Assembly: GCF_053078305.1 (NCBI RefSeq)
Contig: NZ_CP166879.1
DNA length: 64,000 nucleotides
Reading direction: 5' to 3' (one strand)
Part shown: piece after piece, positions 1 to 64,000 of the stretch
How positions within the stretch are numbered: the stretch's first letter is position 1
Layout of the letters: each line of letters starts with the position of its first letter
Notes under the pieces: model-generated
The model's input: the letters and a program-made list of their open reading frames with translations, nothing else
What the model was told of the DNA's origin: nothing
Database searches by the model: none
Made by a program: the position numbers and the translations under genes

Positions 1-505
1 AAAACTCGGGCAGGAAACCGTCAAAATCGACCATCAGCACGCGCTGGTATCCCGCTTGTAACAGGCTAAGCACTTCACACAAACCTTGCTGGAAAGTGTC
101 GCGACCAGCAGAAAGCGATGACGAAACGATCGGCTGTTTGGCCGCAATGGTCAGGTTACCCACGGAAGAGTTGTGTACTGAAAGTGCAAAGTCGGTCGGA
201 GAAAGCGCCTGTTCGGTTGCCAGTGCATGAACAATGCGGTAATTGCGCTCCAGTTCGCCATGACGACTGGTATACAAAACGGCGTCTGGCTGATGGCGGC
301 GTAGCATTGCCAGACCGCATTCAACAGCCAGTTTGCTGCCTGAACTGAGGCGGCGGGCGGTCATCATTGGCAGTTCACTTAATTTTGCCAACGGCGCGGC
401 AGGGTCAATCGCCCACGGCTGGCGCGACCATGCTTGCCATTGCTGCGCTTCGCTAAGTCCAGGCGCCAGTGCCTGCCAGTCGGTAATATTTAATGTAAAT
501 TTCAT
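1..505 (-). CDS. Partial CDS (N-terminal 168 codons, continues beyond window start): ketosynthase/chain-length-factor-like protein of a fatty-acid/polyketide-type accessory cluster
   Basis: Reverse-strand translation from ATG at 505 gives MKFTLNITDWQALAPGLSEAQQWQAWSRQPWAIDPAAPLAKLSELPMMTARRLSSGSKLAVECGL... with no stop before position 1. Family assignment is by resemblance only. The two forward-strand ORFs in the track (118-348, 333-524) are treated as antisense artefacts. Confidence 0.5.
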   Translation of the reverse strand, partial: MKFTLNITDWQALAPGLSEAQQWQAWSRQPWAIDPAAPLAKLSELPMMTARRLSSGSKLAVECGLAMLRRHQPDAVLYTSRHGELERNYRIVHALATEQALSPTDFALSVHNSSVGNLTIAAKQPIVSSSLSAGRDTFQQGLCEVLSLLQAGYQRVLMVDFDGFLPEF

Positions 506-545
506 CAACGCGCGCCCGCGGTAAACCAAAATTATTAAGTGACGA

Positions 546-1613
546 TTATTTCTTTTGGCATATCAAAAGTGTATGCCCAACGCCTAAATTATCGTGGCGC
601 TCTGCTACCTGGAATCCTGCTTTATTCAGATAGTCGTAAAATTTCTCTGCACTATAGAAACGGCTGTTACCGTTTGCCATGCAGGTAAAATAAAGTGAGG
701 ACGCGTTCAGGCTAAACGATGCTGCTTCAAACCGCTGCGCATCCCAGAACAACTCCATGATGCAAACTTTTGCGCCAGGCTTCATTACGCTGGCAATTTT
801 GCTGAGTATGCTAATTATTTGTTCGGGTGAAAAACAGTCTAAAAATTGGCTCATCCACCAGATATCAGCCTCGCCCGGTAATGGGGCATCGCTTAGCATA
901 TCCACCGCATGGAAATCTATGCGATCAGAAAAACCTGCATTCGCGATATTTTCTTTCGCTAGTACGATTTGTTGTGGCAGATCTAATAACGTCACGGCGA
1001 TGTTTTCATTGTATTTGCAGCAACGCAAAGCCCACTTACCCGTATTGCCGCCTACATCGTACAATGTTGTGGGGTTGTTGGCGAATACATAAGGCAGTGC
1101 GGCGTTAAATGCGCCATCTGAATAGTAATGATCAAACGCAAACCAGCTTTCACGAGCGGCGTCTGGTAATTGCGAAAGTGCCGGATATATCGTCGACCAG
1201 TCGCCAAATACTTTTAACCCGGAAGGTTTTCCTTCATTGAGTGAATCGGCGAGGAAGAAGAGCCCCTGGTAACAGACATCCTGGGTGAAATCCATATTCA
1301 CGCGAGTCATAGTGTCATGCAGGAGGTAATGACCGATTTTCGCCAGGTAATAAATTCCCTCTTTACAGGTAATAATTCGCCCGCTTAAGCCCATATCTAA
1401 CAGAACGCTGGCAGCATATTCGTTGATATGGCTATGTTCGGTGATATCAGCCAGCGTTGCGCCATGTTTGCCTTGCCGATCCAGATATGAAAGTACACCC
1501 GCATTACGTAGGCAGAGTGCTGTTTGAAAAAGCATAGGGGCAAAGGCAATGCGTTGAGCTTCGGTAATCGCATCCAGTGCGCTAAGAGAATCCTGTTCGT
1601 ACATGTTGGGCAC
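546..1613 (-). CDS. Class I SAM-dependent (O-)methyltransferase-like protein; accessory relative to K-12
   Basis: 355-aa ORF with a glycine-rich SAM-binding motif I (LYDVGGNTGKWAL) and downstream acidic residue. It sits 40 bp upstream of the ketosynthase-like gene on the same strand. Start may be GTG at 1613 or ATG at 1604. Confidence 0.6.
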   Translation of the reverse strand: MPNMYEQDSLSALDAITEAQRIAFAPMLFQTALCLRNAGVLSYLDRQGKHGATLADITEHSHINEYAASVLLDMGLSGRIITCKEGIYYLAKIGHYLLHDTMTRVNMDFTQDVCYQGLFFLADSLNEGKPSGLKVFGDWSTIYPALSQLPDAARESWFAFDHYYSDGAFNAALPYVFANNPTTLYDVGGNTGKWALRCCKYNENIAVTLLDLPQQIVLAKENIANAGFSDRIDFHAVDMLSDAPLPGEADIWWMSQFLDCFSPEQIISILSKIASVMKPGAKVCIMELFWDAQRFEAASFSLNASSLYFTCMANGNSRFYSAEKFYDYLNKAGFQVAERHDNLGVGHTLLICQKK

Positions 1614-1672
1614 AACCTGTTAAGAGGGAATTAAATTATTATCGGACCGCAACGGCCCGACTTTAGGAGGAA

Positions 1673-2050
1673 TTATAAATCTGCGCCCGCTGACAAATTC
1701 AGTTGAATATCTTTGTCGAGATTGCGGACCCAGCGATTGTAGTTTTTATGAATTTGTCCGCCTGACGCTTGAAGGTTCTGGCTATTTTCATAATTGATAT
1801 CGTAGCTGGATGCCGTGTAGTTAATGCGTATTTCCGCTGAATGATCGCGTGACTGTTGACGTGCTTTAATTATGCCTTGTCCGGCTTCGGACATAATCCA
1901 TTTGCGTTCAACGCCAGCTTTCAGAATCGCTTTTTTCACTTGTTCCTGGGTATGACCAGCGCTGACGGTTGAGTGAACCTGATCAATTGGCGCAGTACGC
2001 GCGCAACCCGCTAAAGCACCCACAACAGCAATAGCCGCAAACCATTTCAT
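1673..2050 (-). CDS. Putative lipoprotein
   Basis: Trimmed to internal Met: MKWFAAIAVVGALAGC... has a signal peptide with lipobox LAGC. No recognised catalytic motif. Confidence 0.5.
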   Translation of the reverse strand: MKWFAAIAVVGALAGCARTAPIDQVHSTVSAGHTQEQVKKAILKAGVERKWIMSEAGQGIIKARQQSRDHSAEIRINYTASSYDINYENSQNLQASGGQIHKNYNRWVRNLDKDIQLNLSAGADL

Positions 2051-2441
2051 GTAATGTCTCATTAGAACCCCATTAAAGTATTGTTTTTACGAGTAAAGCA
2101 AGTTTTAACTGTAATTGCTGGCATCACTATTCTTTATTTAGAGAAAAAATTACTTGTGAGATAAGTCAGTAAGTGCACATCAGAGTAAAAATCTCTGAAA
2201 TGACTAAATTACTGCCAGCAGGGACCAACTATAAGTGAGTGAGAAAAATGAGGCAATAAAAATAACACAATGTTATCAGTGCATTCTTTGAGAAGGATTT
2301 AATCGCTATTCGGCGTTTATATATATTTGACTTAAGGAATGGTTTTTTTAAATTAATTTTCTGAATAATGTTTCATCATTTCCTCAAATCAAATGGCCAC
2401 TGTTAGATAAACGGTGGCCATTGCCTGCTCAGGAGGTGCTA

Positions 2442-3491
2442 TTAACCCGGTAACCGACTTTTCGGTCTGCCCGGCCCCAGTAAAATCGCCAGTTTGCTGC
2501 CGCCTTTCGTCGTTTCCATCCAGATTTTACACACGCTGGTTAATGGCACCGAAAGTAGCATCCCTACCGGGCCGAGCAGCCATCCCCAAATTAACAATGA
2601 AAGAAATACCACCATGGTGGACATCCCCAGGCGATGGCCCATCATCCGTGGTTCTAAAATATTGCCGATGACCATATGGACCACTAAAAACAATGCGCCG
2701 ACCAGAATACATTCGTAAACACCATTAAACAGCAGCACCTGAATCATTGGCGGTACGGCGGAAATTACCGCGCCGATATTGGGCACGTAGTTGAGCAAAA
2801 ACGCCAGTACTGCCCACATCAGCGCAAACTGCACCCCCATCAGCTCCAGCCCCAGCCAGACGATGACACCTGTCCATAAACTGAGTAGCGTCTTTAACGC
2901 CAGATAATGCGAAACGCCTTTAAGTGCGCGGTGTAGTCCGGCGATATGAATCTGTGGATTATTCAATGCAAAACGCATTTTGTAAGGGACGTGGCGCACT
3001 TCAAACAGCATAAAAACTACGGTCATCACCAGCAAAAGCACGCTCGCCATTGCCCCGGAAAGCCCGGTCATTAGCGCTGTGGTGAAGGTAACCACTTTTT
3101 CCGAGTCCATCCGCTGCAGCATTCGCTCCGGCGACATATGCAAATTAAGAAAAGGCAACATCTCCTGCAATTTAAAAAGTTTGCGCGTCAGCTCCTTATT
3201 AAACTTCGGCAGCATAGAGATAAATTCGTTAAACGATGCCGCCAGTACGCCGACCAGCGCGGTTAGTGCGATCAGCATCACCACCACTACAATCGTAATG
3301 GCAACGGGGCGTTGTACTCCCCGACGAATAAACCAGGTGACGAGCGGGTTGAGGACGATGGCAAAAAACAGCGCCAGTAACAGCTGCACAATGATATCTG
3401 CCGCTGCGTGAATGCCCGCGAGGATCACTACCAGCGAGGCCAGCTTGAGCAGAATGTGCATGCCCGTTTTATCGGGTTGAGGGGTTTCCAT
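2442..3491 (-). CDS. yhhT: AI-2E/PerM-family membrane transporter
   Basis: Polytopic membrane protein. ORF trimmed to Met giving 349 aa; position next to yhhS matches the K-12 order. Confidence 0.85.
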   Translation of the reverse strand: METPQPDKTGMHILLKLASLVVILAGIHAAADIIVQLLLALFFAIVLNPLVTWFIRRGVQRPVAITIVVVVMLIALTALVGVLAASFNEFISMLPKFNKELTRKLFKLQEMLPFLNLHMSPERMLQRMDSEKVVTFTTALMTGLSGAMASVLLLVMTVVFMLFEVRHVPYKMRFALNNPQIHIAGLHRALKGVSHYLALKTLLSLWTGVIVWLGLELMGVQFALMWAVLAFLLNYVPNIGAVISAVPPMIQVLLFNGVYECILVGALFLVVHMVIGNILEPRMMGHRLGMSTMVVFLSLLIWGWLLGPVGMLLSVPLTSVCKIWMETTKGGSKLAILLGPGRPKSRLPG

Positions 3492-3622
3492 TGGGGCTTC
3501 CTTGTGACTTTTTGTATTAAGTGTAGCGGGAGTAACGCCAGCAATATTCTGATTCTTACTGCTGATTTTCACGTCAGCACGTGGTAAAAATGAAACACTG
3601 TTGTAAAAATGTGGTGATCCTC

Positions 3623-4840
3623 ATGCCCGAACCCGTAGCCGAACCCGCGCTAAACGGATTGCGCCTGAATTTGCGCATTGTCTCCATTGTCATGTTTAAC
3701 TTCGCCAGCTACCTCACCATCGGGTTGCCGCTCGCTGTATTACCGGGCTATGTCCATGATGTGATGGGCTTTAGCGCTTTCTGGGCAGGATTGGTTATCA
3801 GCCTGCAATATTTCGCCACCTTGCTGAGCCGTCCTCATGCCGGACGTTACGCCGATTTGCTGGGCCCCAAAAAGATTGTCGTCTTCGGTTTATGCGGCTG
3901 CTTTTTGAGCGGTCTGGGATATCTGACGGCAGGATTAACCGCCAGTCTGCCCGTCATCAGCCTGTTATTACTTTGCCTGGGACGCGTCATCCTTGGGATT
4001 GGGCAAAGTTTTGCCGGAACGGGATCGACCCTGTGGGGCGTTGGCGTGGTTGGCTCGCTGCATATCGGGCGGGTGATTTCGTGGAACGGCATTGTCACTT
4101 ATGGGGCGATGGCGATGGGTGCGCCGTTAGGTGTCGTGTTTTATCACTGGGGCGGCTTGCAGGCGTTAGCGTTAATCATTATGGGCGTGGCGCTGGTGGC
4201 CATTTTGTTGGCGATCCCGCGTCCGACGGTAAAAGCCAGTAAAGGCAAACCGCTGCCGTTTCGCGCGGTGCTTGGGCGTGTCTGGCTGTACGGTATGGCG
4301 CTGGCACTGGCTTCCGCCGGATTTGGCGTCATCGCCACCTTTATCACGCTGTTTTATGACGCTAAAGGTTGGGACGGTGCGGCTTTCGCGCTGACGCTGT
4401 TTAGCTGTGCGTTTGTCGGTACGCGTTTGTTATTCCCTAACGGCATTAACCGTATCGGCGGCTTAAACGTAGCGATGATTTGCTTTAGCGTTGAGATAAT
4501 CGGCCTGCTACTGGTTGGCGTGGCGACTATGCCGTGGATGGCGAAAATCGGCGTCTTACTAGCGGGGGCCGGGTTTTCGCTGGTGTTCCCGGCATTGGGT
4601 GTAGTGGCGGTAAAAGCGGTTCCGCAGCAAAATCAGGGGGCGGCGCTGGCAACTTACACCGTATTTATGGATTTATCGCTTGGCGTGACTGGACCACTGG
4701 CTGGGCTGGTGATGAGCTGGGCGGGCGTACCGGTGATTTATCTGGCGGCGGCGGGACTGGTCGCAATCGCGTTATTACTGACGTGGCGATTAAAAAAACG
4801 GCCTCCGGAACACGTCCCTGAGGCCGCCTCATCATCTTAA
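3623..4840 (+). CDS. yhhS: MFS transporter
   Basis: 12-TM-like hydrophobic protein. Trimmed to Met giving 405 aa; divergent from yhhT. Confidence 0.85.
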   Translation: MPEPVAEPALNGLRLNLRIVSIVMFNFASYLTIGLPLAVLPGYVHDVMGFSAFWAGLVISLQYFATLLSRPHAGRYADLLGPKKIVVFGLCGCFLSGLGYLTAGLTASLPVISLLLLCLGRVILGIGQSFAGTGSTLWGVGVVGSLHIGRVISWNGIVTYGAMAMGAPLGVVFYHWGGLQALALIIMGVALVAILLAIPRPTVKASKGKPLPFRAVLGRVWLYGMALALASAGFGVIATFITLFYDAKGWDGAAFALTLFSCAFVGTRLLFPNGINRIGGLNVAMICFSVEIIGLLLVGVATMPWMAKIGVLLAGAGFSLVFPALGVVAVKAVPQQNQGAALATYTVFMDLSLGVTGPLAGLVMSWAGVPVIYLAAAGLVAIALLLTWRLKKRPPEHVPEAASSS

Positions 4841-4843
4841 AAC

Positions 4844-5401
4844 TTACTGAATAACCAGCGTATTAATGATGTTTTCTGCGGTGGTCTGCGCTTTTTGCTG
4901 ATCGTCAGCTGGCAGAGTAATTTGCATGGTCAGCAGTTGATTACCCACGTTACCCAGAATAACGGAAGAGTACGCCGTCTGGCCTTTCGCGGAGATAATA
5001 CTGTCTAACTGCTGCATTTTGTGACCTTTCAGCTCAATGGCTTTATTGGTTACCACTTGCAGCTGCGGATCGCGGCTACGTTGCTGATCTTCCAGACGCT
5101 TCGCCAGCACCGCCAGATCTTCTTTCGGATCATCGCCCATGATGACGATGACTGCTTTCTGCCCGGTGGCGTCGGACCAGACATGCATGTTATTGGCCTG
5201 CGTTCCCAGCTTACCGCTCTGGTCGGTCATATCCGCTGGCAGCGAGAAACTTAACTTGCCATCAAGCAGGTTGACGGGATTCCCGGTAGCGTTACTTTCC
5301 GCGACCGAACCCTGCGCCGTAGCGTTAGTGTCTTTATCATCACAGGCCGCAAGCCCCATAACCAGCAGGCCAATTCCGACATATTTAACCAGATTGCGCA
5401 T
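4844..5401 (-). CDS. dcrB: Periplasmic lipoprotein DcrB
   Basis: [20 protein letters not shown] lipobox signal. Trimmed to 185 aa; synteny. Confidence 0.85.
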
Positions 5402-5473
5402 TGACTTCTTCCTTTCGATAAACGGCCATAACGGCTCATTCATCCATCTTATCACAACTCTGATAACGAACCT

Positions 5474-6139
5474 TTAACTCGCCTGCAAAGCGTTGATTTC
5501 GGATTTATCTGCCAGTCTTTTCAACAGCATATTGAGTAATACGCCATACATTGGTAGGAAGAAAACGATACTGATTAACACTTTGAAACAGTAATCGACC
5601 AGCGCGATTTCCATCCAGTGTTCAGCCATAAAGGCATCCGGGCTACGCCAGAAGGCAATGAAGAAAAAGGCCAGCGTGTCGCTGACGTTACCGAACAGTG
5701 TGGACGCTGTCGGTGCCAGCCACCAGCGGCGACTCTGACGCAGGCGGTTAAAAACGTGCACGTCGAGGATCTGTCCCAGCGCGTAGGCCATGAAACTGGC
5801 GGTGGCGATACGGGCGACAAACAGGTTGAAGTGGGCGAGTGCGCCGAATCCCTGCCAGGAACCCATATAGAATAGCGACGAGATGACGTAGGAGATCAGC
5901 AACGCCGGGATCATCACCGCAAAGATGATACGACGGGCCAGCGGTGCGCCAAAAATACGCACGGTCAGGTCGGTAGCAAGGAAAATAAACGGGAAGCTAA
6001 ACGCGCCCCAGGTGGTATGGAAACCAAAAATGGAGACGGGAAGCTGAACCAGATAGTTACTGGAGGTGATCACCAGCAGATGAAATAACGATAACCAGAA
6101 CAACGCCTTATAGCGTTGAGTTTGCGAGAAAACGTTCAT
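5474..6139 (-). CDS. yhhQ: Queuosine-precursor transporter family membrane protein
   Basis: 221-aa polytopic membrane protein in the conserved position between dcrB and tusA. Confidence 0.85.
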   Translation of the reverse strand: MNVFSQTQRYKALFWLSLFHLLVITSSNYLVQLPVSIFGFHTTWGAFSFPFIFLATDLTVRIFGAPLARRIIFAVMIPALLISYVISSLFYMGSWQGFGALAHFNLFVARIATASFMAYALGQILDVHVFNRLRQSRRWWLAPTASTLFGNVSDTLAFFFIAFWRSPDAFMAEHWMEIALVDYCFKVLISIVFFLPMYGVLLNMLLKRLADKSEINALQAS

Positions 6140-6359
6140 ATTGTACCTTTTTGATTAACCATTGGGGTGAGGGAACCCAATACGTACGACACGTCTGTTA
6201 CCTTAACATAATAACGTGCTTACCCTTTTTTCGAGCCGCCGCATGATACTGCTTTACGTTGACAATGCAATGGTTAATTTTCACGCAATCGTTAACCTGG
6301 TTTGCTTACGGACTCACAGGGCGTAAACTAGCGCCGTTTTTTTATGTGATGAGAAGAAA

Positions 6360-6605
6360 ATGACCGATCTCTTTTCCAGCCCTGACCACACACTCGACGC
6401 ACTTGGCCTGCGCTGCCCGGAACCCGTAATGATGGTGCGCAAAACAGTGCGCAATATGCAGCCAGGTGAAACGTTGCTGATTATTGCTGACGATCCGGCG
6501 ACGACCCGCGATATCCCTGGGTTTTGTACCTTTATGGAACACGAACTGGTTGCCAAAGAGACGGATGGACTGCCTTATCGTTATTTGATTCGTAAAGGCG
6601 GTTGA
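6360..6605 (+). CDS. tusA: Sulfur carrier protein TusA
   Basis: 81-aa protein with the conserved CPxP motif ([12 protein letters not shown]). Confidence 0.95.
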
Positions 6606-6706
6606 TGGGGGCAGATTGGCTTCGATGCCGCCTTTTCCCCTCACCCTAACCCTCTCCCCAGAGGAGCGAGGGGACCGATCGCGCTCAATGTTGCGATCGG
6701 TTTGCC

Positions 6707-8905
6707 TTATCTCCTGCGCAACAATCTTAACGCATTCGCTGTCACCAGCACCGTCGCACCCGTATCTGCCAGCACCGCCAGCCATAGTCCGGTCATTCCT
6801 AACAGCGTGGTGACGAGGAAGATCCCTTTCAGCCCCAGCGCAATAGTGATGTTCTGGCGGATATTGGCGTGAGTGGCGCGTGCCAGTTCAATCATTTGCA
6901 CCAGACCGCGCAGGTGGTTATGGGTTAATGCTGCGTCGGCGGTTTCCAGCGCCACGTCTGTGCCGCTGCCCATTGCAATCCCGATGGCGGCAGCTTTCAT
7001 CGCTGGCGCGTCGTTAATACCATCACCGACCATCGCCAGCGGCGCATGTTGATTCAGCTCGGTTACCGCTTTGACTTTATCTTCCGGCAATAGGCCCGCT
7101 TTAAATTCCAGCCCCAGTTCCCCGGCGATTGCCGCCGCTGCGCGTGGATTATCGCCGGTGAGGATCACTCCTTTAACCCCCAGCGCGTTCAGTTCACTGA
7201 TGGCAGTTGCAGCATCGGCGCGCAGGGTATCCTGTAACGCAATGACACCAAGCACGTCATCGTTACGTACTACCAGCACTACCGTTTGCCCGGCGCTTTC
7301 CAGTTCGTTAATTAAACCAGCAAATGCATCAGCGGGATGTTTCCCGGCAGAGCAAATCAATACGCGCTCACCGTTAACCTGCGCTTCAATGCCAGACCCG
7401 ACCAGCGCCCGCTGTGATTCGGCGGCGGGAATGGCGAGTGCAGCAACCTGTGCTTCGCGCACGATGGCCTGCGCCAGTGGATGCGTCGCGCCTTGCTCGA
7501 CCGCCGCCGCCAGTGTCAGCAGTTCAGATTCACTAATACCCGTTGCCGGATGAATCGCGGTAACGCGCGGTTTACCGACGGTCAGCGTACCGGTTTTATC
7601 AAACGCCACCTGGGTAACACGACCTAGCTGCTCCAGCGCCGCACCGCCTTTAATTAACGCCCCACGACGTGCCGCTGCTGCCAGCCCGGAGGTAATCGCC
7701 GCGGGCGTGGAGATAACTAACGCACACGGGCAGCCAATCAGCAGCAGCGTCAGGCCTTTATAAATCCACTCTTGCCAGCTGGCGGCAAACAGCAGCGGCG
7801 GCACCAGCGTTACCAGCAGGGCGACGGCCATAATCGCTGGCGTATAAATACGGCTGAAACGGTCAATAAACCGCTCAATGGGAGCGCGACGCTCTTCGGC
7901 TTCTTCGATCAGTTTCAGAATCCGGTCAATGGCGCTGGCTCCCGGTTCGGACAATACTTCCAACGTCACCAGACGGTCTACGCTGGTGGCGCCTGCAGGA
8001 ACTTTATCGCCCGTCGCACGCTCCACCGGAATGGATTCGCCGGTCAGGGCGCTTTCATCAAAACTGGCAAAGGGTGAGAGCAGTTTACCGTCGGCAGGCA
8101 AACGCCCACCCGCCGCAACTTCAATCACATCGCCAGGGCGCAGGCTGTTAATTGCCACCTCTTCACGCTCACCGTTACGCAGGCGCGTGGCGTTTTCTGG
8201 TTTCAGCGCCATTAACGCGCTGACGCCCTGACGCGCGCGGCTGGCGGCCCAACCTTCTAGTCGTTCACCAATCAAAAACAGCAGCAACACCATCGCAGCT
8301 TCAGCCGTTGCGCCAATAAACAGCGCACCAATAGCGGCTACGCTCATTAACGTTTCAATGGCGAAGTAACTGCCTGATTTGATCAGCCGTAATGCCTGAC
8401 GAGCAATCGGGTACAGCCCAACCAGCGTGGTCGCGATAAACGCCAGTTGCCCGAACGGATGATTGAACTGCTCCAGACCCCAGCTGATTGCCATCATCAC
8501 GATTAGCGTAATCAGCGGCAGATTCTCTTTCAGGCGCGATTCTTGTTGTTCTTCGGCGGCCTGTTCATCGCGTAGGGAATAGCCCGCTTTTTGCACCGCA
8601 GATTCAACCTGGGCACGGATGTCATTGTCGGCATCCACCACCAGTTTTTCGGTGGCGAACAACACCTGCACCTGATTCACGCCTGCAAGCTGGCGCACGG
8701 CGTTTTCTACCTTGCGCGCACAGGCGGCGCAGTCCATGCCGCTGACTTTCCAGCTATAGCGGGTGCCGGAGACGTTTTCAGAGAGCGTTGGCGTGCTGGA
8801 ACATGCGCCGTCGCAGCAACAGTCGTTGGCGTTCTGTACCGTGGTTAGCGGTTTGAACGCAGCAAATTGAGGGGCTTTCTTGCCGTGATTGTCAGGAGTC
8901 GACAT
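6707..8905 (-). CDS. zntA: Zn/Cd/Pb-translocating P1B-type ATPase
   Basis: 732 aa with N-terminal GMDCAAC metal-binding motif, CPC transmembrane motif, DKTGTLT phosphorylation site and GDGINDAPA hinge. Confidence 0.97.
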   Translation of the reverse strand: MSTPDNHGKKAPQFAAFKPLTTVQNANDCCCDGACSSTPTLSENVSGTRYSWKVSGMDCAACARKVENAVRQLAGVNQVQVLFATEKLVVDADNDIRAQVESAVQKAGYSLRDEQAAEEQQESRLKENLPLITLIVMMAISWGLEQFNHPFGQLAFIATTLVGLYPIARQALRLIKSGSYFAIETLMSVAAIGALFIGATAEAAMVLLLFLIGERLEGWAASRARQGVSALMALKPENATRLRNGEREEVAINSLRPGDVIEVAAGGRLPADGKLLSPFASFDESALTGESIPVERATGDKVPAGATSVDRLVTLEVLSEPGASAIDRILKLIEEAEERRAPIERFIDRFSRIYTPAIMAVALLVTLVPPLLFAASWQEWIYKGLTLLLIGCPCALVISTPAAITSGLAAAARRGALIKGGAALEQLGRVTQVAFDKTGTLTVGKPRVTAIHPATGISESELLTLAAAVEQGATHPLAQAIVREAQVAALAIPAAESQRALVGSGIEAQVNGERVLICSAGKHPADAFAGLINELESAGQTVVLVVRNDDVLGVIALQDTLRADAATAISELNALGVKGVILTGDNPRAAAAIAGELGLEFKAGLLPEDKVKAVTELNQHAPLAMVGDGINDAPAMKAAAIGIAMGSGTDVALETADAALTHNHLRGLVQMIELARATHANIRQNITIALGLKGIFLVTTLLGMTGLWLAVLADTGATVLVTANALRLLRRR

Positions 8906-8947
8906 GGCATCCTCCGGTTAAGTTTTTTCTCATTAACCGAAGGATAC

Positions 8948-8969
8948 ACTCTGGAGTCGACTCCAGAGT
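8948..8969 (-). promoter_or_regulatory. ZntR (MerR-type) operator: perfect 22-bp palindrome inside the zntA promoter spacer
   Basis: ACTCTGGAGTCGACTCCAGAGT is a perfect inverted repeat. On the zntA strand it is flanked by TTGACT (-35) and TATCCT (-10) with a 20-bp spacer, the MerR-family hallmark. Confidence 0.85.
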
Positions 8970-8978
8970 CAAGTTTTA

Positions 8979-9605
8979 TCAGAGATACAGCGAGCGGACG
9001 ATGAGGAAGTGACCGGCAAAGTAGCAGGCCGCAGCAATCGCGTTATCCGCACGGAAGCGTCGGCGATAGTGGCTACCCAGCCAGACAAAGTTACTGATAA
9101 ACAGCAACGAAGCGCCGACAAACGCAGAGAGTGCCGGAGCGGTCGGACGGAAGAACCACAGTTCACCTGCCAGCCACACCATCACCAGCGTCATGCCGAT
9201 AAACGTGCAGATAGGCCAACGATACTCTTCCAGCCGCGTCCAGATAATCGCCAGTAACAGCGCGCCCAGAACCAGCAGTACCAACGGCAGAGGCCAGAAG
9301 AAAGAGAGCGTCATCTGACTGGCGAAATAGATGGTGTACAGCAGGTGCGAGAGGAAAAACGCGCCGATGGCGTACATCAGACGTTGACGTGGCAACAGGG
9401 TTAGCGCATCGCCCAGCAGTGAGGCGCACAGCCCTGCCAGCACCAGATAGCTAATGGCGTCGAACATCGGCGCTTGCCAGGCCAGTAACAACAGGAGAAG
9501 AAGGGTTAACGGTTTAAACACCCAGCGTTGCCAGGTTGGCCCACGATACGATGCATCCACAGATAGCCATGCGGAAAGACAGACAGCGATAAACGACCAA
9601 AGCAT
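8979..9605 (-). CDS. yhhN: YhhN-family inner membrane protein
   Basis: 208-aa multi-TM protein; synteny. Confidence 0.85.
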
Positions 9606-9745
9606 CTTAGTTCCTTGAATTCGTTATTTTTTCGTAAGCGGAATGCCTACGGTCTTGCTTCCAGTTTAGTGGCGAGGGTGGACGGATGACAACACCATAA
9701 CTGGCAGGGTATGCTTAATTCCGCATTTTCCGATGAGGGATAAAG

Positions 9746-10105
9746 ATGAGCAAACCACCTCTTTTCTTTATTGTTATCATTGGCTTAATCATCGTCGCCG
9801 CATCGTTTCGTTTTATGCAACAGCGACGGGAAAAAGCTGATAATGATATGGCACCGCTCCAGCAAAAGCTGGTGGTGGTGAGCAACAAGCGGGAAAAACC
9901 GATTAACGATCGCCGTTCGCGCCAGCAGGAAGTGACTCCGGCAGGCACCAGTATACGCTATGAGGCAAGCTTCAAACCGCAAAGCGGAGGAATGGAGCAG
10001 ACGTTTCGCCTCGACGCCCAGCAGTACCACGCCCTGACAGTGGGCGATAAAGGTACGCTGAGCTATAAAGGAACGCGCTTTGTTAGCTTTGTTGGCGAAC
10101 AATAA
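9746..10105 (+). CDS. yhhM: DUF2500-type small membrane-anchored protein
   Basis: 119 aa with N-terminal TM helix (MSKPPLFFIVIIGLIIVAASF); synteny. Confidence 0.8.
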   Translation: MSKPPLFFIVIIGLIIVAASFRFMQQRREKADNDMAPLQQKLVVVSNKREKPINDRRSRQQEVTPAGTSIRYEASFKPQSGGMEQTFRLDAQQYHALTVGDKGTLSYKGTRFVSFVGEQ

Positions 10106-10107
10106 GG

Positions 10108-10377
10108 TTATTTTTTAACTTTAAATTTCTTCTGCCAGACCAGCAGTTCAAACACGCCGAAAAGGAAAATCCGCACCTTTTCGGCGGTGGTCATCTGCGG
10201 GCCATCTTTCGGTAAAGTGGATTTCAATAGCGCCAGCTGCATACCATGCATCAGCACGGTAAAAATCAGCGCCACGTTAACGAAAATATTCAGCGGGCGC
10301 GGGAAGGGATGCACCAGGTTGAGGATTAAAAATCCCCAAACGCAGAGCATTAACAAACGTCCAATATTAATCAGCAT
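10108..10377 (-). CDS. yhhL: DUF1145 small membrane protein
   Basis: Trimmed to internal Met (MLINIGRLLMLCVWGFLILNL...), 89 aa. Its 5' end overlaps the rsmD 3' end by 11 bp. Confidence 0.75.
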   Translation of the reverse strand: MLINIGRLLMLCVWGFLILNLVHPFPRPLNIFVNVALIFTVLMHGMQLALLKSTLPKDGPQMTTAEKVRIFLFGVFELLVWQKKFKVKK

Positions 10378-10963
10378 CACTTTCTCCTTGTGCTTCGCGT
10401 TGATACAGCCGATAAGCCACCTGACCCGCCACTTTTTCCCGATGCAATGACCAGTTTGCCGGAACAGTGGGCAGACCGTTTTCGACTTCGCTTTCGACAT
10501 AAATCAGGGCTTCGTCAGCCAGCCAGCCGTTATCTTCCAGTAAATTTATCGTCTCTTCTAACAAGCCACGGCGGAACGGTGGATCGACAAACACGATATT
10601 ATGCGGTGTGCCTTTTTGCGCCAGGAATGACATCGCGTTGCTGTTCACCACGCGTGCATTGCCTGCTTTTAGTGTCGCCAGATTCTTAATTAACTGCTGA
10701 GAAACCGCGCGATCCATCTCAATCAACGTGGCCCCCGCAGCGTAGCGCGATAACGCTTCCAGTCCCAGCGCGCCGCTTCCGGCGAAGCAATCCAGACATT
10801 GGGCGTCAACAATGACCGGAGCCAGCCAGTTAAACAACGTTTCGCGTACGCGGTCGGTGGTGGGGCGCAGACCTGGGCTATCAGGAACCGGGAGTTTACG
10901 GCCTCGCCACTGCCCGCCAATAATGCGGATTTGGCCGCTGCCGGAATGATTCGGTTTTTTCAT
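10367..10963 (-). CDS. rsmD: 16S rRNA (guanine966-N2)-methyltransferase
   Basis: 198 aa with SAM-binding LDCFAGSGALGLEA and DPPF motifs; divergent from ftsY. Confidence 0.93.
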   Translation of the reverse strand: MKKPNHSGSGQIRIIGGQWRGRKLPVPDSPGLRPTTDRVRETLFNWLAPVIVDAQCLDCFAGSGALGLEALSRYAAGATLIEMDRAVSQQLIKNLATLKAGNARVVNSNAMSFLAQKGTPHNIVFVDPPFRRGLLEETINLLEDNGWLADEALIYVESEVENGLPTVPANWSLHREKVAGQVAYRLYQREAQGESDAD

Positions 10964-11112
10964 GATAAATTGCTCAATCCGCCAGATAACACATACTTGC
11001 AGGCGGTGATGTGAATTAAGTTAAGTGATAGACTATTTCATCATTTTTTTAGCTGCTATGTACATAGCGTTAACGCTGTGCCATGAAGCAACAGCGAGGA
11101 GTGTAGTCGCAA

Positions 11113-12609
11113 ATGGCGAAAGAAAAAAAACGTGGCTTTTTTTCCTGGCTGGGCTTTGGTCAAAAAGAGCAGACCCCGGAAAAAGAGACAGAAGTTCAGA
11201 ATGAACAACCGGTTGTAGAAGAAATCGTTCAGGCGCAAGAGCCTGCGAAGGCTTCGGAACAAGCCGTTGAAGAGCAGCCGCAGGCGCATACTGAAGCCGA
11301 GGCGGAAACTTTTGCTGCCGACGTTGTGGAAGTCACTGAACAGGTAGCTGAAAGTGAAAAAGCGCAGCCTGAAGCGGAAGTCGTTGCACAGCCGGAACCG
11401 GTCGTAGAAGAAACGCCGGAGCCAGTGGCTATCGAGCGTGAAGAACTGCCGTTGCCGGAAGACGTCAACGCCGAAGAGGTTTCGCCAGAAGAGTGGCAGG
11501 CTGAAGCGGAAACCGTAGAGATTGTCGAAGCGGCGGAAGAAGAAGCGGCTAAAGAAGAAATCACCGACGAAGAGCTGGAAGCACAGGCGCTGGCAGCCGA
11601 AGCGGCAGAAGAGGCGGTGATGGTGGTTCCTCCGGCAGAAGAAGAGCAGCCGGTGGAAGAAATCGCTCAGGAGCAGGAAAAACCAACCAAAGAAGGTTTC
11701 TTCGCGCGCCTGAAACGCAGCCTGTTAAAAACCAAAGAAAATCTCGGTTCCGGATTTATCAGCCTGTTCCGCGGTAAAAAAATCGACGATGATCTTTTTG
11801 AAGAGCTGGAAGAACAGCTGTTGATCGCCGATGTGGGCGTGGAAACCACACGTAAAATTATCACCAATCTGACGGAAGGCGCATCCCGCAAGCAGCTTCG
11901 TGATGCCGAGGCGCTCTATGGCCTGCTGAAAGAAGAGATGGGCGAGATTCTGGCGAAAGTCGATGAGCCGCTGAATGTTGAAGGTAAAACGCCGTTCGTG
12001 ATCCTGATGGTGGGCGTCAACGGTGTGGGTAAAACCACGACGATTGGTAAGCTGGCACGTCAGTTTGAGCAGCAGGGTAAATCGGTGATGCTGGCGGCGG
12101 GCGATACTTTCCGTGCAGCAGCGGTTGAACAGCTTCAGGTCTGGGGTCAGCGCAACAATATTCCGGTGATTGCCCAGCATACCGGTGCGGATTCCGCCTC
12201 TGTTATCTTCGACGCCATTCAGGCAGCTAAAGCGCGTAATATCGACGTCCTGATTGCCGATACCGCCGGACGTCTGCAGAACAAATCGCATCTGATGGAA
12301 GAGTTGAAGAAAATCGTCCGCGTGATGAAGAAACTCGACGTTGAAGCGCCGCATGAAGTTATGCTGACTATTGATGCCAGCACCGGGCAGAACGCGGTAA
12401 GCCAGGCCAAACTGTTCCACGAAGCTGTTGGCTTAACCGGCATCACGCTAACGAAACTGGACGGCACGGCGAAAGGCGGGGTAATTTTCTCGGTGGCTGA
12501 CCAGTTTGGTATCCCTATCCGCTACATTGGTGTCGGCGAACGTATTGAGGATTTGCGTCCGTTTAAGGCGGACGACTTTATAGAGGCACTTTTTGCCCGA
12601 GAGGATTAA
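11113..12609 (+). CDS. ftsY: Signal recognition particle receptor FtsY
   Basis: Acidic E/A/Q-rich N-terminal domain followed by an SRP GTPase domain (GVNGVGKTTT, DTAGR, TKLDG). Confidence 0.97.
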   Translation: MAKEKKRGFFSWLGFGQKEQTPEKETEVQNEQPVVEEIVQAQEPAKASEQAVEEQPQAHTEAEAETFAADVVEVTEQVAESEKAQPEAEVVAQPEPVVEETPEPVAIEREELPLPEDVNAEEVSPEEWQAEAETVEIVEAAEEEAAKEEITDEELEAQALAAEAAEEAVMVVPPAEEEQPVEEIAQEQEKPTKEGFFARLKRSLLKTKENLGSGFISLFRGKKIDDDLFEELEEQLLIADVGVETTRKIITNLTEGASRKQLRDAEALYGLLKEEMGEILAKVDEPLNVEGKTPFVILMVGVNGVGKTTTIGKLARQFEQQGKSVMLAAGDTFRAAAVEQLQVWGQRNNIPVIAQHTGADSASVIFDAIQAAKARNIDVLIADTAGRLQNKSHLMEELKKIVRVMKKLDVEAPHEVMLTIDASTGQNAVSQAKLFHEAVGLTGITLTKLDGTAKGGVIFSVADQFGIPIRYIGVGERIEDLRPFKADDFIEALFARED

Positions 12610-12611
12610 CA

Positions 12612-13280
12612 ATGATTCGCTTTGAACATGTCAGCAAGGCTTATCTCGGTGGGAGACAGGCGCTGCAGGGCGTTACGTTCCATATGCAGCCGGGTGAGAT
12701 GGCGTTTCTGACCGGTCATTCCGGCGCAGGGAAAAGTACCCTCCTGAAGCTGATCTGTGGGATTGAGCGGCCCAGCGCCGGGAAAATCTGGTTTAGCGGC
12801 CATGACATCACGCGTCTGAAAAACCGTGAAGTTCCGTTTCTGCGCCGCCAGATTGGCATGATTTTCCAGGATCACCATCTACTGATGGACCGTACTGTCT
12901 ACGATAACGTGGCGATCCCGCTGATTATCGCCGGTGCCAGCGGTGACGATATTCGTCGCCGGGTGTCGGCGGCGCTGGATAAAGTCGGGCTACTGGACAA
13001 AGCGAAGAACTTCCCTATTCAGCTTTCCGGCGGTGAACAACAGCGTGTTGGCATTGCCCGCGCGGTGGTGAACAAGCCCGCTGTACTGCTGGCGGACGAA
13101 CCGACCGGTAACCTGGACGACGCGTTGTCGGAAGGGATTCTACGTCTGTTTGAAGAGTTTAACCGCGTTGGGGTAACCGTATTGATGGCAACGCACGACA
13201 TCAACCTGATTTCACGGCGTTCCTATCGCATGCTCACCCTGAGCGATGGTCACTTGCATGGAGGCGTGGGCCATGAATAA
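12612..13280 (+). CDS. ftsE: Cell-division ABC transporter ATP-binding protein FtsE
   Basis: Walker [13 protein letters not shown] signature LSGGEQQR, Walker [12 protein letters not shown]. Confidence 0.97.
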
Positions 13281-14331
13281 GCGCGATGCAATCAATCATA
13301 TCCGGCAGTTTGGCGGGCGTCTGGATCGCTTCCGTAAATCGGTCGGCGGCTCTGGCGACGGCGGTCGTAACGCACCGAAACGCGCGAAATCCTCGCCAAA
13401 ACCGGTAAATCGCAAAACCAACGTTTTCAACGAACAGGTGCGCTATGCCTTCCACGGCGCATTGCAGGATCTGAAAAGCAAACCGTTCGCCACGTTTTTA
13501 ACGGTGATGGTTATCGCCATCTCTCTGACGCTGCCCAGCGTCTGTTATATGGTGTACAAAAACGTTAACCAGGCGGCGACGCAGTATTATCCGTCACCGC
13601 AAATCACTGTTTATCTGCAAAAAACGCTGGACGATGACGCTGCTGCGGGCGTGGTGGCACAGTTGCAGGCCGAGCAAGGCGTGGAGAAAGTGAATTATCT
13701 TTCTCGTGAAGACGCACTGGGTGAGTTCCGTAACTGGTCTGGTTTTGGTGGTGCGCTGGATATGCTGGAAGAAAACCCGCTTCCGGCAGTGGCGGTGGTG
13801 ATCCCGAAACTCGATTTTCAGGGGACGGAATCACTGAATACGCTGCGCGATCGTATCACGCAGATTAACGGCATTGACGAAGTGCGGATGGATGACAGCT
13901 GGTTTGCCCGTCTGGCGGCGTTGACCGGGCTGGTCGGGCGCGTTTCGGCGATGATCGGCGTGTTGATGGTGGCGGCAGTGTTCCTCGTCATCGGTAACAG
14001 TGTACGCCTGAGTATCTTTGCTCGTCGTGACTCCATTAACGTGCAGAAACTGATTGGTGCAACGGATGGTTTCATCCTGCGCCCGTTCCTGTACGGTGGC
14101 GCATTGCTGGGGTTTTCTGGCGCATTGTTGTCATTAATTTTGTCAGAAATTCTGGTGCTGCGATTGTCATCGGCGGTTGCGGAAGTGGCACAGGTTTTCG
14201 GAACGAAGTTTGATATCAATGGTTTATCGTTCGATGAATGCCTGCTGTTGCTGCTGGTATGCTCGATGATTGGCTGGGTGGCAGCGTGGCTTGCCACGGT
14301 ACAACATTTACGCCACTTTACGCCTGAATAA
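13273..14331 (+). CDS. ftsX: Cell-division ABC transporter permease-like protein FtsX
   Basis: Trimmed to [12 protein letters not shown]... giving 352 aa; overlaps the ftsE 3' end. Confidence 0.93.
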
Positions 14332-14455
14332 TAAAAGCGTGTTATACTCTTTCCCTGCAATGGGTTCCGTAGCAGGGAGAGAGACCCCGTTGTCTCTTCC
14401 CGGTATTTCATCTCTATGTCACATTTTGTGCGTAATTTATTCACAAGCTTGCATT

Positions 14456-14483
14456 GAACTTGTGGATAAAATCACGGTCTGAT
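14456..14483 (+). promoter_or_regulatory. Sigma-E-type promoter upstream of rpoH (P3-like)
   Basis: GAACTT then a 16-bp spacer then TCTGAT, matching the sigma-E consensus, about 95 bp upstream of the rpoH start. Confidence 0.7.
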
Positions 14484-14575
14484 AAAACAGTGAATGATAA
14501 CCTCGTTGCTCTTAAGCTCTGGCACAGTTGTTGCTACCACTGAAGCGCCAGAAGATATCGATTGAGAGGATTTGA

Positions 14576-15430
14576 ATGACTGACAAAATGCAAAGTTTAG
14601 CTTTAGCCCCAGTTGGCAACCTGGATTCCTACATCCGGGCAGCTAACGCGTGGCCGATGTTGTCGGCTGACGAGGAGCGGGCGCTGGCTGAAAAGCTGCA
14701 TTACCATGGCGATCTGGAAGCAGCTAAAACGCTGATCCTGTCTCACCTGCGGTTTGTTGTTCATATTGCTCGTAATTATGCGGGCTATGGCCTGCCACAG
14801 GCGGATTTGATTCAGGAAGGTAACATCGGCCTGATGAAAGCAGTGCGCCGTTTCAACCCGGAAGTGGGTGTGCGCCTGGTCTCCTTCGCCGTTCACTGGA
14901 TCAAAGCAGAGATCCACGAATACGTTCTGCGTAACTGGCGTATCGTCAAAGTTGCGACCACCAAAGCGCAGCGCAAACTGTTCTTCAACCTGCGTAAAAC
15001 CAAGCAGCGTCTGGGCTGGTTTAACCAGGATGAAGTCGAAATGGTGGCCCGTGAACTGGGCGTAACCAGCAAAGACGTACGTGAGATGGAATCACGTATG
15101 GCGGCACAGGACATGACCTTTGACCTGTCTTCCGACGACGATTCCGACAGCCAGCCGATGGCACCGGTGCTCTATCTGCAGGATAAATCATCTAACTTTG
15201 CCGACGGCATCGAAGATGATAACTGGGAAGAGCAGGCGGCAAACCGTCTGACCGATGCGATGCAGGGTCTGGACGAACGCAGCCAGGACATCATCCGTGC
15301 GCGCTGGCTGGACGAAGACAACAAGTCCACGTTGCAGGAACTGGCTGACCGTTACGGTGTTTCCGCTGAGCGTGTGCGCCAGCTGGAAAAGAACGCCATG
15401 AAAAAACTGCGCGCTGCTATAGAAGCGTAA
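14576..15430 (+). CDS. rpoH: RNA polymerase sigma-32 (heat-shock sigma factor)
   Basis: 284 aa. Contains the RpoH box ([17 protein letters not shown]) and sigma-70 regions 2 and 4. Confidence 0.98.
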
Positions 15431-15451
15431 TTTCCGCTATTAAGCAGAGAA

Positions 15452-15485
15452 CCCTGGATGCGAGTCCGGGGTTTTTGTTTTTTGG
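15452..15485 (+). terminator. Rho-independent terminator after rpoH
   Basis: GC-rich hairpin CCCTGGATGCGAGTCCGGGG followed by TTTTTGTTTTTT. Confidence 0.75.
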
Positions 15486-15700
15486 GCCTCTACAATAATC
15501 AATTTCCCCTCCGGCAAAACGCCAATCCCCACGCAGATTGTTAATAAACTGTCAAAATAGCTATTCCAATATCATAAAAATCGGGTATGTTTTAGCAGAG
15601 TATGCTGCTAAAGCACGGGTAGTCATGCATAAAACGAAATAAAGTGCTGAACAACAACATCACAACACACGTAATAACCAGAAGAATGGGGATTCTCAGG

Positions 15701-16804
15701 ATGAACATAAAGGGTAAAGCGTTACTGGCAGGATGTATCGCGCTGGCATTCAGCAATATGGCTCTGGCAGAAGATATTAAAGTCGCGGTCGTGGGCGCAA
15801 TGTCCGGTCCGGTTGCGCAGTACGGTGACCAGGAGTTTACCGGCGCAGAGCAGGCGGTTGCGGATATCAACGCTAAAGGTGGCGTTAAAGGCAACAAACT
15901 GCAAATCGTAAAATATGACGATGCCTGTGACCCGAAACAGGCGGTCGCGGTGGCGAACAAAGTCGTTAACGACGGCATTAAATACGTGATTGGCCACCTT
16001 TGTTCTTCATCAACGCAGCCTGCGTCTGACATCTACGAAGACGAAGGCATTTTAATGATCACCCCAGCAGCAACCGCGCCGGAGCTGACCGCCCGTGGCT
16101 ATCAGCTGATCCTGCGCACCACCGGTCTGGACTCCGACCAGGGGCCGACGGCGGCGAAATATATTCTTGAGAAAGTGAAACCGCAGCGTATTGCTATCGT
16201 TCACGACAAACAGCAATACGGCGAAGGTCTGGCGCGAGCGGTGCAGGACGGCCTGAAGAAAGGCAATGCTAACGTGGTGTTCTTTGATGGTATCACCGCC
16301 GGGGAAAAAGATTTCTCAACGCTGGTAGCGCGTCTGAAGAAAGAGAATATCGACTTCGTTTACTACGGCGGTTATCACCCGGAAATGGGGCAAATCCTGC
16401 GTCAGGCACGCGCGGCAGGGCTGAAAACTCAGTTTATGGGGCCGGAAGGTGTGGCTAACGTTTCGCTGTCTAACATTGCGGGCGAATCAGCGGAAGGGCT
16501 GCTGGTGACCAAGCCGAAGAACTACGATCAGGTTCCGGCGAACAAACCCATTGTTGATGCGATCAAAGCGAAAAAACAGGACCCAAGCGGCGCATTCGTT
16601 TGGACCACCTACGCCGCGCTGCAATCTTTGCAGGCGGGCCTGAATCAGTCTGACGATCCGGCTGAAATCGCCAAATACCTGAAAGCGAACTCCGTGGATA
16701 CCGTAATGGGACCGCTGACCTGGGATGAGAAAGGTGACCTGAAAGGCTTTGAGTTCGGTGTATTTGACTGGCACGCCAACGGCACGGCGACCGATGCGAA
16801 GTAA
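15701..16804 (+). CDS. livJ: Leu/Ile/Val periplasmic binding protein
   Basis: Trimmed to [23 protein letters not shown] giving 367 aa. About 80 percent identical to the livK product further downstream. Confidence 0.95.
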
Positions 16805-16862
16805 TCATTAATCGGCAACTTTGGGTTGCCGCCAAATTGCTAATATCGAGTACGTTGCTTCA

Positions 16863-16972
<110 letters not shown>

Positions 16973-17003
16973 TGGTCATCACTTTTGAAATCAAACTTGA
17001 CGA

Positions 17004-17387
17004 TTAACGCTTCTCCCAGCCGCCCTGCTGTGCCGTAAATCCCAGTGCCTGCATAAACGCCGTCATCACACCGCGATCTTCTACGCCTGCATCCGCCATC
17101 CACCAGGATGAAACGCTGGCATTATCACTTAACACCTCTTCCAGCAGATATTGCCCCACACCGCGACGGCGGGTGACTTCCCGCACGCGCAGGGAATCCA
17201 GTGCGCCCTCCGTGCAGCTTAAGGTTACCCGCACGGCCGCGAGCAGGCGCTCGTTAAAACGCGCGGCGTAGATACGGTGGTTATCGTCAACCTGTAACGA
17301 GGAAGGGGAATACTCCGGCCAGATCTTTTGCAGGTCAATCCGGTCCTGGTCGCTAAATTTTTCTAATCGAATGATGGTCAGCTTCAT
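17004..17387 (-). CDS. panZ: GNAT-fold PanD regulatory factor PanZ
   Basis: 127 aa with an acetyl-CoA-binding-like motif (RRRGVGQYLLEE); sits between livJ and livK. Confidence 0.88.
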   Translation of the reverse strand: MKLTIIRLEKFSDQDRIDLQKIWPEYSPSSLQVDDNHRIYAARFNERLLAAVRVTLSCTEGALDSLRVREVTRRRGVGQYLLEEVLSDNASVSSWWMADAGVEDRGVMTAFMQALGFTAQQGGWEKR

Positions 17388-17810
17388 GGGTAACCCGTGT
17401 AAATCACAAAAGTGGAACCAGTGTAGCGAAATAATTTAATCGGAGGCTTTCTCTTTTTTATTTCTTTTGGCAGGTGATTAATTTTTTATCAGCAATAATT
17501 ACAAAGTTAAAACATTAGAGAATGAAAAATGTCCAGCATAATCCCCTGAATGATAGTGAATTATTCCGCCCTTTGTGCCGTTATTTTATGCTGACAAAGG
17601 CACCTTTTTCTGTTTATCTATCAATAAATTCAGAATATTATCTGTTCTTAATCGACTGAAAAATAGGGATTTTAATCGCTATTATCACAAAATACTGCGC
17701 TAAACCCTTAATCAAACAGGCAAAAACAGTGCAGTATAAAAAAAGAACAGTCTGATTTGTTAACACATAAGAACAAAGCAACACAACATCACGAATGGGG
17801 ATTTTTGACT

Positions 17811-18920
17811 ATGAAACGGAATGCGAAAACTATCATCGCAGGGATGATTGCACTGGCAATATCACACACCGCTATGGCTGACGATATTAAAGTCGCCGTT
17901 GTCGGCGCCATGTCCGGCCCGATTGCCCAGTGGGGCGATATGGAATTTAACGGCGCGCGTCAGGCGATTAAAGACATTAATGCCAAAGGGGGGATTAAAG
18001 GCGATAAGCTGGTTGGCGTGGAATATGACGACGCCTGCGACCCGAAACAAGCCGTTGCGGTCGCCAACAAAATCGTTAACGACGGCATTAAATACGTTAT
18101 TGGTCATCTGTGTTCTTCTTCTACTCAACCTGCATCAGATATCTATGAAGACGAAGGTATTCTGATGATTTCGCCGGGAGCGACCAACCCGGAGCTGACC
18201 CAACGCGGTTATCAACACATCATGCGTACTGCCGGGCTGGACTCTTCCCAGGGGCCTACAGCGGCAAAATACATTCTTGAGACGGTGAAGCCCCAGCGCA
18301 TCGCCATCATTCACGACAAACAACAGTATGGCGAAGGGCTGGCGCGTTCGGTGCAGGACGGGCTGAAAGCGGCTAACGCCAACGTCGTCTTCTTCGACGG
18401 TATTACCGCCGGGGAGAAAGATTTCTCCGCGCTGATCGCCCGCCTGAAAAAAGAAAACATCGACTTCGTTTACTACGGCGGTTACTACCCGGAAATGGGG
18501 CAGATGCTGCGCCAGGCCCGTTCCGTTGGCCTGAAAACCCAGTTTATGGGGCCGGAAGGTGTGGGTAATGCGTCGTTGTCGAACATTGCCGGTGATGCCG
18601 CCGAAGGCATGTTGGTCACTATGCCAAAACGCTATGACCAGGATCCGGCAAACCAGGGCATCGTTGATGCGCTGAAAGCAGACAAGAAAGATCCGTCCGG
18701 GCCTTATGTCTGGATCACTTACGCGGCGGTGCAATCTCTGGCAACTGCCCTTGAACGTACCGGCAGCGATGAGCCGCTGGCGCTGGTGAAAGATTTAAAA
18801 GCAAACGGTGCAAACACCGTGATTGGGCCGCTGAACTGGGATGAAAAAGGCGATCTTAAGGGATTTGATTTTGGTGTCTTCCAGTGGCACGCCGACGGTT
18901 CATCCACGGCAGCCAAGTGA
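17811..18920 (+). CDS. livK: Leucine-specific periplasmic binding protein
   Basis: Trimmed to [23 protein letters not shown] giving 369 aa; paralog of livJ. Confidence 0.95.
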
Positions 18921-18967
18921 TCATCCCACCGCCCGTAAAATGCGGGCGGGTTTAGAAAGGTTTCCTT

Positions 18968-19894
18968 ATGTCTGAGCAGTTTTTATATTTCTTGCAGCAG
19001 ATGTTTAACGGCGTCACGCTGGGCAGTACTTACGCGCTGATTGCCATCGGCTACACCATGGTTTATGGCATTATCGGCATGATCAACTTCGCCCACGGCG
19101 AGGTTTACATGATCGGCAGCTATGTCTCCTTTATGATCATCGCCGCACTGATGATGATGGGCATTGATACCGGCTGGCTGCTGGTAGCGGCGGGATTCGT
19201 CGGCGCAATCGTCATTGCCAGCGCCTACGGCTGGAGTATCGAACGGGTGGCTTACCGCCCGGTGCGTAACTCTAAGCGCCTGATTGCACTCATCTCGGCA
19301 ATCGGTATGTCCATCTTCCTGCAAAACTACGTCAGCCTGACCGAAGGTTCGCGCGACGTGGCGCTGCCCAGCCTGTTTAACGGTCAGTGGGTGGTGGGCC
19401 ATAGCGAAAACTTCTCTGCCTCTATTACTACCATGCAGGCGGTTATCTGGATTGTTACTTTCCTCGCCATGCTGGCGCTGACGATTTTCATTCGCTATTC
19501 CCGCATGGGGCGCGCGTGTCGTGCCTGTGCGGAAGATCTGAAAATGGCGAGCCTGCTTGGCATTAACACTGACCGGGTGATTGCGCTGACCTTTGTGATT
19601 GGCGCGGCGATGGCAGCGGTGGCGGGCGTACTGCTCGGTCAGTTCTACGGCGTCATTAACCCCTATATCGGCTTTATGGCCGGGATGAAAGCCTTTACCG
19701 CTGCGGTGCTCGGTGGGATTGGCAGCATTCCGGGAGCGATGATTGGCGGGCTGATTCTGGGGATTGCGGAGGCGCTCTCTTCTGCCTATCTGAGTACGGA
19801 ATATAAAGATGTGGTCTCATTCGCCCTGCTGATTCTGGTGCTGCTGGTGATGCCGACCGGTATTCTGGGTCGCCCGGAGGTAGAGAAAGTATGA
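18968..19894 (+). CDS. livH: Branched-chain amino acid ABC permease
   Basis: 308-aa polytopic membrane protein; operon position. Confidence 0.95.
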
Positions 19895-21168
19895 AACCGA
19901 TGCATATTGCAATGGCGTTGCTCTCTGCCGCGATGTTTTTTGTCCTGGCGGGCGTCTTTATGGGCGTACAACTGGAGCTGGATGGCACCAAACTGGTGGT
20001 CGACACGGCTTCAGACATCCGTTGGCAGTGGGTGTTTATCGGCACGGCGGTGGTCTTTTTCTTCCAGCTTTTGCGACCGGCTTTCCAGAAAGGGTTGAAA
20101 AGCGTTTCCGGACCGAAGTTTATTCTGCCCGCGATTGATGGCTCCACGGTGAAGCAAAAGCTGTTTCTCGTGGCGCTGCTGGTGCTTGCGGTGGCGTGGC
20201 CGTTTATGGTCTCACGCGGGACGGTGGATATCGCCACCCTGACCATGATCTACATTATTCTCGGCCTCGGGCTGAACGTGGTTGTTGGTCTTTCTGGTCT
20301 GCTGGTGCTGGGGTACGGCGGTTTTTACGCCATCGGCGCTTACACTTTTGCGCTGCTCAATCACTATTACGGTCTGGGGTTCTGGACCTGTTTGCCGATT
20401 GCCGGGTTGATGGCAGCGGCGGCGGGCTTCCTGCTCGGCTTCCCGGTGCTTCGCTTGCGCGGCGACTATCTGGCGATCGTTACCCTCGGTTTCGGCGAAA
20501 TTGTGCGCATATTGCTGCTCAATAACACCGAAATTACCGGCGGCCCGAACGGAATCAGTCAGATCCCGAAACCGACACTCTTCGGACTCGAGTTCAGCCG
20601 TACCGCTCGTGAAGGCGGCTGGGACACGTTCAGTAATTTCTTTGGCCTGAAATACGATCCCTCCGATCGTGTCATCTTCCTCTACCTGGTGGCGTTGCTG
20701 CTGGTGGTGCTAAGCCTGTTTGTCATTAACCGCCTGCTGCGGATGCCGCTGGGGCGTGCGTGGGAAGCGTTGCGTGAAGATGAAATCGCCTGCCGTTCGC
20801 TGGGCTTAAGCCCGCGTCGTATCAAGCTGACCGCCTTTACCATCAGTGCCGCGTTTGCCGGTTTTGCCGGAACGCTGTTTGCTGCGCGCCAGGGCTTTGT
20901 CAGCCCGGAATCCTTCACCTTTGCCGAATCAGCCTTTGTACTGGCGATAGTGGTGCTCGGCGGTATGGGCTCGCAATTTGCAGTGATTCTGGCGGCTGTT
21001 CTGCTGGTGGTATCGCGCGAGTTGATGCGTGATTTCAACGAATACAGCATGTTAATGCTCGGTGGTTTGATGGTGCTGATGATGATCTGGCGTCCGCAGG
21101 GCTTGCTGCCCATGACGCGCCCGCAACTGAAGCTGAAAAACGGCGCAGCGAAAGGAGAGCAGGCATGA
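19891..21168 (+). CDS. livM: Branched-chain amino acid ABC permease
   Basis: 425-aa membrane protein; 4-bp overlap with livH. Confidence 0.95.
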
Positions 21169-21932
21169 GTCAGCCATTATTATCTGTTAACGGCCTGATG
21201 ATGCGCTTCGGCGGCCTGCTGGCGGTGAACAACGTCAATCTTGAACTGTACCCGCAGGAGATCGTCTCGTTAATCGGCCCTAACGGTGCCGGAAAAACCA
21301 CGGTCTTCAACTGCCTGACCGGTTTCTACAAACCCACCGGCGGCACCATTTTACTGCGCGATCAGCATCTGGAAGGTTTGCCGGGGCAGCAAATCGCCCG
21401 CATGGGCGTGGTGCGTACCTTCCAGCATGTGCGTCTGTTCCGTGAAATGACGGTAATTGAAAACCTGCTGGTGGCGCAGCATCAGCAACTGAAAACCGGG
21501 CTGTTCTCAGGCCTGTTGAAAACGCCGTCTTTCCGTCGCGCCCAAAGTGAAGCGCTCGACCGCGCCGCCACCTGGCTTGAGCGCATTGGTTTGCTGGAAC
21601 ACGCCAACCGCCAGGCGAGCAACCTGGCCTACGGTGACCAGCGCCGTCTGGAGATCGCCCGCTGCATGGTGACGCAGCCGGAGATTTTAATGCTCGACGA
21701 ACCTGCGGCAGGTCTTAACCCGAAAGAAACGAAAGAGCTGGATGAGCTGATTGCCGAACTGCGCAATCATCACAACACCACTATCTTGTTGATTGAACAC
21801 GATATGAAGCTGGTGATGGGAATTTCGGACCGAATTTACGTGGTCAATCAGGGGACGCCGCTGGCAAACGGTACGCCGGAGCAAATCCGTAATAACCCGG
21901 ACGTGATCCGTGCCTATTTAGGTGAGGCATAA
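21165..21932 (+). CDS. livG: Branched-chain amino acid ABC ATPase
   Basis: Walker [10 protein letters not shown], Walker [11 protein letters not shown]; 4-bp overlap with livM. Confidence 0.95.
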
Positions 21933-21933
21933 G

Positions 21934-22647
21934 ATGGAAAAAGTCATGTTGTCCTTTGACAAAGTCAGCGCCCACTACGGCAAAATCCAGGCGCTGCATG
22001 AGGTGAGCCTGCATATCAATCAGGGCGAGATTGTCACGCTGATTGGCGCGAACGGGGCGGGGAAAACCACCTTGCTCGGCACGTTATGCGGCGATCCGCG
22101 CGCCACCAGCGGGCGAATTGTGTTTGATGATAAAGACATTACCGACTGGCAGACGGCGAAAATCATGCGCGAAGCGGTAGCGATTGTCCCGGAAGGGCGT
22201 CGCGTCTTCTCGCGGATGACGGTGGAAGAGAACCTGGCGATGGGCGGCTTTTTTGCCGAACGTGATCAGTTTCAGGAGCGCATAAAGTGGGTGTATGAGC
22301 TGTTTCCACGTCTTCATGAGCGTCGTGTTCAGCGGGCGGGCACCATGTCCGGCGGTGAACAGCAGATGCTGGCGATTGGTCGCGCGCTGATGAGCAACCC
22401 GCGTTTGTTGTTGCTTGATGAGCCATCGCTCGGTCTTGCGCCGATTATCATCCAGCAAATTTTCGACACCATCGAGCAGCTGCGCGAGCAGGGGATGACT
22501 ATCTTCCTCGTCGAGCAGAACGCCAACCAGGCGCTGAAGCTGGCGGATCGCGGCTACGTGCTGGAAAACGGCCATGTTGTGCTCTCCGATACCGGCGATG
22601 CGCTGCTGGCGAACGAAGCAGTGAGAAGTGCGTATTTAGGCGGGTAA
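21934..22647 (+). CDS. livF: Branched-chain amino acid ABC ATPase
   Basis: Trimmed to MEKVMLSFDKV giving 237 aa. Walker A GANGAGKTT, signature MSGGEQQM. Confidence 0.93.
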   Translation: MEKVMLSFDKVSAHYGKIQALHEVSLHINQGEIVTLIGANGAGKTTLLGTLCGDPRATSGRIVFDDKDITDWQTAKIMREAVAIVPEGRRVFSRMTVEENLAMGGFFAERDQFQERIKWVYELFPRLHERRVQRAGTMSGGEQQMLAIGRALMSNPRLLLLDEPSLGLAPIIIQQIFDTIEQLREQGMTIFLVEQNANQALKLADRGYVLENGHVVLSDTGDALLANEAVRSAYLGG

Positions 22648-22765
22648 ATTATCGAATACCCGGCGGCCACGTTCTGCCGGGCTCTTCGTCCGTATACAGA
22701 CTTGTTTCAACTGACCGGGAGGATTAAAACCAGACCACTTATTTGCCACGGAAAGGTTCCCTCCC

Positions 22766-23512
22766 ATGCATTATGCCGTTGTTGTCATGCTTGAACTGCT
22801 TTGCTGTATTCACGCTTACCGTACCGGACAAGAGCGGTACTGGATTTTTATCATTTTCTGTTTTCCGGTGATTGGCTGCGTGGCGTATTTCGTCATAGTG
22901 ATGCTGCCTGAAACGGGCGCTGACCGTCACGGGCATACTTTGCTGATGCGCCTGCAGAACAAACTCAACCCTGAGCGCCACCTGCGCAAATTAACCGAAG
23001 AACTGGCGATTGCCGAGACGAATCAAAACCATTATGCGTTGGCTAATGAACTGGCGCGTCTGGGGCGTTATCACGAAGCTGTTCCCCATTATCAGCAGGC
23101 GTTAAGCGGGATATTCGCCCATGAAGCGGCAATGATGCTAAGCCTGGCGCAGGCACAGTTTGCTATTCAGGAGTTCGCCGCCTGTCAGCAGACGCTGGAA
23201 GATGTGATGCGTTATAACCCTGATTTTCAGTCGGCAGACGGGCATTTGTTATTTGCCAGAACGTTAGCCGCACAAGAAAAATACGCTGATGCGGAAAGCG
23301 AGTTTGAAGTATTGATTTCTTATTACCCCGGCCCGCAGGCGCGTATTTACTATGCGGAAATGTTGGCGAAAATGAGTCGGTTACGTGAAGCCAACGAGCA
23401 GTATGTTGCTGTAGTTGATACGGCTAAACGCTCAAGACCTCATTATAGAAAACACCACCGGGAATGGATTAAGACCGCCAATGAACGGCTGAAGCAGAGT
23501 GTGGTGCAATGA
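22766..23512 (+). CDS. Hypothetical membrane-anchored protein: PLD-nuclease N-terminal-like two-helix anchor plus a TPR-like helical-repeat domain; accessory relative to K-12
   Basis: 248-aa ORF with its own RBS (GGAAAGG) and a downstream hairpin terminator. The N-terminus (CCIHAYRTGQERYWIFIIFCFPVIGCVAYFVIVMLPE) looks like a PLDc_N-type small membrane domain; the remainder is helical and alanine/leucine-rich. Confidence 0.6.
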   Translation: MHYAVVVMLELLCCIHAYRTGQERYWIFIIFCFPVIGCVAYFVIVMLPETGADRHGHTLLMRLQNKLNPERHLRKLTEELAIAETNQNHYALANELARLGRYHEAVPHYQQALSGIFAHEAAMMLSLAQAQFAIQEFAACQQTLEDVMRYNPDFQSADGHLLFARTLAAQEKYADAESEFEVLISYYPGPQARIYYAEMLAKMSRLREANEQYVAVVDTAKRSRPHYRKHHREWIKTANERLKQSVVQ

Positions 23513-23582
23513 AAATCTTCTTTGCCGTTAGACCAGTGTCGCGGCAATCTTTTGTTAAAATTGAAAAATGTAGCTCTCATCG

Positions 23583-23620
23583 GGCAGCAAAACTGGACGC
23601 AGAATTTGCTGCCATTTTTG
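23583..23620 (+). terminator. Hairpin terminator after the 22766-23512 gene
   Basis: GGCAGCAAA, loop, TTTGCTGCC, then ATTTTTG. Confidence 0.6.
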
Positions 23621-23871
23621 CTCTTCATGGTAAGGAGTTCTGGCGATTAGCTGGCCGTTAATCGCCTCTTTTCAGTGCATTCTCGGGATATCCGTGCCCC
23701 ATCTCCCATTTTCCCTCACCCGTACCGTCACCGCCTTGTCATCTTTCTGACACCTTACTATCTTACAAATGTAACAAAAAAGTTATTTTTCTGTAATTCG
23801 AGCATGTCATGTTACCCCGCGAGCATAAAACGCGTGAATTCGCGCATTCGGTACAACAAGAGAGATAAACG

Positions 23872-25188
23872 ATGAAACCGTTACATTATACAGCTTCAGC
23901 ACTGGCGCTCGGACTGGCGTTAATGGGGAATGCACAGGCAGTGACGACCATTCCGTTCTGGCATTCTATGGAAGGGGAACTGGGTAAAGAGGTGGATTCT
24001 CTGGCCCAACGTTTTAACGCCGAAAACCCGGATTACAAAATTGTACCGACCTATAAAGGCAACTACGAACAGAATTTAAGCGCGGGGATTGCCGCATTTC
24101 GTACCGGCAATGCTCCGGCTATTTTGCAGGTTTATGAAGTTGGCACCGCCACCATGATGGCGTCGAAAGCCATTAAACCGGTATATGACGTGTTTAAAGA
24201 GGCGGGGATTCAATTCGATGAGTCGCAGTTTGTGCCGACGGTTTCAGGTTACTATTCCGACAGCAAAACCGGCCACTTACTCTCCCAGCCGTTCAACAGC
24301 TCGACTCCCGTTCTCTATTACAACAAAGACGCCTTCAAGAAAGCGGGGTTAGACCCGGAACAACCGCCGAAAACCTGGCAGGATCTGGCGGACTATGCCG
24401 CAAAACTAAAAGCCTCCGGCATGAAGTGCGGCTACGCCAGCGGCTGGCAGGGCTGGATCCAACTGGAAAACTTTAGCGCCTGGAACGGTCTGCCGTTTGC
24501 CAGCAAAAACAACGGCTTTGACGGCACGGATGCGGTGCTGGAGTTCAACAAGCCGGAGCAGGTGAAACACATCGCCATGCTCGAAGAGATGAACAAGAAG
24601 GGCGATTTCAGCTACGTCGGGCGTAAGGATGAATCCACCGAGAAGTTCTATAACGGTGATTGCGCGATGACCACCGCCTCTTCCGGTTCTCTCGCTAATA
24701 TTCGTGAGTACGCCAAATTTAACTATGGCGTAGGCATGATGCCTTACGACGCCGATGCGAAAGATGCACCGCAAAACGCCATTATCGGCGGGGCCAGCCT
24801 GTGGGTGATGCAGGGCAAAGATAAAGAAACGTATACCGGCGTGGCGAAGTTCCTCGACTTCCTCGCTAAGCCAGAAAATGCTGCCGAGTGGCATCAGAAA
24901 ACTGGTTATCTGCCAATCACCAAAGCGGCGTATGACTTGACTCGTGAGCAGGGCTTTTATGAGAAAAACCCAGGGGCGGATACCGCGACGCGTCAGATGC
25001 TGAATAAGCCGCCGTTGCCGTTCACCAAAGGGCTGCGTCTGGGCAACATGCCGCAGATCCGCGTGATTGTGGATGAAGAGCTCGAGAGCGTGTGGACCGG
25101 CAAGAAGACGCCACAGCAGGCGCTGGATACCGCCGTTGAGCGTGGGAATCAGTTGCTGCGCCGTTTTGAGAAATCTACGAAGTCTTAA
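23872..25188 (+). CDS. ugpB: sn-Glycerol-3-phosphate periplasmic binding protein
   Basis: 438 aa with signal peptide. The upstream region carries pho-box-like TGTCAT repeats (CTTGTCATCTTTCTGACACC). Confidence 0.96.
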
Positions 25189-25194
25189 TCAGTG

Positions 25195-25270
25195 TAATGT
25201 CGGATGCGTTTCGCTTATCTGACCTGGCATCGCGTGTAGGCCGGATAAGCGAAGCGCATCCGGCACAGTT
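25195..25270. repeat. REP palindromic units between ugpB and ugpA
   Basis: ATGTCGGATGCGTTTCGCTTATCTGACC... and inverted TAGGCCGGATAAGCGAAGCGCATCCGGCA. Confidence 0.8.
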
Positions 25271-25285
25271 CAGGAATTAACCGTA

Positions 25286-26173
25286 ATGTCATCATCCCGT
25301 CCGGTGTTCCGCTCGCGCTGGCTGCCTTATCTGCTGGTCGCGCCGCAGCTCATCATCACCGTTATCTTTTTTATCTGGCCTGCGGGCGAAGCGTTGTGGT
25401 ACTCGCTGCAAAGCGTCGATCCGTTTGGTTTCTCCAGCCAGTTTGTCGGCCTGGATAACTTCGTCGCGCTGTTTCATGACAGCTACTATATCGACTCCTT
25501 CTGGACGACGATAAAATTCAGCACCTTTGTCACCGTCAGCGGTTTGCTGGTATCGCTGTTCTTTGCGGCGCTGGTGGAGTACATCGTGCGCGGCAGTCGT
25601 TTCTATCAAACCTTGATGCTGCTGCCGTATGCCGTGGCTCCCGCCGTTGCCGCCGTATTGTGGATATTTTTGTTTAACCCCGGTCGCGGGCTGATCACTC
25701 ATTTTCTCGCCGAGTTCGGCTACGACTGGAACCACGCGCAAAACAGCGGTCAGGCGATGTTTCTGGTGGTGTTTGCCTCGGTGTGGAAGCAAATCAGCTA
25801 CAACTTTCTGTTCTTCTATGCCGCGCTGCAATCCATTCCCCGTTCGTTGATTGAAGCCGCAGCCATTGATGGCGCAGGCCCGATTCGCCGCTTCTTTAAG
25901 ATTGCGCTACCGCTTATCGCTCCGGTGAGTTTCTTCCTGCTGGTAGTGAACCTGGTGTATGCCTTCTTCGACACCTTCCCGGTGATCGACGCCGCCACGT
26001 CCGGTGGGCCGGTGCAGGCCACCACGACGCTGATTTATAAGATCTACCGTGAAGGCTTTACCGGACTGGATCTGGCTTCGTCTGCCGCACAGTCGGTGGT
26101 GTTGATGTTCCTCGTCATCGTGCTGACGGTGGTGCAGTTCCGCTATGTTGAAAGCAAGGTGCGTTACCAATGA
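25286..26173 (+). CDS. ugpA: G3P ABC permease
   Basis: 295-aa membrane protein; operon position. Confidence 0.95.
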
Positions 26174-27015
26174 TTGAGAACCGTCCGTGGCTGACGATAT
26201 TCAGCCATACCATGCTGATCCTCGGGATCGCGGTGATCCTATTCCCGCTGTACGTGGCGTTTGTCGCGGCGACGCTGGATAAACAGGCCGTCTACGCCGC
26301 GCCGATGACGCTCATCCCCGGCACGCATCTGCTGGAAAACATCCACAACATCTGGGTAAACGGGGTAGGCACAAATAGTGCGCCGTTCTGGCGGATGTTG
26401 CTTAACAGCTTCGTGATGGCGTTCAGCATTACGCTCGGCAAAATTACCGTCTCGATGCTCTCGGCATTCGCCATTGTCTGGTTTCGTTTTCCGCTGCGTA
26501 ACCTCTTTTTCTGGATGATTTTTATCACCCTGATGTTGCCGGTTGAAGTACGTATCTTCCCGACGGTGGAAGTCATCGCCAACCTGAAGATGCTCGACAG
26601 CTACGCAGGTTTAACGCTGCCGCTGATGGCCTCGGCGACCGCGACGTTTCTTTTCCGCCAGTTCTTTATGACCCTACCGGATGAACTGGTGGAAGCCGCG
26701 CGGATCGACGGCGCATCGCCAATGCGCTTCTTTTGCGACATCGTTTTTCCGTTGTCCAAAACTAATCTGGCGGCGTTGTTTGTGATCACCTTTATTTACG
26801 GCTGGAACCAGTATTTGTGGCCGTTGTTGATTATTACCGACGTGGATCTCGGCACCACCGTGGCAGGGATCAAAGGGATGATCGCCACTGGCGAAGGCAC
26901 CACAGAATGGAACTCAGTGATGGCGGCGATGTTGTTAACCCTGATCCCACCAGTAGTGATTGTTTTAGTGATGCAGCGTGCCTTCGTGCGCGGCCTGGTC
27001 GATAGTGAGAAATAA
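26170..27015 (+). CDS. ugpE: G3P ABC permease
   Basis: 281-aa membrane protein; 4-bp overlap with ugpA. Confidence 0.95.
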
Positions 27016-27016
27016 G

Positions 27017-28087
27017 ATGGCAGGACTGAAATTACAGGCAGTAACCAAAAGCTGGGATGGCAAAACCCAGGTGATTAAACCGCTGACCCTTGATGTGGCG
27101 GATGGCGAATTTATCGTGATGGTCGGGCCGTCAGGCTGCGGGAAATCGACGCTGCTGCGCATGGTTGCCGGGCTGGAGCGGGTGACGGAAGGCGATATCT
27201 GGATCAACGACCAGCGGGTGACCGAAATGGAGCCGAAAGATCGCGGGATTGCGATGGTGTTCCAGAACTACGCGCTTTATCCGCATATGAGTGTTGAAGA
27301 AAACATGGCGTGGGGGCTGAAAATTCGCGGCATGGGCAAGCAGCAAATTGCCGAGCGCGTTAAAGAGGCGGCGCGCATTCTGGAACTGGACGGTCTGCTT
27401 AAGCGCCGCCCGCGCGAGCTTTCCGGCGGTCAGCGTCAGCGTGTGGCGATGGGCCGCGCGATTGTGCGCGATCCGGCGGTGTTCCTGTTTGATGAGCCAC
27501 TCTCTAACCTCGATGCCAAGCTGCGCGTACAGATGCGTCTTGAACTGCAACAGCTGCACCGTCGCCTGAAAACGACATCACTCTACGTTACTCACGATCA
27601 GGTTGAGGCGATGACCCTCGCCCAGCGAGTAATGGTGATGAACGGCGGCGTTGCCGAACAGATTGGCACACCAGTAGAAGTCTACGAAAAGCCCGCCAGC
27701 CTGTTTGTGGCGAGTTTTATTGGCAGCCCGGCGATGAATCTGCTGACAGGCCGCGTGAATAACGAAGGCACGCATTTCGAACTGGACGGCGGTATTGTGC
27801 TAACGCTAAACGGTGGCTACCGTCAGTATGCCGGGCGTAAAATGACTCTCGGCATTCGCCCGGAACATATTGCGCTAAGCTCGCAGGCAGAAGGTGGCGT
27901 TCCGCTGGTGATGGATACGCTGGAGATCCTCGGCGCAGATAACCTGGCGCACGGACGCTGGGGCGAACAGAAGCTGGTGGTGCGACTGGCGCATCAGGAG
28001 CGCCCGACGGCAGGCAGCACGCTGTGGCTGCATCTGGCGGAAAATCAGCTGCATCTTTTTGATGGTGAAACAGGACAACGAGTATGA
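27017..28087 (+). CDS. ugpC: G3P ABC ATPase
   Basis: Trimmed to [15 protein letters not shown] giving 356 aa. Walker [10 protein letters not shown], signature LSGGQRQR. Confidence 0.93.
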
Positions 28088-28827
28088 GTAACTGGCCTTA
28101 TCCCCGCATCGTCGCACATCGTGGCGGCGGTAAGCTGGCCCCGGAAAACACCCTGGCAGCAATCGATGTGGGAGCAAAATACGGTCATAAGATGATCGAA
28201 TTTGACGCGAAGTTGTCGAAAGATGGCGAAATCTTCCTGCTCCATGACGACAATCTCGAACGTACCAGCAACGGCTGGGGCGTCGCGGGTGAACTGAACT
28301 GGCAGGATTTACTACGTGTGGATGCAGGCAGTTGGTACGGCAAAGCGTTTAAAGGTGAGCCGCTGCCGTTGCTTTCGCAGGTGGCGGAACGCTGTCGCGA
28401 ACATGGGATGATGGCGAATATCGAAATCAAACCCACCACTGGCACCGGGCCATTAACGGGCAAAATGGTGGCGCTGGCGGCACGCGAACTGTGGGCCGGT
28501 ATGACGCCGCCGCTACTGTCATCGTTTGAGATTGATGCTTTAGAAGCCGCACAACAGGCAGTACCAGAACTGCCGCGCGGTTTGTTGCTGGATGAGTGGC
28601 GCGACGACTGGCGAGAACTGACCGCGCGGCTGGGCTGCGTCTCTATTCATCTCAATTATAAATTGCTTGATAAAGCACGAGTGATGCAGTTGAAAGACGC
28701 CGGATTACGGATTCTGGTTTATACCGTCAATAAACCCCAGCGCGCGGCAGAGTTGCTGCGCTGGGGCGTGGATTGCATCTGTACCGATGCGATTGATGTG
28801 ATTGGTCCGAACTTTACGGCCCAATAG
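28084..28827 (+). CDS. ugpQ: Glycerophosphodiester phosphodiesterase
   Basis: 247 aa with the GDPD-family HRGG motif ([15 protein letters not shown]). Confidence 0.95.
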
Positions 28828-29254
28828 TTTTCAACGGTATATCAGGCTGCGGCGTGCCGGGCTGATTCAGCATGTCGCCGTTTCTCCTCTCCGGCAACAT
28901 ATGCTGCTGATTCAACGAACTATCCGGATTACGGTTGCTGTTTAACATCCCGCCATTGGTGTTGGGCAGCATTTGCTGCCGGGCGGGATTTCGCTCCCCC
29001 GGCTGTGACTGCAACACCCGCTGAGAATTATTGTTTATCTGGTTTTCTAAATGCTGTTGTTGCAACTGAGTTTGCGTTTTCAGTTGCTGATTCAGCATCC
29101 CTTTTTGCTGGATTTGCTGCGTTTGCATCTGGGTTTGCATCCGCTGCTGACTGGGGATCTGATACCCCGGCTGGTTAGGGTTGTTCAGAGTATTAATGGG
29201 CTGTGCAAAGCCGACAAACGGCAGGAGTGCCGTAAGAATCAGAAGTCGTTTCAT
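28814..29254 (-). CDS. yhhA: Secreted Q/N-rich low-complexity protein
   Basis: 146 aa with a signal peptide then a Gln/Asn-rich repeat region; convergent with and overlapping the ugpQ 3' end. Confidence 0.85.
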
Positions 29255-29373
29255 CGCGTATCCTCCTCTGAAGATATTCTTTAAGTTTACTCCTTTCCTG
29301 CAATCATCAGGATTAATTCAGAGTTATATACCAGGCTTAGCTGGGGTTGCCCCTTAATCTCTGGAGAATAACG

Positions 29374-31119
29374 ATGATAAAACCGACGTTTTTACGCCGG
29401 GTGGCCATTGCTACTCTGTTCACAGGAAGTTGTTTTAGTACGGTAGCCGCGCCACCTGCGCCGTCTCCTGTTTCTTACGGCGTGGAGGAAGATGTCTTTC
29501 ATCCGGTACGCGCGAAACAGGGGATGGTGGCATCTGTAGATGCTACTGCCACTCAGGTGGGGGTGGATATCCTCAAGGAGGGCGGGAATGCCGTTGATGC
29601 CGCCGTGGCGGTGGGCTACGCGCTGGCGGTAACGCATCCGCAGGCGGGGAATCTGGGCGGCGGTGGTTTTATGTTAATCCGCTCGAAAAATGGCAATACC
29701 ACCGCTATCGATTTCCGCGAAATGGCACCCGCCAAAGCGACCCGCGATATGTTCCTTGATGATCAGGGTAACCCGGACAGCAAAAAATCACTCACTTCGC
29801 ATCTGGCTTCCGGCACGCCCGGTACGGTCGCTGGTTTCTCGCTGGCGTTGGATAAATACGGCACAATGCCGTTGAACAAAGTGGTGCAGCCAGCGTTTAA
29901 ACTGGCACGCGATGGTTTTATCGTTAACGACGCGCTGGCTGACGATCTCAAAACCTACGGGAGCGAAGTGCTGCCGAATCACGAAAACAGCAAGGCTATC
30001 TTCTGGAAAGAGGGCGAGCCGCTGAAAAAGGGCGACAAGCTGGTGCAGGCGAACCTGGCAAAGAGCCTGGAGATGATTGCCGAAAACGGCCCGGACGAAT
30101 TCTACAAAGGCACGATAGCGGAACAGATTGCCCATGAGATGCAGAAAAACGGTGGCCTGATCACTAAAGAAGATTTAGCGGCGTATAAAGCGGTCGAACG
30201 CACACCGATAAGCGGCGATTATCGCGGGTATCAGGTTTACTCCATGCCACCGCCATCCTCCGGTGGGATTCATATCGTGCAGATCCTCAATATTCTGGAA
30301 AACTTCGATATGAAGAAATACGGCTTTGGCAGTGCCGATGCGATGCAAATCATGGCAGAGGCTGAGAAATACGCCTACGCCGACCGCTCGGAATATCTTG
30401 GCGACCCGGATTTTGTGAAAGTCCCGTGGCAGGCGCTGACCAATAAAGCCTATGCCAAATCTATTGCCGAGCAAATCGATATCAATAAAGCGAAACCGTC
30501 CAGCGAGATTCGCCCTGGCAAGCTTGCGCCTTATGAGAGTAATCAAACTACCCATTACTCAGTGGTGGATAAAGACGGTAACGCCGTGGCGGTGACCTAT
30601 ACGCTGAACACCACCTTCGGTACGGGTATTGTCGCGGGCGAGAGCGGTATTTTGCTCAATAACCAAATGGATGATTTCTCTGCCAAACCGGGCGTACCGA
30701 ACGTTTACGGGCTGGTGGGCGGTGATGCCAACGCCGTCGGGCCGAACAAACGCCCGCTGTCGTCGATGTCGCCGACTATTGTGGTGAAAGACGGTAAAAC
30801 CTGGCTGGTCACCGGTAGCCCTGGCGGGAGCCGGATCATCACTACAGTGCTTCAAATGGTGGTGAATAGCATCGATTATGGCATGAACGTCGCCGAAGCG
30901 ACCAATGCGCCGCGTTTCCACCATCAATGGTTGCCGGACGAGCTGCGTGTCGAAAAAGGATTTAGCCCGGATACGCTCAAGCTGCTGGAAGCAAAAGGTC
31001 AGAAAGTGGCGCTGAAAGAGGCGATGGGCAGTACACAAAGCATTATGGTTGGGCCGGACGGTGAGTTGTACGGCGCATCCGACCCGCGCTCGGTGGATGA
31101 TTTAACTGCGGGGTATTAA
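29374..31119 (+). CDS. ggt: Gamma-glutamyltranspeptidase
   Basis: Trimmed to MIKPTFLRRVAIA giving 580 aa. Autoprocessing Thr in the TTHYSVVD context. Confidence 0.96.
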   Translation: MIKPTFLRRVAIATLFTGSCFSTVAAPPAPSPVSYGVEEDVFHPVRAKQGMVASVDATATQVGVDILKEGGNAVDAAVAVGYALAVTHPQAGNLGGGGFMLIRSKNGNTTAIDFREMAPAKATRDMFLDDQGNPDSKKSLTSHLASGTPGTVAGFSLALDKYGTMPLNKVVQPAFKLARDGFIVNDALADDLKTYGSEVLPNHENSKAIFWKEGEPLKKGDKLVQANLAKSLEMIAENGPDEFYKGTIAEQIAHEMQKNGGLITKEDLAAYKAVERTPISGDYRGYQVYSMPPPSSGGIHIVQILNILENFDMKKYGFGSADAMQIMAEAEKYAYADRSEYLGDPDFVKVPWQALTNKAYAKSIAEQIDINKAKPSSEIRPGKLAPYESNQTTHYSVVDKDGNAVAVTYTLNTTFGTGIVAGESGILLNNQMDDFSAKPGVPNVYGLVGGDANAVGPNKRPLSSMSPTIVVKDGKTWLVTGSPGGSRIITTVLQMVVNSIDYGMNVAEATNAPRFHHQWLPDELRVEKGFSPDTLKLLEAKGQKVALKEAMGSTQSIMVGPDGELYGASDPRSVDDLTAGY

Positions 31120-31127
31120 GGTTAGCG

Positions 31128-31156
31128 GCCCTCTTCGTGGGAAGAGGGCTATTTTG
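31128..31156. terminator. Bidirectional hairpin terminator between convergent ggt and yrhB
   Basis: GCCCTCTTC, loop GTGG, GAAGAGGGC, flanked by T/A runs. Confidence 0.75.
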
Positions 31157-31441
31157 TCAGGGCAAGCCGAAGGCAGCTTTTTTTATTTCGTAATCCTGTA
31201 GATATTCTTCCAGCGGCTTTGCCGTTCCCAGAGAATGAATTTCACCACTGTCTTTATCAATAATAAAAGGTGCGTTACCAGCTAAGCGCGCGGCCTCATC
31301 TCCAGTTTCGAGAAATTCTCGTGCTTCGAAACAGAAATACCAGCCCTGGCTAAAGCGTCCATGTAGAGTAATGACGACCGGGAGATCTGCATCATCAAGG
31401 TAATGGTTCGCTTTCGCGAATGCGTCGTGATAAGTAATCAT
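31157..31441 (-). CDS. yrhB: Small protein YrhB
   Basis: 94-aa ORF in the conserved position next to ggt. Confidence 0.8.
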   Translation of the reverse strand: MITYHDAFAKANHYLDDADLPVVITLHGRFSQGWYFCFEAREFLETGDEAARLAGNAPFIIDKDSGEIHSLGTAKPLEEYLQDYEIKKAAFGLP

Positions 31442-31890
31442 AATTATAATAAATATTATTGTTGAGTGTTATATTATTGTTCCTGTGTGATACATTGAGC
31501 AAAGGCGCGTTCATCTTCGTCAAAGATATTATTAAATGCTGGTTTTGAAAAAAGTTCATCGGATAAGATATAGTCACGAAATAAGTATCTGCTAATATTT
31601 TGTGATTTCTTTTTCAGAACGTCGAACGGAATTTTCTTATTTAAGATATCAGAATCTTATGATTCGGGTAAAATTCTAAATAAATCAACATGTCACTAAA
31701 ATCATCATAGCCATTAGCTATTTCGGCTAAAATAGAGACTACATGTCTTCGGTCCATCTCACTTAAGGAGTGTAGTTCCGTTGTAAGTTTTTCCATAGCT
31801 TGCATTGCTAAATTTCGAACAAGGAATTTTCTGGTGGTAATCTCTAAAAAGATGGCATGGTTTACAATGATTTTTGTTTCCTTTTGATTA

Positions 31891-32385
31891 TTATGAACAA
31901 CTGTCCATGATTTCGTTTAAGAATGAAGAGAAATCACTAAACGAACTGAATATATTTTCTGTGCCAATATTATCTCTAATTTCAAAAAAGTTACTTTTAA
32001 TGTCATAAGTAAATATTGAAATGCTATCATCCCCGATCACTAACCGTTCTTGTAGATCAGGGTTTATGAAATCATCATTATTTCTATAAAATTCATTTAC
32101 GGCAAAAAGGTTTTTAACTGAAGGTTCTGGAATCGAGAGGCTAAATAATCGTAATCCATTAACTTCGAATCCATCCATTGCTCTTAAAAAAGTAAGATAA
32201 TCAGGTTGATTCTTAAAAAGAATACTAACTTCATTACATAACTTCTCCAGGCAATTAGTTGAATTAGAATTAAATTCTATTTGGATTATACTTTCAATAA
32301 ATGATTCCTTGAGCGGTGCTTCAAATGGATAGTCTAAATCATTCATCATTTTTATTAATTTGTTTATTTGGGTTTTAGTCATCAT
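31891..32385 (-). CDS. yrhA: Putative immunity protein for the upstream Hcp-HNH toxin (intact yrhA-like gene)
   Basis: 164-aa acidic protein whose start sits in an ATGATGA overlap with the yhhZ stop, indicating translational coupling. AT-rich. Calling it the intact counterpart of the K-12 yrhA pseudogene is from memory. Confidence 0.65.
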   Translation of the reverse strand: MMTKTQINKLIKMMNDLDYPFEAPLKESFIESIIQIEFNSNSTNCLEKLCNEVSILFKNQPDYLTFLRAMDGFEVNGLRLFSLSIPEPSVKNLFAVNEFYRNNDDFINPDLQERLVIGDDSISIFTYDIKSNFFEIRDNIGTENIFSSFSDFSSFLNEIMDSCS

Positions 32386-33560
32386 TTTGTGGGTTCCATA
32401 ATATTTTTCATGGGAGGATAAATTGAGCCAGATGGAATGGCCCAGGGAGTGATTTTGCTTTCACCTACTAATATTCCCTTAGCTATTCGTGATTGCATGT
32501 TAGTAAAAACTTTATGATATGGTTCGTTTTCGATTAATACTAAATTTTCGAAATCATTAGTACCACCATCATCTAGAGATAGTTTATGGTGAACATTATA
32601 ATTTAGAGGAACATAGCCCTTTCTCATTCTTAAAAGGTCTTCGGTGTTGAATCTTCCAGATGCTTCGGAGGTTTTTGCAAGTTTGATAAGAAAATTTTTT
32701 CTTACAGTTTTGTTAAACTCCTTTCGTAAGTTAGCTAAGTCTTTTGAAGGTCTCTTAATGTATATTATTTCTATTATGTCTATGCCATCAAGAAGTTTTT
32801 GTTGACCTCTAAGTTTGCCTAAGTAACTATTTATTTCTGTATATGTATCAACTTTAGAACGCTTTGTTAAAAGAATAGATGCTGTTGCTATCGCTATGCC
32901 CGCTGTTTTTTCATTTAGTATTTGATCATAGCCTTTGATTGCATCTCCACCCAGTTTTTCCGCAGTATCTCTGAAACCTTCAATGTTCCCATTGTATACG
33001 CCACCAGCAGCAAGTAGCCTGCCAACAGCTTTGCTGTTTAACGTTTTGAAACGATTATTTGTTTGGTTTTTTGAATTTGGTAAAAACAAACGGTTATAAT
33101 TTTCAGGGAGTGCCAAATAGCTGAACTCGGTATTTGCGATAAGATGTTGACAGAGGATAAATTCATAACTAACAGTTATTGTTTCTGTATCCAGTTGATT
33201 TTCAATGATCTGATGATGAATAGCCGATAAAAAAGCGCCTCTTAGTTGTATATAATAATACTTTTCCCATCTGCCAAATCTATTGATTCTATAAAAGTCA
33301 AATTCCATAAATAATTGCTCATTATTGTTAATGGAATTAATAAGTAATGGAGTGCTTTTATCAATTAATTTACAAAATGTTATACCCTGTAACTGTGAAC
33401 CAAGCCCCGTATTAGTAATGCTATTTGCGAGTGAGAATGTAAATATTTCATTCTCATGCCCGCTCTGCCAGCGATTACCTATAGATTCAGTAGTCCCACA
33501 ACCTGCGGAGATGCTTCCTTGTTGTTCTCCCGTTACTGTCAGGTAAACAATATTACTCAT
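32382..33560 (-). CDS. yhhZ: Orphan T6SS Hcp-family protein with a C-terminal HNH-type nuclease toxin domain (Hcp-ET type)
   Basis: 392 aa. The N-terminal roughly 130 aa resemble Hcp. The C-terminus carries an HNH signature (NYNVHHKLSLDDGGTNDFENLVLIENEPYHKVF). AT-rich composition. Confidence 0.8.
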   Translation of the reverse strand: MSNIVYLTVTGEQQGSISAGCGTTESIGNRWQSGHENEIFTFSLANSITNTGLGSQLQGITFCKLIDKSTPLLINSINNNEQLFMEFDFYRINRFGRWEKYYYIQLRGAFLSAIHHQIIENQLDTETITVSYEFILCQHLIANTEFSYLALPENYNRLFLPNSKNQTNNRFKTLNSKAVGRLLAAGGVYNGNIEGFRDTAEKLGGDAIKGYDQILNEKTAGIAIATASILLTKRSKVDTYTEINSYLGKLRGQQKLLDGIDIIEIIYIKRPSKDLANLRKEFNKTVRKNFLIKLAKTSEASGRFNTEDLLRMRKGYVPLNYNVHHKLSLDDGGTNDFENLVLIENEPYHKVFTNMQSRIAKGILVGESKITPWAIPSGSIYPPMKNIMEPTK

Positions 33561-33796
33561 CCCTGAAAAGTCCTTTTATGGCATGCTATTTTATCAATGG
33601 CACTATTATGCTTGTTAATTGTTATTTATTTACTCCAGGAAATTGTAGGCGTATATATTAAAAAATAAAATATTACACTTTAGGAAGTAATTATGAGGTA
33701 AATCTCAATATATTTATTGGGAAAATAAATATATTAAAGGAAGGTATGCCGATTTTGAATGACACCCTTTTTCCATATCAGAAAAAGGGCACTATA

Positions 33797-34285
33797 TTAC
33801 TTCACCCGCGCCATATAATACGCATCGACATATTCACCATTACGTAATGCGTACTTCTTACCAGTCCCTTCAATTTCAAAGCCGTATTTTTTATAGACCT
33901 TAATTGCTGGCGCGTTATCGACGAACACCGTTAGCTCGATACGAGCTACCCGCAACCAGTTGTCGCACATTTCAATCATCTCTCGCATAAGGGCGCTGGC
34001 GACGCCGCGATTCTTCCAACGGGAGTCGACACAAATACCAAAATCGGCAACATGACTGCGGCGTGGGCGCTGTTGCACGTCAATGGTGAGGTGACCCACG
34101 ACGGTTCCATCAATACAGGCAACTAACTGTTTGATGCCGGGACGATCGGCGAGTCGCTCCTGCCACATATGATCGGAAGGATGAGGCACCTGTAGTGTGT
34201 TGCAATACACCTCCGGCTGGGCGTGAATCTGCCTGATGGCCTCGTAATCGCGCGTTTCAGCATGGCGTATCACTATCTCACTCAT
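33797..34285 (-). CDS. yhhY: GNAT-family N-acetyltransferase
   Basis: Trimmed to MSEIVIRHAETRDYEAIRQIH... giving 162 aa. Acetyl-CoA-binding motif RWKNRGVASALM. Confidence 0.88.
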   Translation of the reverse strand: MSEIVIRHAETRDYEAIRQIHAQPEVYCNTLQVPHPSDHMWQERLADRPGIKQLVACIDGTVVGHLTIDVQQRPRRSHVADFGICVDSRWKNRGVASALMREMIEMCDNWLRVARIELTVFVDNAPAIKVYKKYGFEIEGTGKKYALRNGEYVDAYYMARVK

Positions 34286-34381
34286 TCCTTTGTCCTCTTT
34301 GGGGTAAATGTCCCTTTCAACATCATTGACTTTCGAATGCGAGTCAAATGCATTTTTTTTGCAAAAAGTGTTGGACAAGTG

Positions 34382-34404
34382 CGAATGAGAATGATTATTA
34401 TTGT
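34382..34404 (+). promoter_or_regulatory. Fur box overlapping the ryhB promoter
   Basis: GAATGAGAATGATTATTATTGTC, matching the Fur consensus (GATAATGATAATCATTATC-like), immediately upstream of the ryhB start. Confidence 0.8.
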
Positions 34405-34407
34405 CTC

Positions 34408-34497
34408 GCGATCAGGAAGACCCTCGCGGAGAACCTGAAAGCACGACATTGCTCACATTGCTTCCAGTATTACTTAGCCAGCCGGGTGCTGGCTTTT
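34408..34497 (+). ncRNA. ryhB: Iron-responsive small RNA RyhB
   Basis: GCGATCAGGAAGACCCTCGCGGAGAACCTGAAAGCACGACATTGCTCACATTGCTTCCAGTATTACTTAGCCAGCCGGGTGCTGGCTTTT matches the RyhB sequence as I recall it, ending in its intrinsic terminator hairpin plus U-run. Located between yhhY and yhhX as in K-12. Confidence 0.92.
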
Positions 34498-34619
34498 TTT
34501 TTGATCTTTCGTTCTCAATTTATCCTCGGGAAGTGCTTGTGTTCGTTATGCGCACTCCAGTAGGAACCACGTCCGCTTTGCGCTAAGGTGTAAATAACCA
34601 CCTTAAAAAGGACGAAATC

Positions 34620-35657
34620 ATGGTCATCAACTGCGCCTTTATTGGCTTCGGCAAAAGCACCACCCGTTACCATCTGCCGTATGTACTTAACCGCAAGGAT
34701 AGCTGGCATGTCGCGCATATTTTTCGTCGCCATGCGAAGCCGGAAGAACAGGCTCCCATTTACTCTCATATCCATTTCACCAGCGATCTCGACGAAGTGC
34801 TAAACGATCCCGATGTTAAGCTGGTTGTGGTCTGCACCCACGCGGACAGCCATTTCGAGTACGCGAAACGCGCGCTGGAAGCCGGGAAAAATGTGCTGGT
34901 CGAAAAACCGTTCACTCCGACACTTGCGCAGGCGAAAGAGCTGTTTGCACTGGCGAAAAGCAAAGGGCTGACCGTCACGCCATATCAGAATCGTCGCTTT
35001 GATTCCTGCTTCCTGACAGCGAAAAAAGCGATTGAAAGCGGCAAGCTGGGAGAGATTGTCGAAGTGGAAAGCCATTTTGACTATTACCGCCCGGTCGCAG
35101 AAACCAAACCTGGGTTGCCGCAGGATGGCGCGTTCTATGGCCTTGGTGTGCATACGATGGACCAGATTATTTCTCTGTTCGGTCGCCCGGATCACGTCGC
35201 TTATGACATCCGCAGCCTGCGTAATAAAGCCAATCCTGACGATACTTTCGAAGCGCAACTGTTTTATGGCGATCTAAAAGCCATCGTCAAAACCAGCCAT
35301 CTGGTGAAAATCGATTATCCGAAATTTATCGTTCACGGTAAGAAAGGTTCGTTTATTAAATACGGTATCGACCAGCAGGAAACCAGCCTGAAGGCTAATA
35401 TTATGCCGGGCGAACCGGGATTCGCAGCGGATGATTCGGTCGGTGTGCTGGAGTATGTCAATGACGAGGGCGTGACGGTCAGAGAAGAGATGAAGCCGGA
35501 GATGGGCGATTACGGGCGCGTTTATGATGCGTTGTATCAAACCATCACCCACGGTGCGCCAAATTACGTCAAGGAATCTGAAGTTCTTACCAATCTGGAA
35601 ATCCTTGAACGCGGATTTGAGCAAGCCTCTCCCTCCACCGTGACTCTCGCGAAGTAA
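34620..35657 (+). CDS. yhhX: Gfo/Idh/MocA-family NAD(P)-dependent oxidoreductase
   Basis: 345 aa with N-terminal Rossmann motif (INCAFIGFGKSTTRYHLP). Confidence 0.9.
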   Translation: MVINCAFIGFGKSTTRYHLPYVLNRKDSWHVAHIFRRHAKPEEQAPIYSHIHFTSDLDEVLNDPDVKLVVVCTHADSHFEYAKRALEAGKNVLVEKPFTPTLAQAKELFALAKSKGLTVTPYQNRRFDSCFLTAKKAIESGKLGEIVEVESHFDYYRPVAETKPGLPQDGAFYGLGVHTMDQIISLFGRPDHVAYDIRSLRNKANPDDTFEAQLFYGDLKAIVKTSHLVKIDYPKFIVHGKKGSFIKYGIDQQETSLKANIMPGEPGFAADDSVGVLEYVNDEGVTVREEMKPEMGDYGRVYDALYQTITHGAPNYVKESEVLTNLEILERGFEQASPSTVTLAK

Positions 35658-35779
35658 GTTTGATGGCCCCTCAAATAGTTCAATTTTTTTGAACAGAGGG
35701 GTCAATTTTCACCCTCTATCATCCCAGGCAGATCGGGTCCACACTAAGCCCATCGAAATCATTCAGGGGGCGAATACAA

Positions 35780-36475
35780 ATGATCTACTTACGCAAAGCA
35801 AATGAACGTGGTCATGCAAATCATGGCTGGCTGGACTCCTGGCATACTTTCTCTTTTGCCAACTATTACGATCCGAACTTTATGGGCTTCTCCGCGCTGC
35901 GCGTGATTAACGACGACGTGATTGAAGCAGGGCAGGGCTTCGGCACTCACCCGCATAAAGATATGGAAATTTTGACCTACGTGCTGGAAGGTACTGTTGA
36001 GCACCAGGACAGCATGGGCAATAAAGAGCAGGTTCCGGCGGGTGAGTTCCAGATTATGAGTGCGGGTACGGGTATTCGTCACTCAGAGTACAACCCAAGC
36101 AGCACCGAGCGTCTGCATCTGTATCAGATCTGGATCATGCCTGAAGAAAACGGTATTACGCCGCGTTATGAACAGCGTCGCTTCGATGCAGTGCAGGGCA
36201 AACAACTGGTGCTTTCGCCAGATGCGCGTGATGGTTCATTGAAAGTGCATCAGGATATGGAACTGTACCGCTGGGCGTTGCTGAAAGATGAGCAGTCGGT
36301 GCATCAGATTGCCGCTGAACGCCGCGTCTGGATCCAGGTGGTGAAAGGCAATGTCACCATTAACGGCGTGAAAGCCTCGATCAGCGATGGTCTGGCAATC
36401 TGGGATGAGCAGGCAATCTCCATCCATGCGGATAGCGACAGCGAAGTGTTACTGTTCGATCTGCCGCCGGTTTAA
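35780..36475 (+). CDS. yhhW: Pirin-like cupin (quercetin 2,3-dioxygenase-like)
   Basis: 231 aa with cupin metal-binding His residues (GFGTHPHKDMEILTYVLEG, HSEYN). Confidence 0.9.
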   Translation: MIYLRKANERGHANHGWLDSWHTFSFANYYDPNFMGFSALRVINDDVIEAGQGFGTHPHKDMEILTYVLEGTVEHQDSMGNKEQVPAGEFQIMSAGTGIRHSEYNPSSTERLHLYQIWIMPEENGITPRYEQRRFDAVQGKQLVLSPDARDGSLKVHQDMELYRWALLKDEQSVHQIAAERRVWIQVVKGNVTINGVKASISDGLAIWDEQAISIHADSDSEVLLFDLPPV

Positions 36476-36698
36476 AACTCAACGGCATCTTTGAAGCCTG
36501 CCTTTTTGCAGGCTTCCTCGCTCGCTCCGGTCGCGTGCTGATGTACGCTTCCGGGGTTTTGCCGCGTCGTTAGCACAATGCGATGCAATTGATTTAGTGT
36601 ATATCTAATAATTGTAAACAAGCACTGTTTTCCCCGGGAAGGTTCTGATGCGTCCGTGTTAAACTAAGAGAATCTATCTCTTTTGTACCTTCAGGACG

Positions 36699-37694
36699 AT
36701 GAAAAAGAAAAGACCCGTACTTCAGGATGTGGCTGACCGTGTAGGCGTGACCAAAATGACGGTCAGCCGTTTTTTACGCAACCCGGAGCAGGTTTCCGTC
36801 GCTCTACGCGGCAAGATTGCCGCGGCTCTTGATGAACTGGGCTATATTCCCAATCGTGCGCCCGATATCCTCTCTAACGCCACCAGCCGGGCGATTGGCG
36901 TCCTGTTACCTTCTCTCACCAACCAGGTTTTCGCGGAAGTATTACGCGGAATCGAAAGCGTCACCGACGCGCACGGTTATCAGACCATGCTGGCCCACTA
37001 CGGTTATAAACCGGAAATGGAGCAAGAACGTCTCGAATCAATGCTCTCATGGAATATCGACGGACTTATCCTCACCGAACGTACCCACACGCCGCGCACC
37101 TTAAAGATGATTGAAGTGGCGGGGATTCCCGTGGTGGAACTGATGGACAGCAAGTCGCCATGCCTCGATATTGCCGTCGGTTTTGATAACTTTGAAGCGG
37201 CACGCCAGATGACCGCCGCCATTATTGCTCGCGGGCATCGCCATATTGCCTATCTCGGCGCACGTCTCGACGAACGTACTATCATCAAACAGAAGGGATA
37301 CGAACAGGCGATGCGGGATGCAGGCCTGGTGCCGTATAGCGTGATGGTTGAGCAATCTTCTTCTTACTCTTCCGGTATTGAACTGATTCGCCAGGCGCGG
37401 CGGGAATATCCGCAGCTGGATGGCGTGTTCTGTACTAATGATGATCTGGCGGTCGGCGCGGCGTTTGAATGTCAGCGTCTGGGGTTAAAAGTTCCTGACG
37501 ATATGGCGATTGCCGGTTTCCACGGTCATGACATTGGTCAGGTGATGGAGCCACGACTTGCGAGCGTGCTGACGCCGCGTGAGCGGATGGGCAGTATTGG
37601 CGCTGAACGCCTTCTGGCGCGTATTCGTGGCGAATCTGTGACACCGAAAATGTTAGATTTAGGTTTCACCTTGTCACCGGGCGGATCTATTTAA
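36699..37694 (+). CDS. gntR: LacI-family gluconate repressor
   Basis: 331 aa with N-terminal HTH (LQDVADRVGVTKMTVSRFL) and a periplasmic-binding-fold effector domain. Confidence 0.95.
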   Translation: MKKKRPVLQDVADRVGVTKMTVSRFLRNPEQVSVALRGKIAAALDELGYIPNRAPDILSNATSRAIGVLLPSLTNQVFAEVLRGIESVTDAHGYQTMLAHYGYKPEMEQERLESMLSWNIDGLILTERTHTPRTLKMIEVAGIPVVELMDSKSPCLDIAVGFDNFEAARQMTAAIIARGHRHIAYLGARLDERTIIKQKGYEQAMRDAGLVPYSVMVEQSSSYSSGIELIRQARREYPQLDGVFCTNDDLAVGAAFECQRLGLKVPDDMAIAGFHGHDIGQVMEPRLASVLTPRERMGSIGAERLLARIRGESVTPKMLDLGFTLSPGGSI

Positions 37695-37832
37695 GCCCAC
37701 AAATTTGAAGTAGCTCACACTTATACACTTAAGGCACGGATGGATATTGCTTCTGATATTGTCCGGCCGGAGAATGTTACCGATAACAGTTACCCGTAAC
37801 ATTTTTAATTCTTGTATTGTGGGGGCACCACT

Positions 37833-38360
37833 TTGAGCACGACTAACCATGATCACCACATTTACGTCTTGATGGGCGTATCGGGCAGCGGCAAATCTGC
37901 GGTCGCAAGTGAAGTGGCGCATCAACTTCATGCCGCGTTTCTTGATGGCGATTTCCTCCATCCACGGCGCAATATCGAAAAAATGGCGTCTGGCGAACCG
38001 CTGAATGACAACGATCGCAAACCGTGGTTGCAGGCGCTGAACGACGCCGCGTTTGCTATGCAGCGCACTAATAAAGTGTCGCTGATCGTCTGTTCTGCAT
38101 TGAAAAAACACTATCGCGACTTGCTGCGTGAAGGTAATCCGAATCTCTCTTTCATCTACCTGAAAGGCGATTTTGATGTGATTGAAAGCCGCCTGAAAGC
38201 GCGCAAAGGCCATTTCTTTAAAACCCAAATGTTGGTGACGCAGTTTGAAACGCTGCAGGAGCCGGGTGCGGACGAAACCGATGTACTGGTGGTGGATATC
38301 GATCAACCGCTGGAAGGTGTTGTGGCAAGCACCATTGAGGTTATTAAAAAAGGCAAATAA
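37833..38360 (+). CDS. gntK: Gluconokinase (thermoresistant)
   Basis: P-loop GVSGSGKS. Start set at TTG 37833 (LSTTNHDHH...) for 175 aa; the track's upstream ATG would add 7 residues. Confidence 0.85.
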   Translation: MSTTNHDHHIYVLMGVSGSGKSAVASEVAHQLHAAFLDGDFLHPRRNIEKMASGEPLNDNDRKPWLQALNDAAFAMQRTNKVSLIVCSALKKHYRDLLREGNPNLSFIYLKGDFDVIESRLKARKGHFFKTQMLVTQFETLQEPGADETDVLVVDIDQPLEGVVASTIEVIKKGK

Positions 38361-38363
38361 GTA

Positions 38364-39704
38364 GTGACTACATTAACGCTTGTTTTAACAGCAGTAGGGT
38401 CTGTTTTACTGCTGCTGTTTTTAGTCATGAAGGCGCGTATGCACGCTTTCCTGGCTTTAATGGTGGTGTCCATGGGGGCTGGCCTTTTTTCCGGTATGCC
38501 GCTCGATAAAATCGCAGCGACGATGGAAAAAGGGATGGGAGGCACCCTCGGCTTCCTGGCGGTGGTTGTCGCCCTGGGAGCTATGTTTGGCAAGATCTTA
38601 CATGAAACCGGCGCAGTCGATCAGATTGCCGTCAAAATGCTTAAATCCTTCGGTCACAGCCGCGCGCATTATGCCATCGGCCTTGCGGGGCTGGTCTGTG
38701 CGCTACCGCTGTTCTTTGAAGTGGCGATTGTTCTGCTGATTAGCGTTGCTTTCTCAATGGCGCGCCACACCGGTACGAACCTGGTGAAGCTGGTAATCCC
38801 ATTATTCGCAGGCGTGGCGGCAGCGGCGGCGTTCCTGGTGCCAGGGCCAGCGCCAATGCTGCTGGCATCGCAGATGAACGCCGATTTTGGCTGGATGATC
38901 CTGATTGGCCTGTGTGCGGCAATTCCGGGAATGATTATTGCCGGGCCGCTGTGGGGTAACTTCATCAGCCGTTACGTTGAGCTGCATATTCCTGACGACA
39001 TCAGCGAGCCGCATCTCGGCGAAGGCAAAATGCCGTCCTTCGGATTCAGCCTGTCGCTGATCCTGCTGCCGCTGGTGCTGGTGGGGCTGAAAACCATTGC
39101 CGCGCGTTTTGTGCCGGAAGGCTCTACCGCTTACGAATGGTTCGAGTTTATTGGTCATCCGTTTACCGCGATTCTGGTTGCTTGTCTGGTAGCGATTTAT
39201 GGCCTGGCAATGCGTCAGGGCATGCCAAAAGACAAAGTGATGGAGATTTGCGGTCACGCGCTGCAACCGGCGGGGATCATTCTGCTGGTGATTGGTGCGG
39301 GCGGCGTGTTCAAACAGGTGCTGGTTGACTCTGGCGTAGGTCCGGCACTGGGCGAAGCGTTAACCGGCATGGGCCTGCCGATTGCTATCACCTGCTTCGT
39401 GCTGGCAGCTGCAGTGCGCATCATTCAGGGGTCTGCCACCGTTGCCTGTTTAACGGCGGTGGGGCTGGTGATGCCGGTCATTGAACAACTGAACTACTCC
39501 GGTGCGCAAATGGCGGCGCTGTCGATTTGTATCGCCGGTGGTTCGATTGTTGTCAGCCACGTTAACGACGCCGGTTTCTGGTTGTTCGGTAAATTTACCG
39601 GCGCGACCGAAGCCGAAACGCTGAAAACCTGGACCATGATGGAAACCATCCTCGGCACTGTTGGTGCCATCGTTGGGATGATTGCGTTCCAGCTGTTGAG
39701 TTAA
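38364..39704 (+). CDS. gntU: Low-affinity gluconate:H+ symporter (GntP family)
   Basis: 446-aa polytopic membrane protein with a GTG start immediately after gntK. Confidence 0.93.
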   Translation: MTTLTLVLTAVGSVLLLLFLVMKARMHAFLALMVVSMGAGLFSGMPLDKIAATMEKGMGGTLGFLAVVVALGAMFGKILHETGAVDQIAVKMLKSFGHSRAHYAIGLAGLVCALPLFFEVAIVLLISVAFSMARHTGTNLVKLVIPLFAGVAAAAAFLVPGPAPMLLASQMNADFGWMILIGLCAAIPGMIIAGPLWGNFISRYVELHIPDDISEPHLGEGKMPSFGFSLSLILLPLVLVGLKTIAARFVPEGSTAYEWFEFIGHPFTAILVACLVAIYGLAMRQGMPKDKVMEICGHALQPAGIILLVIGAGGVFKQVLVDSGVGPALGEALTGMGLPIAITCFVLAAAVRIIQGSATVACLTAVGLVMPVIEQLNYSGAQMAALSICIAGGSIVVSHVNDAGFWLFGKFTGATEAETLKTWTMMETILGTVGAIVGMIAFQLLS

Positions 39705-39718
39705 TTACTGCGACAAAT

Positions 39719-39750
39719 TACTGCGAGCTTGCTCGCAGTAATTCATTTCT
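39719..39750 (+). terminator. Terminator after gntU
   Basis: Perfect palindrome ACTGCGAGCTTGCTCGCAGT followed by a T-rich tract. Confidence 0.7.
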
Positions 39751-39843
39751 CTTTTCTCCTCTCTTCATCTTTTTGATCTCTCTCGCAAATTTACCTGCAA
39801 ATAATCCGTTCTAATCACTGCCTAAAGATCGCAGGAGATAAAG

Positions 39844-41940
39844 ATGGAAAAGCACGCAGCTGAATTGCTTTTACAGCGGATGTTAGGAAATACCACCGCT
39901 ACTTTCAGGGAAGGGCAATGGGAAGCCATAGACGCGGTGGTGAACCAACGGCGAAAACTGCTGGTTGTCCAACGCACTGGCTGGGGGAAAAGTGCTGTGT
40001 ACTTCATCGCCAGTAAAATCTTCCGCGATCGCGGCGCTGGCCCGACAATTATCATCTCTCCTTTGCTTGCCCAGATGCGTAACCAGGTTGCCGCCGCTGA
40101 ACGGTTAGGTATTACGGCTGAAACGTTGAATTCTACAAACAGGGAAGAATGGCAGCGCATTAGCGATAAGTTGCTGCAAGGTGCGGTCGATTGCTTGCTG
40201 GTTTCCCCGGAACGTTTGGCAAACCAGGACTTTATCGAAACGGTTTTATATCCTATAGCCGATCGTATTGGCTTGCTTGTGGTCGACGAGGCGCACTGCA
40301 TCTCTGATTGGGGCCACGATTTTCGCCCGGATTACCGACGTATATTAGATATTTTGCGCCAACTACCTGCGAATACCCCTGTTCTGGGTACAACCGCGAC
40401 AGCGAATAACCGTGTCGTTGAGGATATCCGTCAGCAATTGGGTGACATTGTGATTCAGCGTGGAACGCTGGCTCGCGAAAGTTTGGCGCTTGATGCCTTA
40501 GTCTTAGGTGAACAGTCATCCCGTCTGGCATGGTTAGCAACGGTTATCCCTCAGTTTTCCAAATCGGGAATTGTTTATACCCTGACTACTCGCGATGCCG
40601 AACTTGTCGCCGAGTGGTTAAGGAAAAATGGTATCAGTGCATTTGCTTACTACAGCGGCGTGACTTGTGAAGGCGCGGAAGATTCTAATACTGCCAGGGA
40701 ATATCTGGAGCAGGCGTTGCTGGCAAATAAAATTAAAGTGCTGGTTGCGACAACGGCGCTGGGAATGGGCTTTGACAAACCGGATTTGGGGTTTGTTATT
40801 CATTACCAGATGCCAGGTTCGATAGTTGGTTACTACCAACAGGTGGGGCGTGCCGGTCGCGGTATCGATTCTGCTGTTGGCATACTGCTTTGCGGCAGTG
40901 AAGACCGTGCTATTCATAAATTCTTCCGTGAAAGCGCCTTTCCTGCGGAGGCGCAAATTCATGAATTACTCAACGTACTTAGCGTGAATGACGGTCTTAC
41001 CTTACGAGGCATTGAACAACGGACGAATCTCCGTTATGGGCAAATAGAAAAAGCACTGAAATTATTGGTAGCTGAAAATCCATCGCCTGTGGTGTATACC
41101 GAGAAATTATGGCGCAGAACAATTGTCAGTTTTTCTCCTGACCATGAACGAATTAACCATTTGATGAATCAGAGAAAAAGTGAGCTGGCAGACGTTGAAA
41201 GCTATATCACGACCAAGGAGTGCAAAATGCAATTTCTGCGCCGCGCACTCGATGAGCCAGGTGCCGAACATTGTGGTAAATGTAGCAGTTGTCTTCAGCA
41301 TCCGTTGTTGTCGCCCGACATTGATAGCGGCTTACTCCATGCGGCAAACTTATTTATTAAACACGCTGACCTGTCATTAAATCTCAATAAACAGGTGGCA
41401 GCTGGGGCTTTTACGCAATACGGATTTAAAGGGAACTTGCCTGCGATTTTACAAGGATCTACGGGGCGAATCCTTTCTCGTTGGGGAGATTCCGGGTGGG
41501 GAAAGCAGGTAGCACAGGAGAAAAAAACGGGGCGATTCAGTGATGAACTGGTGGAGGCATGTGCGGAAATGGTTCGCCAACGCTGGAATCCGCATCCTGA
41601 ACCAACCTGGGTATGCTGCGTTCCTTCATTACAGCACCTCGACCTGGTTCCTGATTTTGCCCGGCGACTGGCGGCGAAACTTGGCTTACCTTTTATTGAT
41701 GCCATTGAAAAAGTCGTGGACAATCCACCGCAGAAAATGCAGCAAAACCGTTTCCACCAGTGTCAAAATCTCGACGGGGCGTTTGTGATTACCCCTCCTT
41801 TGATGCCTGGTCCGGCGTTGCTGGTTGACGATATCGTGGATTCTGCATGGACGCTGACAGTTCTGACAGCACTGTTACGCCAGGCAGGTTGCCCGACGGT
41901 TTATCCTCTTGCCCTTGCTTCTACCTCGGTAAAAAATTGA
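39844..41940 (+). CDS. RecQ-like superfamily-2 DNA helicase fused to a C-terminal phosphoribosyltransferase (ComF/PRTase-like) domain; accessory relative to K-12
   Basis: 698 aa with RecQ-type motifs in order: FREGQWEAI (motif 0), TGWGKS (Walker A), DEAHCISDWGHDFRPDY (DEAH box), TATA (motif III), VATTALGMGFDKPD (motif V), QQVGRAGRG (motif VI), then a Cys cluster HCGKCSSC. C-terminal PRPP-binding-like motif ALLVDDIVDSAWT. Good SD (AGGAGATAAAG) before the ATG. Confidence 0.8.
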   Translation: MEKHAAELLLQRMLGNTTATFREGQWEAIDAVVNQRRKLLVVQRTGWGKSAVYFIASKIFRDRGAGPTIIISPLLAQMRNQVAAAERLGITAETLNSTNREEWQRISDKLLQGAVDCLLVSPERLANQDFIETVLYPIADRIGLLVVDEAHCISDWGHDFRPDYRRILDILRQLPANTPVLGTTATANNRVVEDIRQQLGDIVIQRGTLARESLALDALVLGEQSSRLAWLATVIPQFSKSGIVYTLTTRDAELVAEWLRKNGISAFAYYSGVTCEGAEDSNTAREYLEQALLANKIKVLVATTALGMGFDKPDLGFVIHYQMPGSIVGYYQQVGRAGRGIDSAVGILLCGSEDRAIHKFFRESAFPAEAQIHELLNVLSVNDGLTLRGIEQRTNLRYGQIEKALKLLVAENPSPVVYTEKLWRRTIVSFSPDHERINHLMNQRKSELADVESYITTKECKMQFLRRALDEPGAEHCGKCSSCLQHPLLSPDIDSGLLHAANLFIKHADLSLNLNKQVAAGAFTQYGFKGNLPAILQGSTGRILSRWGDSGWGKQVAQEKKTGRFSDELVEACAEMVRQRWNPHPEPTWVCCVPSLQHLDLVPDFARRLAAKLGLPFIDAIEKVVDNPPQKMQQNRFHQCQNLDGAFVITPPLMPGPALLVDDIVDSAWTLTVLTALLRQAGCPTVYPLALASTSVKN

Positions 41941-43142
41941 TGAATCTTTCAGCCAATGCACAAGCAACTCTCCTGCTAACCAGCGATTTTTCTCGCGCGG
42001 CGGCGAGTGAGTATAAACCTCTTAGTAATAGTGAATGGGGGAAGTTTGCATTATGGCTGAAGCACCAACGTATCAGTCCCGCCGAGCTTCTGGTGCCGCA
42101 ACCGCAAGAGAAACTTACAGGCTGGAGCGATCCGCGTATTTCTCAGGAGCGTATTCTTGGCTTGCTGGCGCGTGGTCATAGTCTGGCGTTGGCGGTAGAT
42201 AAGTGGCAACGCGCCGGTTTATGGATCTTAACCCGCGGAGATGCTGATTATCCCGTTCGCTTGAAAAACCGATTGCGAACGGATGCACCTCCCGTTTTAT
42301 TTGGCTGCGGGAATAAAGCATTACTGCAAGCGGAAGGTATGGCGATTGTTGGCTCGCGAGATGCTCCGACTGACGATTTGCGCTATACCCAACAACTGGC
42401 CGCGAAACTGGCCCAACAGGGGATTTGCGTTATCTCTGGTGGTGCGCGAGGTATTGATGAATGTGCAATGGCGTCGGTACTGGAGGCCGGGGGAACTGCC
42501 GTTGGCGTATTAGCTGATAGCTTGTTAAAAACGAGTACGTTAGTGAAATGGCGTGAAGGGCTTATAGCAGGCAACCTGGTGTTGATTTCGCCGTTTTACC
42601 CAGAGGTACGTTTCACCGTCGGCAATGCGATGGCGCGAAATAAATATATTTATTGCCTTGCTGAAAGCGCAATGGTTGTACGTGCGGGAATGACCGGTGG
42701 AACGATAACCGGGGCGATGGAGGCATTAAAACATCAGTGGCTGCCTGTGCAGGTTAAACCAAATCAGGATATGCAATCAGCCAATTCACGATTAGTAGAA
42801 AATGGGGCGTCATGGAGTGCTGAACAGGCTGAGAATGTGACGATCAGACTGCCAGACGTTCCTGGGCTGATGTATGACAGAGCACTCCGTAACGCTCAAC
42901 CAGAACTGTTTTCGCTGCATGAAGATGACGCAAATTACGCAGTAATGCCCGCGTATACGCCTGTCGATTTTTATCAACTCTTTGTGGCGGAACTGGCGAT
43001 CCTTGCAAAGGAATCGATAAGTATTGAAAGGCTGGCGTCTTGTACTGGTTTAACCATCGAACAAATTAGTGTGTGGCTGAACCGCGCAGAAGAAGAGGGA
43101 AGGGTTATCCGATTGGGCGAAGGTCATTATCAGTTCAGGTAA
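41940..43142 (+). CDS. DprA/Smf-like (SLOG-type Rossmann) protein, coupled to the upstream helicase; accessory relative to K-12
   Basis: Start ATG overlaps the helicase stop (TGATG). About 400 aa with a DprA-like Rossmann core (GSRDAPTDDLRYTQQLAAKLAQQGICVISGGARGIDECAMASVLEAGGTAVGVLADSL ... FTVGNAMARNKYIYCLAESAMVV) and a C-terminal helical region. The track's upstream extension (41847) lies inside the helicase and is rejected. Confidence 0.75.
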   Translation: MNLSANAQATLLLTSDFSRAAASEYKPLSNSEWGKFALWLKHQRISPAELLVPQPQEKLTGWSDPRISQERILGLLARGHSLALAVDKWQRAGLWILTRGDADYPVRLKNRLRTDAPPVLFGCGNKALLQAEGMAIVGSRDAPTDDLRYTQQLAAKLAQQGICVISGGARGIDECAMASVLEAGGTAVGVLADSLLKTSTLVKWREGLIAGNLVLISPFYPEVRFTVGNAMARNKYIYCLAESAMVVRAGMTGGTITGAMEALKHQWLPVQVKPNQDMQSANSRLVENGASWSAEQAENVTIRLPDVPGLMYDRALRNAQPELFSLHEDDANYAVMPAYTPVDFYQLFVAELAILAKESISIERLASCTGLTIEQISVWLNRAEEEGRVIRLGEGHYQFR

Positions 43143-43187
43143 TAAAACAGGTGCCGCGTCTGGTTGTGTGCAGCACCTGTTTGAACC

Positions 43188-43781
43188 TTACCCCTTCATC
43201 CACATTCGAATGCCGTCGAGGAACATCTGGGTTGCCATCATCACCAGAATCAATCCCATCAGGCGTTCAAGTGCGTTCACCCCTTTCTCGCCCAGCAGAC
43301 GTAAAAATAGCGAAGACTGTAGCAGGATGACAAAGGTGCCGCCCCAGGCCAGCAGCAGAGCAATCACCAGATGTCCCATCTGATTCGGGTACTGATGAGA
43401 CAACAACATCAGCGTGGCGAGAATAGTTGGCCCGGCGACCAGCGGAATTGCCAGCGGCACGATAAATGGCTCTTCACCTGCCGGAAGCCCGCTGCTATTT
43501 CCTGAAGCGCTGGGGAAAATCATCTTAATGGCAATTAGAAACAGAATGATGCCGCCAGAAATGGAGACGGTTTCTGCTCGTAGGCTGAGAAATGCCAGAA
43601 TTTTCTCACCCGCAAACAGGAACACCAGCATCACCAGGAGAGCAATAAGCAACTCTCGCACCATGATTGCCCGCCGTCTTTTCGGTTCAGTATGTTTCAG
43701 TACGGACATGAAAATAGGTAGGTTTCCGAGCGGATCCATAATCAGGATCAATAAAACTGCTGCAGAAATGATTTCATTCAT
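43188..43781 (-). CDS. yhgN: MarC-family inner membrane protein
   Basis: 197-aa polytopic membrane protein; conserved neighbour of asd. Confidence 0.9.
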   Translation of the reverse strand: MNEIISAAVLLILIMDPLGNLPIFMSVLKHTEPKRRRAIMVRELLIALLVMLVFLFAGEKILAFLSLRAETVSISGGIILFLIAIKMIFPSASGNSSGLPAGEEPFIVPLAIPLVAGPTILATLMLLSHQYPNQMGHLVIALLLAWGGTFVILLQSSLFLRLLGEKGVNALERLMGLILVMMATQMFLDGIRMWMKG

Positions 43782-43972
43782 AACTCAAATTCCCTGATAA
43801 TTGCCGCGGACTTTCTGCGTGCTAACAAAGCAGGATAAGTCGCATTACTGATGGCTTCGCTATCATTGATTAATTTCACTTGCGACTTTGGCTGCTTTTT
43901 GTATGGTGAAAGATGTGCCAAGAGGAGACCGGCACATTTATACAGCACACATCTTTGCAGGAAAAAACGCTT

Positions 43973-45076
43973 ATGAAAAATGTTGGTTTTATCGGCTGGC
44001 GCGGTATGGTCGGCTCCGTTCTCATGCAACGCATGGTTGAAGAGCGCGACTTCGACGCCATTCGCCCTGTCTTTTTTTCTACTTCTCAGCTTGGTCAGGC
44101 TGCGCCGTCTTTTGGCGGAACCACTGGCACACTTCAGGATGCCTTTGATCTGGAGGCGCTAAAGGCCCTCGATATCATTGTGACCTGTCAGGGCGGCGAT
44201 TATACCAACGAAATCTATCCAAAGCTTCGTGAAAGCGGATGGCAGGGTTACTGGATTGACGCAGCATCGTCTCTGCGCATGAAAGATGACGCCATCATCA
44301 TTCTTGACCCCGTCAATCAGGACGTCATTACCGACGGATTAAATAATGGCATCAGGACTTTTGTTGGCGGTAACTGTACCGTAAGCCTGATGTTGATGTC
44401 GTTGGGTGGTTTATTCGCCAATGATCTTGTTGATTGGGTGTCCGTTGCAACCTACCAGGCCGCTTCCGGCGGTGGTGCGCGACATATGCGTGAGTTATTA
44501 ACCCAGATGGGCCATCTGTATGGCCATGTAGCAGATGAACTCGCGACCCCGTCCTCTGCTATTCTCGATATCGAACGCAAAGTCACAACCTTAACCCGTA
44601 GCGGTGAGCTGCCGGTGGATAACTTTGGCGTGCCGCTGGCGGGTAGCCTGATTCCGTGGATCGACAAACAGCTCGATAACGGTCAGAGCCGCGAAGAGTG
44701 GAAAGGGCAGGCGGAAACCAACAAGATCCTCAACACATCTTCCGTAATTCCGGTAGATGGTTTATGTGTGCGTGTCGGGGCATTGCGCTGCCACAGCCAG
44801 GCATTCACTATTAAATTGAAAAAAGATGTGTCTATTCCGACCGTGGAAGAACTGCTGGCTGCACACAATCCGTGGGCGAAAGTCGTTCCGAACGATCGGG
44901 AAATCACTATGCGTGAGCTAACCCCAGCTGCCGTTACCGGCACGCTGACCACGCCGGTAGGCCGCCTGCGTAAGCTGAATATGGGACCAGAGTTCCTGTC
45001 AGCCTTTACCGTGGGCGACCAGCTGCTGTGGGGGGCCGCGGAGCCGCTGCGTCGGATGCTTCGTCAACTGGCGTAA
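43973..45076 (+). CDS. asd: Aspartate-semialdehyde dehydrogenase
   Basis: Trimmed to [21 protein letters not shown] giving 367 aa. Active-site Cys in GGNCTVSLM. Confidence 0.96.
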
Positions 45077-45348
45077 TCTTTATTCATTAAATCTGGGGCG
45101 CGATGCCGCCCCTGTTAGTGCGTAATACAGGAGTAAGCGCAGATGTTTCATGATTTACCGGGAGTTAAATAGAGCATTGGCTATTCTTTAAGGGTGGCTG
45201 AATACATGAGTATTCACAGCCTTACCTGAAGTGAGGACGACGCAGAGAGGATGCACAGAGTGCTGCGCCGTTCAGGTCAAAAAAATGTCACAACCAGAAG
45301 TCAAAAATCCAATTGGATGGGGTGACACAATAAAACAGGAAGACAAGC

Positions 45349-47535
45349 ATGTCCGATCGTATCGATAGAGACGTGATTAACGCGCTAATTGCAGGCCATT
45401 TTGCGGATCCTTTTTCCGTACTGGGAATGCATAAAACCACCGCGGGACTGGAAGTCCGTGCCCTTTTACCCGACGCTACCGATGTCTGGGTGATTGAACC
45501 GAAAACCGGGCGCAAACTCGCAAAACTGGAGTGTCTCGACTCACGGGGATTCTTTAGCGGCATCATTCCGCGACGTAAGAATTTTTTCCGCTATCAGTTG
45601 GCTGTTGTCTGGCATGGTCAGCAAAACCTGATTGATGATCCTTACCGTTTTGGTCCGCTAATCCAGGAAATGGATGCCTGGCTATTATCTGAAGGTACTC
45701 ACCTGCGTCCGTATGAAACCTTAGGCGCGCATGCAGATACTATGGATGGCGTCACAGGTACGCGTTTTTCTGTCTGGGCTCCAAACGCCCGTCGGGTCTC
45801 GGTGGTTGGGCAATTCAACTACTGGGACGGTCGCCGTCACCCGATGCGCCTGCGTAAAGAGAGCGGCATCTGGGAACTGTTTATCCCTGGGGCGCATAAC
45901 GGTCAGCTCTATAAATACGAGATGATTGATGCCAATGGCAACTTGCGTCTGAAGTCCGACCCTTATGCCTTCGAAGCGCAAATGCGCCCGGAAACCGCGT
46001 CTCTTATTTGCGGGCTGCCGGAAAAGGTTGTACAGACTGAAGAGCGCAAAAAAGCGAATCAGTTTGATGCGCCAATCTCTATTTATGAAGTTCACCTGGG
46101 CTCCTGGCGTCGCCACACCGACAACAATTTCTGGTTGAGCTACCGCGAGCTGGCCGATCAACTGGTGCCTTATGCTAAATGGATGGGCTTTACCCACCTC
46201 GAACTACTGCCCATTAACGAGCATCCCTTCGATGGCAGTTGGGGTTATCAGCCAACCGGCCTGTATGCACCAACCCGCCGTTTTGGTACTCGCGACGACT
46301 TCCGTTATTTCATTGATGCTGCACACGCAGCTGGTCTGAACGTGATTCTCGACTGGGTGCCAGGCCACTTCCCGACTGATGACTTTGCGCTTGCCGAATT
46401 TGATGGTACGAACTTGTATGAACACAGCGATCCGCGCGAAGGCTATCATCAGGACTGGAACACGCTGATTTACAACTATGGTCGCCGTGAAGTCAGTAAC
46501 TTCCTCGTCGGTAACGCGCTTTACTGGATTGAACGTTTTGGTATTGATGCGCTGCGCGTCGATGCGGTGGCGTCGATGATTTATCGTGACTACAGCCGTA
46601 AAGAGGGGGAGTGGATCCCGAACGAATTTGGCGGGCGCGAGAATCTTGAAGCGATTGAATTCTTGCGTAATACCAACCGTATTCTTGGTGAGCAGGTTTC
46701 CGGTGCGGTGACAATGGCTGAGGAGTCTACCGATTTCCCTGGCGTTTCTCGTCCGCAGGATATGGGCGGTCTGGGCTTCTGGTACAAGTGGAACCTCGGC
46801 TGGATGCATGACACCCTGGACTACATGAAGCTCGACCCGATTTATCGTCAGTATCATCACGATAAACTGACCTTCGGGATGCTCTACAACTACACTGAAA
46901 ACTTCGTCCTGCCGTTGTCGCATGATGAAGTGGTCCACGGTAAAAAATCGATTCTCGACCGCATGCCGGGCGACGCATGGCAGAAATTCGCTAACCTGCG
47001 CGCTTACTATGGCTGGATGTGGGCATTTCCGGGCAAGAAACTGCTGTTCATGGGGAACGAATTTGCCCAGGGCCGCGAGTGGAACCATGACGCCAGCCTC
47101 GACTGGCATCTGTTGGAAGGCGGCGATAACTGGCACCACGGTGTCCAGCGTCTGGTGCGCGATCTGAACCTCACCTACCGCCACCATAAAGCGATGCATG
47201 AACTGGATTTTGACCCGTACGGCTTTGAATGGCTGGTGGTGGATGACAAAGAACGCTCGGTGCTGATCTTTGTGCGTCGCGATAAAGAGGGTAACGAAAT
47301 CATCGTTGCCAGTAACTTTACGCCGGTGCCGCGTCATGATTATCGCTTCGGCATTAATCAGCCAGGCAAATGGCGTGAGATCCTCAATACCGATTCCATG
47401 CACTATCACGGCAGTAATGCAGGCAATGGCGGCACGGTACACAGCGATGAGATTGCCAGCCATGGTCGTCAGCATTCACTAAGCCTGACGCTACCACCGC
47501 TGGCCACTATCTGGCTGGTTCGGGAGGCAGAATGA
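45349..47535 (+). CDS. glgB: 1,4-alpha-glucan branching enzyme
   Basis: 728 aa, GH13 family; first gene of the glg cluster. Confidence 0.97.
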
Positions 47536-49505
47536 CACAACTCGCCATTGGCAAACCCGCTCCCCTCGGCGCGCATTACGACGGTCAGGGCGTCAACTTC
47601 ACACTTTTCTCCGCTCATGCCGAGCGGGTAGAGCTGTGTGTCTTTGACGCCAATGGCCAGGAACATCGCTATGACTTGCCAGGGCACAGTGGCGACATTT
47701 GGCACGGTTATCTGCCGGATGCGCGCCCGGGTTTGCGTTATGGTTATCGCGTTCATGGCCCCTGGCAACCCGCCGAGGGGCATCGCTTTAACCCGGCGAA
47801 GTTGTTGATTGATCCTTGCGCGCGGCAAATTGACGGGGAGTTTAAAGATAACCCGCTGCTGCACGCCGGTCATAATGAACCTGACTATCGCGACAACGCC
47901 GCCATTGCGCCGAAATGCGTAGTGGTGGTTGATCACTATGACTGGGAAGATGATGCCCCGCCGTGCACGCCGTGGGGCAGCACCATCATTTATGAAGCCC
48001 ATGTCAAAGGATTAACATACCTGCACCCGGAGATCCCGGTCGAGATCCGTGGCACTTATAAAGCCCTCGGGCATCCGGTGATGATCAACTATTTGAAACA
48101 GTTGGGCATTACCGCGCTGGAACTGCTGCCGGTGGCGCAGTTTGCCAGTGAACCACGTCTGCAACGCATGGGGCTAAGTAACTACTGGGGGTACAACCCG
48201 GTGGCGATGTTTGCGCTGCATCCGGCGTATGCCTGCTCGCCAGAAACGGCGCTGCATGAGTTTCGCGATGCAATCAAAGCACTGCATAAAGCGGGTATCG
48301 AAGTCATTCTTGATATCGTGCTCAACCATAGTGCGGAACTGGACCTCGACGGCCCGTTATTCTCGCTGCGTGGGATCGACAACCGTAGCTATTATTGGAT
48401 AAGAGAAGACGGCGATTATCACAACTGGACCGGTTGTGGCAACACGCTCAATTTGAGTCACCCGGCGGTGGTGGATTATGCCAGCGCCTGCCTGCGTTAT
48501 TGGGTAGAAACCTGCCACGTCGATGGTTTCCGCTTTGATCTGGCGGCAGTCATGGGTCGTACGCCAGAGTTCCGTCAGGATGCGCCGTTGTTTACCGCTA
48601 TCCAGAACTGCCCGGTGCTCTCGCAGGTGAAGTTAATTGCTGAACCGTGGGATATCGCTCCTGGTGGTTATCAGGTGGGAAATTTCCCGCCGCTGTTTGC
48701 CGAGTGGAACGATCATTTCCGCGATGCTGCCCGTCGTTTCTGGCTACATTATGATTTGCCTCTGGGGGCGTTTGCCGGGCGTTTTGCTGCCTCCAGCGAT
48801 GTTTTTAAACGTAATGGTCGTCTGCCGAGTGCCGCGATTAATCTCGTCACCGCACATGACGGTTTTACGCTTCGCGACTGCGTTTGCTTCAACCATAAAC
48901 ACAATGAAGCAAACGGAGAAGAAAATCGCGACGGGACCAACAACAATTACAGTAACAATCATGGTAAAGAAGGGTTAGGCGGTACTCTTGATCTGGTTGA
49001 ACGGCGGCGCGACAGCATTCATGCCCTGTTAACAACGTTGTTGCTCTCCCAGGGCACGCCGATGTTACTGGCCGGTGACGAACATGGTCACAGCCAGCAT
49101 GGCAATAACAATGCCTACTGTCAGGATAACCAATTAACCTGGTTGGACTGGTCGCAGGCAAGCAGTGGTTTAACCGCATTTACCGCCGCGTTAATCCATC
49201 TGCGCAAGCGTATTCCCGCTTTGGTGGAGAATCGCTGGTGGGAAGAAGGCGACGGCAATGTCCGTTGGCTAAATCGATATGCTCAACCTTTAAGCACGGA
49301 TGAGTGGCAAAACGGGCCGAAACAGCTGCAAATTCTGCTCTCGGATCGCTTTTTGATCGCAATTAACGCCACGCTTGAGGTAACAGAGATTGTTTTACCT
49401 GCAGGGGAGTGGCACGCCATTCCCCCATTCGCTGGAGAGGATAACCCAGTGATTACGGCTGTCTGGCAGGGACCTGCACACGGATTGTGTGTGTTCCAGA
49501 GATGA
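47532..49505 (+). CDS. glgX: Glycogen debranching enzyme
   Basis: 657 aa, GH13; 4-bp overlap with glgB. Confidence 0.97.
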
Positions 49506-49522
49506 TAAAAAAGGAGTTAGTC

Positions 49523-50818
49523 ATGGTTAGTTTAGAGAAGAACGATCACTTAATGTTGGCGCGCCAGCTGCCATTGAAATCTGTTGCCCTGATACTGGCG
49601 GGAGGACGTGGTACCCGCCTGAAGGATTTAACCAATAAGCGAGCAAAACCGGCCGTACACTTCGGCGGTAAGTTCCGCATTATCGACTTTGCGCTGTCTA
49701 ACTGCATCAACTCCGGGATCCGTCGTATGGGCGTGATCACCCAGTACCAGTCCCACACTCTGGTGCAGCACATTCAGCGCGGCTGGTCATTCTTCAATGA
49801 AGAAATGAACGAGTTTGTCGATCTGCTGCCAGCACAGCAGAGAATGAAAGGGGAAAACTGGTATCGCGGCACCGCAGATGCGGTCACCCAAAACCTCGAC
49901 ATTATCCGCCGTTATAAAGCGGAATACGTGGTGATCCTGGCGGGCGACCATATCTACAAGCAAGACTACTCGCGTATGCTTATCGACCACGTCGAAAAAG
50001 GCGCACGTTGCACCGTTGCTTGTATGCCAGTACCGATTGAAGAAGCCTCCGCATTTGGCGTTATGGCGGTTGATGAGAACGATAAAATTATCGAATTCGT
50101 TGAAAAACCTGCTAACCCGCCGTCAATGCCGAACGATCCGAGCAAATCTCTGGCGAGTATGGGTATCTACGTCTTTGACGCCGACTATCTGTATGAACTG
50201 CTGGAAGAAGACGATCGCGATGAGAACTCCAGCCACGACTTTGGCAAAGATTTGATTCCCAAGATCACCGAAGCCGGTCTGGCCTATGCGCACCCGTTCC
50301 CGCTCTCTTGCGTACAATCCGACCCGGATGCCGAGCCGTACTGGCGCGATGTGGGTACGCTGGAAGCTTACTGGAAAGCGAACCTCGATCTGGCCTCTGT
50401 GGTGCCGGAGCTGGATATGTACGATCGCAATTGGCCAATTCGCACCTACAATGAATCATTACCGCCAGCGAAATTCGTGCAGGATCGCTCCGGTAGCCAC
50501 GGGATGACCCTTAACTCACTGGTTTCCGGCGGTTGTGTGATCTCCGGTTCGGTGGTGGTGCAGTCCGTTCTGTTCTCGCGCGTTCGCGTGAATTCATTCT
50601 GCAACATTGATTCCGCCGTATTGTTACCGGAAGTATGGGTAGGTCGCTCGTGCCGTCTGCGCCGCTGCGTCATCGATCGTGCTTGTGTTATTCCGGAAGG
50701 CATGGTGATTGGTGAAAACGCAGAGGAAGATGCACGTCGTTTCTATCGTTCAGAAGAAGGCATCGTGCTGGTAACGCGCGAAATGCTACGGAAGTTAGGG
50801 CATAAACAGGAGCGATAA
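49523..50818 (+). CDS. glgC: Glucose-1-phosphate adenylyltransferase
   Basis: Trimmed to [17 protein letters not shown] giving 431 aa, with the GGRGTRL motif. SD AAGGAG lies in the leader. Confidence 0.96.
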
Positions 50819-52251
50819 TGCAGGTTTTACATGTATGTTCAGAGATGTTCCCGCTGCTTAAAACCGGCGGTCTGGCTGATGTTATTGGGGCATTACCCGC
50901 AGCACAAATCGCAGACGGCGTTGACGCTCGCGTACTGTTGCCTGCATTTCCCGATATTCGCCGTGGCGTGACCGATGCGCAGGTAGTATCCCGTCGTGAT
51001 ACCTTCGCCGGGCATATCACGCTGTTGTTCGGTCATTACAACGGGGTTGGCATATACCTGATTGACGCGCCGCATCTCTATGATCGTCCGGGAAGCCCGT
51101 ATCACGATACCAACTTATTTGCCTATACCGACAACGTATTGCGTTTTGCGCTACTGGGGTGGGTTGGGGCAGAAATGGCCAGCGGGCTTGACCCATTCTG
51201 GCGTCCTGATGTGGTGCATGCGCACGACTGGCATGCAGGCCTTGCGCCTGCGTATCTGGCGGCGCGCGGGCGTCCGGCGAAGTCGGTGTTTACTGTGCAC
51301 AACCTGGCCTATCAAGGCATGTTTTATGCACATCACATGAATGACATCCAATTGCCATGGTCATTCTTTAATATTCATGGGCTGGAATTCAACGGACAAA
51401 TCTCTTTCCTGAAGGCCGGTCTGTACTATGCCGATCACATTACGGCGGTCAGTCCAACCTACGCTCGCGAGATCACCGAACCGCAGTTTGCCTACGGTAT
51501 GGAAGGTCTGTTGCAACAGCGTCACCGTGAAGGGCGTCTTTCCGGCGTACTGAACGGCGTGGACGAGAAAATCTGGAGTCCAGAGACGGACTTACTGTTG
51601 GCCTCGCGTTACACCCGCGATACGTTGGAAGATAAAGCGGAAAATAAGCGCCAGTTACAAATCGCAATGGGGCTTAAGGTTGACGATAAAGTGCCGCTTT
51701 TTGCAGTGGTGAGCCGTCTGACCAGCCAGAAAGGTCTCGACCTGGTGCTGGAAGCCTTACCGGGCCTTCTGGAGCAGGGCGGGCAGCTGGCGCTACTCGG
51801 CGCGGGCGATCCGGTGCTGCAGGAAGGTTTCCTTGCGGCGGCAGCGGAATACCCCGGCCAGGTGGGCGTTCAGATTGGCTATCACGAAGCATTTTCGCAT
51901 CGCATTATGGGCGGCGCGGACGTCATTCTGGTGCCCAGCCGTTTTGAACCGTGCGGCTTAACGCAACTTTATGGATTGAAGTACGGTACGCTGCCGTTAG
52001 TGCGGCGCACCGGTGGGCTTGCTGATACGGTTTCTGACTGTTCTCTTGAGAACCTTGCAGATGGCGTCGCCAGTGGGTTTGTCTTTGAAGATAGTAATGC
52101 CTGGTCGCTATTACGGGCTATTCGACGTGCTTTTGTACTGTGGTCCCGTCCTTCACTGTGGCGGTTTGTGCAACGTCAGGCTATGGCAATGGATTTTAGC
52201 TGGCAGGTCGCGGCGAAGTCGTACCGTGAGCTTTACTATCGCTTGAAATAG
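50818..52251 (+). CDS. glgA: Glycogen synthase
   Basis: 477 aa with the KTGGL motif ([11 protein letters not shown]); start overlaps the glgC stop. Confidence 0.97.
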
Positions 52252-54717
<2,466 letters not shown>

Positions 54718-54732
54718 GTTCGCTAAAAAACA

Positions 54733-54762
54733 GAACGGGGCCACAAGGTCCCGTTTTTTTTC
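54733..54762 (+). terminator. Rho-independent terminator after glgP
   Basis: GAACGGGGCCACAAGGTCCCGTT hairpin followed by TTTTTTTT. Confidence 0.85.
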
Positions 54763-54833
54763 GCCTTTATTTCGGAAAAGTGTCCAGAGGGGGCGAGGGT
54801 TCTCGGGGAGTATAATTCCGTCATTCAGGAAGA

Positions 54834-56351
54834 ATGGACAGAATGATGCCAAATAGAAAATGGATTTTGACCTCGCTGATAATGACTTTTTTCGGCATCC
54901 CCATACTGGCGCAATTTTTGGCAGCGGTTGTTGCCATGCTGGGTGTCGGGCTTACCGGTATTATTGAAGTTTGTAATATCCTTATCACGCCAACAATTTA
55001 TCTTCTACTCAACGTCTTTATGCTGACGCTGGGGGCGATAATAATATTTTTCTCTGGTCGCGTGTGGGCCGGTGATAGCGCGCCAGAAAACAGAGAAATA
55101 GCCGTCTGGCGGCAATGCTTTTTTCTCTTACCCGCGCTATTAACCCTGGTTGGCTGGATAATCACGCTACATCTGGCAGATTATCAATTTCGCCAGATGG
55201 GAGCTGGTTGGTTGGCAAACCTTATGCTTCCCTGGTTGGGCGTTTTTTTAGTCTCATTAGTGGGTGGTGAGTACTGGTGGATGGTCATTATTCCCGTTGG
55301 GGTGCATATCAGTTTTTCGCTGGGATACGCCTGGCCGACCAGATATCCTTTATCCGGCACGTCCGGACTACGTTGCCGTAACTTACTCCTGTTTCTACTT
55401 CTCTTACTTGGTATTGTCGCCGGGTATCAGGCCCATTTATATAAGCAGCAAAATCCTGGTGTCGGTGTACGCGAAAATATTGATATCTGGGCCTGGCGAC
55501 CCGATAAACTCAATAATCGACTGACGCCGCTGCGTGGCAAACCGCAAATTCAGTTTAGGCAAAACTGGCCGCGAATCGATGGCGCCACGGCTGCGTACCC
55601 AATTTATGCTTCTGCATTTTATGCATTAAGTGTAATACCAGAGGATTTTCACGTTTGGGATTATCTGGAAAACTCTCGTACGCCAGAAGCATATAACAAA
55701 ATCGTTAAGGGCGATGCTGATATTATTTTCGTGGCGCAACCTTCCGGTGGGCAAAAAAAACGTGCAAAGGAATCTGGTGTCACTTTGCTGTACACCCCCT
55801 TTGCCCGTGAAGCATTCGTTTTCATCGTCAATGCGGATAATCCGGTTAATTCCCTGACTGAACAACAGGTGCGTGACATTTTCAGTGGTGCAATTACCAA
55901 CTGGCGTACTTTTGGCGGTAACGATCAGGAGATCCAGACCTGGCAGCGCCCGGAAGACTCTGGCAGCCAGACAGTGATGCAATCACAGGTCATGAAAAAT
56001 GTCCGCATGATCTCGCCGCAGGAAACGGAAGTGGCAAGCGTGATGGAGGGAATGATTAAAGTCGTTGCCGAATACCGTAATACAAACAACGCAATAGGCT
56101 ATACCTTCCGCTATTACGCGACGCAAATGAATGCTGATAAAAATATAAAATTGCTAGCGATTAACGGTATTACACCGACGGCGGAAAACATTCGCAACGG
56201 CAAATATGCGTACATCGTCGATGCATTTATGGTGACGAGAGAAAATAAAACGTCAGAAACACAAAAACTGGTCGAATGGTTTTTAACGCCGCAGGGGCAG
56301 AGTCTGGTAGAAGATGTGGGATATGTGCCGCTGTATAAAATCTTACCTTAA
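54834..56351 (+). CDS. Membrane-anchored PstS-like (phosphate-binding-type) periplasmic binding domain protein; accessory relative to K-12
   Basis: 505 aa. The N-terminal roughly 200 aa hold multiple hydrophobic helices; the C-terminal roughly 280 aa resemble PstS-like binding proteins (IDGATAAYPIYASAF, LTEQQVRDIFSGAITNWRTFGG). Start may be ATG 54843, which has better SD spacing. Confidence 0.65.
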   Translation: MDRMMPNRKWILTSLIMTFFGIPILAQFLAAVVAMLGVGLTGIIEVCNILITPTIYLLLNVFMLTLGAIIIFFSGRVWAGDSAPENREIAVWRQCFFLLPALLTLVGWIITLHLADYQFRQMGAGWLANLMLPWLGVFLVSLVGGEYWWMVIIPVGVHISFSLGYAWPTRYPLSGTSGLRCRNLLLFLLLLLGIVAGYQAHLYKQQNPGVGVRENIDIWAWRPDKLNNRLTPLRGKPQIQFRQNWPRIDGATAAYPIYASAFYALSVIPEDFHVWDYLENSRTPEAYNKIVKGDADIIFVAQPSGGQKKRAKESGVTLLYTPFAREAFVFIVNADNPVNSLTEQQVRDIFSGAITNWRTFGGNDQEIQTWQRPEDSGSQTVMQSQVMKNVRMISPQETEVASVMEGMIKVVAEYRNTNNAIGYTFRYYATQMNADKNIKLLAINGITPTAENIRNGKYAYIVDAFMVTRENKTSETQKLVEWFLTPQGQSLVEDVGYVPLYKILP

Positions 56352-56453
56352 GCAGGATAATCATATGGATACCGGTATTATTCGCCTGAACGCGGCCAAT
56401 GCTCGTTTTGTTTATCAACCGTTTACACGCAATCAGCGGAAGAGGGAGTAATT

Positions 56454-57230
56454 ATGCAATGCAGCCCCGCCATGCAGGCATTAATTGAGCAGATTTATCA
56501 TATTTTTCGTCGTTATCCGGTGCCGTCGAGATTTCATGTTTGTTGTCCTTACTGCTTTAGCGAAGAACAACAACAAGCCTTAAGAGGGGTTTCACTGCGT
56601 GCCATACCTTTCCCTTTATTACATGCCTGGGGAACAAGTATTGGTCCTACCCCGCAAAATGATGATGAGATTCGCTATTTATTACCCAGATTGTTTGAAT
56701 TTATTTCCCAAAGGCAATTTCCAGGCATTTATGAAGGCTGCTGTTTACAGAGAATAGCAGAGGCAGATAACCAGAACTGGCGAACGGACGAACTACAAAT
56801 AATTAGCGATTTCGCCTATTTATATATGCAGGATTGGGTGTCGGCTAAGGAGGTCGTAGAACTGGAAATAATATTAGAAATGTTTTATCGCGGTGGTATA
56901 AAGATTGAACCCTTACTTGACGCCATTATGTCCATTTCCGGTTACTGGCCGACGGCGTCTATGGCATGTTTGCTCTGGCGTAACAGTAAAGAATACGTCG
57001 AAAATAGCGATTTTGAGCAGAGTGATGATAATAAAACTATTACCACTCAAATTAATACCTGGGCTAGAAATAATCATCCTTTTCTGAAAGAAAGAGCGCG
57101 ACAAGCGATTGAGAACCCACTAAAACAGCCTGAACCAATGACAGAATATCAAGTCTGGGAAGACGACTGGATGATTGATGAGTGTTTATGCGCGATGTAT
57201 GACGCATCACCCGAACAATCAGGACAATAA
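56454..57230 (+). CDS. Hypothetical Cys-rich soluble protein
   Basis: 258-aa ORF with a HVCCPYC cluster near the N-terminus and no recognised motifs; AT-rich codon usage. Confidence 0.5.
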   Translation: MQCSPAMQALIEQIYHIFRRYPVPSRFHVCCPYCFSEEQQQALRGVSLRAIPFPLLHAWGTSIGPTPQNDDEIRYLLPRLFEFISQRQFPGIYEGCCLQRIAEADNQNWRTDELQIISDFAYLYMQDWVSAKEVVELEIILEMFYRGGIKIEPLLDAIMSISGYWPTASMACLLWRNSKEYVENSDFEQSDDNKTITTQINTWARNNHPFLKERARQAIENPLKQPEPMTEYQVWEDDWMIDECLCAMYDASPEQSGQ

Positions 57231-57232
57231 AG

Positions 57233-57823
57233 ATGAATAAAATCAGACTTTATATTTATCCGCTATATCTCGGCTTTGTTATTGTGCCGTTGTTGGTGTG
57301 GCCGACGGTGGTTGTTGTTGGTATCACACTGAGTTTTCTAATGGAGATGCTGTTCTCAAATTCGTTCATGCACAGGCGTATTTCCCTTCTGGAATTACAA
57401 CTTGGGTTATTGGCTGAATATACGCTTTTGTTCTGCGCCATATGTTGCGTTGGTTGGCAATTTGCTCGCATAACTCAATCTGAATTGAAAAGCAAACTGC
57501 ATTATTGGCTGGTATTTGTACCAGTTTATTTCTGGTTGCTCCTGTGGAATATCATTTTCTATGTCGCGCCAGCGAAAATTGCATTGCTGGAAAATATGCG
57601 CAGTTTCTTTCTGACCGTTGTCTGGCTCCCACTGAATTTTTCGCCATTTTGGTCTCAACCGTGGATTGACTTTGTCGGTCCAATAAGCGCACAGCTTGGT
57701 TTTGCGTTGGGATATTATTGCCAGTGGCGTAGCAAAAATAGAAGCCAGAGGAAGAAGTGGGGCGAGTGGGTAATGTGCTTAAGTTTTGTTACGTTGGGTA
57801 TGATGGCGTGGGCTTTGCGGTAA
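57233..57823 (+). CDS. Hypothetical polytopic membrane protein
   Basis: 196-aa ORF with 4-5 predicted TM helices. Its start is 3 bp after the stop of the upstream ORF. Confidence 0.5.
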   Translation: MNKIRLYIYPLYLGFVIVPLLVWPTVVVVGITLSFLMEMLFSNSFMHRRISLLELQLGLLAEYTLLFCAICCVGWQFARITQSELKSKLHYWLVFVPVYFWLLLWNIIFYVAPAKIALLENMRSFFLTVVWLPLNFSPFWSQPWIDFVGPISAQLGFALGYYCQWRSKNRSQRKKWGEWVMCLSFVTLGMMAWALR

Positions 57824-57857
57824 TTCCCTGAATCAAAAAGTAGGTCAGATTGTTGAC

Positions 57858-57995
57858 AACGTGGCGCTTTGTTCATGCCTGATGCGGCGTGAACGCCTTA
57901 TCAGGCCTACAAAATCATGCAAATTCAACATATTGCATAAACCACGTAGGCCTGATAAGCGTAGCGCATCAGGCAATTTTGTGTTTGTCATCAGT
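57858..57995. repeat. REP/BIME palindromic units between the accessory module and glpD
   Basis: GCCTGATGCGGCGTGAACGCCTTATCAGGCCTACA and inverted TAGGCCTGATAAGCGTAGCGCATCAGGCA. Confidence 0.85.
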
Positions 57996-58037
57996 CTCAG
58001 GCCAGATTGAAATCTGACCTGATCACCTTACGTTAAT

Positions 58038-59543
58038 TTACGACGCCAGCGACAACTTCTGCTGCGTATATTCCACCAGCCACTGACTCACACGAGATTG
58101 TTGATCCGCATTCAGCCACATGCCTTGTTTTGTGCGACGCCACAGGGCATCGTCGGCGCGGCGGACCCATTCGTGATCCACCAGATATTTCAGCTCCGCT
58201 TCGTAGAACTCATGACCGAAATCCTCCCCAAGGTCGCTTACCGCTCCCGCATTGCCGAGCAGCAGCTCGCTGTTGCTGCCATAAGTACGCGCGTAATGAC
58301 GTGCCAGCGATTCGGTCAGGAACGGATAACGACGGCGCAGACGAGCTGCGTAATCGTCGCGGTCGCCTTCAATGGCACCACCCGGCAGCACGCTCTCTTT
58401 CGTCCATGCCGGGCCAATGCCCTGATAATACGGCGTCAGTTTTTCCAGCGCATGTTCCGCCAGTTTGCGGTAGGTGGTCAACTTACCGCCGAATACCGAC
58501 AGCAGCGGTGCTTTGCCGTTTTCATCATGGATATCAAGGGTGTAATCACGGGTAATAGCCTGCGGCGAGTCGGACTCATCATCACACAGCGGACGCACAC
58601 CGGAGTAGGTCCAGACGATATCGTCACGGCTTAACTGCTTTTTAAAGTGCGTGTTATACACTTTCAGCAGGTAATTGATTTCACTCTCTTCAATCTTCAC
58701 TGCTTTCGGATCACCTTTGTATTCCACATCGGTGGTGCCGATGATGGAAAACTCGTCCATCCACGGGATCACGAACACAATGCGTTTATCTTCGTTTTGC
58801 AGAATGTAGGCCTGCTTTTGGGTATGCACGCGCGGCACCACAATATGGCTACCTTTGATCAGGCGAATGCCATAAGGCGAAGGCAGATGCATCCCGTCGT
58901 CGAAGAACTGTTTCACCCACGGGCCGGTGGCGTTAACCAGGCCGCGCGCTTGCCAGCTATATTTTTTGCCGGTATCGATATCTTCCGCTTCCACAATCCA
59001 CAGGCCGTTTTCGCGACGAGCAGAAGTAGCACGAGTACGAGTAAGCACTTCGCCGCCTTTACGCACCACCATCTGGGCGTTGGCGAGTACCAGACGGGCG
59101 TCGTCTACCCAACAGTCAGAATATTCGAATCCGCGCTTAATTTCCGGTTTTAACACTGAGTTTGCGCCAAAACGCAAACCAGTTGATCCCGGCAGGCTGG
59201 TGCGTTTACCCAGATGATCGTACATAAACAGACCAATGCGAATCATCCACGCCGGGCGCAGATGCGGACGATGTGGCAGGCGAAAACGCATCGGGAAGGC
59301 GATATGCGGGGCCATTTTCAGCAGCACTTCACGTTCAGCCAGCGCCTCGCTGACCAGGCGGAATTCATAGTGCTCAAGGTAGCGCAGGCCACCGTGGATG
59401 AGTTTTGAACTGGCGGAAGAGGTCGCGCAAGCGAGATCCTGCGCCTCCAGCATCAGCACGGATAAACCGCGTCCAGCGGCGTCTGCCGCGATACCAGCAC
59501 CATTGATGCCGCCACCTATCACAATCAGATCTTTGGTTTCCAT
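58038..59543 (-). CDS. glpD: Aerobic glycerol-3-phosphate dehydrogenase
   Basis: Trimmed to METKDLIVIGGGINGAGIAADAAGRG giving 501 aa; FAD-binding GxGxxG. Confidence 0.96.
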   Translation of the reverse strand: METKDLIVIGGGINGAGIAADAAGRGLSVLMLEAQDLACATSSASSKLIHGGLRYLEHYEFRLVSEALAEREVLLKMAPHIAFPMRFRLPHRPHLRPAWMIRIGLFMYDHLGKRTSLPGSTGLRFGANSVLKPEIKRGFEYSDCWVDDARLVLANAQMVVRKGGEVLTRTRATSARRENGLWIVEAEDIDTGKKYSWQARGLVNATGPWVKQFFDDGMHLPSPYGIRLIKGSHIVVPRVHTQKQAYILQNEDKRIVFVIPWMDEFSIIGTTDVEYKGDPKAVKIEESEINYLLKVYNTHFKKQLSRDDIVWTYSGVRPLCDDESDSPQAITRDYTLDIHDENGKAPLLSVFGGKLTTYRKLAEHALEKLTPYYQGIGPAWTKESVLPGGAIEGDRDDYAARLRRRYPFLTESLARHYARTYGSNSELLLGNAGAVSDLGEDFGHEFYEAELKYLVDHEWVRRADDALWRRTKQGMWLNADQQSRVSQWLVEYTQQKLSLAS

Positions 59544-59654
59544 GCTGCCCTCATTCACTTTCGTTAAAGCTCATAAATGTTCGTTATCGAACATATTAGC
59601 AAAGAATCGCGCTTTAGGTAACATTGAAAAAACATTTTAGAGTGATATGTATAA

Positions 59655-60059
<405 letters not shown>

Positions 60060-60091
60060 CGCTTTATACTGTCCCCTTTTGTGTGGAATAA

Positions 60092-60934
<843 letters not shown>

Positions 60935-60950
60935 TTCCAGGGATTTAGAA

Positions 60951-61709
60951 ATGAAACAAACACAACGTCACAACGGTATTATCGAACTGGTTAAACAGCA
61001 GGGTTATGTCAGTACCGAGGAGCTGGTGGAGCACTTCTCCGTCAGCCCGCAGACTATTCGCCGCGACCTCAACGAACTGGCAGAGCAAAACCTGATCCTG
61101 CGCCATCATGGCGGTGCGGCGCTGCCTTCCAGTTCGGTTAACACGCCGTGGCACGATCGTAAAGCCACCCAGACCGAAGAAAAAGAGAGGATTGCCCGTA
61201 AAGTGGCGGAGCAAATCCCCAACGGCTCGACGCTGTTTATCGATATCGGCACCACGCCGGAAGCGGTGGCGCACGCGCTGCTCAATCACAGCAATTTGCG
61301 CATTGTCACCAACAATCTCAATGTTGCTAACACGTTGATGGTAAAAGAAGATTTCCGCATTATTCTCGCCGGTGGCGAATTACGCAGCCGCGATGGCGGG
61401 ATCATTGGCGAAGCGACGCTCGATTTTATCTCCCAGTTCCGCCTTGATTTCGGCATTCTGGGGATAAGCGGCATCGATAGCGACGGCTCGCTGCTGGAGT
61501 TCGATTACCACGAAGTTCGCACCAAACGCGCCATTATTGAGAACTCGCGCCACGTTATGCTGGTTGTCGATCACTCCAAATTTGGCCGTAACGCGATGGT
61601 CAATATGGGCAGCATCAGCATGGTAGATGCCGTCTACACCGACGCCCCGCCGCCAGTAAGCGTGATGCAGGTGCTGACGGACCACCATATTCAACTGGAG
61701 CTGTGCTGA
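60951..61709 (+). CDS. glpR: DeoR-family glycerol-3-phosphate regulon repressor
   Basis: Trimmed to MKQTQRHNGIIELVKQQGYVSTEELVEHF giving 252 aa; N-terminal HTH. Confidence 0.93.
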   Translation: MKQTQRHNGIIELVKQQGYVSTEELVEHFSVSPQTIRRDLNELAEQNLILRHHGGAALPSSSVNTPWHDRKATQTEEKERIARKVAEQIPNGSTLFIDIGTTPEAVAHALLNHSNLRIVTNNLNVANTLMVKEDFRIILAGGELRSRDGGIIGEATLDFISQFRLDFGILGISGIDSDGSLLEFDYHEVRTKRAIIENSRHVMLVVDHSKFGRNAMVNMGSISMVDAVYTDAPPPVSVMQVLTDHHIQLELC

Positions 61710-63289
61710 TCCTGCAATGCTTCCCACGTCAGACCAAAACGCGCCAGGTATTTGCGTAGCCGATCCGCGTCATTGACGCTGGCTTTGCCCTGGCGCGAAA
61801 CGTCAAAAAGCTGGCGTCCGGCTGCGGAAAGCGACTTTGCCTGGCGGCAGATTGCGATAACGTGTTCCAGTTGCATACGGTCGAAGAGATCGATGTTTTC
61901 TGCCTCTGCGCCCAGTAGCTGCGTAAGCGCGGAGGGGCGGCTCTCCTGCCAGTTATAGCGCAGACGGTTTATCTCATCTTCAACCACGTCCAGAGTGATG
62001 CGTCCGCTAGTGGCAAAGGTAGCCATCCGCGTGACGCTGGCAGAAAGCTCGCGAAAGTTACCGCGCCATGTTGCCTGGGGAGATGTCGCAAAGGCCAGCC
62101 AGGCGCGCCGCGCTTCGGTGTTAAAACGCACGCTGTCGCCGGTGAGTGAAGCGTGGCGCTCCACTTCATAATCCAGGTTAGGTTCAATATCTTCCTGACG
62201 CTGGCGTAGCCCCGGCAGGGTGAAGGTCCAGAGATTGATCCGCGCGTATAGATCTTCGCGGAATTTGCCATCGGCAACCAGCTGGCGCAAATCACGCACC
62301 GTTCCGGCGATAAGCTGAAAATCACTGCTCACCTGGCGATCGCTGCCAAACGGATAAAAGGTTTTTTCTTCAATGGCTTTCAGCAGCATTGCCTGTTCGT
62401 CTGCGCCCAGTTCGCCAATCTCATCAAGAAACAACATTCCGCCGTTGGCGCTGCGTAATAATCCTTCACGAGATTCCCGCGCCCCGGTAAACGCGCCTTT
62501 CACATGACCAAACAGCGTCGACATGGCGGTATCGCCGCGCAGGGTTGCGCAGTTCACTTCCACAAACGCGCCGCTAAACTGATGCCGCGCCTGTTTTAAT
62601 TCAAATATACGTCGCGCCAGAAATGACTTGCCCGCACCGGTTGGGCCGTTTAGCAGGATCGGTGCGCGGGATTTAATCGCCACTTTTTCAATCTGCTCAA
62701 TCATGCGGTTGAAGTGGGGGTTACGCGTGGCAATACCGGACTTAAGAAAATCAAGCGTTTGCTGGCGTTCCTCGGCAAAGCGGCTGGCGATGGCGTTATA
62801 ACGGCTTAAATCGAGATCGATAATCGTCACTTCACCTGCGCCGCGCGGCTGTTCTTTTTTGCGCGGAGGTGAAGATTGTATCAACCGGGCGGGCAGGTAA
62901 CGCGCTTCAGCCAGCAGAAACCAGCAAATCTGCGCGACGTGGGTGCCGGTGGTGATGTGAATTAAATAGTCTTCTTTTTCTGGCTGAAACTCGTAACCAC
63001 GGGCGAAATCATGCAGGCAGGCGTAAACCTCTTCGAAATCCCACGGGTTATGCAGCTCAATCTCAACGCTCACCACTTCTGTTTCTGGCGAAACGCTGAC
63101 GATATCGCGTTTAAGCGTTTCAAACAGCGAGCGCGAGCGGGCGTCGTGCAATAATTCCAGTCGATCGATGACTAACGATTCTTGCTGGCATATACAGAGT
63201 GACGGACGCCATTTCGACCAGCGCTGACTGCCGCGTCCGGCATAATCCAGTACGGTGCCGACAAAGCCAAAAGCCACTGTTTTACGCAT
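61691..63289 (-). CDS. rtcR: Sigma-54-dependent transcriptional activator RtcR
   Basis: Trimmed to [11 protein letters not shown] giving 532 aa. AAA+ sigma-54 activator motifs ([14 protein letters not shown]). The 3' end overlaps glpR convergently. Confidence 0.92.
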
Positions 63290-63423
63290 CTTAGATATCC
63301 TTATAAAAGACGATATTTCATTATCGGTAAATCGGCTTTGCGGGAAATCTCCGGTTACGGACGTAAAGATATAATCTTTTTTAAAACAATGAATTAAAAA
63401 ATTAATCTGCTTATTTAATTTTC

Positions 63424-63439
63424 TGGCACGACGGTTGCA
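63424..63439 (+). promoter_or_regulatory. Sigma-54 promoter for rtcBA
   Basis: TGGCACGACGGTTGCA matches the -24/-12 consensus (TGGCAC, 5 nt, TTGCA) and lies about 37 bp upstream of the rtcB ATG. Confidence 0.85.
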
Positions 63440-63475
63440 ATTATCAGGACATACCAACGAAAAGAGAAAAACAAA

Positions 63476-64000
63476 ATGAATTACGAATTACTGACCACTG
63501 AAAATGCCTCGGTAAAAATGTGGACCAAAGGCGTGCCGGTAGAAGCCGATGCGCGTCAGCAACTTATTAATACGGCGAAGATGCCGTTTATTTTCAAACA
63601 TATTGCGGTAATGCCTGATGTACACCTGGGTAAAGGTTCCACCATTGGTAGCGTGATCCCGACCAAAGGGGCGATTATTCCGGCGGCGGTGGGCGTGGAT
63701 ATTGGCTGTGGAATGAACGCACTACGTACCGCTTTAACGGCGGCTGACCTGCCGGAAAACCTGGCGGAGCTGCGTCAGGCGATTGAAACTGCGGTGCCGC
63801 ACGGGCGTACCACTGGCCGTTGTAAACGTGATAAAGGCGCATGGGAAAACCCGCCTGTTAACGTCGATGCGAAATGGGCTGAGCTGGAGGCCGGTTATCA
63901 GTGGTTAACGCAAAAATATCCGCGTTTCCTTAACACTAACAACTATAAACACCTGGGAACGCTGGGAACGGGTAACCACTTTATTGAAATCTGCCTTGAT
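63476..64000 (+). CDS. rtcB: RNA-splicing ligase RtcB (partial, continues beyond window end)
   Basis: MNYELLTTENASVKMWTKGVPVEADARQQL... open to the window end; divergent from rtcR. Confidence 0.93.
   Translation, partial: MNYELLTTENASVKMWTKGVPVEADARQQLINTAKMPFIFKHIAVMPDVHLGKGSTIGSVIPTKGAIIPAAVGVDIGCGMNALRTALTAADLPENLAELRQAIETAVPHGRTTGRCKRDKGAWENPPVNVDAKWAELEAGYQWLTQKYPRFLNTNNYKHLGTLGTGNHFIEICLD

Follow-up and report, generated by a model that had tools for sequence, protein, structure and literature searches.

The known Escherichia coli small RNA gene ryhB, with its promoter, Fur operator and terminator, in the yhhY-yhhX intergenic region of contig NZ_CP166879.1

RyhB, a small RNA characterised since 2001-2002, holds a central place in the control of iron homeostasis in enterobacteria. 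The account of its biology used here draws on four papers (PMC2189734, PMC3788343, PMC3423075 and PMC3415461), from which the binding of Fur, the response of expression to iron, the dependence on Hfq and the decay of targets are taken, as they have been described for the identical sequence. Repression of ryhB by Fur, binding of the RNA to Hfq, and its pairing with the sodB and sdhCDAB mRNAs followed by their RNase-dependent degradation are summarised in a review (PMC3788343), a passage of which cites Masse and Gottesman (2002) for induction of the K-12 transcript by iron limitation or loss of fur. The interaction of E. coli Fur with the ryhB site has been established by gel shift and information-theory analysis, in which four sites make up a cluster of 25.2 bits with its centre at -15 (PMC2189734), and direct repression by Fur has been demonstrated for the orthologous ryhB of Klebsiella (PMC3423075).

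Here we analyse this locus in a window of 64,000 nucleotides, the whole stretch of contig NZ_CP166879.1 (RefSeq assembly GCF_053078305.1) under study, for which we computed identity, covariance-model membership, the anatomy of the promoter, Fur box and terminator, conservation, terminator covariation and sodB complementarity. An earlier note, made from the letters of this DNA, had pointed to a 90-nt match to RyhB and had called it a known element. A search of the window with the curated K-12 ryhB gene (b4451; NC_000913.3 3580922-3581016, complement, 95 nt) recovered it at 34408-34502 on the plus strand with 100% identity over 95 of 95 nucleotides. These boundaries follow the K-12 annotation and include a terminal T9 tract; the 90-nt form that is usually cited, which is the version that the earlier note had seen, corresponds to 34408-34497. 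The alignment to the Rfam RyhB model that the same note had proposed as a check was run, and family RF00057 matches at 34437-34501 with 83.1 bits (E = 3.6e-14), against a gathering score of 55, covering model positions 1-67 of 67 without truncation. The match begins 29 nt past the 5' end because the 5' third of the RNA, which is species-specific, lies outside the model. It is the one RyhB match that Rfam yields in the 64-kb window, which points to a single canonical copy.

The genomic setting is equally that of the reference gene. The annotation of identical DNA (K-12 and PGAP), together with the list of open reading frames, places ryhB between its divergent neighbour yhhY (33797-34285, minus strand), coding for an N-acetyltransferase of 162 aa, and its downstream neighbour yhhX (34620-35657, plus strand), coding for an oxidoreductase of 345 aa; this is the orthologous intergenic position that the literature gives for RyhB and the one that had been named for the match. 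When the yhhY-yhhX intergenic region was aligned with that of K-12 (361 columns), only five columns apart from the end overhangs differed, all of them outside the promoter and the RNA. One substitution and one 1-nt indel lie upstream, another substitution and another 1-nt indel lie downstream, and the fifth mismatch falls at window position 34273, within yhhY, where the end of the alignment was trimmed.

On this evidence we consider it practically certain that the element is the known E. coli ryhB, coding for the Fur-repressed, Hfq-dependent small regulatory RNA RyhB. The gene is a textbook ryhB, already known and not new, and the copy in the window equals the reference gene. A match of this kind might in principle be a chance resemblance, or a decayed and non-functional RyhB copy. 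Against this stand the Rfam E-value, the complete identity to a functional K-12 gene with promoter and operator included, and the occurrence of the yhhY-yhhX intergenic region once per chromosome, in the canonical position, in 5424 of 5426 complete E. coli genomes. No point was found in favour of such a copy, the probability of which is vanishingly small, and we regard it as ruled out by the Rfam score, the K-12 identity and the presence of the locus throughout E. coli.

A consensus scan of the region 34200-34700 identified a single promoter-like site, a sigma-70 promoter on the plus strand composed of the -35 hexamer TGGACA (34372-34377), an 18-nt spacer and the -10 hexamer TATTAT (34396-34401), with 10 of 12 consensus matches; the -10 element ends 6 nt before the position of the K-12 5' end (34408). 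Every 19-mer of the window was then scored against the Fur-box consensus GATAATGATAATCATTATC, and the top score among the approximately 64,000 positions, 16 of 19, was obtained at 34387-34405. Just five other positions in the window reach 14 of 19, one of them being an overlapping site at 34381-34399 (14/19). The two overlapping sites constitute an operator cluster (34381-34405, unstranded) that spans the -10 element and ends 3 bp short of the transcript start, and the start at 34382 chosen in the earlier note is the edge of this cluster. The position of the operator over the -10 element agrees with the published cluster centred at -15 (PMC2189734), and its geometry is that expected for repression by promoter occlusion. 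The Fur box that had been suspected over the promoter is thus supported both by its score and position and by the gel shift of the same study.

At the 3' end of the gene, a scan of 34200-34700 found exactly one terminator-like site. It consists of the hairpin AGCCAGC-CGGGT-GCTGGCT at 34476-34494, with 7 pairs, of which 5 are G-C, and a loop of 5, followed by nine T at 34494-34502. This Rho-independent terminator (34476-34502, plus strand) agrees with the Rfam structure, supplies the 3' hairpin and U tail characteristic of RyhB, and corroborates the claim that the RNA ends in an intrinsic terminator. Minimum-free-energy and centroid folds further predict a 5' stem-loop formed by RNA nt 1-20 (34408-34427, plus strand), which lies outside the Rfam model. 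The least structured parts of the RNA are the pairing segment, with a mean unpaired probability of 0.63, and an A/U-rich single-stranded linker before the terminator (34465-34475, plus strand), with a value of 0.79, as against 0.28 for the terminator itself. By analogy with the general architecture of Hfq-dependent small RNAs, this linker is a likely Hfq contact. The fold of the whole RNA is no more stable than that of shuffled sequences (z = -0.67), which is normal because the key region of such a small RNA must remain unpaired; the structural support for ryhB is that of the terminator and the Rfam structure, and the whole-RNA fold is excluded from the evidence.

Within E. coli, identity over the 131 nt comprising the promoter and the RNA is 99% or higher in 5413 of 5424 complete genomes, whereas the 117-nt spacer directly downstream reaches this level in 1576 of 5421. 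This difference indicates that ryhB is constrained far more strongly than the non-coding DNA beside it. In strain 23AR0151 (NZ_CP195448.1 310787-310926; H24) the promoter and RNA have 93.6% identity to the query and 9 additional nucleotides; it is the only one of the 5424 genomes to fall between 90 and 95% identity.

To follow the gene across species, one genome per species was scanned for the exact 27-nt core GCACGACATTGCTCACATTGCTTCCAG, which in the window lies at 34441-34467 on the plus strand and contains the target-pairing (seed) region. The exact 27-mer was found in at least 120 loci. Among the matches listed, the core-bearing Enterobacterales include Escherichia, Citrobacter, Enterobacter, Klebsiella, Yersinia, Serratia, Pantoea, Erwinia, Pectobacterium, Dickeya, Photorhabdus, Xenorhabdus and Hafnia, and the further genera are Aeromonas, Photobacterium, Aliivibrio, Salinivibrio and Zobellella. 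Of the 119 listed copies with enough upstream sequence, 118 have a Fur box scoring at least 14/19 in the 130 nt that precede the core, as against 0.8% of 506 control stretches taken from the same loci. In the listed copies from Enterobacterales and Aeromonas a GC-rich hairpin and a T-run follow within about 30 nt after the core. RNAalifold applied to 25 diverse copies recovers the terminator stem, the fourth pair of which is A-U in 13, C-G in 8 and G-C in 4 of the 25 sequences and is never broken, a pattern of compensatory substitution; the columns of the internal Rfam hairpin are invariant by construction, since the loci were chosen by an exact match to the 27-nt core. The Vibrionaceae copies among the matches listed have no terminator adjoining the core, which implies a longer RNA, and this fits the description of the Vibrio RyhB as longer. 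Many genera among the matches listed also carry a second core copy, situated at unlinked loci without yhhY; second RyhB copies have been reported in Salmonella, Klebsiella and Yersinia.

This pattern of conservation bears on whether the region codes for a small protein, instead of or besides a regulatory RNA. Four mechanical open reading frames overlap ryhB: three on the plus strand, of 61-71 aa (34223-34438, 34348-34563 and 34401-34586), and one on the minus strand, of 55 aa (34282-34449). They are a small qualification to the earlier statement that nothing in the ORF track points to the element, since the mechanical list does contain frames that cross it. The case for a small protein lies in the plus-strand frames 34348-34563 and 34401-34586. 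Like the third, 34223-34438, which stops inside the RNA, both begin upstream of the 5' end of the transcript; moreover, both extend across the poorly conserved spacer, and conservation at the locus is strongest in a 27-nt block without variation at any position, which shows none of the third-codon-position variation of a coding sequence. The transcript itself (34408-34502) contains no ATG and no start codon with an in-frame stop, and on its sequence it is to be classed as non-coding. As the transcript has no complete open reading frame we dismiss the protein-coding reading, which is extremely improbable.

A different possibility is that ryhB serves chiefly as a leader or attenuator of yhhX under Fur control, with the short RNA being a by-product of termination. 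The two share a strand, with the element 118 nt ahead of the ATG of yhhX, and the Fur sites were first assigned to yhhX, prior to the recognition of ryhB (PMC2189734). However, the terminator is strong, with its 5 G-C pairs and T9, and E. coli genomes show poor conservation of the spacer that separates it from yhhX although the RNA is nearly invariant. Furthermore, tblastn searches with the YhhY and YhhX proteins of the window found yhhX adjoining the core in just 24 of the 120 listed loci; core, Fur box and terminator are kept in at least 96 loci without an adjacent yhhX. Regulation in trans by the RyhB RNA is, in addition, documented in the literature (PMC3788343). A pure yhhX-leader role, contradicted by the terminator, by the spacer and by the fact that in most listed loci neither yhhY nor yhhX accompanies the module, is very unlikely, and a leader function would be minor at most; some read-through of the terminator into yhhX may occur. 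The locus is best described as a gene for the trans-acting RNA RyhB.

The same tblastn searches found yhhY adjoining the core in 49 of the 120 listed loci. The linked yhhY is divergent in all 49, and in 48 of them the distance between its start codon and the core is 143-213 nt, with a median of 156, the value in the window. A divergent yhhY-ryhB pair with near-fixed spacing (window 34286-34407; loci L003-L122) extends from Escherichia to Yersinia, Serratia, Pantoea and Hafnia, and the conservation of both linkage and spacing indicates that the window copy is the ancestral, yhhY-linked orthologue. The near-fixed spacing further raises the idea that yhhY could share the Fur control of ryhB, with the operator cluster acting in both directions and the shared 122-bp control region placing yhhY under the influence of Fur and iron. 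We offer this tentatively, as a proposal that is on balance rather doubtful; if it is true, the uncharacterised acetyltransferase YhhY would be coupled to the iron-sparing response. In one regulon table yhhY is listed under Fur (PMC2710865), and its expression is elevated in a ryhB deletion mutant (PMC5808207). Since yhhY already figures in a Fur regulon table, a bidirectional operator would be a refinement and not a discovery.

The conserved single-stranded core of RyhB, GCACGACAUUGCUCACAUUGCUUCCAG, is present in the window as the exact 27-mer at 34441-34467. RNA nt 37-57 (34444-34464), falling within it, are complementary to positions -14 to +6 of K-12 sodB, a segment that spans both the Shine-Dalgarno sequence and the AUG. 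The duplex between core and sodB has an energy of -18.0 kcal/mol and includes nine consecutive pairs. Among 2000 shuffled cores, 16 reach the same energy with sodB, and 4 of 87 ORF start regions in the window match or beat it; given that the sodB value is equalled by 4 of the 87 start regions, the pairing energy is supportive and not decisive. When full-length RyhB was paired with the sodB leader by RNAduplex, a sprawling duplex of 86 nt resulted, and 29 of 45 start regions of the window scored as well. RNAduplex on full-length sequences ignores intramolecular structure, and the core-only analysis with its controls was used instead.

The strongest duplex among the 87 ORF start regions of the window, exceeding that of sodB, is formed by the Shine-Dalgarno region of ftsY (11084-11111, plus strand; ftsY start 11113), which is complementary to RyhB core nt 34-58 with an energy of -22.5 kcal/mol. 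No link between RyhB as regulator and ftsY as target was found in the literature searched, and the complementarity is probably due to chance.

Taken together with the published work, these features allow the action of the window copy to be pictured as follows. When iron is plentiful, Fe2+-Fur would occupy the operator at 34381-34405, overlapping the -10 element, and transcription would be blocked. When iron is scarce, Fur would leave the operator, and RNA polymerase would initiate at about 34408 and run as far as the hairpin and T9, so that the transcript would measure 90-95 nt. With Hfq, the single-stranded core at 34441-34467 would then pair with the translation-initiation regions of mRNAs such as those of sodB and sdhCDAB, the targets being mRNAs for non-essential proteins that use iron. 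Such pairing would bring about a block of translation and RNase-dependent decay of the mRNA, which together would make up the iron-sparing response. We found nothing that contradicts this explanation, in which we have very high confidence.

With respect to annotation, only the curated K-12 record, among the records compared, annotates ryhB. No PGAP feature covers the gene in three RefSeq records inspected in full or in 16 further listed rows, and the ORF track is silent at ryhB because RefSeq PGAP records carry no feature there. The neighbouring yhhY is affected in another way. According to the K-12 and PGAP annotations, YhhY starts at the ATG at 34285 and begins MSEIVIRH, whereas the mechanical frame 33797-34378 uses a TTG start and, with 193 aa, is 31 codons too long. 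The suspicion that the start at 34378 is over-extended was therefore justified by the annotated length, and this start lies 30 bp from the 5' end of the RNA. Tracks built on open reading frames cannot detect ryhB, and under the longest-ORF rule yhhY intrudes on the shared promoter region by 31 codons. Pipelines that scan for novelty should first mask the small RNAs already known to Rfam.

Several other segments of the window were recorded in the course of the analysis. On the far side of yhhY, a yhhZ-like gene (32382-33560, minus strand) codes for a protein of 392 aa, the N-terminal 140 aa of which correspond to T6SS_HCP and are joined to an unassigned C-terminal extension; its name in PGAP is 'Hcp1 family type VI secretion system effector', and yrhA follows. 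The segment upstream of yhhY is variable between strains, NZ_CP019944 having a DUF4225 pseudogene there. Between livF and ugpB lies a gene for a TPR-repeat protein of 248 aa (22766-23512, plus strand; Pfam TPR_19 and others), for which PADLOC gave no match.

Between gntU and yhgN, the segment 39844-43142 (plus strand) holds two overlapping genes that PGAP names 'RecQ family helicase' and 'DprA'. Both match PADLOC models over their full length, PsyrT with 1056.6 bits and PsyrA with 668.8 bits, and their Pfam domains are DEAD/Helicase_C and DNA_processg_A; from these matches the pair is assigned to the known PsyrTA toxin-antitoxin anti-phage defence system, forming a small accessory island. To our knowledge K-12 has no PsyrTA pair between gntU and yhgN. 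Further along, three open reading frames lie between glgP and glpD (54834-57823, plus strand), of which one of 505 aa has a PBP_like_2 (PstS-like) domain, and two, of 258 aa and 196 aa, matched nothing in Pfam or PADLOC. Beyond about 56350 the window diverges from the otherwise closest genome (H11), as the H11 coordinates yield stop codons there. A second Rfam family, RF02751 ES036 (CssrF), matches at 57911-57953 (plus strand) with 39.3 bits against a threshold of 37.6 (E = 2.2e-4), between the unannotated 196-aa frame (57233-57823) and glpD (58038-59558, minus strand).

Among the systems described so far, the closest to the window element is RyhB of E. coli K-12 (ryhB/sraI, b4451, RF00057), with which it shares the RNA, promoter, Fur operator, terminator and position between yhhY and yhhX, and from which it differs at no position within the gene. 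The yhhY-linked RyhB copies of other genera are orthologues of the window copy. More broadly, RyhB-1/RfrA and RyhB-2/IsrE/RfrB of Salmonella, ryhB and ryhB-2 of Klebsiella, the two Yersinia copies and the long RyhB of Vibrio share the core and the upstream Fur box; the copies from Enterobacterales and Aeromonas have a GC-rich terminator as found here, whereas those of Vibrionaceae have no adjacent one. A functional parallel is offered by PrrF1/PrrF2 of Pseudomonas, NrrF of Neisseria, HrrF of Haemophilus, FsrA of Bacillus and IsrR of Staphylococcus, which, as described in the literature (PMC3788343 among others), are, like RyhB, small RNAs repressed by Fur that down-regulate iron-using proteins. 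These analogues have unrelated sequences and structures and belong to other Rfam families, unlike the window element, which is a true member of the RyhB family by sequence.

Follow-up and report, generated by a model that had tools for sequence, protein, structure and literature searches.

A very probable rqlH-rqlI (PsyrTA) toxin-antitoxin operon between gntU and yhgN of an Escherichia coli chromosome

The closest described relatives of the locus studied here are rqlH and rqlI of Escherichia coli F11, two co-transcribed genes whose products form a toxin-antitoxin pair: RqlH is a toxin acting via its phosphoribosyltransferase (PRTase) domain, and RqlI an antitoxin that binds this domain (PMC4670107). 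RqlH alone is genotoxic, inducing the SOS response, filamentation and a raised mutation rate; toxicity requires the C-terminal PRTase and residue D663 (it is lost in the D663A mutant), the PRTase domain by itself being insufficient, and it is also held in check by the helicase ATPase of RqlH (PMC4670107). RqlI co-immunoprecipitates with RqlH and neutralises it, the interaction being lost upon deletion of the PRTase, and its C-terminal helix-turn-helix (HTH) is dispensable for antitoxin activity (PMC4670107). The same 2015 study reports the K49A and D148A mutants, the separate expression of the two genes in MG1655 (a strain with neither rqlH nor rqlI), and neutralisation upon co-expression. In F11, a single deletion of rqlI is strongly harmful, and the double deletion of rqlHI leaves fitness unimpaired both in vitro and in mice (PMC4670107). 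According to Millman et al. (2022), PsyrTA is the same system as RqlHI and is listed as an anti-phage system, phage defence by PsyrTA was reported and a psyrA deletion was unobtainable. For PsyrTA of E. coli NILS69, protection could not be detected with the phages used, be it by deletion in the native host or by expression in MG1655, and a growth defect was seen. PsyrTA is also included in pan-genome surveys of E. coli, being enriched in phylogroup E2, and is detected by commonly used software (PADLOC and, as the literature has it, DefenseFinder). The founding biochemical member of the RqlH family, from Mycobacterium smegmatis, has a 3'-5' helicase activity that is independent of its PRTase (Ordonez et al., 2012, PMC3378886), and many RqlH homologues have no RqlI partner (Russell and Mulvey, PMC4670107).

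We analysed a stretch of 64,000 nt (the window) and consider it very probable that the two genes lying there between gntU and yhgN are an intact E. coli rqlH-rqlI operon, i.e., PsyrTA, a chromosomal toxin-antitoxin module that is classed as anti-phage and of the abortive-infection type. They occupy an accessory segment (positions 39705..43187, + strand) of 3,483 bp that stands in place of the 56-bp gntU-yhgN spacer of MG1655: in junction alignments and by blastn, homology to MG1655 ends at the TAA of gntU (39704) and is back at the stop codon of yhgN (43188). The original prediction of an extra segment that K-12 does not have is thus borne out; to call it an insertion is fair relative to K-12, be it a gain here or a loss in K-12. 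The intrinsic terminator hairpin of gntU (39716..39743, + strand), recovered both by the terminator scan and as inverted repeat I7, has a stem of 12-13 bp and, after it, a T-rich tail; this hairpin is part of the accessory segment and is unlike the K-12 terminator. At the other end, a hairpin with 13-nt arms and a 12-nt loop (43145..43182, no strand assigned, inverted repeat I9) separates the convergent rqlI and yhgN genes, a position that makes it a probable bidirectional terminator.

Carriage of the pair by an integrase-borne genomic island or as prophage cargo was considered and rejected. There are no tRNA genes in the 64,000-nt window, a search for direct repeats or other mobile-element scars flanking the segment returned none, and the segment holds only two ORFs, with no space in which an integrase gene would fit, in agreement with the earlier remark that neither integrase nor tRNA accompanies the pair. 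A search of a phage collection gave only partial matches to the helicase core and no full-length homologue, which argues against phage carriage. The GC content of the segment (0.44-0.53) is near that of its flanks. No sigma-70 consensus promoter was found on the + strand 5' of rqlH by scanning, and reading the 100-nt leader of rqlH by eye revealed no convincing -35/-10 pair.

The first gene, rqlH or psyrT (39844..41940, + strand), is preceded by a Shine-Dalgarno sequence (AGGAG) about 8 nt 5' of its ATG and encodes a protein of 698 aa in which a C-terminal PRTase is joined to a RecQ-like SF2 helicase. It matches the PADLOC profile of PsyrT with 1056.6 bits, over residues 3-697 and profile positions 5-687 of 689. 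The helicase core (residues ~20-357, 39901..40914, + strand) is delimited by Pfam, NCBIfam, PDB matches and motif positions, with TGWGKS at residue 45, DEAH at 148 and GRAGR at 335; the codon of the Walker A lysine K49 is found at 39988-39990 and those of the DEAH box (D148) at 40285-40296. Pfam detects DEAD (2.9e-23) and Helicase_C (9.5e-13), and the PDB structure of RecQ (1oyw) matches the core at 7e-52. The protein lies above the cut-off of the NCBIfam family recQ_fam (248.9 bits versus 219.8), but far below that of the recQ equivalog TIGR01389 (292 versus 640). As in PsyrTA/RqlHI toxins, an intact Walker A motif and DEAH box are thus found in an N-terminal RecQ-family SF2 core. A RecQ-type zinc-binding region (residues ~443-484, 41170..41295, + strand) with the motif CGKCSSC follows, recognised by a weak Pfam match (RecQ_Zn_bind, E 0.0031); it can be aligned over nine homologues, among which the cysteines vary.

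The toxic PRTase domain is assigned to residues 509-698 (41368..41937, + strand) from Pfam, an AlphaFold2 model and a fold search. The Pfam match to Pribosyltran is weak (residues 605-683, E 0.0087), and when the C-terminal 198 residues were compared with the PDB by sequence only, nothing significant emerged, the best matches being APRTs at E ~0.3. The AlphaFold2 model of residues 486-698 has a pLDDT of 88.5, and each PDB match retrieved with it is a type I PRTase or ComF, so that at the level of the predicted fold the weak Pfam call is confirmed. The PRPP-loop motif DIVD663 is encoded at 41830-41841 and D663 is invariant in the alignment of nine homologues: the C-terminal type I PRTase with an acidic PRPP-binding loop that marks PsyrTA/RqlHI toxins is present.

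The second gene, rqlI or psyrA (41940..43142, + strand), placed from its ORF and the junction, encodes a DprA-like antitoxin of 400 aa. Its ATG shares one base with the TGA of rqlH (TGATG; junction sequence TTGATGAATC), an overlap that suggests translational coupling of the two genes. The longest form of the ORF, annotated by RefSeq as a protein of 431 aa, starts at 41847; we dropped this start and prefer 41940, since the match to the PsyrA profile sets in at residue 1 of the 400-aa form, since the starts of homologues lie no more than a few bases from the stop codon of the helicase gene, and since RqlI of F11 has 400 aa. The match to the PADLOC profile of PsyrA (669.1 bits) covers residues 1-400 and profile positions 1-397 of 398. 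A DprA/SLOG Rossmann-like domain (residues 89-292, 42204..42815, + strand) is supported by Pfam (DNA_processg_A, 6.1e-50; LDcluster4, i.e., SLOG cluster 4, 5.9e-11) and by PDB matches to DprA chains (~9e-11) and to ShosA (9vzo, 6e-7), and the score on the dprA equivalog TIGR00732 (100) is below the cut-off of 191. A weak Pfam match (HTH_26, E 0.35) marks a putative HTH region at residues ~345-400 (42972..43139, + strand), the part of F11 RqlI in which an HTH was described (PMC4670107). A DprA-like (SLOG/Rossmann) gene hence lies directly 3' of the toxin gene, on the same strand and overlapping it, as in other PsyrTA/RqlHI loci.

The identity of the pair also follows from comparison with known alleles, for which the B2 strain EC958 was used as a stand-in for F11. 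The EC958 proteins encoded at the same site are 97% (RqlH) and 99% (RqlI) identical to ours, with 21 and four substitutions, respectively, that leave the catalytic motifs untouched, and K49, D148 and DIVD663 bear the same residue numbers as in F11 RqlH (Russell and Mulvey, 2015). From these identities to the B2 allele and the conserved residues we infer that the present RqlH would be toxic and would be neutralised by its RqlI. On sequence evidence both genes are under purifying selection, the codon differences from EC958 being 85 synonymous and 21 non-synonymous in rqlH and nine and four, respectively, in rqlI. Much of the original prediction holds: Pfam, NCBIfam and PDB recover the helicase motifs that it had read, and the AlphaFold2 fold its C-terminal PRTase; Pfam, the PsyrA profile and the junction sequence agree with a DprA-like second gene whose start overlaps the helicase stop; and both proteins are indeed diverged paralogues of RecQ and DprA, because both score under the NCBIfam equivalog cut-offs. 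It had proposed a resemblance to PsyrTA and a check with tools such as PADLOC, which matches PsyrT and PsyrA at full length; the type was right, but mere resemblance was not, this being the same system as rqlHI. Nor does the PRTase fusion set this locus apart, since it is the defining, toxic domain of RqlH/PsyrT and is spanned by the PsyrT profile. The roles that were held to be unassignable had already been assigned in 2015, RqlH as toxin and RqlI as antitoxin (Russell and Mulvey), and the implied novelty was mistaken, most of the proposed experiments having been published in that year on a near-identical allele. The two-gene pair is real, but it is an already known system that has been named and experimentally dissected.

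Among 5,426 complete E. coli genomes, 1,641 (~30%) have a complete locus between gntU and yhgN, always on the chromosome; it is absent from MG1655, DH5alpha and BL21-derived strains, and the present pair sits at this very site. rqlHI is a widespread polymorphism with a fixed place on the chromosome, not a strain-specific acquisition. Beyond this site, one homologous pair occurs on an E. coli IncF plasmid, flanked by hsdS and hsdR of a type I restriction-modification (R-M) operon, and another on an Acinetobacter plasmid, directly 3' of the BREX gene pglX. The overlapping two-gene layout recurs in a Deltaproteobacteria MAG and on a Nostoc plasmid, and haloarchaeal as well as two actinobacterial plasmid loci have no annotated DprA-like gene beside the helicase. 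A degenerate DNA pattern for the PRPP loop (VDDIVDSAWT), searched in one genome per species, matched only once, in a Deltaproteobacteria MAG, the pattern being a narrow one.

What the present allele displays is the gene order, the apparent coupling, full-length family membership, intact K49, D148 and D663, the predicted PRTase fold and the fixed site. In the abortive-infection reading that we prefer, phage infection would titrate away the DprA-like RqlI (ssDNA of the phage or intermediates of replication being possible sinks) or prevent its replenishment, and the loss of RqlI would set free the helicase-tethered PRTase. The freed enzyme might then spend PRPP, damaging DNA or nucleotide metabolism, and such damage would halt replication in host and phage alike. 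The putative trigger, titration of RqlI, is borrowed from the related ShosTA system, an imperfect analogy because RqlI binds its toxin and ShosA does not. The defence reading is supported by the phage defence reported by Millman et al. and by the homologues within R-M and BREX clusters, i.e., by an association with defence islands; the negative assays with NILS69 PsyrTA, the unimpaired fitness of the F11 double deletion and the lack of a sigma-70 consensus 5' of rqlH speak against this explanation.

Could the pair instead be mainly a selfish addiction module, kept since the loss or disruption of rqlI harms the cell and of no anti-phage benefit to E. coli? The strong harm done by an rqlI deletion next to a double deletion for which neither a cost nor a benefit was measurable, be it in vitro or in mice, the absence of protection in NILS69 and in MG1655, and the restriction of the pair to the chromosome, at one fixed site in 30% of the genomes, would all suit such a module. 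We nevertheless hold it to be unlikely, given that a homologous PsyrTA conferred phage defence in Millman et al., that R-M and BREX clusters harbour homologues, and that both genes experience purifying selection; in its pure form, addiction also fits poorly with the many RqlH homologues devoid of RqlI, including the haloarchaeal and the two actinobacterial plasmid loci. It seems to us distinctly unlikely that the chromosomal E. coli allele is not primarily anti-phage and that a helicase-guided PRTase would phosphoribosylate DNA or DNA-bound bases, with RqlI as processing partner; if true, this would make the chemistry of the enzyme a novel, DNA-directed type among PRTases. The lack of protection in the phage assays with NILS69 and MG1655 fits this reading.

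In the model of Russell and Mulvey, the pair is a DNA modification or repair device in which the helicase-tethered PRTase alters a DNA base and RqlI and the helicase resolve it; the DNA transaction carried out by the pair would then be of benefit, with toxicity as a by-product of imbalance. The model came from SOS induction, mutagenesis and the complex genetics of K49A and D663A (PMC4670107), and the present pair has both a helicase core of the RecQ family and a DprA-like fold of the ssDNA-binding kind, which suits the model. The model appears very improbable to us, as the double deletion has no phenotype, DNA modification has so far not been demonstrated, and the related ShosT acts on purine metabolism and does not demonstrably modify DNA; moreover, rqlHI is missing from 70% of E. 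coli genomes and is therefore not housekeeping. A DNA-uptake or competence-type machine, comparable to the ComFA helicase, the ComFC PRTase and DprA, is barely credible: this parallel was pointed out in PMC4670107, ComF of Helicobacter pylori (7p0h) is the second-best PDB match of the PRTase model and RqlI has a DprA domain, yet natural transformation was not detected in the ExPEC isolates of those authors (PMC4670107), both proteins are well under the recQ and dprA equivalog cut-offs, and toxicity with neutralisation as well as a defence-island context would be unexpected for competence genes. Returning to the rqlHI/PsyrTA identity that we favour, the window contributes one more intact allele of this family, and no new handle on the family's questions.

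Among known systems, the housekeeping proteins RecQ, DprA/Smf and ComFA/ComFC have folds in common with the pair (the RecQ core, the DprA Rossmann domain and the ComF-like PRTase, respectively), but rqlHI differs from them in its accessory context and toxin-antitoxin behaviour, and a housekeeping identity was discarded as the NCBIfam equivalog cut-offs are not reached. RqlH of M. smegmatis (PMC3378886) has the same arrangement of a RecQ-like helicase and a C-terminal PRTase, at ~40% identity, yet it stands alone, without an RqlI partner. ShosTA resembles RqlHI in its PRPP-dependent PRTase toxin, in causing DNA damage and filamentation and in its DprA-like antitoxin, and ShosA profiles do match RqlI (4e-26, 90 bits versus 669 for PsyrA); ShosT, however, has no helicase domain, and membership in ShosTA was rejected as the toxin here bears one and RqlI scores best on PsyrA rather than ShosA. 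PsyrTA (Sberro, 2013; Millman, 2022; PADLOC PDLC03928 and PDLC03927) has the same architecture, with a RecQ-like helicase-PRTase toxin and a DprA-like antitoxin encoded by adjacent overlapping genes, and both of its profiles are matched end to end; its anti-phage activity, in the part of the published account available, was reported for a homologue different from the E. coli chromosomal allele. Closest of all is RqlH-RqlI of F11 (PMC4670107), from the same species and in the same operon, with rqlH first and an RqlI of 400 aa, from which the present pair, judged via the B2 strain EC958, differs only as one allele from another.

Judged by its sequence, the two-gene locus between gntU and yhgN is the rqlHI operon, which is already known, named, dissected by experiment and picked up routinely. 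The product of the first gene (39844..41940, + strand, 698 aa) matches the PADLOC profile PsyrT end to end (1056.6 bits, residues 3-697, profile positions 5-687 of 689), and that of the second (ATG at 41940, end at 43142, + strand, 400 aa) matches PsyrA likewise (669.1 bits, residues 1-400, profile positions 1-397 of 398), which bears out the original prediction of a PsyrTA-type family. PsyrTA is RqlHI, a DprA-like antitoxin with a phosphoribosyltransferase (PRTase)-containing toxin (Millman et al.). Given the extent of the PsyrT match, the PRTase domain belongs to this profile, and the toxicity of RqlH from strain F11 depends on it (PMC4670107); the PRTase fusion is thus not the distinguishing feature that it had been suggested it might be. 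K49, D148 and DIVD663 stand at the same residue numbers in the window RqlH as in F11 RqlH, and RqlI has 400 aa, that of F11 comprising residues 1-400 (PMC4670107). Compared with the same-locus proteins of the B2 strain EC958, used in place of F11, RqlH is 97% identical (677/698) and RqlI 99% (396/400), both without gaps.

To the left of the locus are gntR-gntK-gntU, to its right yhgN-asd-glgB. In the alignment to the MG1655 junction, homology stops at the gntU TAA (39704) and restarts at the yhgN stop (43188), so that 3,483 bp (39705-43187) take the place of the 56-bp spacer of K-12; the predicted pair of ORFs absent from K-12 was confirmed in every detail. The accessory segment carries a gntU terminator hairpin of its own (39716-39743) and a second hairpin in the gap where the convergent genes rqlI and yhgN meet (43145-43182). 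As proposed, neither integrase nor tRNA accompanies the genes: no tRNA was found in the window, and the segment has no space for an integrase gene. Flanking direct repeats were looked for around the segment and not found, and its GC content is close to that of the flanks. A perfect 16-nt inverted repeat (39308-39323 and 43171-43186; GTTCAAACAGGTGCTG / CAGCACCTGTTTGAAC) has one arm within gntU and the other in the terminator hairpin after rqlI, at the very end of the segment. The chance of so distant a match is roughly estimated at 0.005 per 4.4-kb region, and 15 of the 16 bases are kept in EC958; the repeat could be a coincidence or a vestige of the segment's origin.

The rqlI ATG at 41940 overlaps the rqlH TGA by one base (TTGATGAATC). 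A longer in-frame form begins at 41847, and in other strains the RefSeq/PGAP annotation starts the DprA-like gene at this upstream ATG (431 aa, 94 nt shared with rqlH). Profiles and homologues speak for the start at 41940, which suggests that the 431-aa annotation is probably a systematic start-site over-extension.

Several other stretches of the window differ from MG1655. Window 1-2445 has no counterpart beside yhhT in MG1655, where acpT and nikA come next; it encodes a FlxJ-family methyltransferase (546..1613, - strand; NF053543 2e-142, under its cut-off) and a 129-aa ORF, lipoprotein-like by eye, with no family match (1673..2062, - strand). Many E. coli other than K-12 have an aryl-polyene/flexirubin-type cluster close to acpT, and we take this stretch to be probably the edge of one. 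The livF-ugpB gap (22648-23688) measures 1,041 bp versus 215 bp in MG1655 and holds a 248-aa ORF whose N-terminus is hydrophobic and which shows weak TPR-like similarity (22766..23512, + strand; YbgF, 2e-7); no PADLOC match was found in it. MG1655's IS1B between yrhD and yrhA is missing at about 31993-32004, leaving an uninterrupted site. Finally, 2.7 kb between glgP and glpD (55069-57758) are not in MG1655. Here yzgL, of which K-12 has only a pseudogene stub, is full-length, and its product is a 505-aa membrane protein that has a PstS-family domain; a 258-aa ORF (56454..57230) and a membrane-like 196-aa ORF (57233..57823) have no NCBIfam or PADLOC match.

The predicted domains of both proteins were upheld. 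RqlH has the Pfam DEAD and Helicase_C domains of a RecQ-family SF2 helicase core, a weak RecQ zinc-binding match (Pfam), and E. coli RecQ as its best PDB structure by sequence (1oyw, 7e-52). It passes NCBIfam recQ_fam (249 bits, cut-off 220) and scores 292 against the recQ equivalog (cut-off 640), which marks it as a paralogue and not the housekeeping RecQ. Because the Pfam Pribosyltran match is weak (residues 605-683, E 0.0087), the PRTase was examined by fold. Nine full-length RqlH homologues were aligned (from E. coli, Acinetobacter, Nostoc, Sinorhizobium, a haloarchaeon and two actinobacteria), and residues 486-698 were modelled with the C-terminal regions of eight of them and of a homologue from a Deltaproteobacteria MAG. 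The predicted structure (pLDDT 88.5, pTM 0.85) has as leading PDB fold matches only type I PRTases or H. pylori ComF (APRT 1mzv, 9e-5; ComF 7p0h, 1.2e-4; then OPRT, HGPRT and PurF), and all nine aligned homologues keep D663, which lies in the PRPP loop. The DprA/SLOG domain of RqlI spans residues 89-292 (Pfam 6e-50); the protein scores 100 against the dprA equivalog, under the cut-off of 191, and its PDB sequence matches include solved DprA structures and the antitoxin ShosA (9vzo).

Toxin and antitoxin roles, which had been left open, were in fact assigned by Russell & Mulvey (2015; PMC4670107), who characterized rqlH-rqlI as an operon in the E. coli cystitis isolate F11. By itself, RqlH triggers the SOS response, makes cells filament and is mutagenic; this holds for F11 and also for MG1655, a strain with neither gene. 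Its toxicity requires the PRTase domain (residues 509-690), insufficient on its own, and D663, since neither the DIVD663EVME nor the D663A mutant is toxic; the helicase mutations K49A and D148A worsen the effect. RqlI (residues 1-400) neutralizes RqlH and co-immunoprecipitates with it, for which the PRTase domain is required, and F11 without rqlHI has no detectable fitness defect (PMC4670107). Near-identical proteins have thus been shown to form a toxin-antitoxin pair with PRTase-dependent toxicity and neutralization through direct binding, and the window allele has an intact architecture with its catalytic residues present. What value remains lies in the family's unsolved biochemistry, on which the window gives no specific handle.

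A complete rqlHI lies between gntU and yhgN in 1,641 of 5,426 complete E. coli genomes, chromosomal and single-copy every time, the site being empty in K-12, DH5alpha and BL21-derived strains. The nearest genome among the matches listed is strain A16 (99.7%). Nucleotide identity to EC958 is lower for rqlH (94.6%) than for the flanks (97.3-98.6%) and reaches 98.8% for rqlI; the rqlH changes are mainly synonymous (85 synonymous versus 21 non-synonymous codons). In published surveys PsyrTA is listed as one of the E. coli defence systems; it is enriched in phylogroup E2 and has a similar genomic context from strain to strain. Searches found full-length homologues on 12 plasmids or chromids and none in the phage collection. 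The two-gene layout is equally tight on a Nostoc plasmid and in the Deltaproteobacteria MAG. For haloarchaeal, Arthrobacter and Tsukamurella copies no DprA-like neighbour was found in the annotation, consistent with the many published RqlH homologues without RqlI (PMC4670107).

Two diverged PsyrTA pairs are nested among other defence genes. That of an IncF plasmid of E. coli (NZ_OX030731.1; L007, 4001-7518) sits inside a type I R-M operon (hsdM-hsdS-psyrT-psyrA-hsdR), and that of an Acinetobacter plasmid (L009, 2998-6527) directly follows the BREX gene pglX, the toxins being 61% and 49% identical to RqlH, respectively. This nesting independently supports a defence role of the family, and suggests a possible functional coupling of PsyrTA with R-M or BREX. 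Millman et al. reported phage defence by PsyrTA and were unable to delete psyrA. With one E. coli PsyrTA, no protection was seen, whether in NILS69, its native host, or in MG1655. Taken as a pure addiction module, as a DNA modification or repair device, or as a competence-like machine, rqlHI has less support than as a defence system.

For this defence role we infer a mode of action by analogy with ShosTA. In that system, PRPP is bound by the PRTase toxin, which disturbs purine metabolism and damages DNA; the DprA-like antitoxin acts via ssDNA and RecA, and phage DNA may displace it. Similarly, phage replication intermediates or host shut-off would release RqlH from its antitoxin, and DNA replication would come to a halt through the helicase-tethered PRTase. 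One difference limits the analogy: RqlH is bound by RqlI, but ShosT is not bound by ShosA.

Follow-up and report, generated by a model that had tools for sequence, protein, structure and literature searches.

A soluble, Cys-rich protein encoded between glgP and glpD belongs to a family that gene-neighborhood comparisons link to rtcB/rtcR RNA-repair operons elsewhere. This link was absent from the first-pass annotation of the locus and is mainly what makes the locus of interest. The protein is the middle product of three adjacent genes, referred to here as genes 1, 2, and 3. According to the reading we prefer, to which we give a little less than an even chance, the module is a cut-down polymorphic operon in which a periplasmic oxyanion binder tethered to the membrane is joined by a protein of the RNA-damage response, and not a three-part machine. 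The first-pass annotation had described a self-contained three-gene machine; its three intact genes are real, but a dedicated unit was borne out only in part. The finding does not by itself amount to a new type of system, and much of what is described below can be put down to the usual mosaic evolution of a variable site that is already known.

The analyzed window is a 64,000-nt stretch of contig NZ_CP166879.1, in which three intact ORFs lie on the plus strand between glgP and glpD, as originally described: gene 1 (54834–56351, 505 aa), gene 2 (56454–57230, 258 aa), and gene 3 (57233–57823, 196 aa), so that the neighbors of gene 1 in the window are glgP, gene 2, gene 3, and glpD. The RefSeq start of gene 1, at 54843, is nine bases later than that of the 505-aa ORF and yields a protein of 502 aa. 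Genes 2 and 3 nearly abut, with a spacer of 2 nt, and the 102 bp that separate gene 1 from gene 2 are no plain spacer, as they hold a gene remnant. The GC content of the module is 0.40–0.49 versus 0.50–0.57 in glgP and glpD. Upstream, the module is bounded by a glgP terminator-like hairpin (AACGGGGCC / GGTCCCGTT, followed by a T-run; 54734–54761, plus strand), which was read by eye and is absent from the list of a simple scan because of one mismatch in its stem. Downstream, a cluster of REP/BIME-type palindromic repeats (approximately 57839–57975, on no particular strand) separates it from glpD (58038–59558, minus strand). Two REP-derived Rfam families matched within this cluster, ES036 at 57911–57953 (39.3 bits, above gathering) and naRNA4 (below gathering). 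The higher AT content relative to the flanks, the near-abutting genes, and both boundaries were thereby found as the first-pass annotation had given them. Beyond glpD and glpEGR, the window also carries its own rtcR–rtcB region, located 3.9–6 kb downstream of the module, with rtcR (61691–63457, minus strand) at 3.9 kb. A perfect sigma-54 site (TGGCAC-N5-TTGCW) precedes rtcB at 63424–63439 and is the only perfect one nearby; no site of this consensus was found upstream of gene 1 or gene 2.

K-12 has only the yzgL pseudogene remnant between glgP and glpD, and the module is accessory relative to K-12, as the first-pass annotation had stated. The three ORFs are not ordinary orthologs of annotated K-12 genes, since K-12 retains this pseudogene remnant only. 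A blastn comparison aligned a K-12-type locus (L004) to window positions 54001–55067 and 57759–59000, leaving 55068–57758 (no strand) as the segment absent from K-12-type genomes, and 13 nt at the deletion junction in L004 are common to both aligned blocks. On this alignment, yzgL is the leftover of a 2.7-kb microhomology deletion of the module, keeping the first ~78 codons of gene 1 and the last ~21 codons of gene 3. Across 5426 complete E. coli genomes, intact copies number 3349 for gene 1, 2959 for gene 2, and 3823 for gene 3; genomes without an intact gene 1 have a 5′ remnant of 234 nt of it. The module is near-core, present in roughly 60–70% of complete genomes, and not sporadic, and most of it has been lost from K-12 and about 1600 other genomes.

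The suggestion that the trio is inherited as a unit held only in part: genes 1 and 3 usually co-occur, but the middle gene is swapped, and a fixed trio is contradicted by at least five arrangements at the E. coli glgP–glpD site. In the O157-type variant (885 genomes), a second binding protein replaces the middle gene. In B2-type strains, a fimbrial operon stands in place of gene 1 and the downstream genes stay; in the two such strains inspected, the gene 2 homolog is a pseudogene. The same site is known in ExPEC as the variable region 'GR24 glpD..glgP', which carries the auf fimbrial island (PMC12928451). In strains with this island, the fimbrial operon replaces gene 1, and the YbbD-like gene, gene 2, and gene 3 are still represented by homologs, whereas the window has no fimbrial genes. 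Outside E. coli, Pseudocitrobacter, Superficieibacter, and other relatives have these gene families jointly at this site, and several homologous loci lack gene 3. As this is one syntenic site in Enterobacteriaceae, the co-occurrence of the three genes could reflect descent and not function.

The alignments further indicate that the arrangement in the window is itself a deletion derivative of variants with four to five genes. The remnant between genes 1 and 2 (56378–56451, plus strand, 74 bp) comprises the last ~24 codons and the stop codon of a 236-aa 'YbbD family' gene, as revealed by alignment with the four-gene variant L003, to which the window is near-identical from 56378 to the start of gene 2. 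Elsewhere this gene precedes gene 2; it is complete in 2326 genomes, and its 3′ remnant alone is found in roughly 690. The gene 2 and gene 3 alleles of the window are 97% and 94% identical, respectively, to those of a variant that carries the 236-aa gene together with a 262-aa gene 2 paralog, and a second gene 2 paralog was probably also lost from the window by deletion.

Comparison of alleles showed that the three ORFs are real genes and more than chance ORFs. Between alleles, dN/dS across the three genes is 0.06–0.41, with values of 0.06–0.19 for gene 1 and 0.23–0.41 for gene 3. Gene 2 alleles in E. coli, of which the one in the window is rare, differ by a dS of 1.6–1.9 versus 0.04–0.10 in the flanks and are 61–65% identical, and some strains carry a 38%-identity paralog beside gene 2. 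Judged by these substitution rates, the alleles within E. coli are very old and under purifying selection.

Gene 1 was labeled by RefSeq as a 'PstS family phosphate ABC transporter substrate-binding protein' and had been described in the first-pass annotation as a membrane-tethered PstS-like protein with no adjoining ABC permease or ATPase, a description that our analysis supports. Residues 247–485 (55572–56288, plus strand) match the PBP_like_2 (PstS-type) domain (Pfam PF12849, E 5.6e-29), which is predicted to be periplasmic, and the solved structures nearest to this domain are the phosphate-binding proteins 4q8r, 4gd5, 4n13, and 1twy. Across 76 family members, G250-A251-T252, S304, Q371-R372, and S376-G377-S378-Q379 are invariant and include the N-terminal Gly-Ala-Thr and the anion-binding Arg-x3-Ser-Gly-Ser/Thr motifs of PstS. 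In contrast to canonical members of the PstS family, gene 1 scored 118.8 bits against NCBIfam TIGR02136, below the curated cut-off of 206.6, and its second and third ligand-site motifs have diverged. The positions aligned with the Ser38 and Asp56 regions of E. coli PstS, which we take to contribute to ligand binding, are changed, with Ser at the position equivalent to Asp56. On the missed cut-off and these changes, phosphate is no more than a candidate ligand of gene 1.

A further difference from the PstS family lies in the N-terminal part of gene 1. In place of a cleavable signal peptide or lipoprotein signal, ~205 hydrophobic residues precede the PBP_like_2 domain and form a polytopic membrane domain with six predicted helices (residues 1 to ~206; 54834–55451, plus strand). 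An AlphaFold2 model of this domain, built from a 41-sequence alignment (pLDDT 89.9, pTM 0.87), placed the helices at residues 8–46, 53–81, 87–114, 124–144, 149–169, and 177–206. Charge distribution in the 76 family members placed the N-terminus and loops 2–3 and 5–6 on the inner side of the membrane and the stretch that follows helix 6 on the outer side; six helices clash with such an N-in/C-out arrangement unless one of them does not span the membrane. When the model was searched against AFDB50 with Foldseek, all matches at E ≤ 0.003 came from its own family, the next had E > 0.5, and no known fold relative outside the family was found. ABC permease, MFS, sensor kinase, and chemoreceptor folds gave no match in Foldseek, with transporter folds appearing only at E > 0.8 and TM-scores below 0.3. 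The possibility that gene 1 is an ABC importer with a fused permease was rejected, as the membrane-domain model does not have an ABC permease fold in this search.

Binding domains that are fused or tethered to other modules are found in ABC importers and among binding proteins that feed chemoreceptors or sensor kinases (PMC8050422). Gene 1 resembles these systems in holding a periplasmic domain and its membrane holder in one polypeptide, and in the occurrence of split versions beside fused ones; it differs in having no cytoplasmic output domain. The tethered architecture had been called unusual in the first-pass annotation. It is uncharacterized, but it is not rare: at E ≤ 1e-30, the gene 1 family numbers 1447 representative clusters; among the 149 best representatives listed below the top match, 75 have a length of 470–530 aa, and all 75 keep an N-terminal region of at least 150 residues when aligned. 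No pstC/pstA/pstB-type ABC genes were found beside gene 1 homologs in the 10 other loci inspected. In distant taxa, the homologs are solitary in unrelated neighborhoods, such as after ruvB or between dinB and pepD, and the family does not need genes 2 and 3.

Gene 3 is a polytopic membrane protein, in agreement with the first-pass annotation, and is restricted to Escherichia. Profile–profile comparison showed it to be a free-standing paralog of the gene 1 membrane domain that has no binding domain: hhalign aligned the gene 3 family with the gene 1 N-terminal domain family collinearly over 160 columns (probability 96.9%, E 1.4e-10), with a score of 63.8 versus at most 27.5 in reversed, column-shuffled, and block-shuffled controls. 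The fold matches of the gene 1 membrane domain also include a protein of 174 aa from E. albertii. The counterpart of this split is found in O157, where a paralog of the gene 1 binding domain (56% identity) has a lipoprotein signal peptide ending in LLAGC.

Gene 2 encodes a cytoplasmic, all-helical protein with a helical-repeat (HEAT-like) fold and conserved Cys30/31/34 and Cys244/246; it is Cys-rich and has no predicted membrane segments, as was noted before. No match to gene 2 was found in Pfam, NCBIfam, PADLOC, or the PDB, nor to 22 of its relatives in Pfam or NCBIfam, consistent with the earlier statement that the functions of genes 2 and 3 are not readable from standard profile searches. 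Its structural relatives are uncharacterized proteins of ~250 aa from Neisseria, Eikenella, Moraxella, Acinetobacter, Capnocytophaga, and Streptococcus sanguinis. The neighborhoods of distant homologs were more informative. Rtc operons consist of rtcR, a sigma-54 promoter, rtcB, and rtcA, and some include Rsr/Y RNA and RlaP (PMC7790460, PMC12776372). In a metagenome scan, rtcB was found in the DNA covered alongside distant gene 2 homologs in 20 of 26 non-Escherichia loci and in at least five arrangements, with the homologs encoded inside the operons and often just downstream of the divergent activator gene rtcR. One homolog (P0045; 36% identity, phmmer E 9.5e-41) is flanked by rtcR on one side and rtcB on the other. 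Another (P0306; 27% identity, profile E 7.8e-23) is located behind rtcR and overlaps rtcB by 4 nt, with RlaP and rtcA following. The clusters that contain the homologs also include Ro/Rsr, an SPFH-like gene, RlaP, or rtcA, and Rsr and the SPFH-like gene were identified upstream. The 262-aa E. coli paralog from the glgP–glpD site is 47% identical to P0045. RtcA, RtcB, RtcR, Rsr, RlaP, and archease are not homologous to gene 2, and the family may already be listed in a survey of RNA-repair neighborhoods (Burroughs and Aravind 2016).

The association with rtc genes is not general. In contrast to its rtc-linked homologs, gene 2 of the window lies in another operon without a sigma-54 site, with glpD and glpEGR standing between it and rtcR. 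No rtc gene lies near the members of a third, low-GC group of relatives, nor near single relatives on a Deinococcus plasmid and at loci L033 and L036. The C-terminal Cys-x-Cys is absent from the rtc-linked distant subfamily, and the metal clamp proposed for gene 2 is therefore not universal.

Taken with these neighborhoods, it is conceivable, though we hold it as doubtful, that the gene 2 family is an unnamed component of bacterial RNA-damage responses that normally resides in RtcR-controlled rtcB/rtcA operons and was moved by a few kb in Escherichia, into a polymorphic operon led by the membrane-tethered oxyanion binder. Functional coupling of the envelope binding protein to the RNA-damage protein would be a further step. 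In the reading we prefer, gene 2 would be a cytoplasmic helical-repeat scaffold, its ends probably joined by a Cys4 metal site, and would take part when RtcB/RtcA deal with RNA damage, either by holding the damaged RNA or the repair enzymes or by neutralizing an RNA-cutting toxin. In Escherichia it would be expressed from the module operon and not from the sigma-54 rtc promoter 6 kb away. Gene 1 is predicted to be an inner-membrane protein whose N-terminus faces the cytoplasm and whose binding domain faces the periplasm, where Thr252, Ser304, and Arg372-x3-Ser-Gly-Ser would clamp a phosphate-type oxyanion or a phosphorylated small molecule, and the binding domain may relay its open or closed state to its own membrane domain. 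Gene 3, as a membrane copy without a binding domain, could serve as a partner for gene 1; in O157-type strains, its partner could instead be the lipoprotein that carries the binding domain in free form. No experiments on the module proteins were found in the literature covered.

The Rtc RNA-repair pathway is still poorly understood, and its natural substrates and partners are debated. If the link holds, the gene 2 family would be a concrete new candidate Rtc partner in several lineages; most wild E. coli would have an Rtc-pathway accessory or anti-ribotoxin protein that K-12 lacks, and E. coli Rtc biology would so far have been studied without gene 2. As the module is deleted in K-12, it was missed by the genetics that defined E. 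coli gene functions. The ligand and output of the gene 1 family, which is spread over many bacteria, would likewise fill a gap in envelope sensing or capture of phosphate-type compounds.

Other explanations were weighed against this reading. The three proteins might form one envelope complex, in which a tethered PstS-like sensor of periplasmic phosphate feeds the two membrane proteins, which transmit or transport, and the Cys-rich soluble protein gives the output in the cytoplasm. The layout fits such a complex, with same-strand genes, short or 2-nt spacers, and one apparent operon between terminator and REP cluster, as do the membrane domain common to genes 1 and 3, their usual co-occurrence, and the joint presence of the families at this site in related genera. 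PstS-family proteins are also known to feed signaling receptors, as in P. aeruginosa, where PstS feeds the chemoreceptor CtpL (PMC8050422). We nevertheless regard this complex as quite unlikely: the gene 1 family is solitary in distant taxa, the middle gene gives way to a second binding protein in O157-type genomes, B2-type strains swap gene 1 for a fimbrial operon and keep the downstream genes, gene 3 is absent at several homologous loci, and relatives of gene 2 elsewhere travel with rtcB and not with binding proteins. Two explanations appear far less probable still. An unrecognized anti-phage system in a defense hotspot would be in keeping with the variability of the site and with a related genus in which the homologous locus gained an SF1 helicase of 899 aa that contains DUF2726 and has matches to the defense models MkoA, MkoC, Hhe, and ProA. 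Against it, none of the three proteins matched any PADLOC family even at E ≤ 1, so that the conflict function proposed in the first-pass annotation finds no support as anti-phage defense; they contain no effector domain such as a nuclease or an ATPase, and the genes are near-core in E. coli. A phage protein-family library gave no match to the module proteins, and plasmids gave no matches except a mislabeled chromosome and one weak Deinococcus match. Equally improbable is that the genes are decaying leftovers without current function, as in K-12. The losses in K-12-type genomes, the remnant within the window, and the B2-type pseudogenes agree with decay, but thousands of genomes keep intact frames despite near-saturated synonymous divergence, dN/dS is low throughout, and motifs are strongly conserved across the wider families.

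An unlikely explanation, though a somewhat less distant one than the envelope complex, is that the genes after gene 1 make up a stockpile of immunity functions directed at toxins that other bacteria deliver. RNA-cutting toxins of the Rhs/CDI type would be neutralized by gene 2 and by the lost 'YbbD family' gene, gene 3 would act against a membrane-acting toxin, and gene 1 would merely be a conserved neighbor. Old divergent alleles and tandem paralogs at one site in one species are suggestive of this, an anti-RNase immunity protein in an RNA-repair operon would be biologically sensible, and the structural relatives of gene 2 are likewise uncharacterized proteins of similar size. Against it, no toxin gene or fragment, Rhs or other, was found at the site in any of the variants inspected, in contrast to orphan immunity genes of Rhs loci; gene 2 has no match to a described immunity family in Pfam or NCBIfam, and dN/dS is well below 1. 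In several lineages, translation is tightly coupled to that of rtcB, which an operon partner would explain no less than an immunity gene. The lost gene speaks for the immunity explanation through YbbD. RefSeq assigns the gene preceding gene 2 to the YbbD family (NCBIfam NF007301 / Pfam PF26610 YbbD_head), and the position of K-12 YbbD may be exactly the one expected for an immunity gene belonging to the orphan Rhs fragment ylbH. Only an N-terminal segment is common to YbbD and the E. coli protein of 236 aa, which matches the first ~45 residues of the model, whereas in related genera a protein of 138–139 aa that matches most of the YbbD model precedes the gene 2 homologs.

The window carries three plus-strand genes between glgP (52270–54717) and glpD (58038–59558, minus strand), which we refer to as gene 1 (54834–56351, 505 aa), gene 2 (56454–57230, 258 aa), and gene 3 (57233–57823, 196 aa). 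Their positions and strand agree with the first-pass annotation, which described them as a three-gene module that was AT-rich and bounded by the glgP terminator and a REP cluster. The GC content was 0.40–0.49 across the module versus 0.50–0.57 in the flanks. A hairpin with a T-run, read from the sequence, follows the glgP stop codon (54734–54761), and a REP-type repeat cluster at about 57839–57975, with Rfam matches to REP-derived families, closes the module; an Rfam search of the intergenic DNA returned REP-derived matches only. Two bases separate the gene 2 stop from the gene 3 start. The closest complete genome, E. coli TB06051, showed 95.8% identity over the entire stretch, and RefSeq annotates the same trio there, gene 1 as a ‘PstS family phosphate ABC transporter substrate-binding protein’ and the other two as hypothetical proteins. 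These database entries and the variability of the site were already known. The RefSeq start of gene 1 lies nine bases downstream, at 54843, and is one of three candidate starts (54834, 54843, and 54846) behind a single AGGAAG. A TATAAT hexamer within 54811–54846, 17 nt upstream of the first ATG, is a candidate promoter, and no Pho box was seen by eye in 54762–54833. A 379-aa ORF antisense to glgP (53713–54852, minus strand) overlaps the gene 1 start and looks like a chance ORF opposite a long gene.

Residues 247–485 of gene 1 matched PBP_like_2, and the closest solved structures to this domain are phosphate-binding proteins; the protein scored under the NCBI curated PstS cut-off. Complete or near-complete conservation across 76 full-length relatives was seen at G250-A251-T252, S304, Q371-R372, and S376-G377-S378-Q379. 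Alignment with PstS equates these residues with its anion-binding positions; other positions of the site differ from classical PstS. The ligand is likely of the phosphate type. The first ~205 residues were confidently modelled as six helices (pLDDT 89.9), which bears out the proposed combination of a membrane domain with a PstS-like domain, and a fold search with this model in AFDB50 returned its own family only, with no outside relative. Lys and Arg counts place the N-terminus and loops 2–3 and 5–6 inside and the acidic segment after helix 6 outside. This charge pattern puts the predicted location of the binding domain in the periplasm, in agreement with the O157 paralog (56% identity), which bears a lipoprotein signal. 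The same pattern requires an odd number of membrane crossings, whereas six helices were modelled; one of helices 4 or 5 is probably not membrane-spanning. The gene 1 family comprises 1447 representative clusters at E ≤ 1e-30. Among the 149 best representatives after the top match, 75 are 470–530 aa long, and all 75 were aligned and retain an N-terminal region of 150 residues or more. The gene 1 homolog was solitary within unrelated neighbourhoods in four distant contigs, with neither an ABC partner nor a gene 2 or gene 3 relative beside it. The earlier observation that gene 1 lacks an ABC partner extends to these contigs.

Gene 3 showed no significant BLASTP similarity to the N-terminal 230 residues of gene 1 (best E 0.13), and their relationship was visible only by profile–profile comparison with controls. 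The gene 3 family matched the N-terminal domains of the gene 1 family with a probability of 96.9% (E 1.4e-10) over 160 collinear columns, pairing gene 3 residues 1–177 with gene 1 residues 5–181. The score was 63.8, versus at most 27.5 in the controls (template reversal, ten column shuffles, and ten block shuffles). Moreover, a 174-aa E. albertii protein was among the fold matches of the gene 1 membrane domain. Together, these comparisons identify gene 3 as a free-standing copy of that domain. The related locus L023 carries, at 931–3969, a tandem pair of full-length gene 1 homologs (499 and 507 aa), which supports an origin by tandem duplication and suggests that gene 3 may descend from a gene 1 duplicate that lost its binding domain. 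After the tandem pair come a 234-aa protein with an N-terminal YbbD match, a YbbD_head protein of 139 aa, and a homolog of gene 2. In O157-type strains, gene 3 together with the lipoprotein-type binding protein resembles gene 1 split in two. Searches recovered the gene 3 family from Escherichia only, and a description of its relationship to gene 1 was not found in the literature searched.

The K-12-type locus aligned to window positions 54001–55067 and then 57759–59000, with 13 nt of the K-12 sequence included in both aligned blocks. This confirmed that K-12 retains only a short remnant, yzgL, at the site. By this alignment, yzgL is the first ~78 codons of gene 1 fused to the last ~21 codons of gene 3, and it arose via a 2.69-kb deletion between short repeats. 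In independent searches, K-12-type genomes matched gene 1 at bases 1–234 only and gene 3 at bases 527–591 only. K-12, not the window, is the derived state. The literature searched names yzgL in lists only; neither a functional account nor its origin was found there.

The occurrence of the genes was determined in 5426 complete E. coli genomes. Full-length gene 1 was present in 3349 genomes, the gene 2 family in 2959, and gene 3 in 3823; in about 15 genomes, gene 2 is 80% or more identical to the window allele at the nucleotide level. A second lipoprotein-type PstS-like gene replaces gene 2 in 885 genomes. A 236-aa ‘YbbD family’ gene, with no Pfam match and no similarity to gene 2, precedes gene 2 intact in 2326 genomes and is reduced to a 3′ remnant in roughly 690. 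The trio is not a fixed unit, and five arrangements were observed: genes 1, 2, and 3 (the window, TB06051, and R14); gene 1, the second binding protein, and gene 3 (O157:H7); gene 1, the 236-aa gene, a 255-aa gene 2 allele, and gene 3; the 236-aa gene, a 262-aa gene 2 paralog, gene 2, and gene 3; and a fimbrial operon instead of gene 1 with the downstream genes retained. The last corresponds to the ExPEC ‘GR24 glpD..glgP’ region, and its gene 2 homolog is a pseudogene in both strains inspected. The window's own arrangement is itself secondary: positions 56378–56451 match the final ~24 codons of the 236-aa gene almost perfectly, and its alleles of gene 2 and gene 3 share 97% and 94% identity, respectively, with those of the extra-paralog arrangement. 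Sequence comparison thus shows that the window derives by deletion from an operon of four or five genes. The literature records the glpD–glgP site as a variable region; in our searches, it yielded neither a description of the fourth-gene remnant nor anything on the function of the module genes. A plasmid search revealed no mobile copies. Its matches were a 4.8-Mb E. coli record with the gene 2 family (NZ_OL790696.1), which is evidently a misfiled chromosome, and a single Deinococcus homolog whose surroundings were uninformative.

Synonymous divergence (dS) between alleles was 1.6–1.9 for gene 2, 0.8–0.9 for gene 3, and 0.4–0.55 for gene 1, compared with 0.04–0.10 in the flanking glgP and glpD; dN/dS was 0.06–0.41 throughout. 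The alleles are old lineages under purifying selection rather than DNA that is evolving fast or decaying. In its membrane-domain half (54834–55478), gene 1 agreed with the O157:H7 allele at 215 of 215 residues with zero synonymous differences, whereas dS was 0.13 in the binding-domain half. This difference between the halves locates one or more recombination joints within gene 1.

Neither gene 2 nor gene 3 matched Pfam, NCBIfam, PADLOC, PHROGs, or PDB sequences, in line with the earlier remark that no function could be assigned to them. Gene 2 was modelled confidently as all-helical (pLDDT 89, pTM 0.88), and an AFDB50 search with the model returned many uncharacterised proteins of ~250 aa from several phyla, mostly with query-normalised TM-scores of 0.65–0.8. 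Cys30, Cys34, and a C-terminal Glu-Cys-Leu-Cys motif are kept among close relatives, and a metal site may link the two ends of the protein; across the wider family, only the N-terminal Cys pair is universal. Close relatives are confined to Escherichia, Pseudocitrobacter, Superficieibacter, and related taxa, all at the glgP–glpD site. A scan of species-representative genomes gave four loci only, all in Enterobacteriaceae and at one shared site, so that function and descent are not separated by that scan.

More distant relatives of gene 2 are encoded in clusters of Rtc RNA-repair genes. P0045 (36% identity) sits between a divergent rtcR and rtcB. The gene for P0306 (27% identity) comes after rtcR and has a 4-nt overlap with rtcB, with RlaP and rtcA next. 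In a metagenome scan, rtcB was present in the DNA covered at 20 of the 26 non-Escherichia loci of this branch. The rtc-linked loci have at least five distinct layouts; in some, rtcR is found upstream together with Rsr or an SPFH-like protein. The 262-aa paralog at the E. coli glgP–glpD site is 47% identical to P0045. This association was not found in the literature searched, and the main RNA-repair neighbourhood survey may already list it. In three contigs (L039–L041), gene 2 relatives adjoin, on the opposite strand, a divergent RtcB paralog (28–31% identical to the RtcB queries used) rather than canonical rtcB. In another (L031), the rtc operon with a gene 2 relative is flanked at 2245–3740 and 11901–13373 by toxin–antitoxin or abortive-infection genes, namely an AbiEi/AbiEii pair and a HipA-family kinase gene. 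A separate low-GC group carries no rtc genes and has the order 140-aa ORF, gene 2-like ORF, and RecD/Pif1-like helicase. Four of its contigs (L064, L071, L093, and L108, at ~4500–8200) contain this conserved trio with lengths of 140–149, 253–258, and 755–769 aa, and some low-GC contigs have small genes, a few of them candidate toxin–antitoxin genes by appearance, between the latter two. The 140-aa protein preceding Bacteroidota-type gene 2 relatives was not recognisably YbbD-like.

The window itself contains rtcR (61691–63457). A perfect match to the sigma-54 consensus TGGCAC-N5-TTGCW lies at 63424–63439 (plus strand), between rtcR and where rtcB is expected to begin, and presumably serves as the rtcBA promoter. 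No such site was found upstream of gene 1 or gene 2, that at 63424–63439 being the only one nearby; a second perfect match lies elsewhere in the window (14520–14535, plus strand).

The anatomy is well supported: a mosaic operon comprising an autonomous tethered binding protein, a spare membrane-domain copy, and a member of an rtc-linked family. Such an operon could work as follows. In the periplasm, gene 1 would bind a ligand of the phosphate type, and it would signal via its own membrane domain, possibly with gene 3 as partner; gene 2 would work in the cytoplasm, on the RNA-damage pathway in which RtcB and RtcA operate, perhaps serving as a scaffold or neutralising RNA-cutting toxins. A single sensing complex of all the products, one of the two main rivals to this reading, is improbable, and the idea that gene 1 needs genes 2 and 3 did not survive the finding of solitary homologs.

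A stockpile of immunity genes, the other main rival, would fit the old alleles at the site, the tandem paralogs, and the YbbD link; in K-12, ybbD occupies the place expected of an immunity gene for the orphan Rhs fragment ylbH. However, no toxin gene is present and no immunity-family match was obtained, and we regard this explanation as rather doubtful. A defence system is unlikely and was rejected as the main reading because no models matched and the genes are near-core, although a related genus has acquired a defence-like helicase at the equivalent site. In that homologous locus (L009, 4564–7263), the gene 1 homolog is separated from the YbbD-like/gene 2 pair by an inserted SF1 helicase of 899 aa that contains DUF2726 and matches the anti-phage models MkoA, MkoC, Hhe, and ProA, indicating that the site can take up defence-like cargo.

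Follow-up and report, generated by a model that had tools for sequence, protein, structure and literature searches.

The rtcR–rtcB locus

The region described here lies at the end of a 64,000-nucleotide stretch of contig NZ_CP166879.1 (hereafter the window), where the gene order glpD, glpE, glpG, glpR, rtcR, rtcB is that of the E. coli chromosome. The last two of these genes diverge from one another, and in matching E. coli genomes the same two genes are annotated rtcR and rtcB. The features on which the analysis turns, together with one comparable promoter elsewhere in the window, are as follows.

61691-63289, minus strand: rtcR, encoding a 532-residue sigma-54 enhancer-binding activator with N-terminal RtcR/CARF-like and AAA+ domains
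63311-63326: palindrome CGATATTTCATTATCG (CGATA-N6-TATCG), candidate RtcR enhancer (UAS), proposed from conservation
63384-63396, plus strand: IHF-like site AAACAATGAATTA, with one mismatch to WATCAA-N4-TTR, proposed from conservation
63424-63439, plus strand: sigma-54 promoter core, with the -24 element TGGCAC at 63424-63429 and the -12 element TTGCA at 63435-63439
C63450, plus strand: predicted transcription start, 12 nt after the C (63438) of the -12 GC
63450-63475, plus strand: rtcB leader, 26 nt, with a conserved AACGAA box and a purine-rich RBS region, AAGAG, at 63462-63466
63476-64000, plus strand: first 175 codons of rtcB (RNA ligase), cut by the end of the window
14520-14535, plus strand: rpoH sigma-54 promoter TGGCACAGTTGTTGCT, a perfect consensus match 41 nt upstream of the ATG at 14576

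Profile searches agree with both flanking assignments. The rtcR open reading frame matches the Pfam RtcR domain (PF06956) over residues 2-185 with an E-value of 2.5e-85 and Sigma54_activat (PF00158) with 8.4e-51, and its translation contains both the GAFTGA loop, which contacts sigma-54, and the Walker A motif GPTGAGKS; the 174 residues available of the rtcB product match Pfam RtcB (PF01139) with an E-value of 1.3e-40. With the RtcR match on the minus strand at 61691-63289 and the RtcB match on the plus strand from 63476, the divergent arrangement claimed in an earlier sequence-only reading of this DNA is borne out. That reading had also described the conserved regulatory layout as intact at the window edge. 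The window contains rtcB up to codon 175 and ends before rtcA, so this can be demonstrated only for rtcR, the promoter, and the beginning of rtcB; in K-12 and in strain TB06051, rtcA follows rtcB.

Residues 434-532 of RtcR (61691-61990, minus strand), where the DNA-binding helix-turn-helix would be looked for, gave no Pfam helix-turn-helix match at E-values up to 10, only noise. From its sequence, the DNA-binding domain of RtcR appears to be divergent from the Fis-type HTH_8 domain of most enhancer-binding proteins. Since these last 99 residues lack a Pfam helix-turn-helix, the DNA-binding step of the model presented below is taken from the literature and from annotation. At its other end rtcR is convergent with glpR (60951-61709, plus strand), which is apparently intact in the window and is annotated as a pseudogene in K-12 MG1655; the 3' ends of the two genes overlap by 19 nt.

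A perfect sigma-54 promoter core upstream of rtcB

An exact search for the 16-mer TGGCACGACGGTTGCA located it once in the 64-kb window, at 63424-63439 on the plus strand. The sequence matches all 11 specified positions of the consensus TGGCAC-N5-TTGCW, and its GG (63425-63426) and GC (63437-63438) dinucleotides have the canonical separation of 10 bp. It lies in the 186-bp gap between rtcR and rtcB, is co-oriented with rtcB, and ends 36 nt before the rtcB ATG; the gene for the cognate enhancer-binding protein, rtcR, is adjacent to it and divergent from it. A sigma-54 -24/-12 element had been placed between the two genes at 63424-63480, an interval that extends from the -24 element to just beyond the rtcB ATG (63476-63478), and the exact 16-mer with its canonical spacing substantiates that placement.

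The 16-mer was found in none of 100 dinucleotide-preserving shuffles of the window. When one mismatch to the consensus was allowed there were 3 matches in the window against 3.5 expected from the shuffles, which is no excess over chance. As motif counts of this kind are not significant, the argument is carried by position, orientation, and conservation. Perfect matches to TGGCAC-N5-TTGCW number two in the 64 kb, at 63424-63439 and at the rpoH site (14520-14535), and each stands a short way upstream of a gene in the same orientation whose sigma-54 promoter is documented. The consensus by which a real sigma-54 promoter can be recognized at rtcB from sequence alone thus also picks out that of rpoH.

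The rpoH promoter, P6, is like that of rtcBA in being a perfect, intergenic, and correctly oriented match to the consensus, but it has no adjacent dedicated activator gene and its spacer sequence differs. Promoters of the sigma-70 and sigma-E types are also present at rpoH. In K-12 the rpoH site is the ChIP-seq peak OS36, listed beside the rtcB peak OS35, and the start predicted for it in the window falls 30 nt before the ATG, which is the published distance (PMC4591121). One further motif with a single mismatch, TGGCAGGCTACTTGCT at 33009-33024 on the minus strand, lies inside a 392-residue open reading frame (32382-33560) and in sense to it; intragenic and absent from the published ChIP-seq tables, it is probably a chance match.

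Relationship to the E. coli K-12 and Salmonella promoters

Alignment of the intergenic region with that of K-12 MG1655 gives 97% identity, and the gene order in K-12 is the same, with glpR and rtcR followed by the divergent rtcB. The K-12 promoter PrtcBA is identical to the window from upstream of the -24 element through +2. Between the rtcR ATG and the -24 element the two differ by two SNPs only, at 63335 and 63407, and in the leader the window is 2 nt shorter (26 vs 28 nt) and has two substitutions at +3 to +8. The rtcBA sigma-54 promoter is already known and well characterized; about 20 sigma-54 promoters have experimental confirmation in E. coli, this one included, and work on its regulation by RtcR goes back to 1998. 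The original description and mapping of the promoter are reportedly those of Genschik et al. 1998 (J Biol Chem 273:25516).

In K-12 the sequence CTGGCACGACGGTTGCA is the intergenic sigma-54 ChIP-seq peak OS35 assigned to rtcB by Bonocora et al. 2015, where it stands 17-fold above threshold, 28 nt from rtcB, with its EcoCyc status given as experimentally confirmed (PMC4591121); it is also among the known sigma-54 promoters of Zhao et al. (PMC2831329). A reporter carrying 175 nt upstream of rtcB showed RtcR-dependent activity in the work of Engl et al. (PMC5175333). Kotta-Loizou et al., who describe the rtc promoter as comprising a UAS, an IHF binding site, and a -24/-12 site, likewise report RtcR-dependent activity of the rtcBA promoter, and they found the native promoter to be very weak in vitro, its near-consensus sequence notwithstanding (PMC9650030). 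From this literature on the identical K-12 sequence we take it that sigma-54 occupies the site, that activity depends on RtcR, and that a UAS and an IHF site exist. The published occupancy and activity data come from K-12 and Salmonella, and the RtcR-activated expression of rtcB proposed for the window is supported by the identity of its element with a K-12 promoter of published RtcR dependence (PMC5175333, PMC9650030).

The Salmonella orthologue, TGGCACGCTGGTTGCAAT, which lies upstream of rsr-yrlBA-rtcBA (STM3521), is bound by sigma-54 and confers rpoN-dependent activity on a reporter (PMC3844500). Between the Salmonella Typhimurium core and that of the window there are two differences, both at spacer positions. 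The Salmonella promoter, like that of the window, is divergent from rtcR, and in Salmonella it is dependent on RtcR and sigma-54 (PMC3844500, PMC7790460, PMC9879122). What follows it differs: in Salmonella the promoter is followed by rsr (encoding a Ro60 homologue), the Y-RNA genes, and then rtcBA, whereas in the window the leader runs directly into rtcB.

Transcription start site and leader

The bases around the predicted start are A63449, C63450, and A63451. For the native PrtcBA, an ApC dinucleotide primer spanning -1/+1 has been used with ATP extension (PMC9650030); A63449-C63450 fits this primer and A63451 fits the extension by ATP, in agreement with the +1 at C63450 that is predicted by counting 12 nt from the C of the -12 GC. 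Applied to K-12, the same rule of 12 nt after the -12 GC yields a distance of 28 nt to the rtcB ATG, which is the distance tabulated for OS35. The leader of the window has 26 nt rather than 28 because of a 2-nt deletion.

Escherichia has two natural alleles of the leader, one 2 nt longer than the other, with the difference lying directly downstream of the start site. The allele of the window, ACATACCAACG (in the region of 63452-63457), is shared with E. albertii and two further Escherichia species, and the other, ACAGCAAACAACG, is present in K-12 and E. whittamii.

Conservation of the promoter across rtcR loci

A scan of reference genomes with the RtcR protein recovered 18 full-length rtcR loci, from Escherichia spp., Klebsiella, Intestinirhabdus, Superficieibacter, Iodobacter, Accumulibacter, Pseudomonas, Desulfobulbus, Desulfovibrio, and a Calditrichia genome. 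A locus was scored as matching when it contained GG-N10-GC with at least 9 of the 11 consensus positions. By this measure the layout that had been called conserved from the window, a divergent rtcR with a -24/-12 element, recurs in 16 of the 18 loci, in each of which the motif points away from rtcR and lies 127-161 nt from its start codon; the background rate in the same 18 loci predicts 0.16 loci with a motif in that zone by chance. A 17th locus, that of the Calditrichia genome, has TGGCACGCCAATTGAT, in which the -12 element is off consensus.

When nine enterobacterial sequences are aligned, the -24/-12 block shows no variation while the flanking intergenic DNA diverges. Four blocks are invariant across the nine: the palindrome, the -24/-12 core, the CA at the predicted start, and the AACG box of the leader. 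Escherichia and Klebsiella have rtcB as the first gene downstream, Intestinirhabdus and Superficieibacter resemble Salmonella in having an rsr-like gene there, the Desulfobulbus and Desulfovibrio loci begin with rtcA, and Pseudomonas has other genes. Since the first gene varies in this way, the conserved unit is the module of promoter and activator.

Comparison of Intestinirhabdus and Superficieibacter with Escherichia shows the same leader, with its CA start and AACG box, whether the first gene is rsr/Ro-like or rtcB, and the first start codon is 186-190 nt from the rtcR ATG in rtcB-first (Escherichia) and rsr/Ro-like-first loci alike. K. oxytoca has ATGGCTAA at that start-codon position, and its rtcB start lies about 130 nt further on. 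Taken together, the displaced rtcB start in K. oxytoca and the shared leader and start position suggest that the ancestral operon was longer and that rsr and the Y-RNA genes were lost from it.

Candidate upstream elements

The existence of a UAS is stated in PMC9650030 and PMC5175333, neither of which gives its sequence or coordinates. A repeat search of the intergenic region returned low-information AT-rich inverted repeats only; the short-armed palindrome CGATA-N6-TATCG emerged from the comparison of loci. The palindrome is centered near -131 relative to the predicted start, at a distance of 22-37 nt from the rtcR start codon. Its arms are unchanged in 9 of 9 enterobacterial sequences, and the spacer and outer bases vary yet keep or extend the symmetry (GCGATAAT..ATTATCGC, GACGATAA..TTATCGTC). 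CGATA-N6-TATCG occurs once in the window against 0.05 expected, and the related dyads GATA-N6-TATC or TATC-N6-GATA are present at Pseudomonas, Accumulibacter, and Desulfogranum loci. We regard it as possible, if somewhat short of probable, that the palindrome is the so-far unpublished RtcR enhancer and also an operator for autoregulation of rtcR, with the related dyads representing a family-wide motif. Autoregulation is suggested as a possibility by the location of the palindrome, which lies inside or adjoins the rtcR leader or promoter.

The center of the IHF-like site is near -60 relative to the start, which places it downstream of the candidate UAS and upstream of the -24 element. Perfect matches to WATCAA-N4-TTR lie 35-36 nt before the -24 element at the Iodobacter, Accumulibacter, and three Pseudomonas loci, and all Escherichia loci have a one-mismatch IHF-like site 34 nt before it. 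A candidate enhancer palindrome near -131 with a putative IHF site near -60 is the usual arrangement of enhancer-dependent promoters; the exact coordinates of both elements, like that of the start site, are predictions. The footprint that they form with the conserved leader box, in which the IHF-like site keeps a fixed distance, could guide mutagenesis, which would serve the study of how damaged tRNA signals reach the rtcBA promoter.

Alternative explanations

The explanation that best accounts for these observations, and in which our confidence is very high, is that 63424-63439 serves the E. coli rtcBA RNA-repair operon as its sigma-54 (RpoN) dependent promoter, under the control of RtcR; no feature of the sequence speaks against this. 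Its motif, position, and orientation, the identity of the flanking genes, the identity with K-12, and the conservation across rtcR loci are all observed here; the confirmation has little significance beyond correct annotation. It is conceivable that sigma-54 polymerase binds the site in this strain but leaves it transcriptionally silent, with rtcB, if expressed, served by another promoter. For many of the sigma-54 sites in E. coli no output is known (PMC4591121), and in vitro the native rtcBA promoter has very low activity (PMC9650030). In addition, rtcA is outside the window and, according to PMC9650030, RtcA and RtcB are needed for RtcR activation, so that a downstream defect could silence the promoter. 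The identical K-12 promoter, however, has documented RtcR-dependent activity (PMC5175333, PMC9650030), rtcR is intact with its GAFTGA and Walker motifs present, and the motif lies between genes in the correct orientation and is conserved beside rtcR across phyla, all of which makes a silent site very improbable.

We consider it slightly less probable again that a sigma-70 promoter drives rtcB and that the sigma-54 motif is secondary. The obvious vehicle for such a promoter would be TATAAT at 63370-63375 on the plus strand, a perfect -10 hexamer, but no acceptable -35 element is present 16-18 nt upstream of it and it is not conserved even within Escherichia; on these two grounds we rejected it as the rtcB promoter. 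A consensus scan of both strands of 63200-63560 found no sigma-70-type promoter, and the Salmonella region was chosen for its absence of predicted sigma-70 promoters and has rpoN-dependent activity (PMC3844500). The promoter of rtcR itself was not located by the scan of 63200-63560, and a terminator scan of the same interval found none. That a short consensus arose by chance in AT-rich intergenic DNA would agree with the count of one-mismatch matches, which are no commoner in the window than in shuffles, but the exact 16-mer appeared in 0 of 100 shuffles, its position and orientation are conserved in 16 of 18 distant loci where 0.16 would be expected, and the same sequence has ChIP-seq evidence (PMC4591121); a chance origin is already refuted by the conservation and the published binding data, and the probability that we assign to it is negligible.

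A model for RtcR-dependent activation

With the RtcR-controlled sigma-54 promoter as the preferred reading, a mechanism can be proposed. Sigma-54 RNA polymerase would bind the -24 GG and -12 GC of 63424-63439 and be held there as a closed complex, while RtcR would be kept inactive through its CARF-like N-terminal domain until RNA-damage signals are received. In published work, RtcR activation has been linked to tRNA fragments that end in cyclic phosphates and also to RtcA and RtcB. Active RtcR would then oligomerize on an upstream enhancer, most likely CGATA-N6-TATCG at 63311-63326, and reach the polymerase by DNA looping, assisted by an IHF-induced bend near 63384-63396. ATP hydrolysis by RtcR would open the promoter, and transcription would proceed from about C63450 through the 26-nt leader into rtcB and then into rtcA beyond the window.

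Variation among E. coli genomes

A 401-nt region containing the promoter was found in 4855 of 5426 complete E. coli genomes, and a 40-mer around the core in 4501 of the 5426, of which 2815 are identical; in a common one-SNP allele the SNP is upstream of the -24 element. E. coli TB06051 has a 100% match to the 401-nt query, yet across 3.8 kb it is separated from the window by 37 SNPs, for which reason it was rejected as the strain of origin. Its rtcA has a 1-nt deletion at nt 687 (GACCAGGGG to GACAGGGG), possibly an assembly error, which is annotated as a frameshift. Two other genomes carry natural disruptions of the promoter itself. The promoter of E. coli LB858871 is severed within the -24 element by a rearrangement bounded by IS1, which has also deleted the genes from rtcR through glpD, and in E. 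coli Res13-Sevr-PER06-05-b-A, IS5 is inserted directly after the -12 element (TTGCAATTAT).
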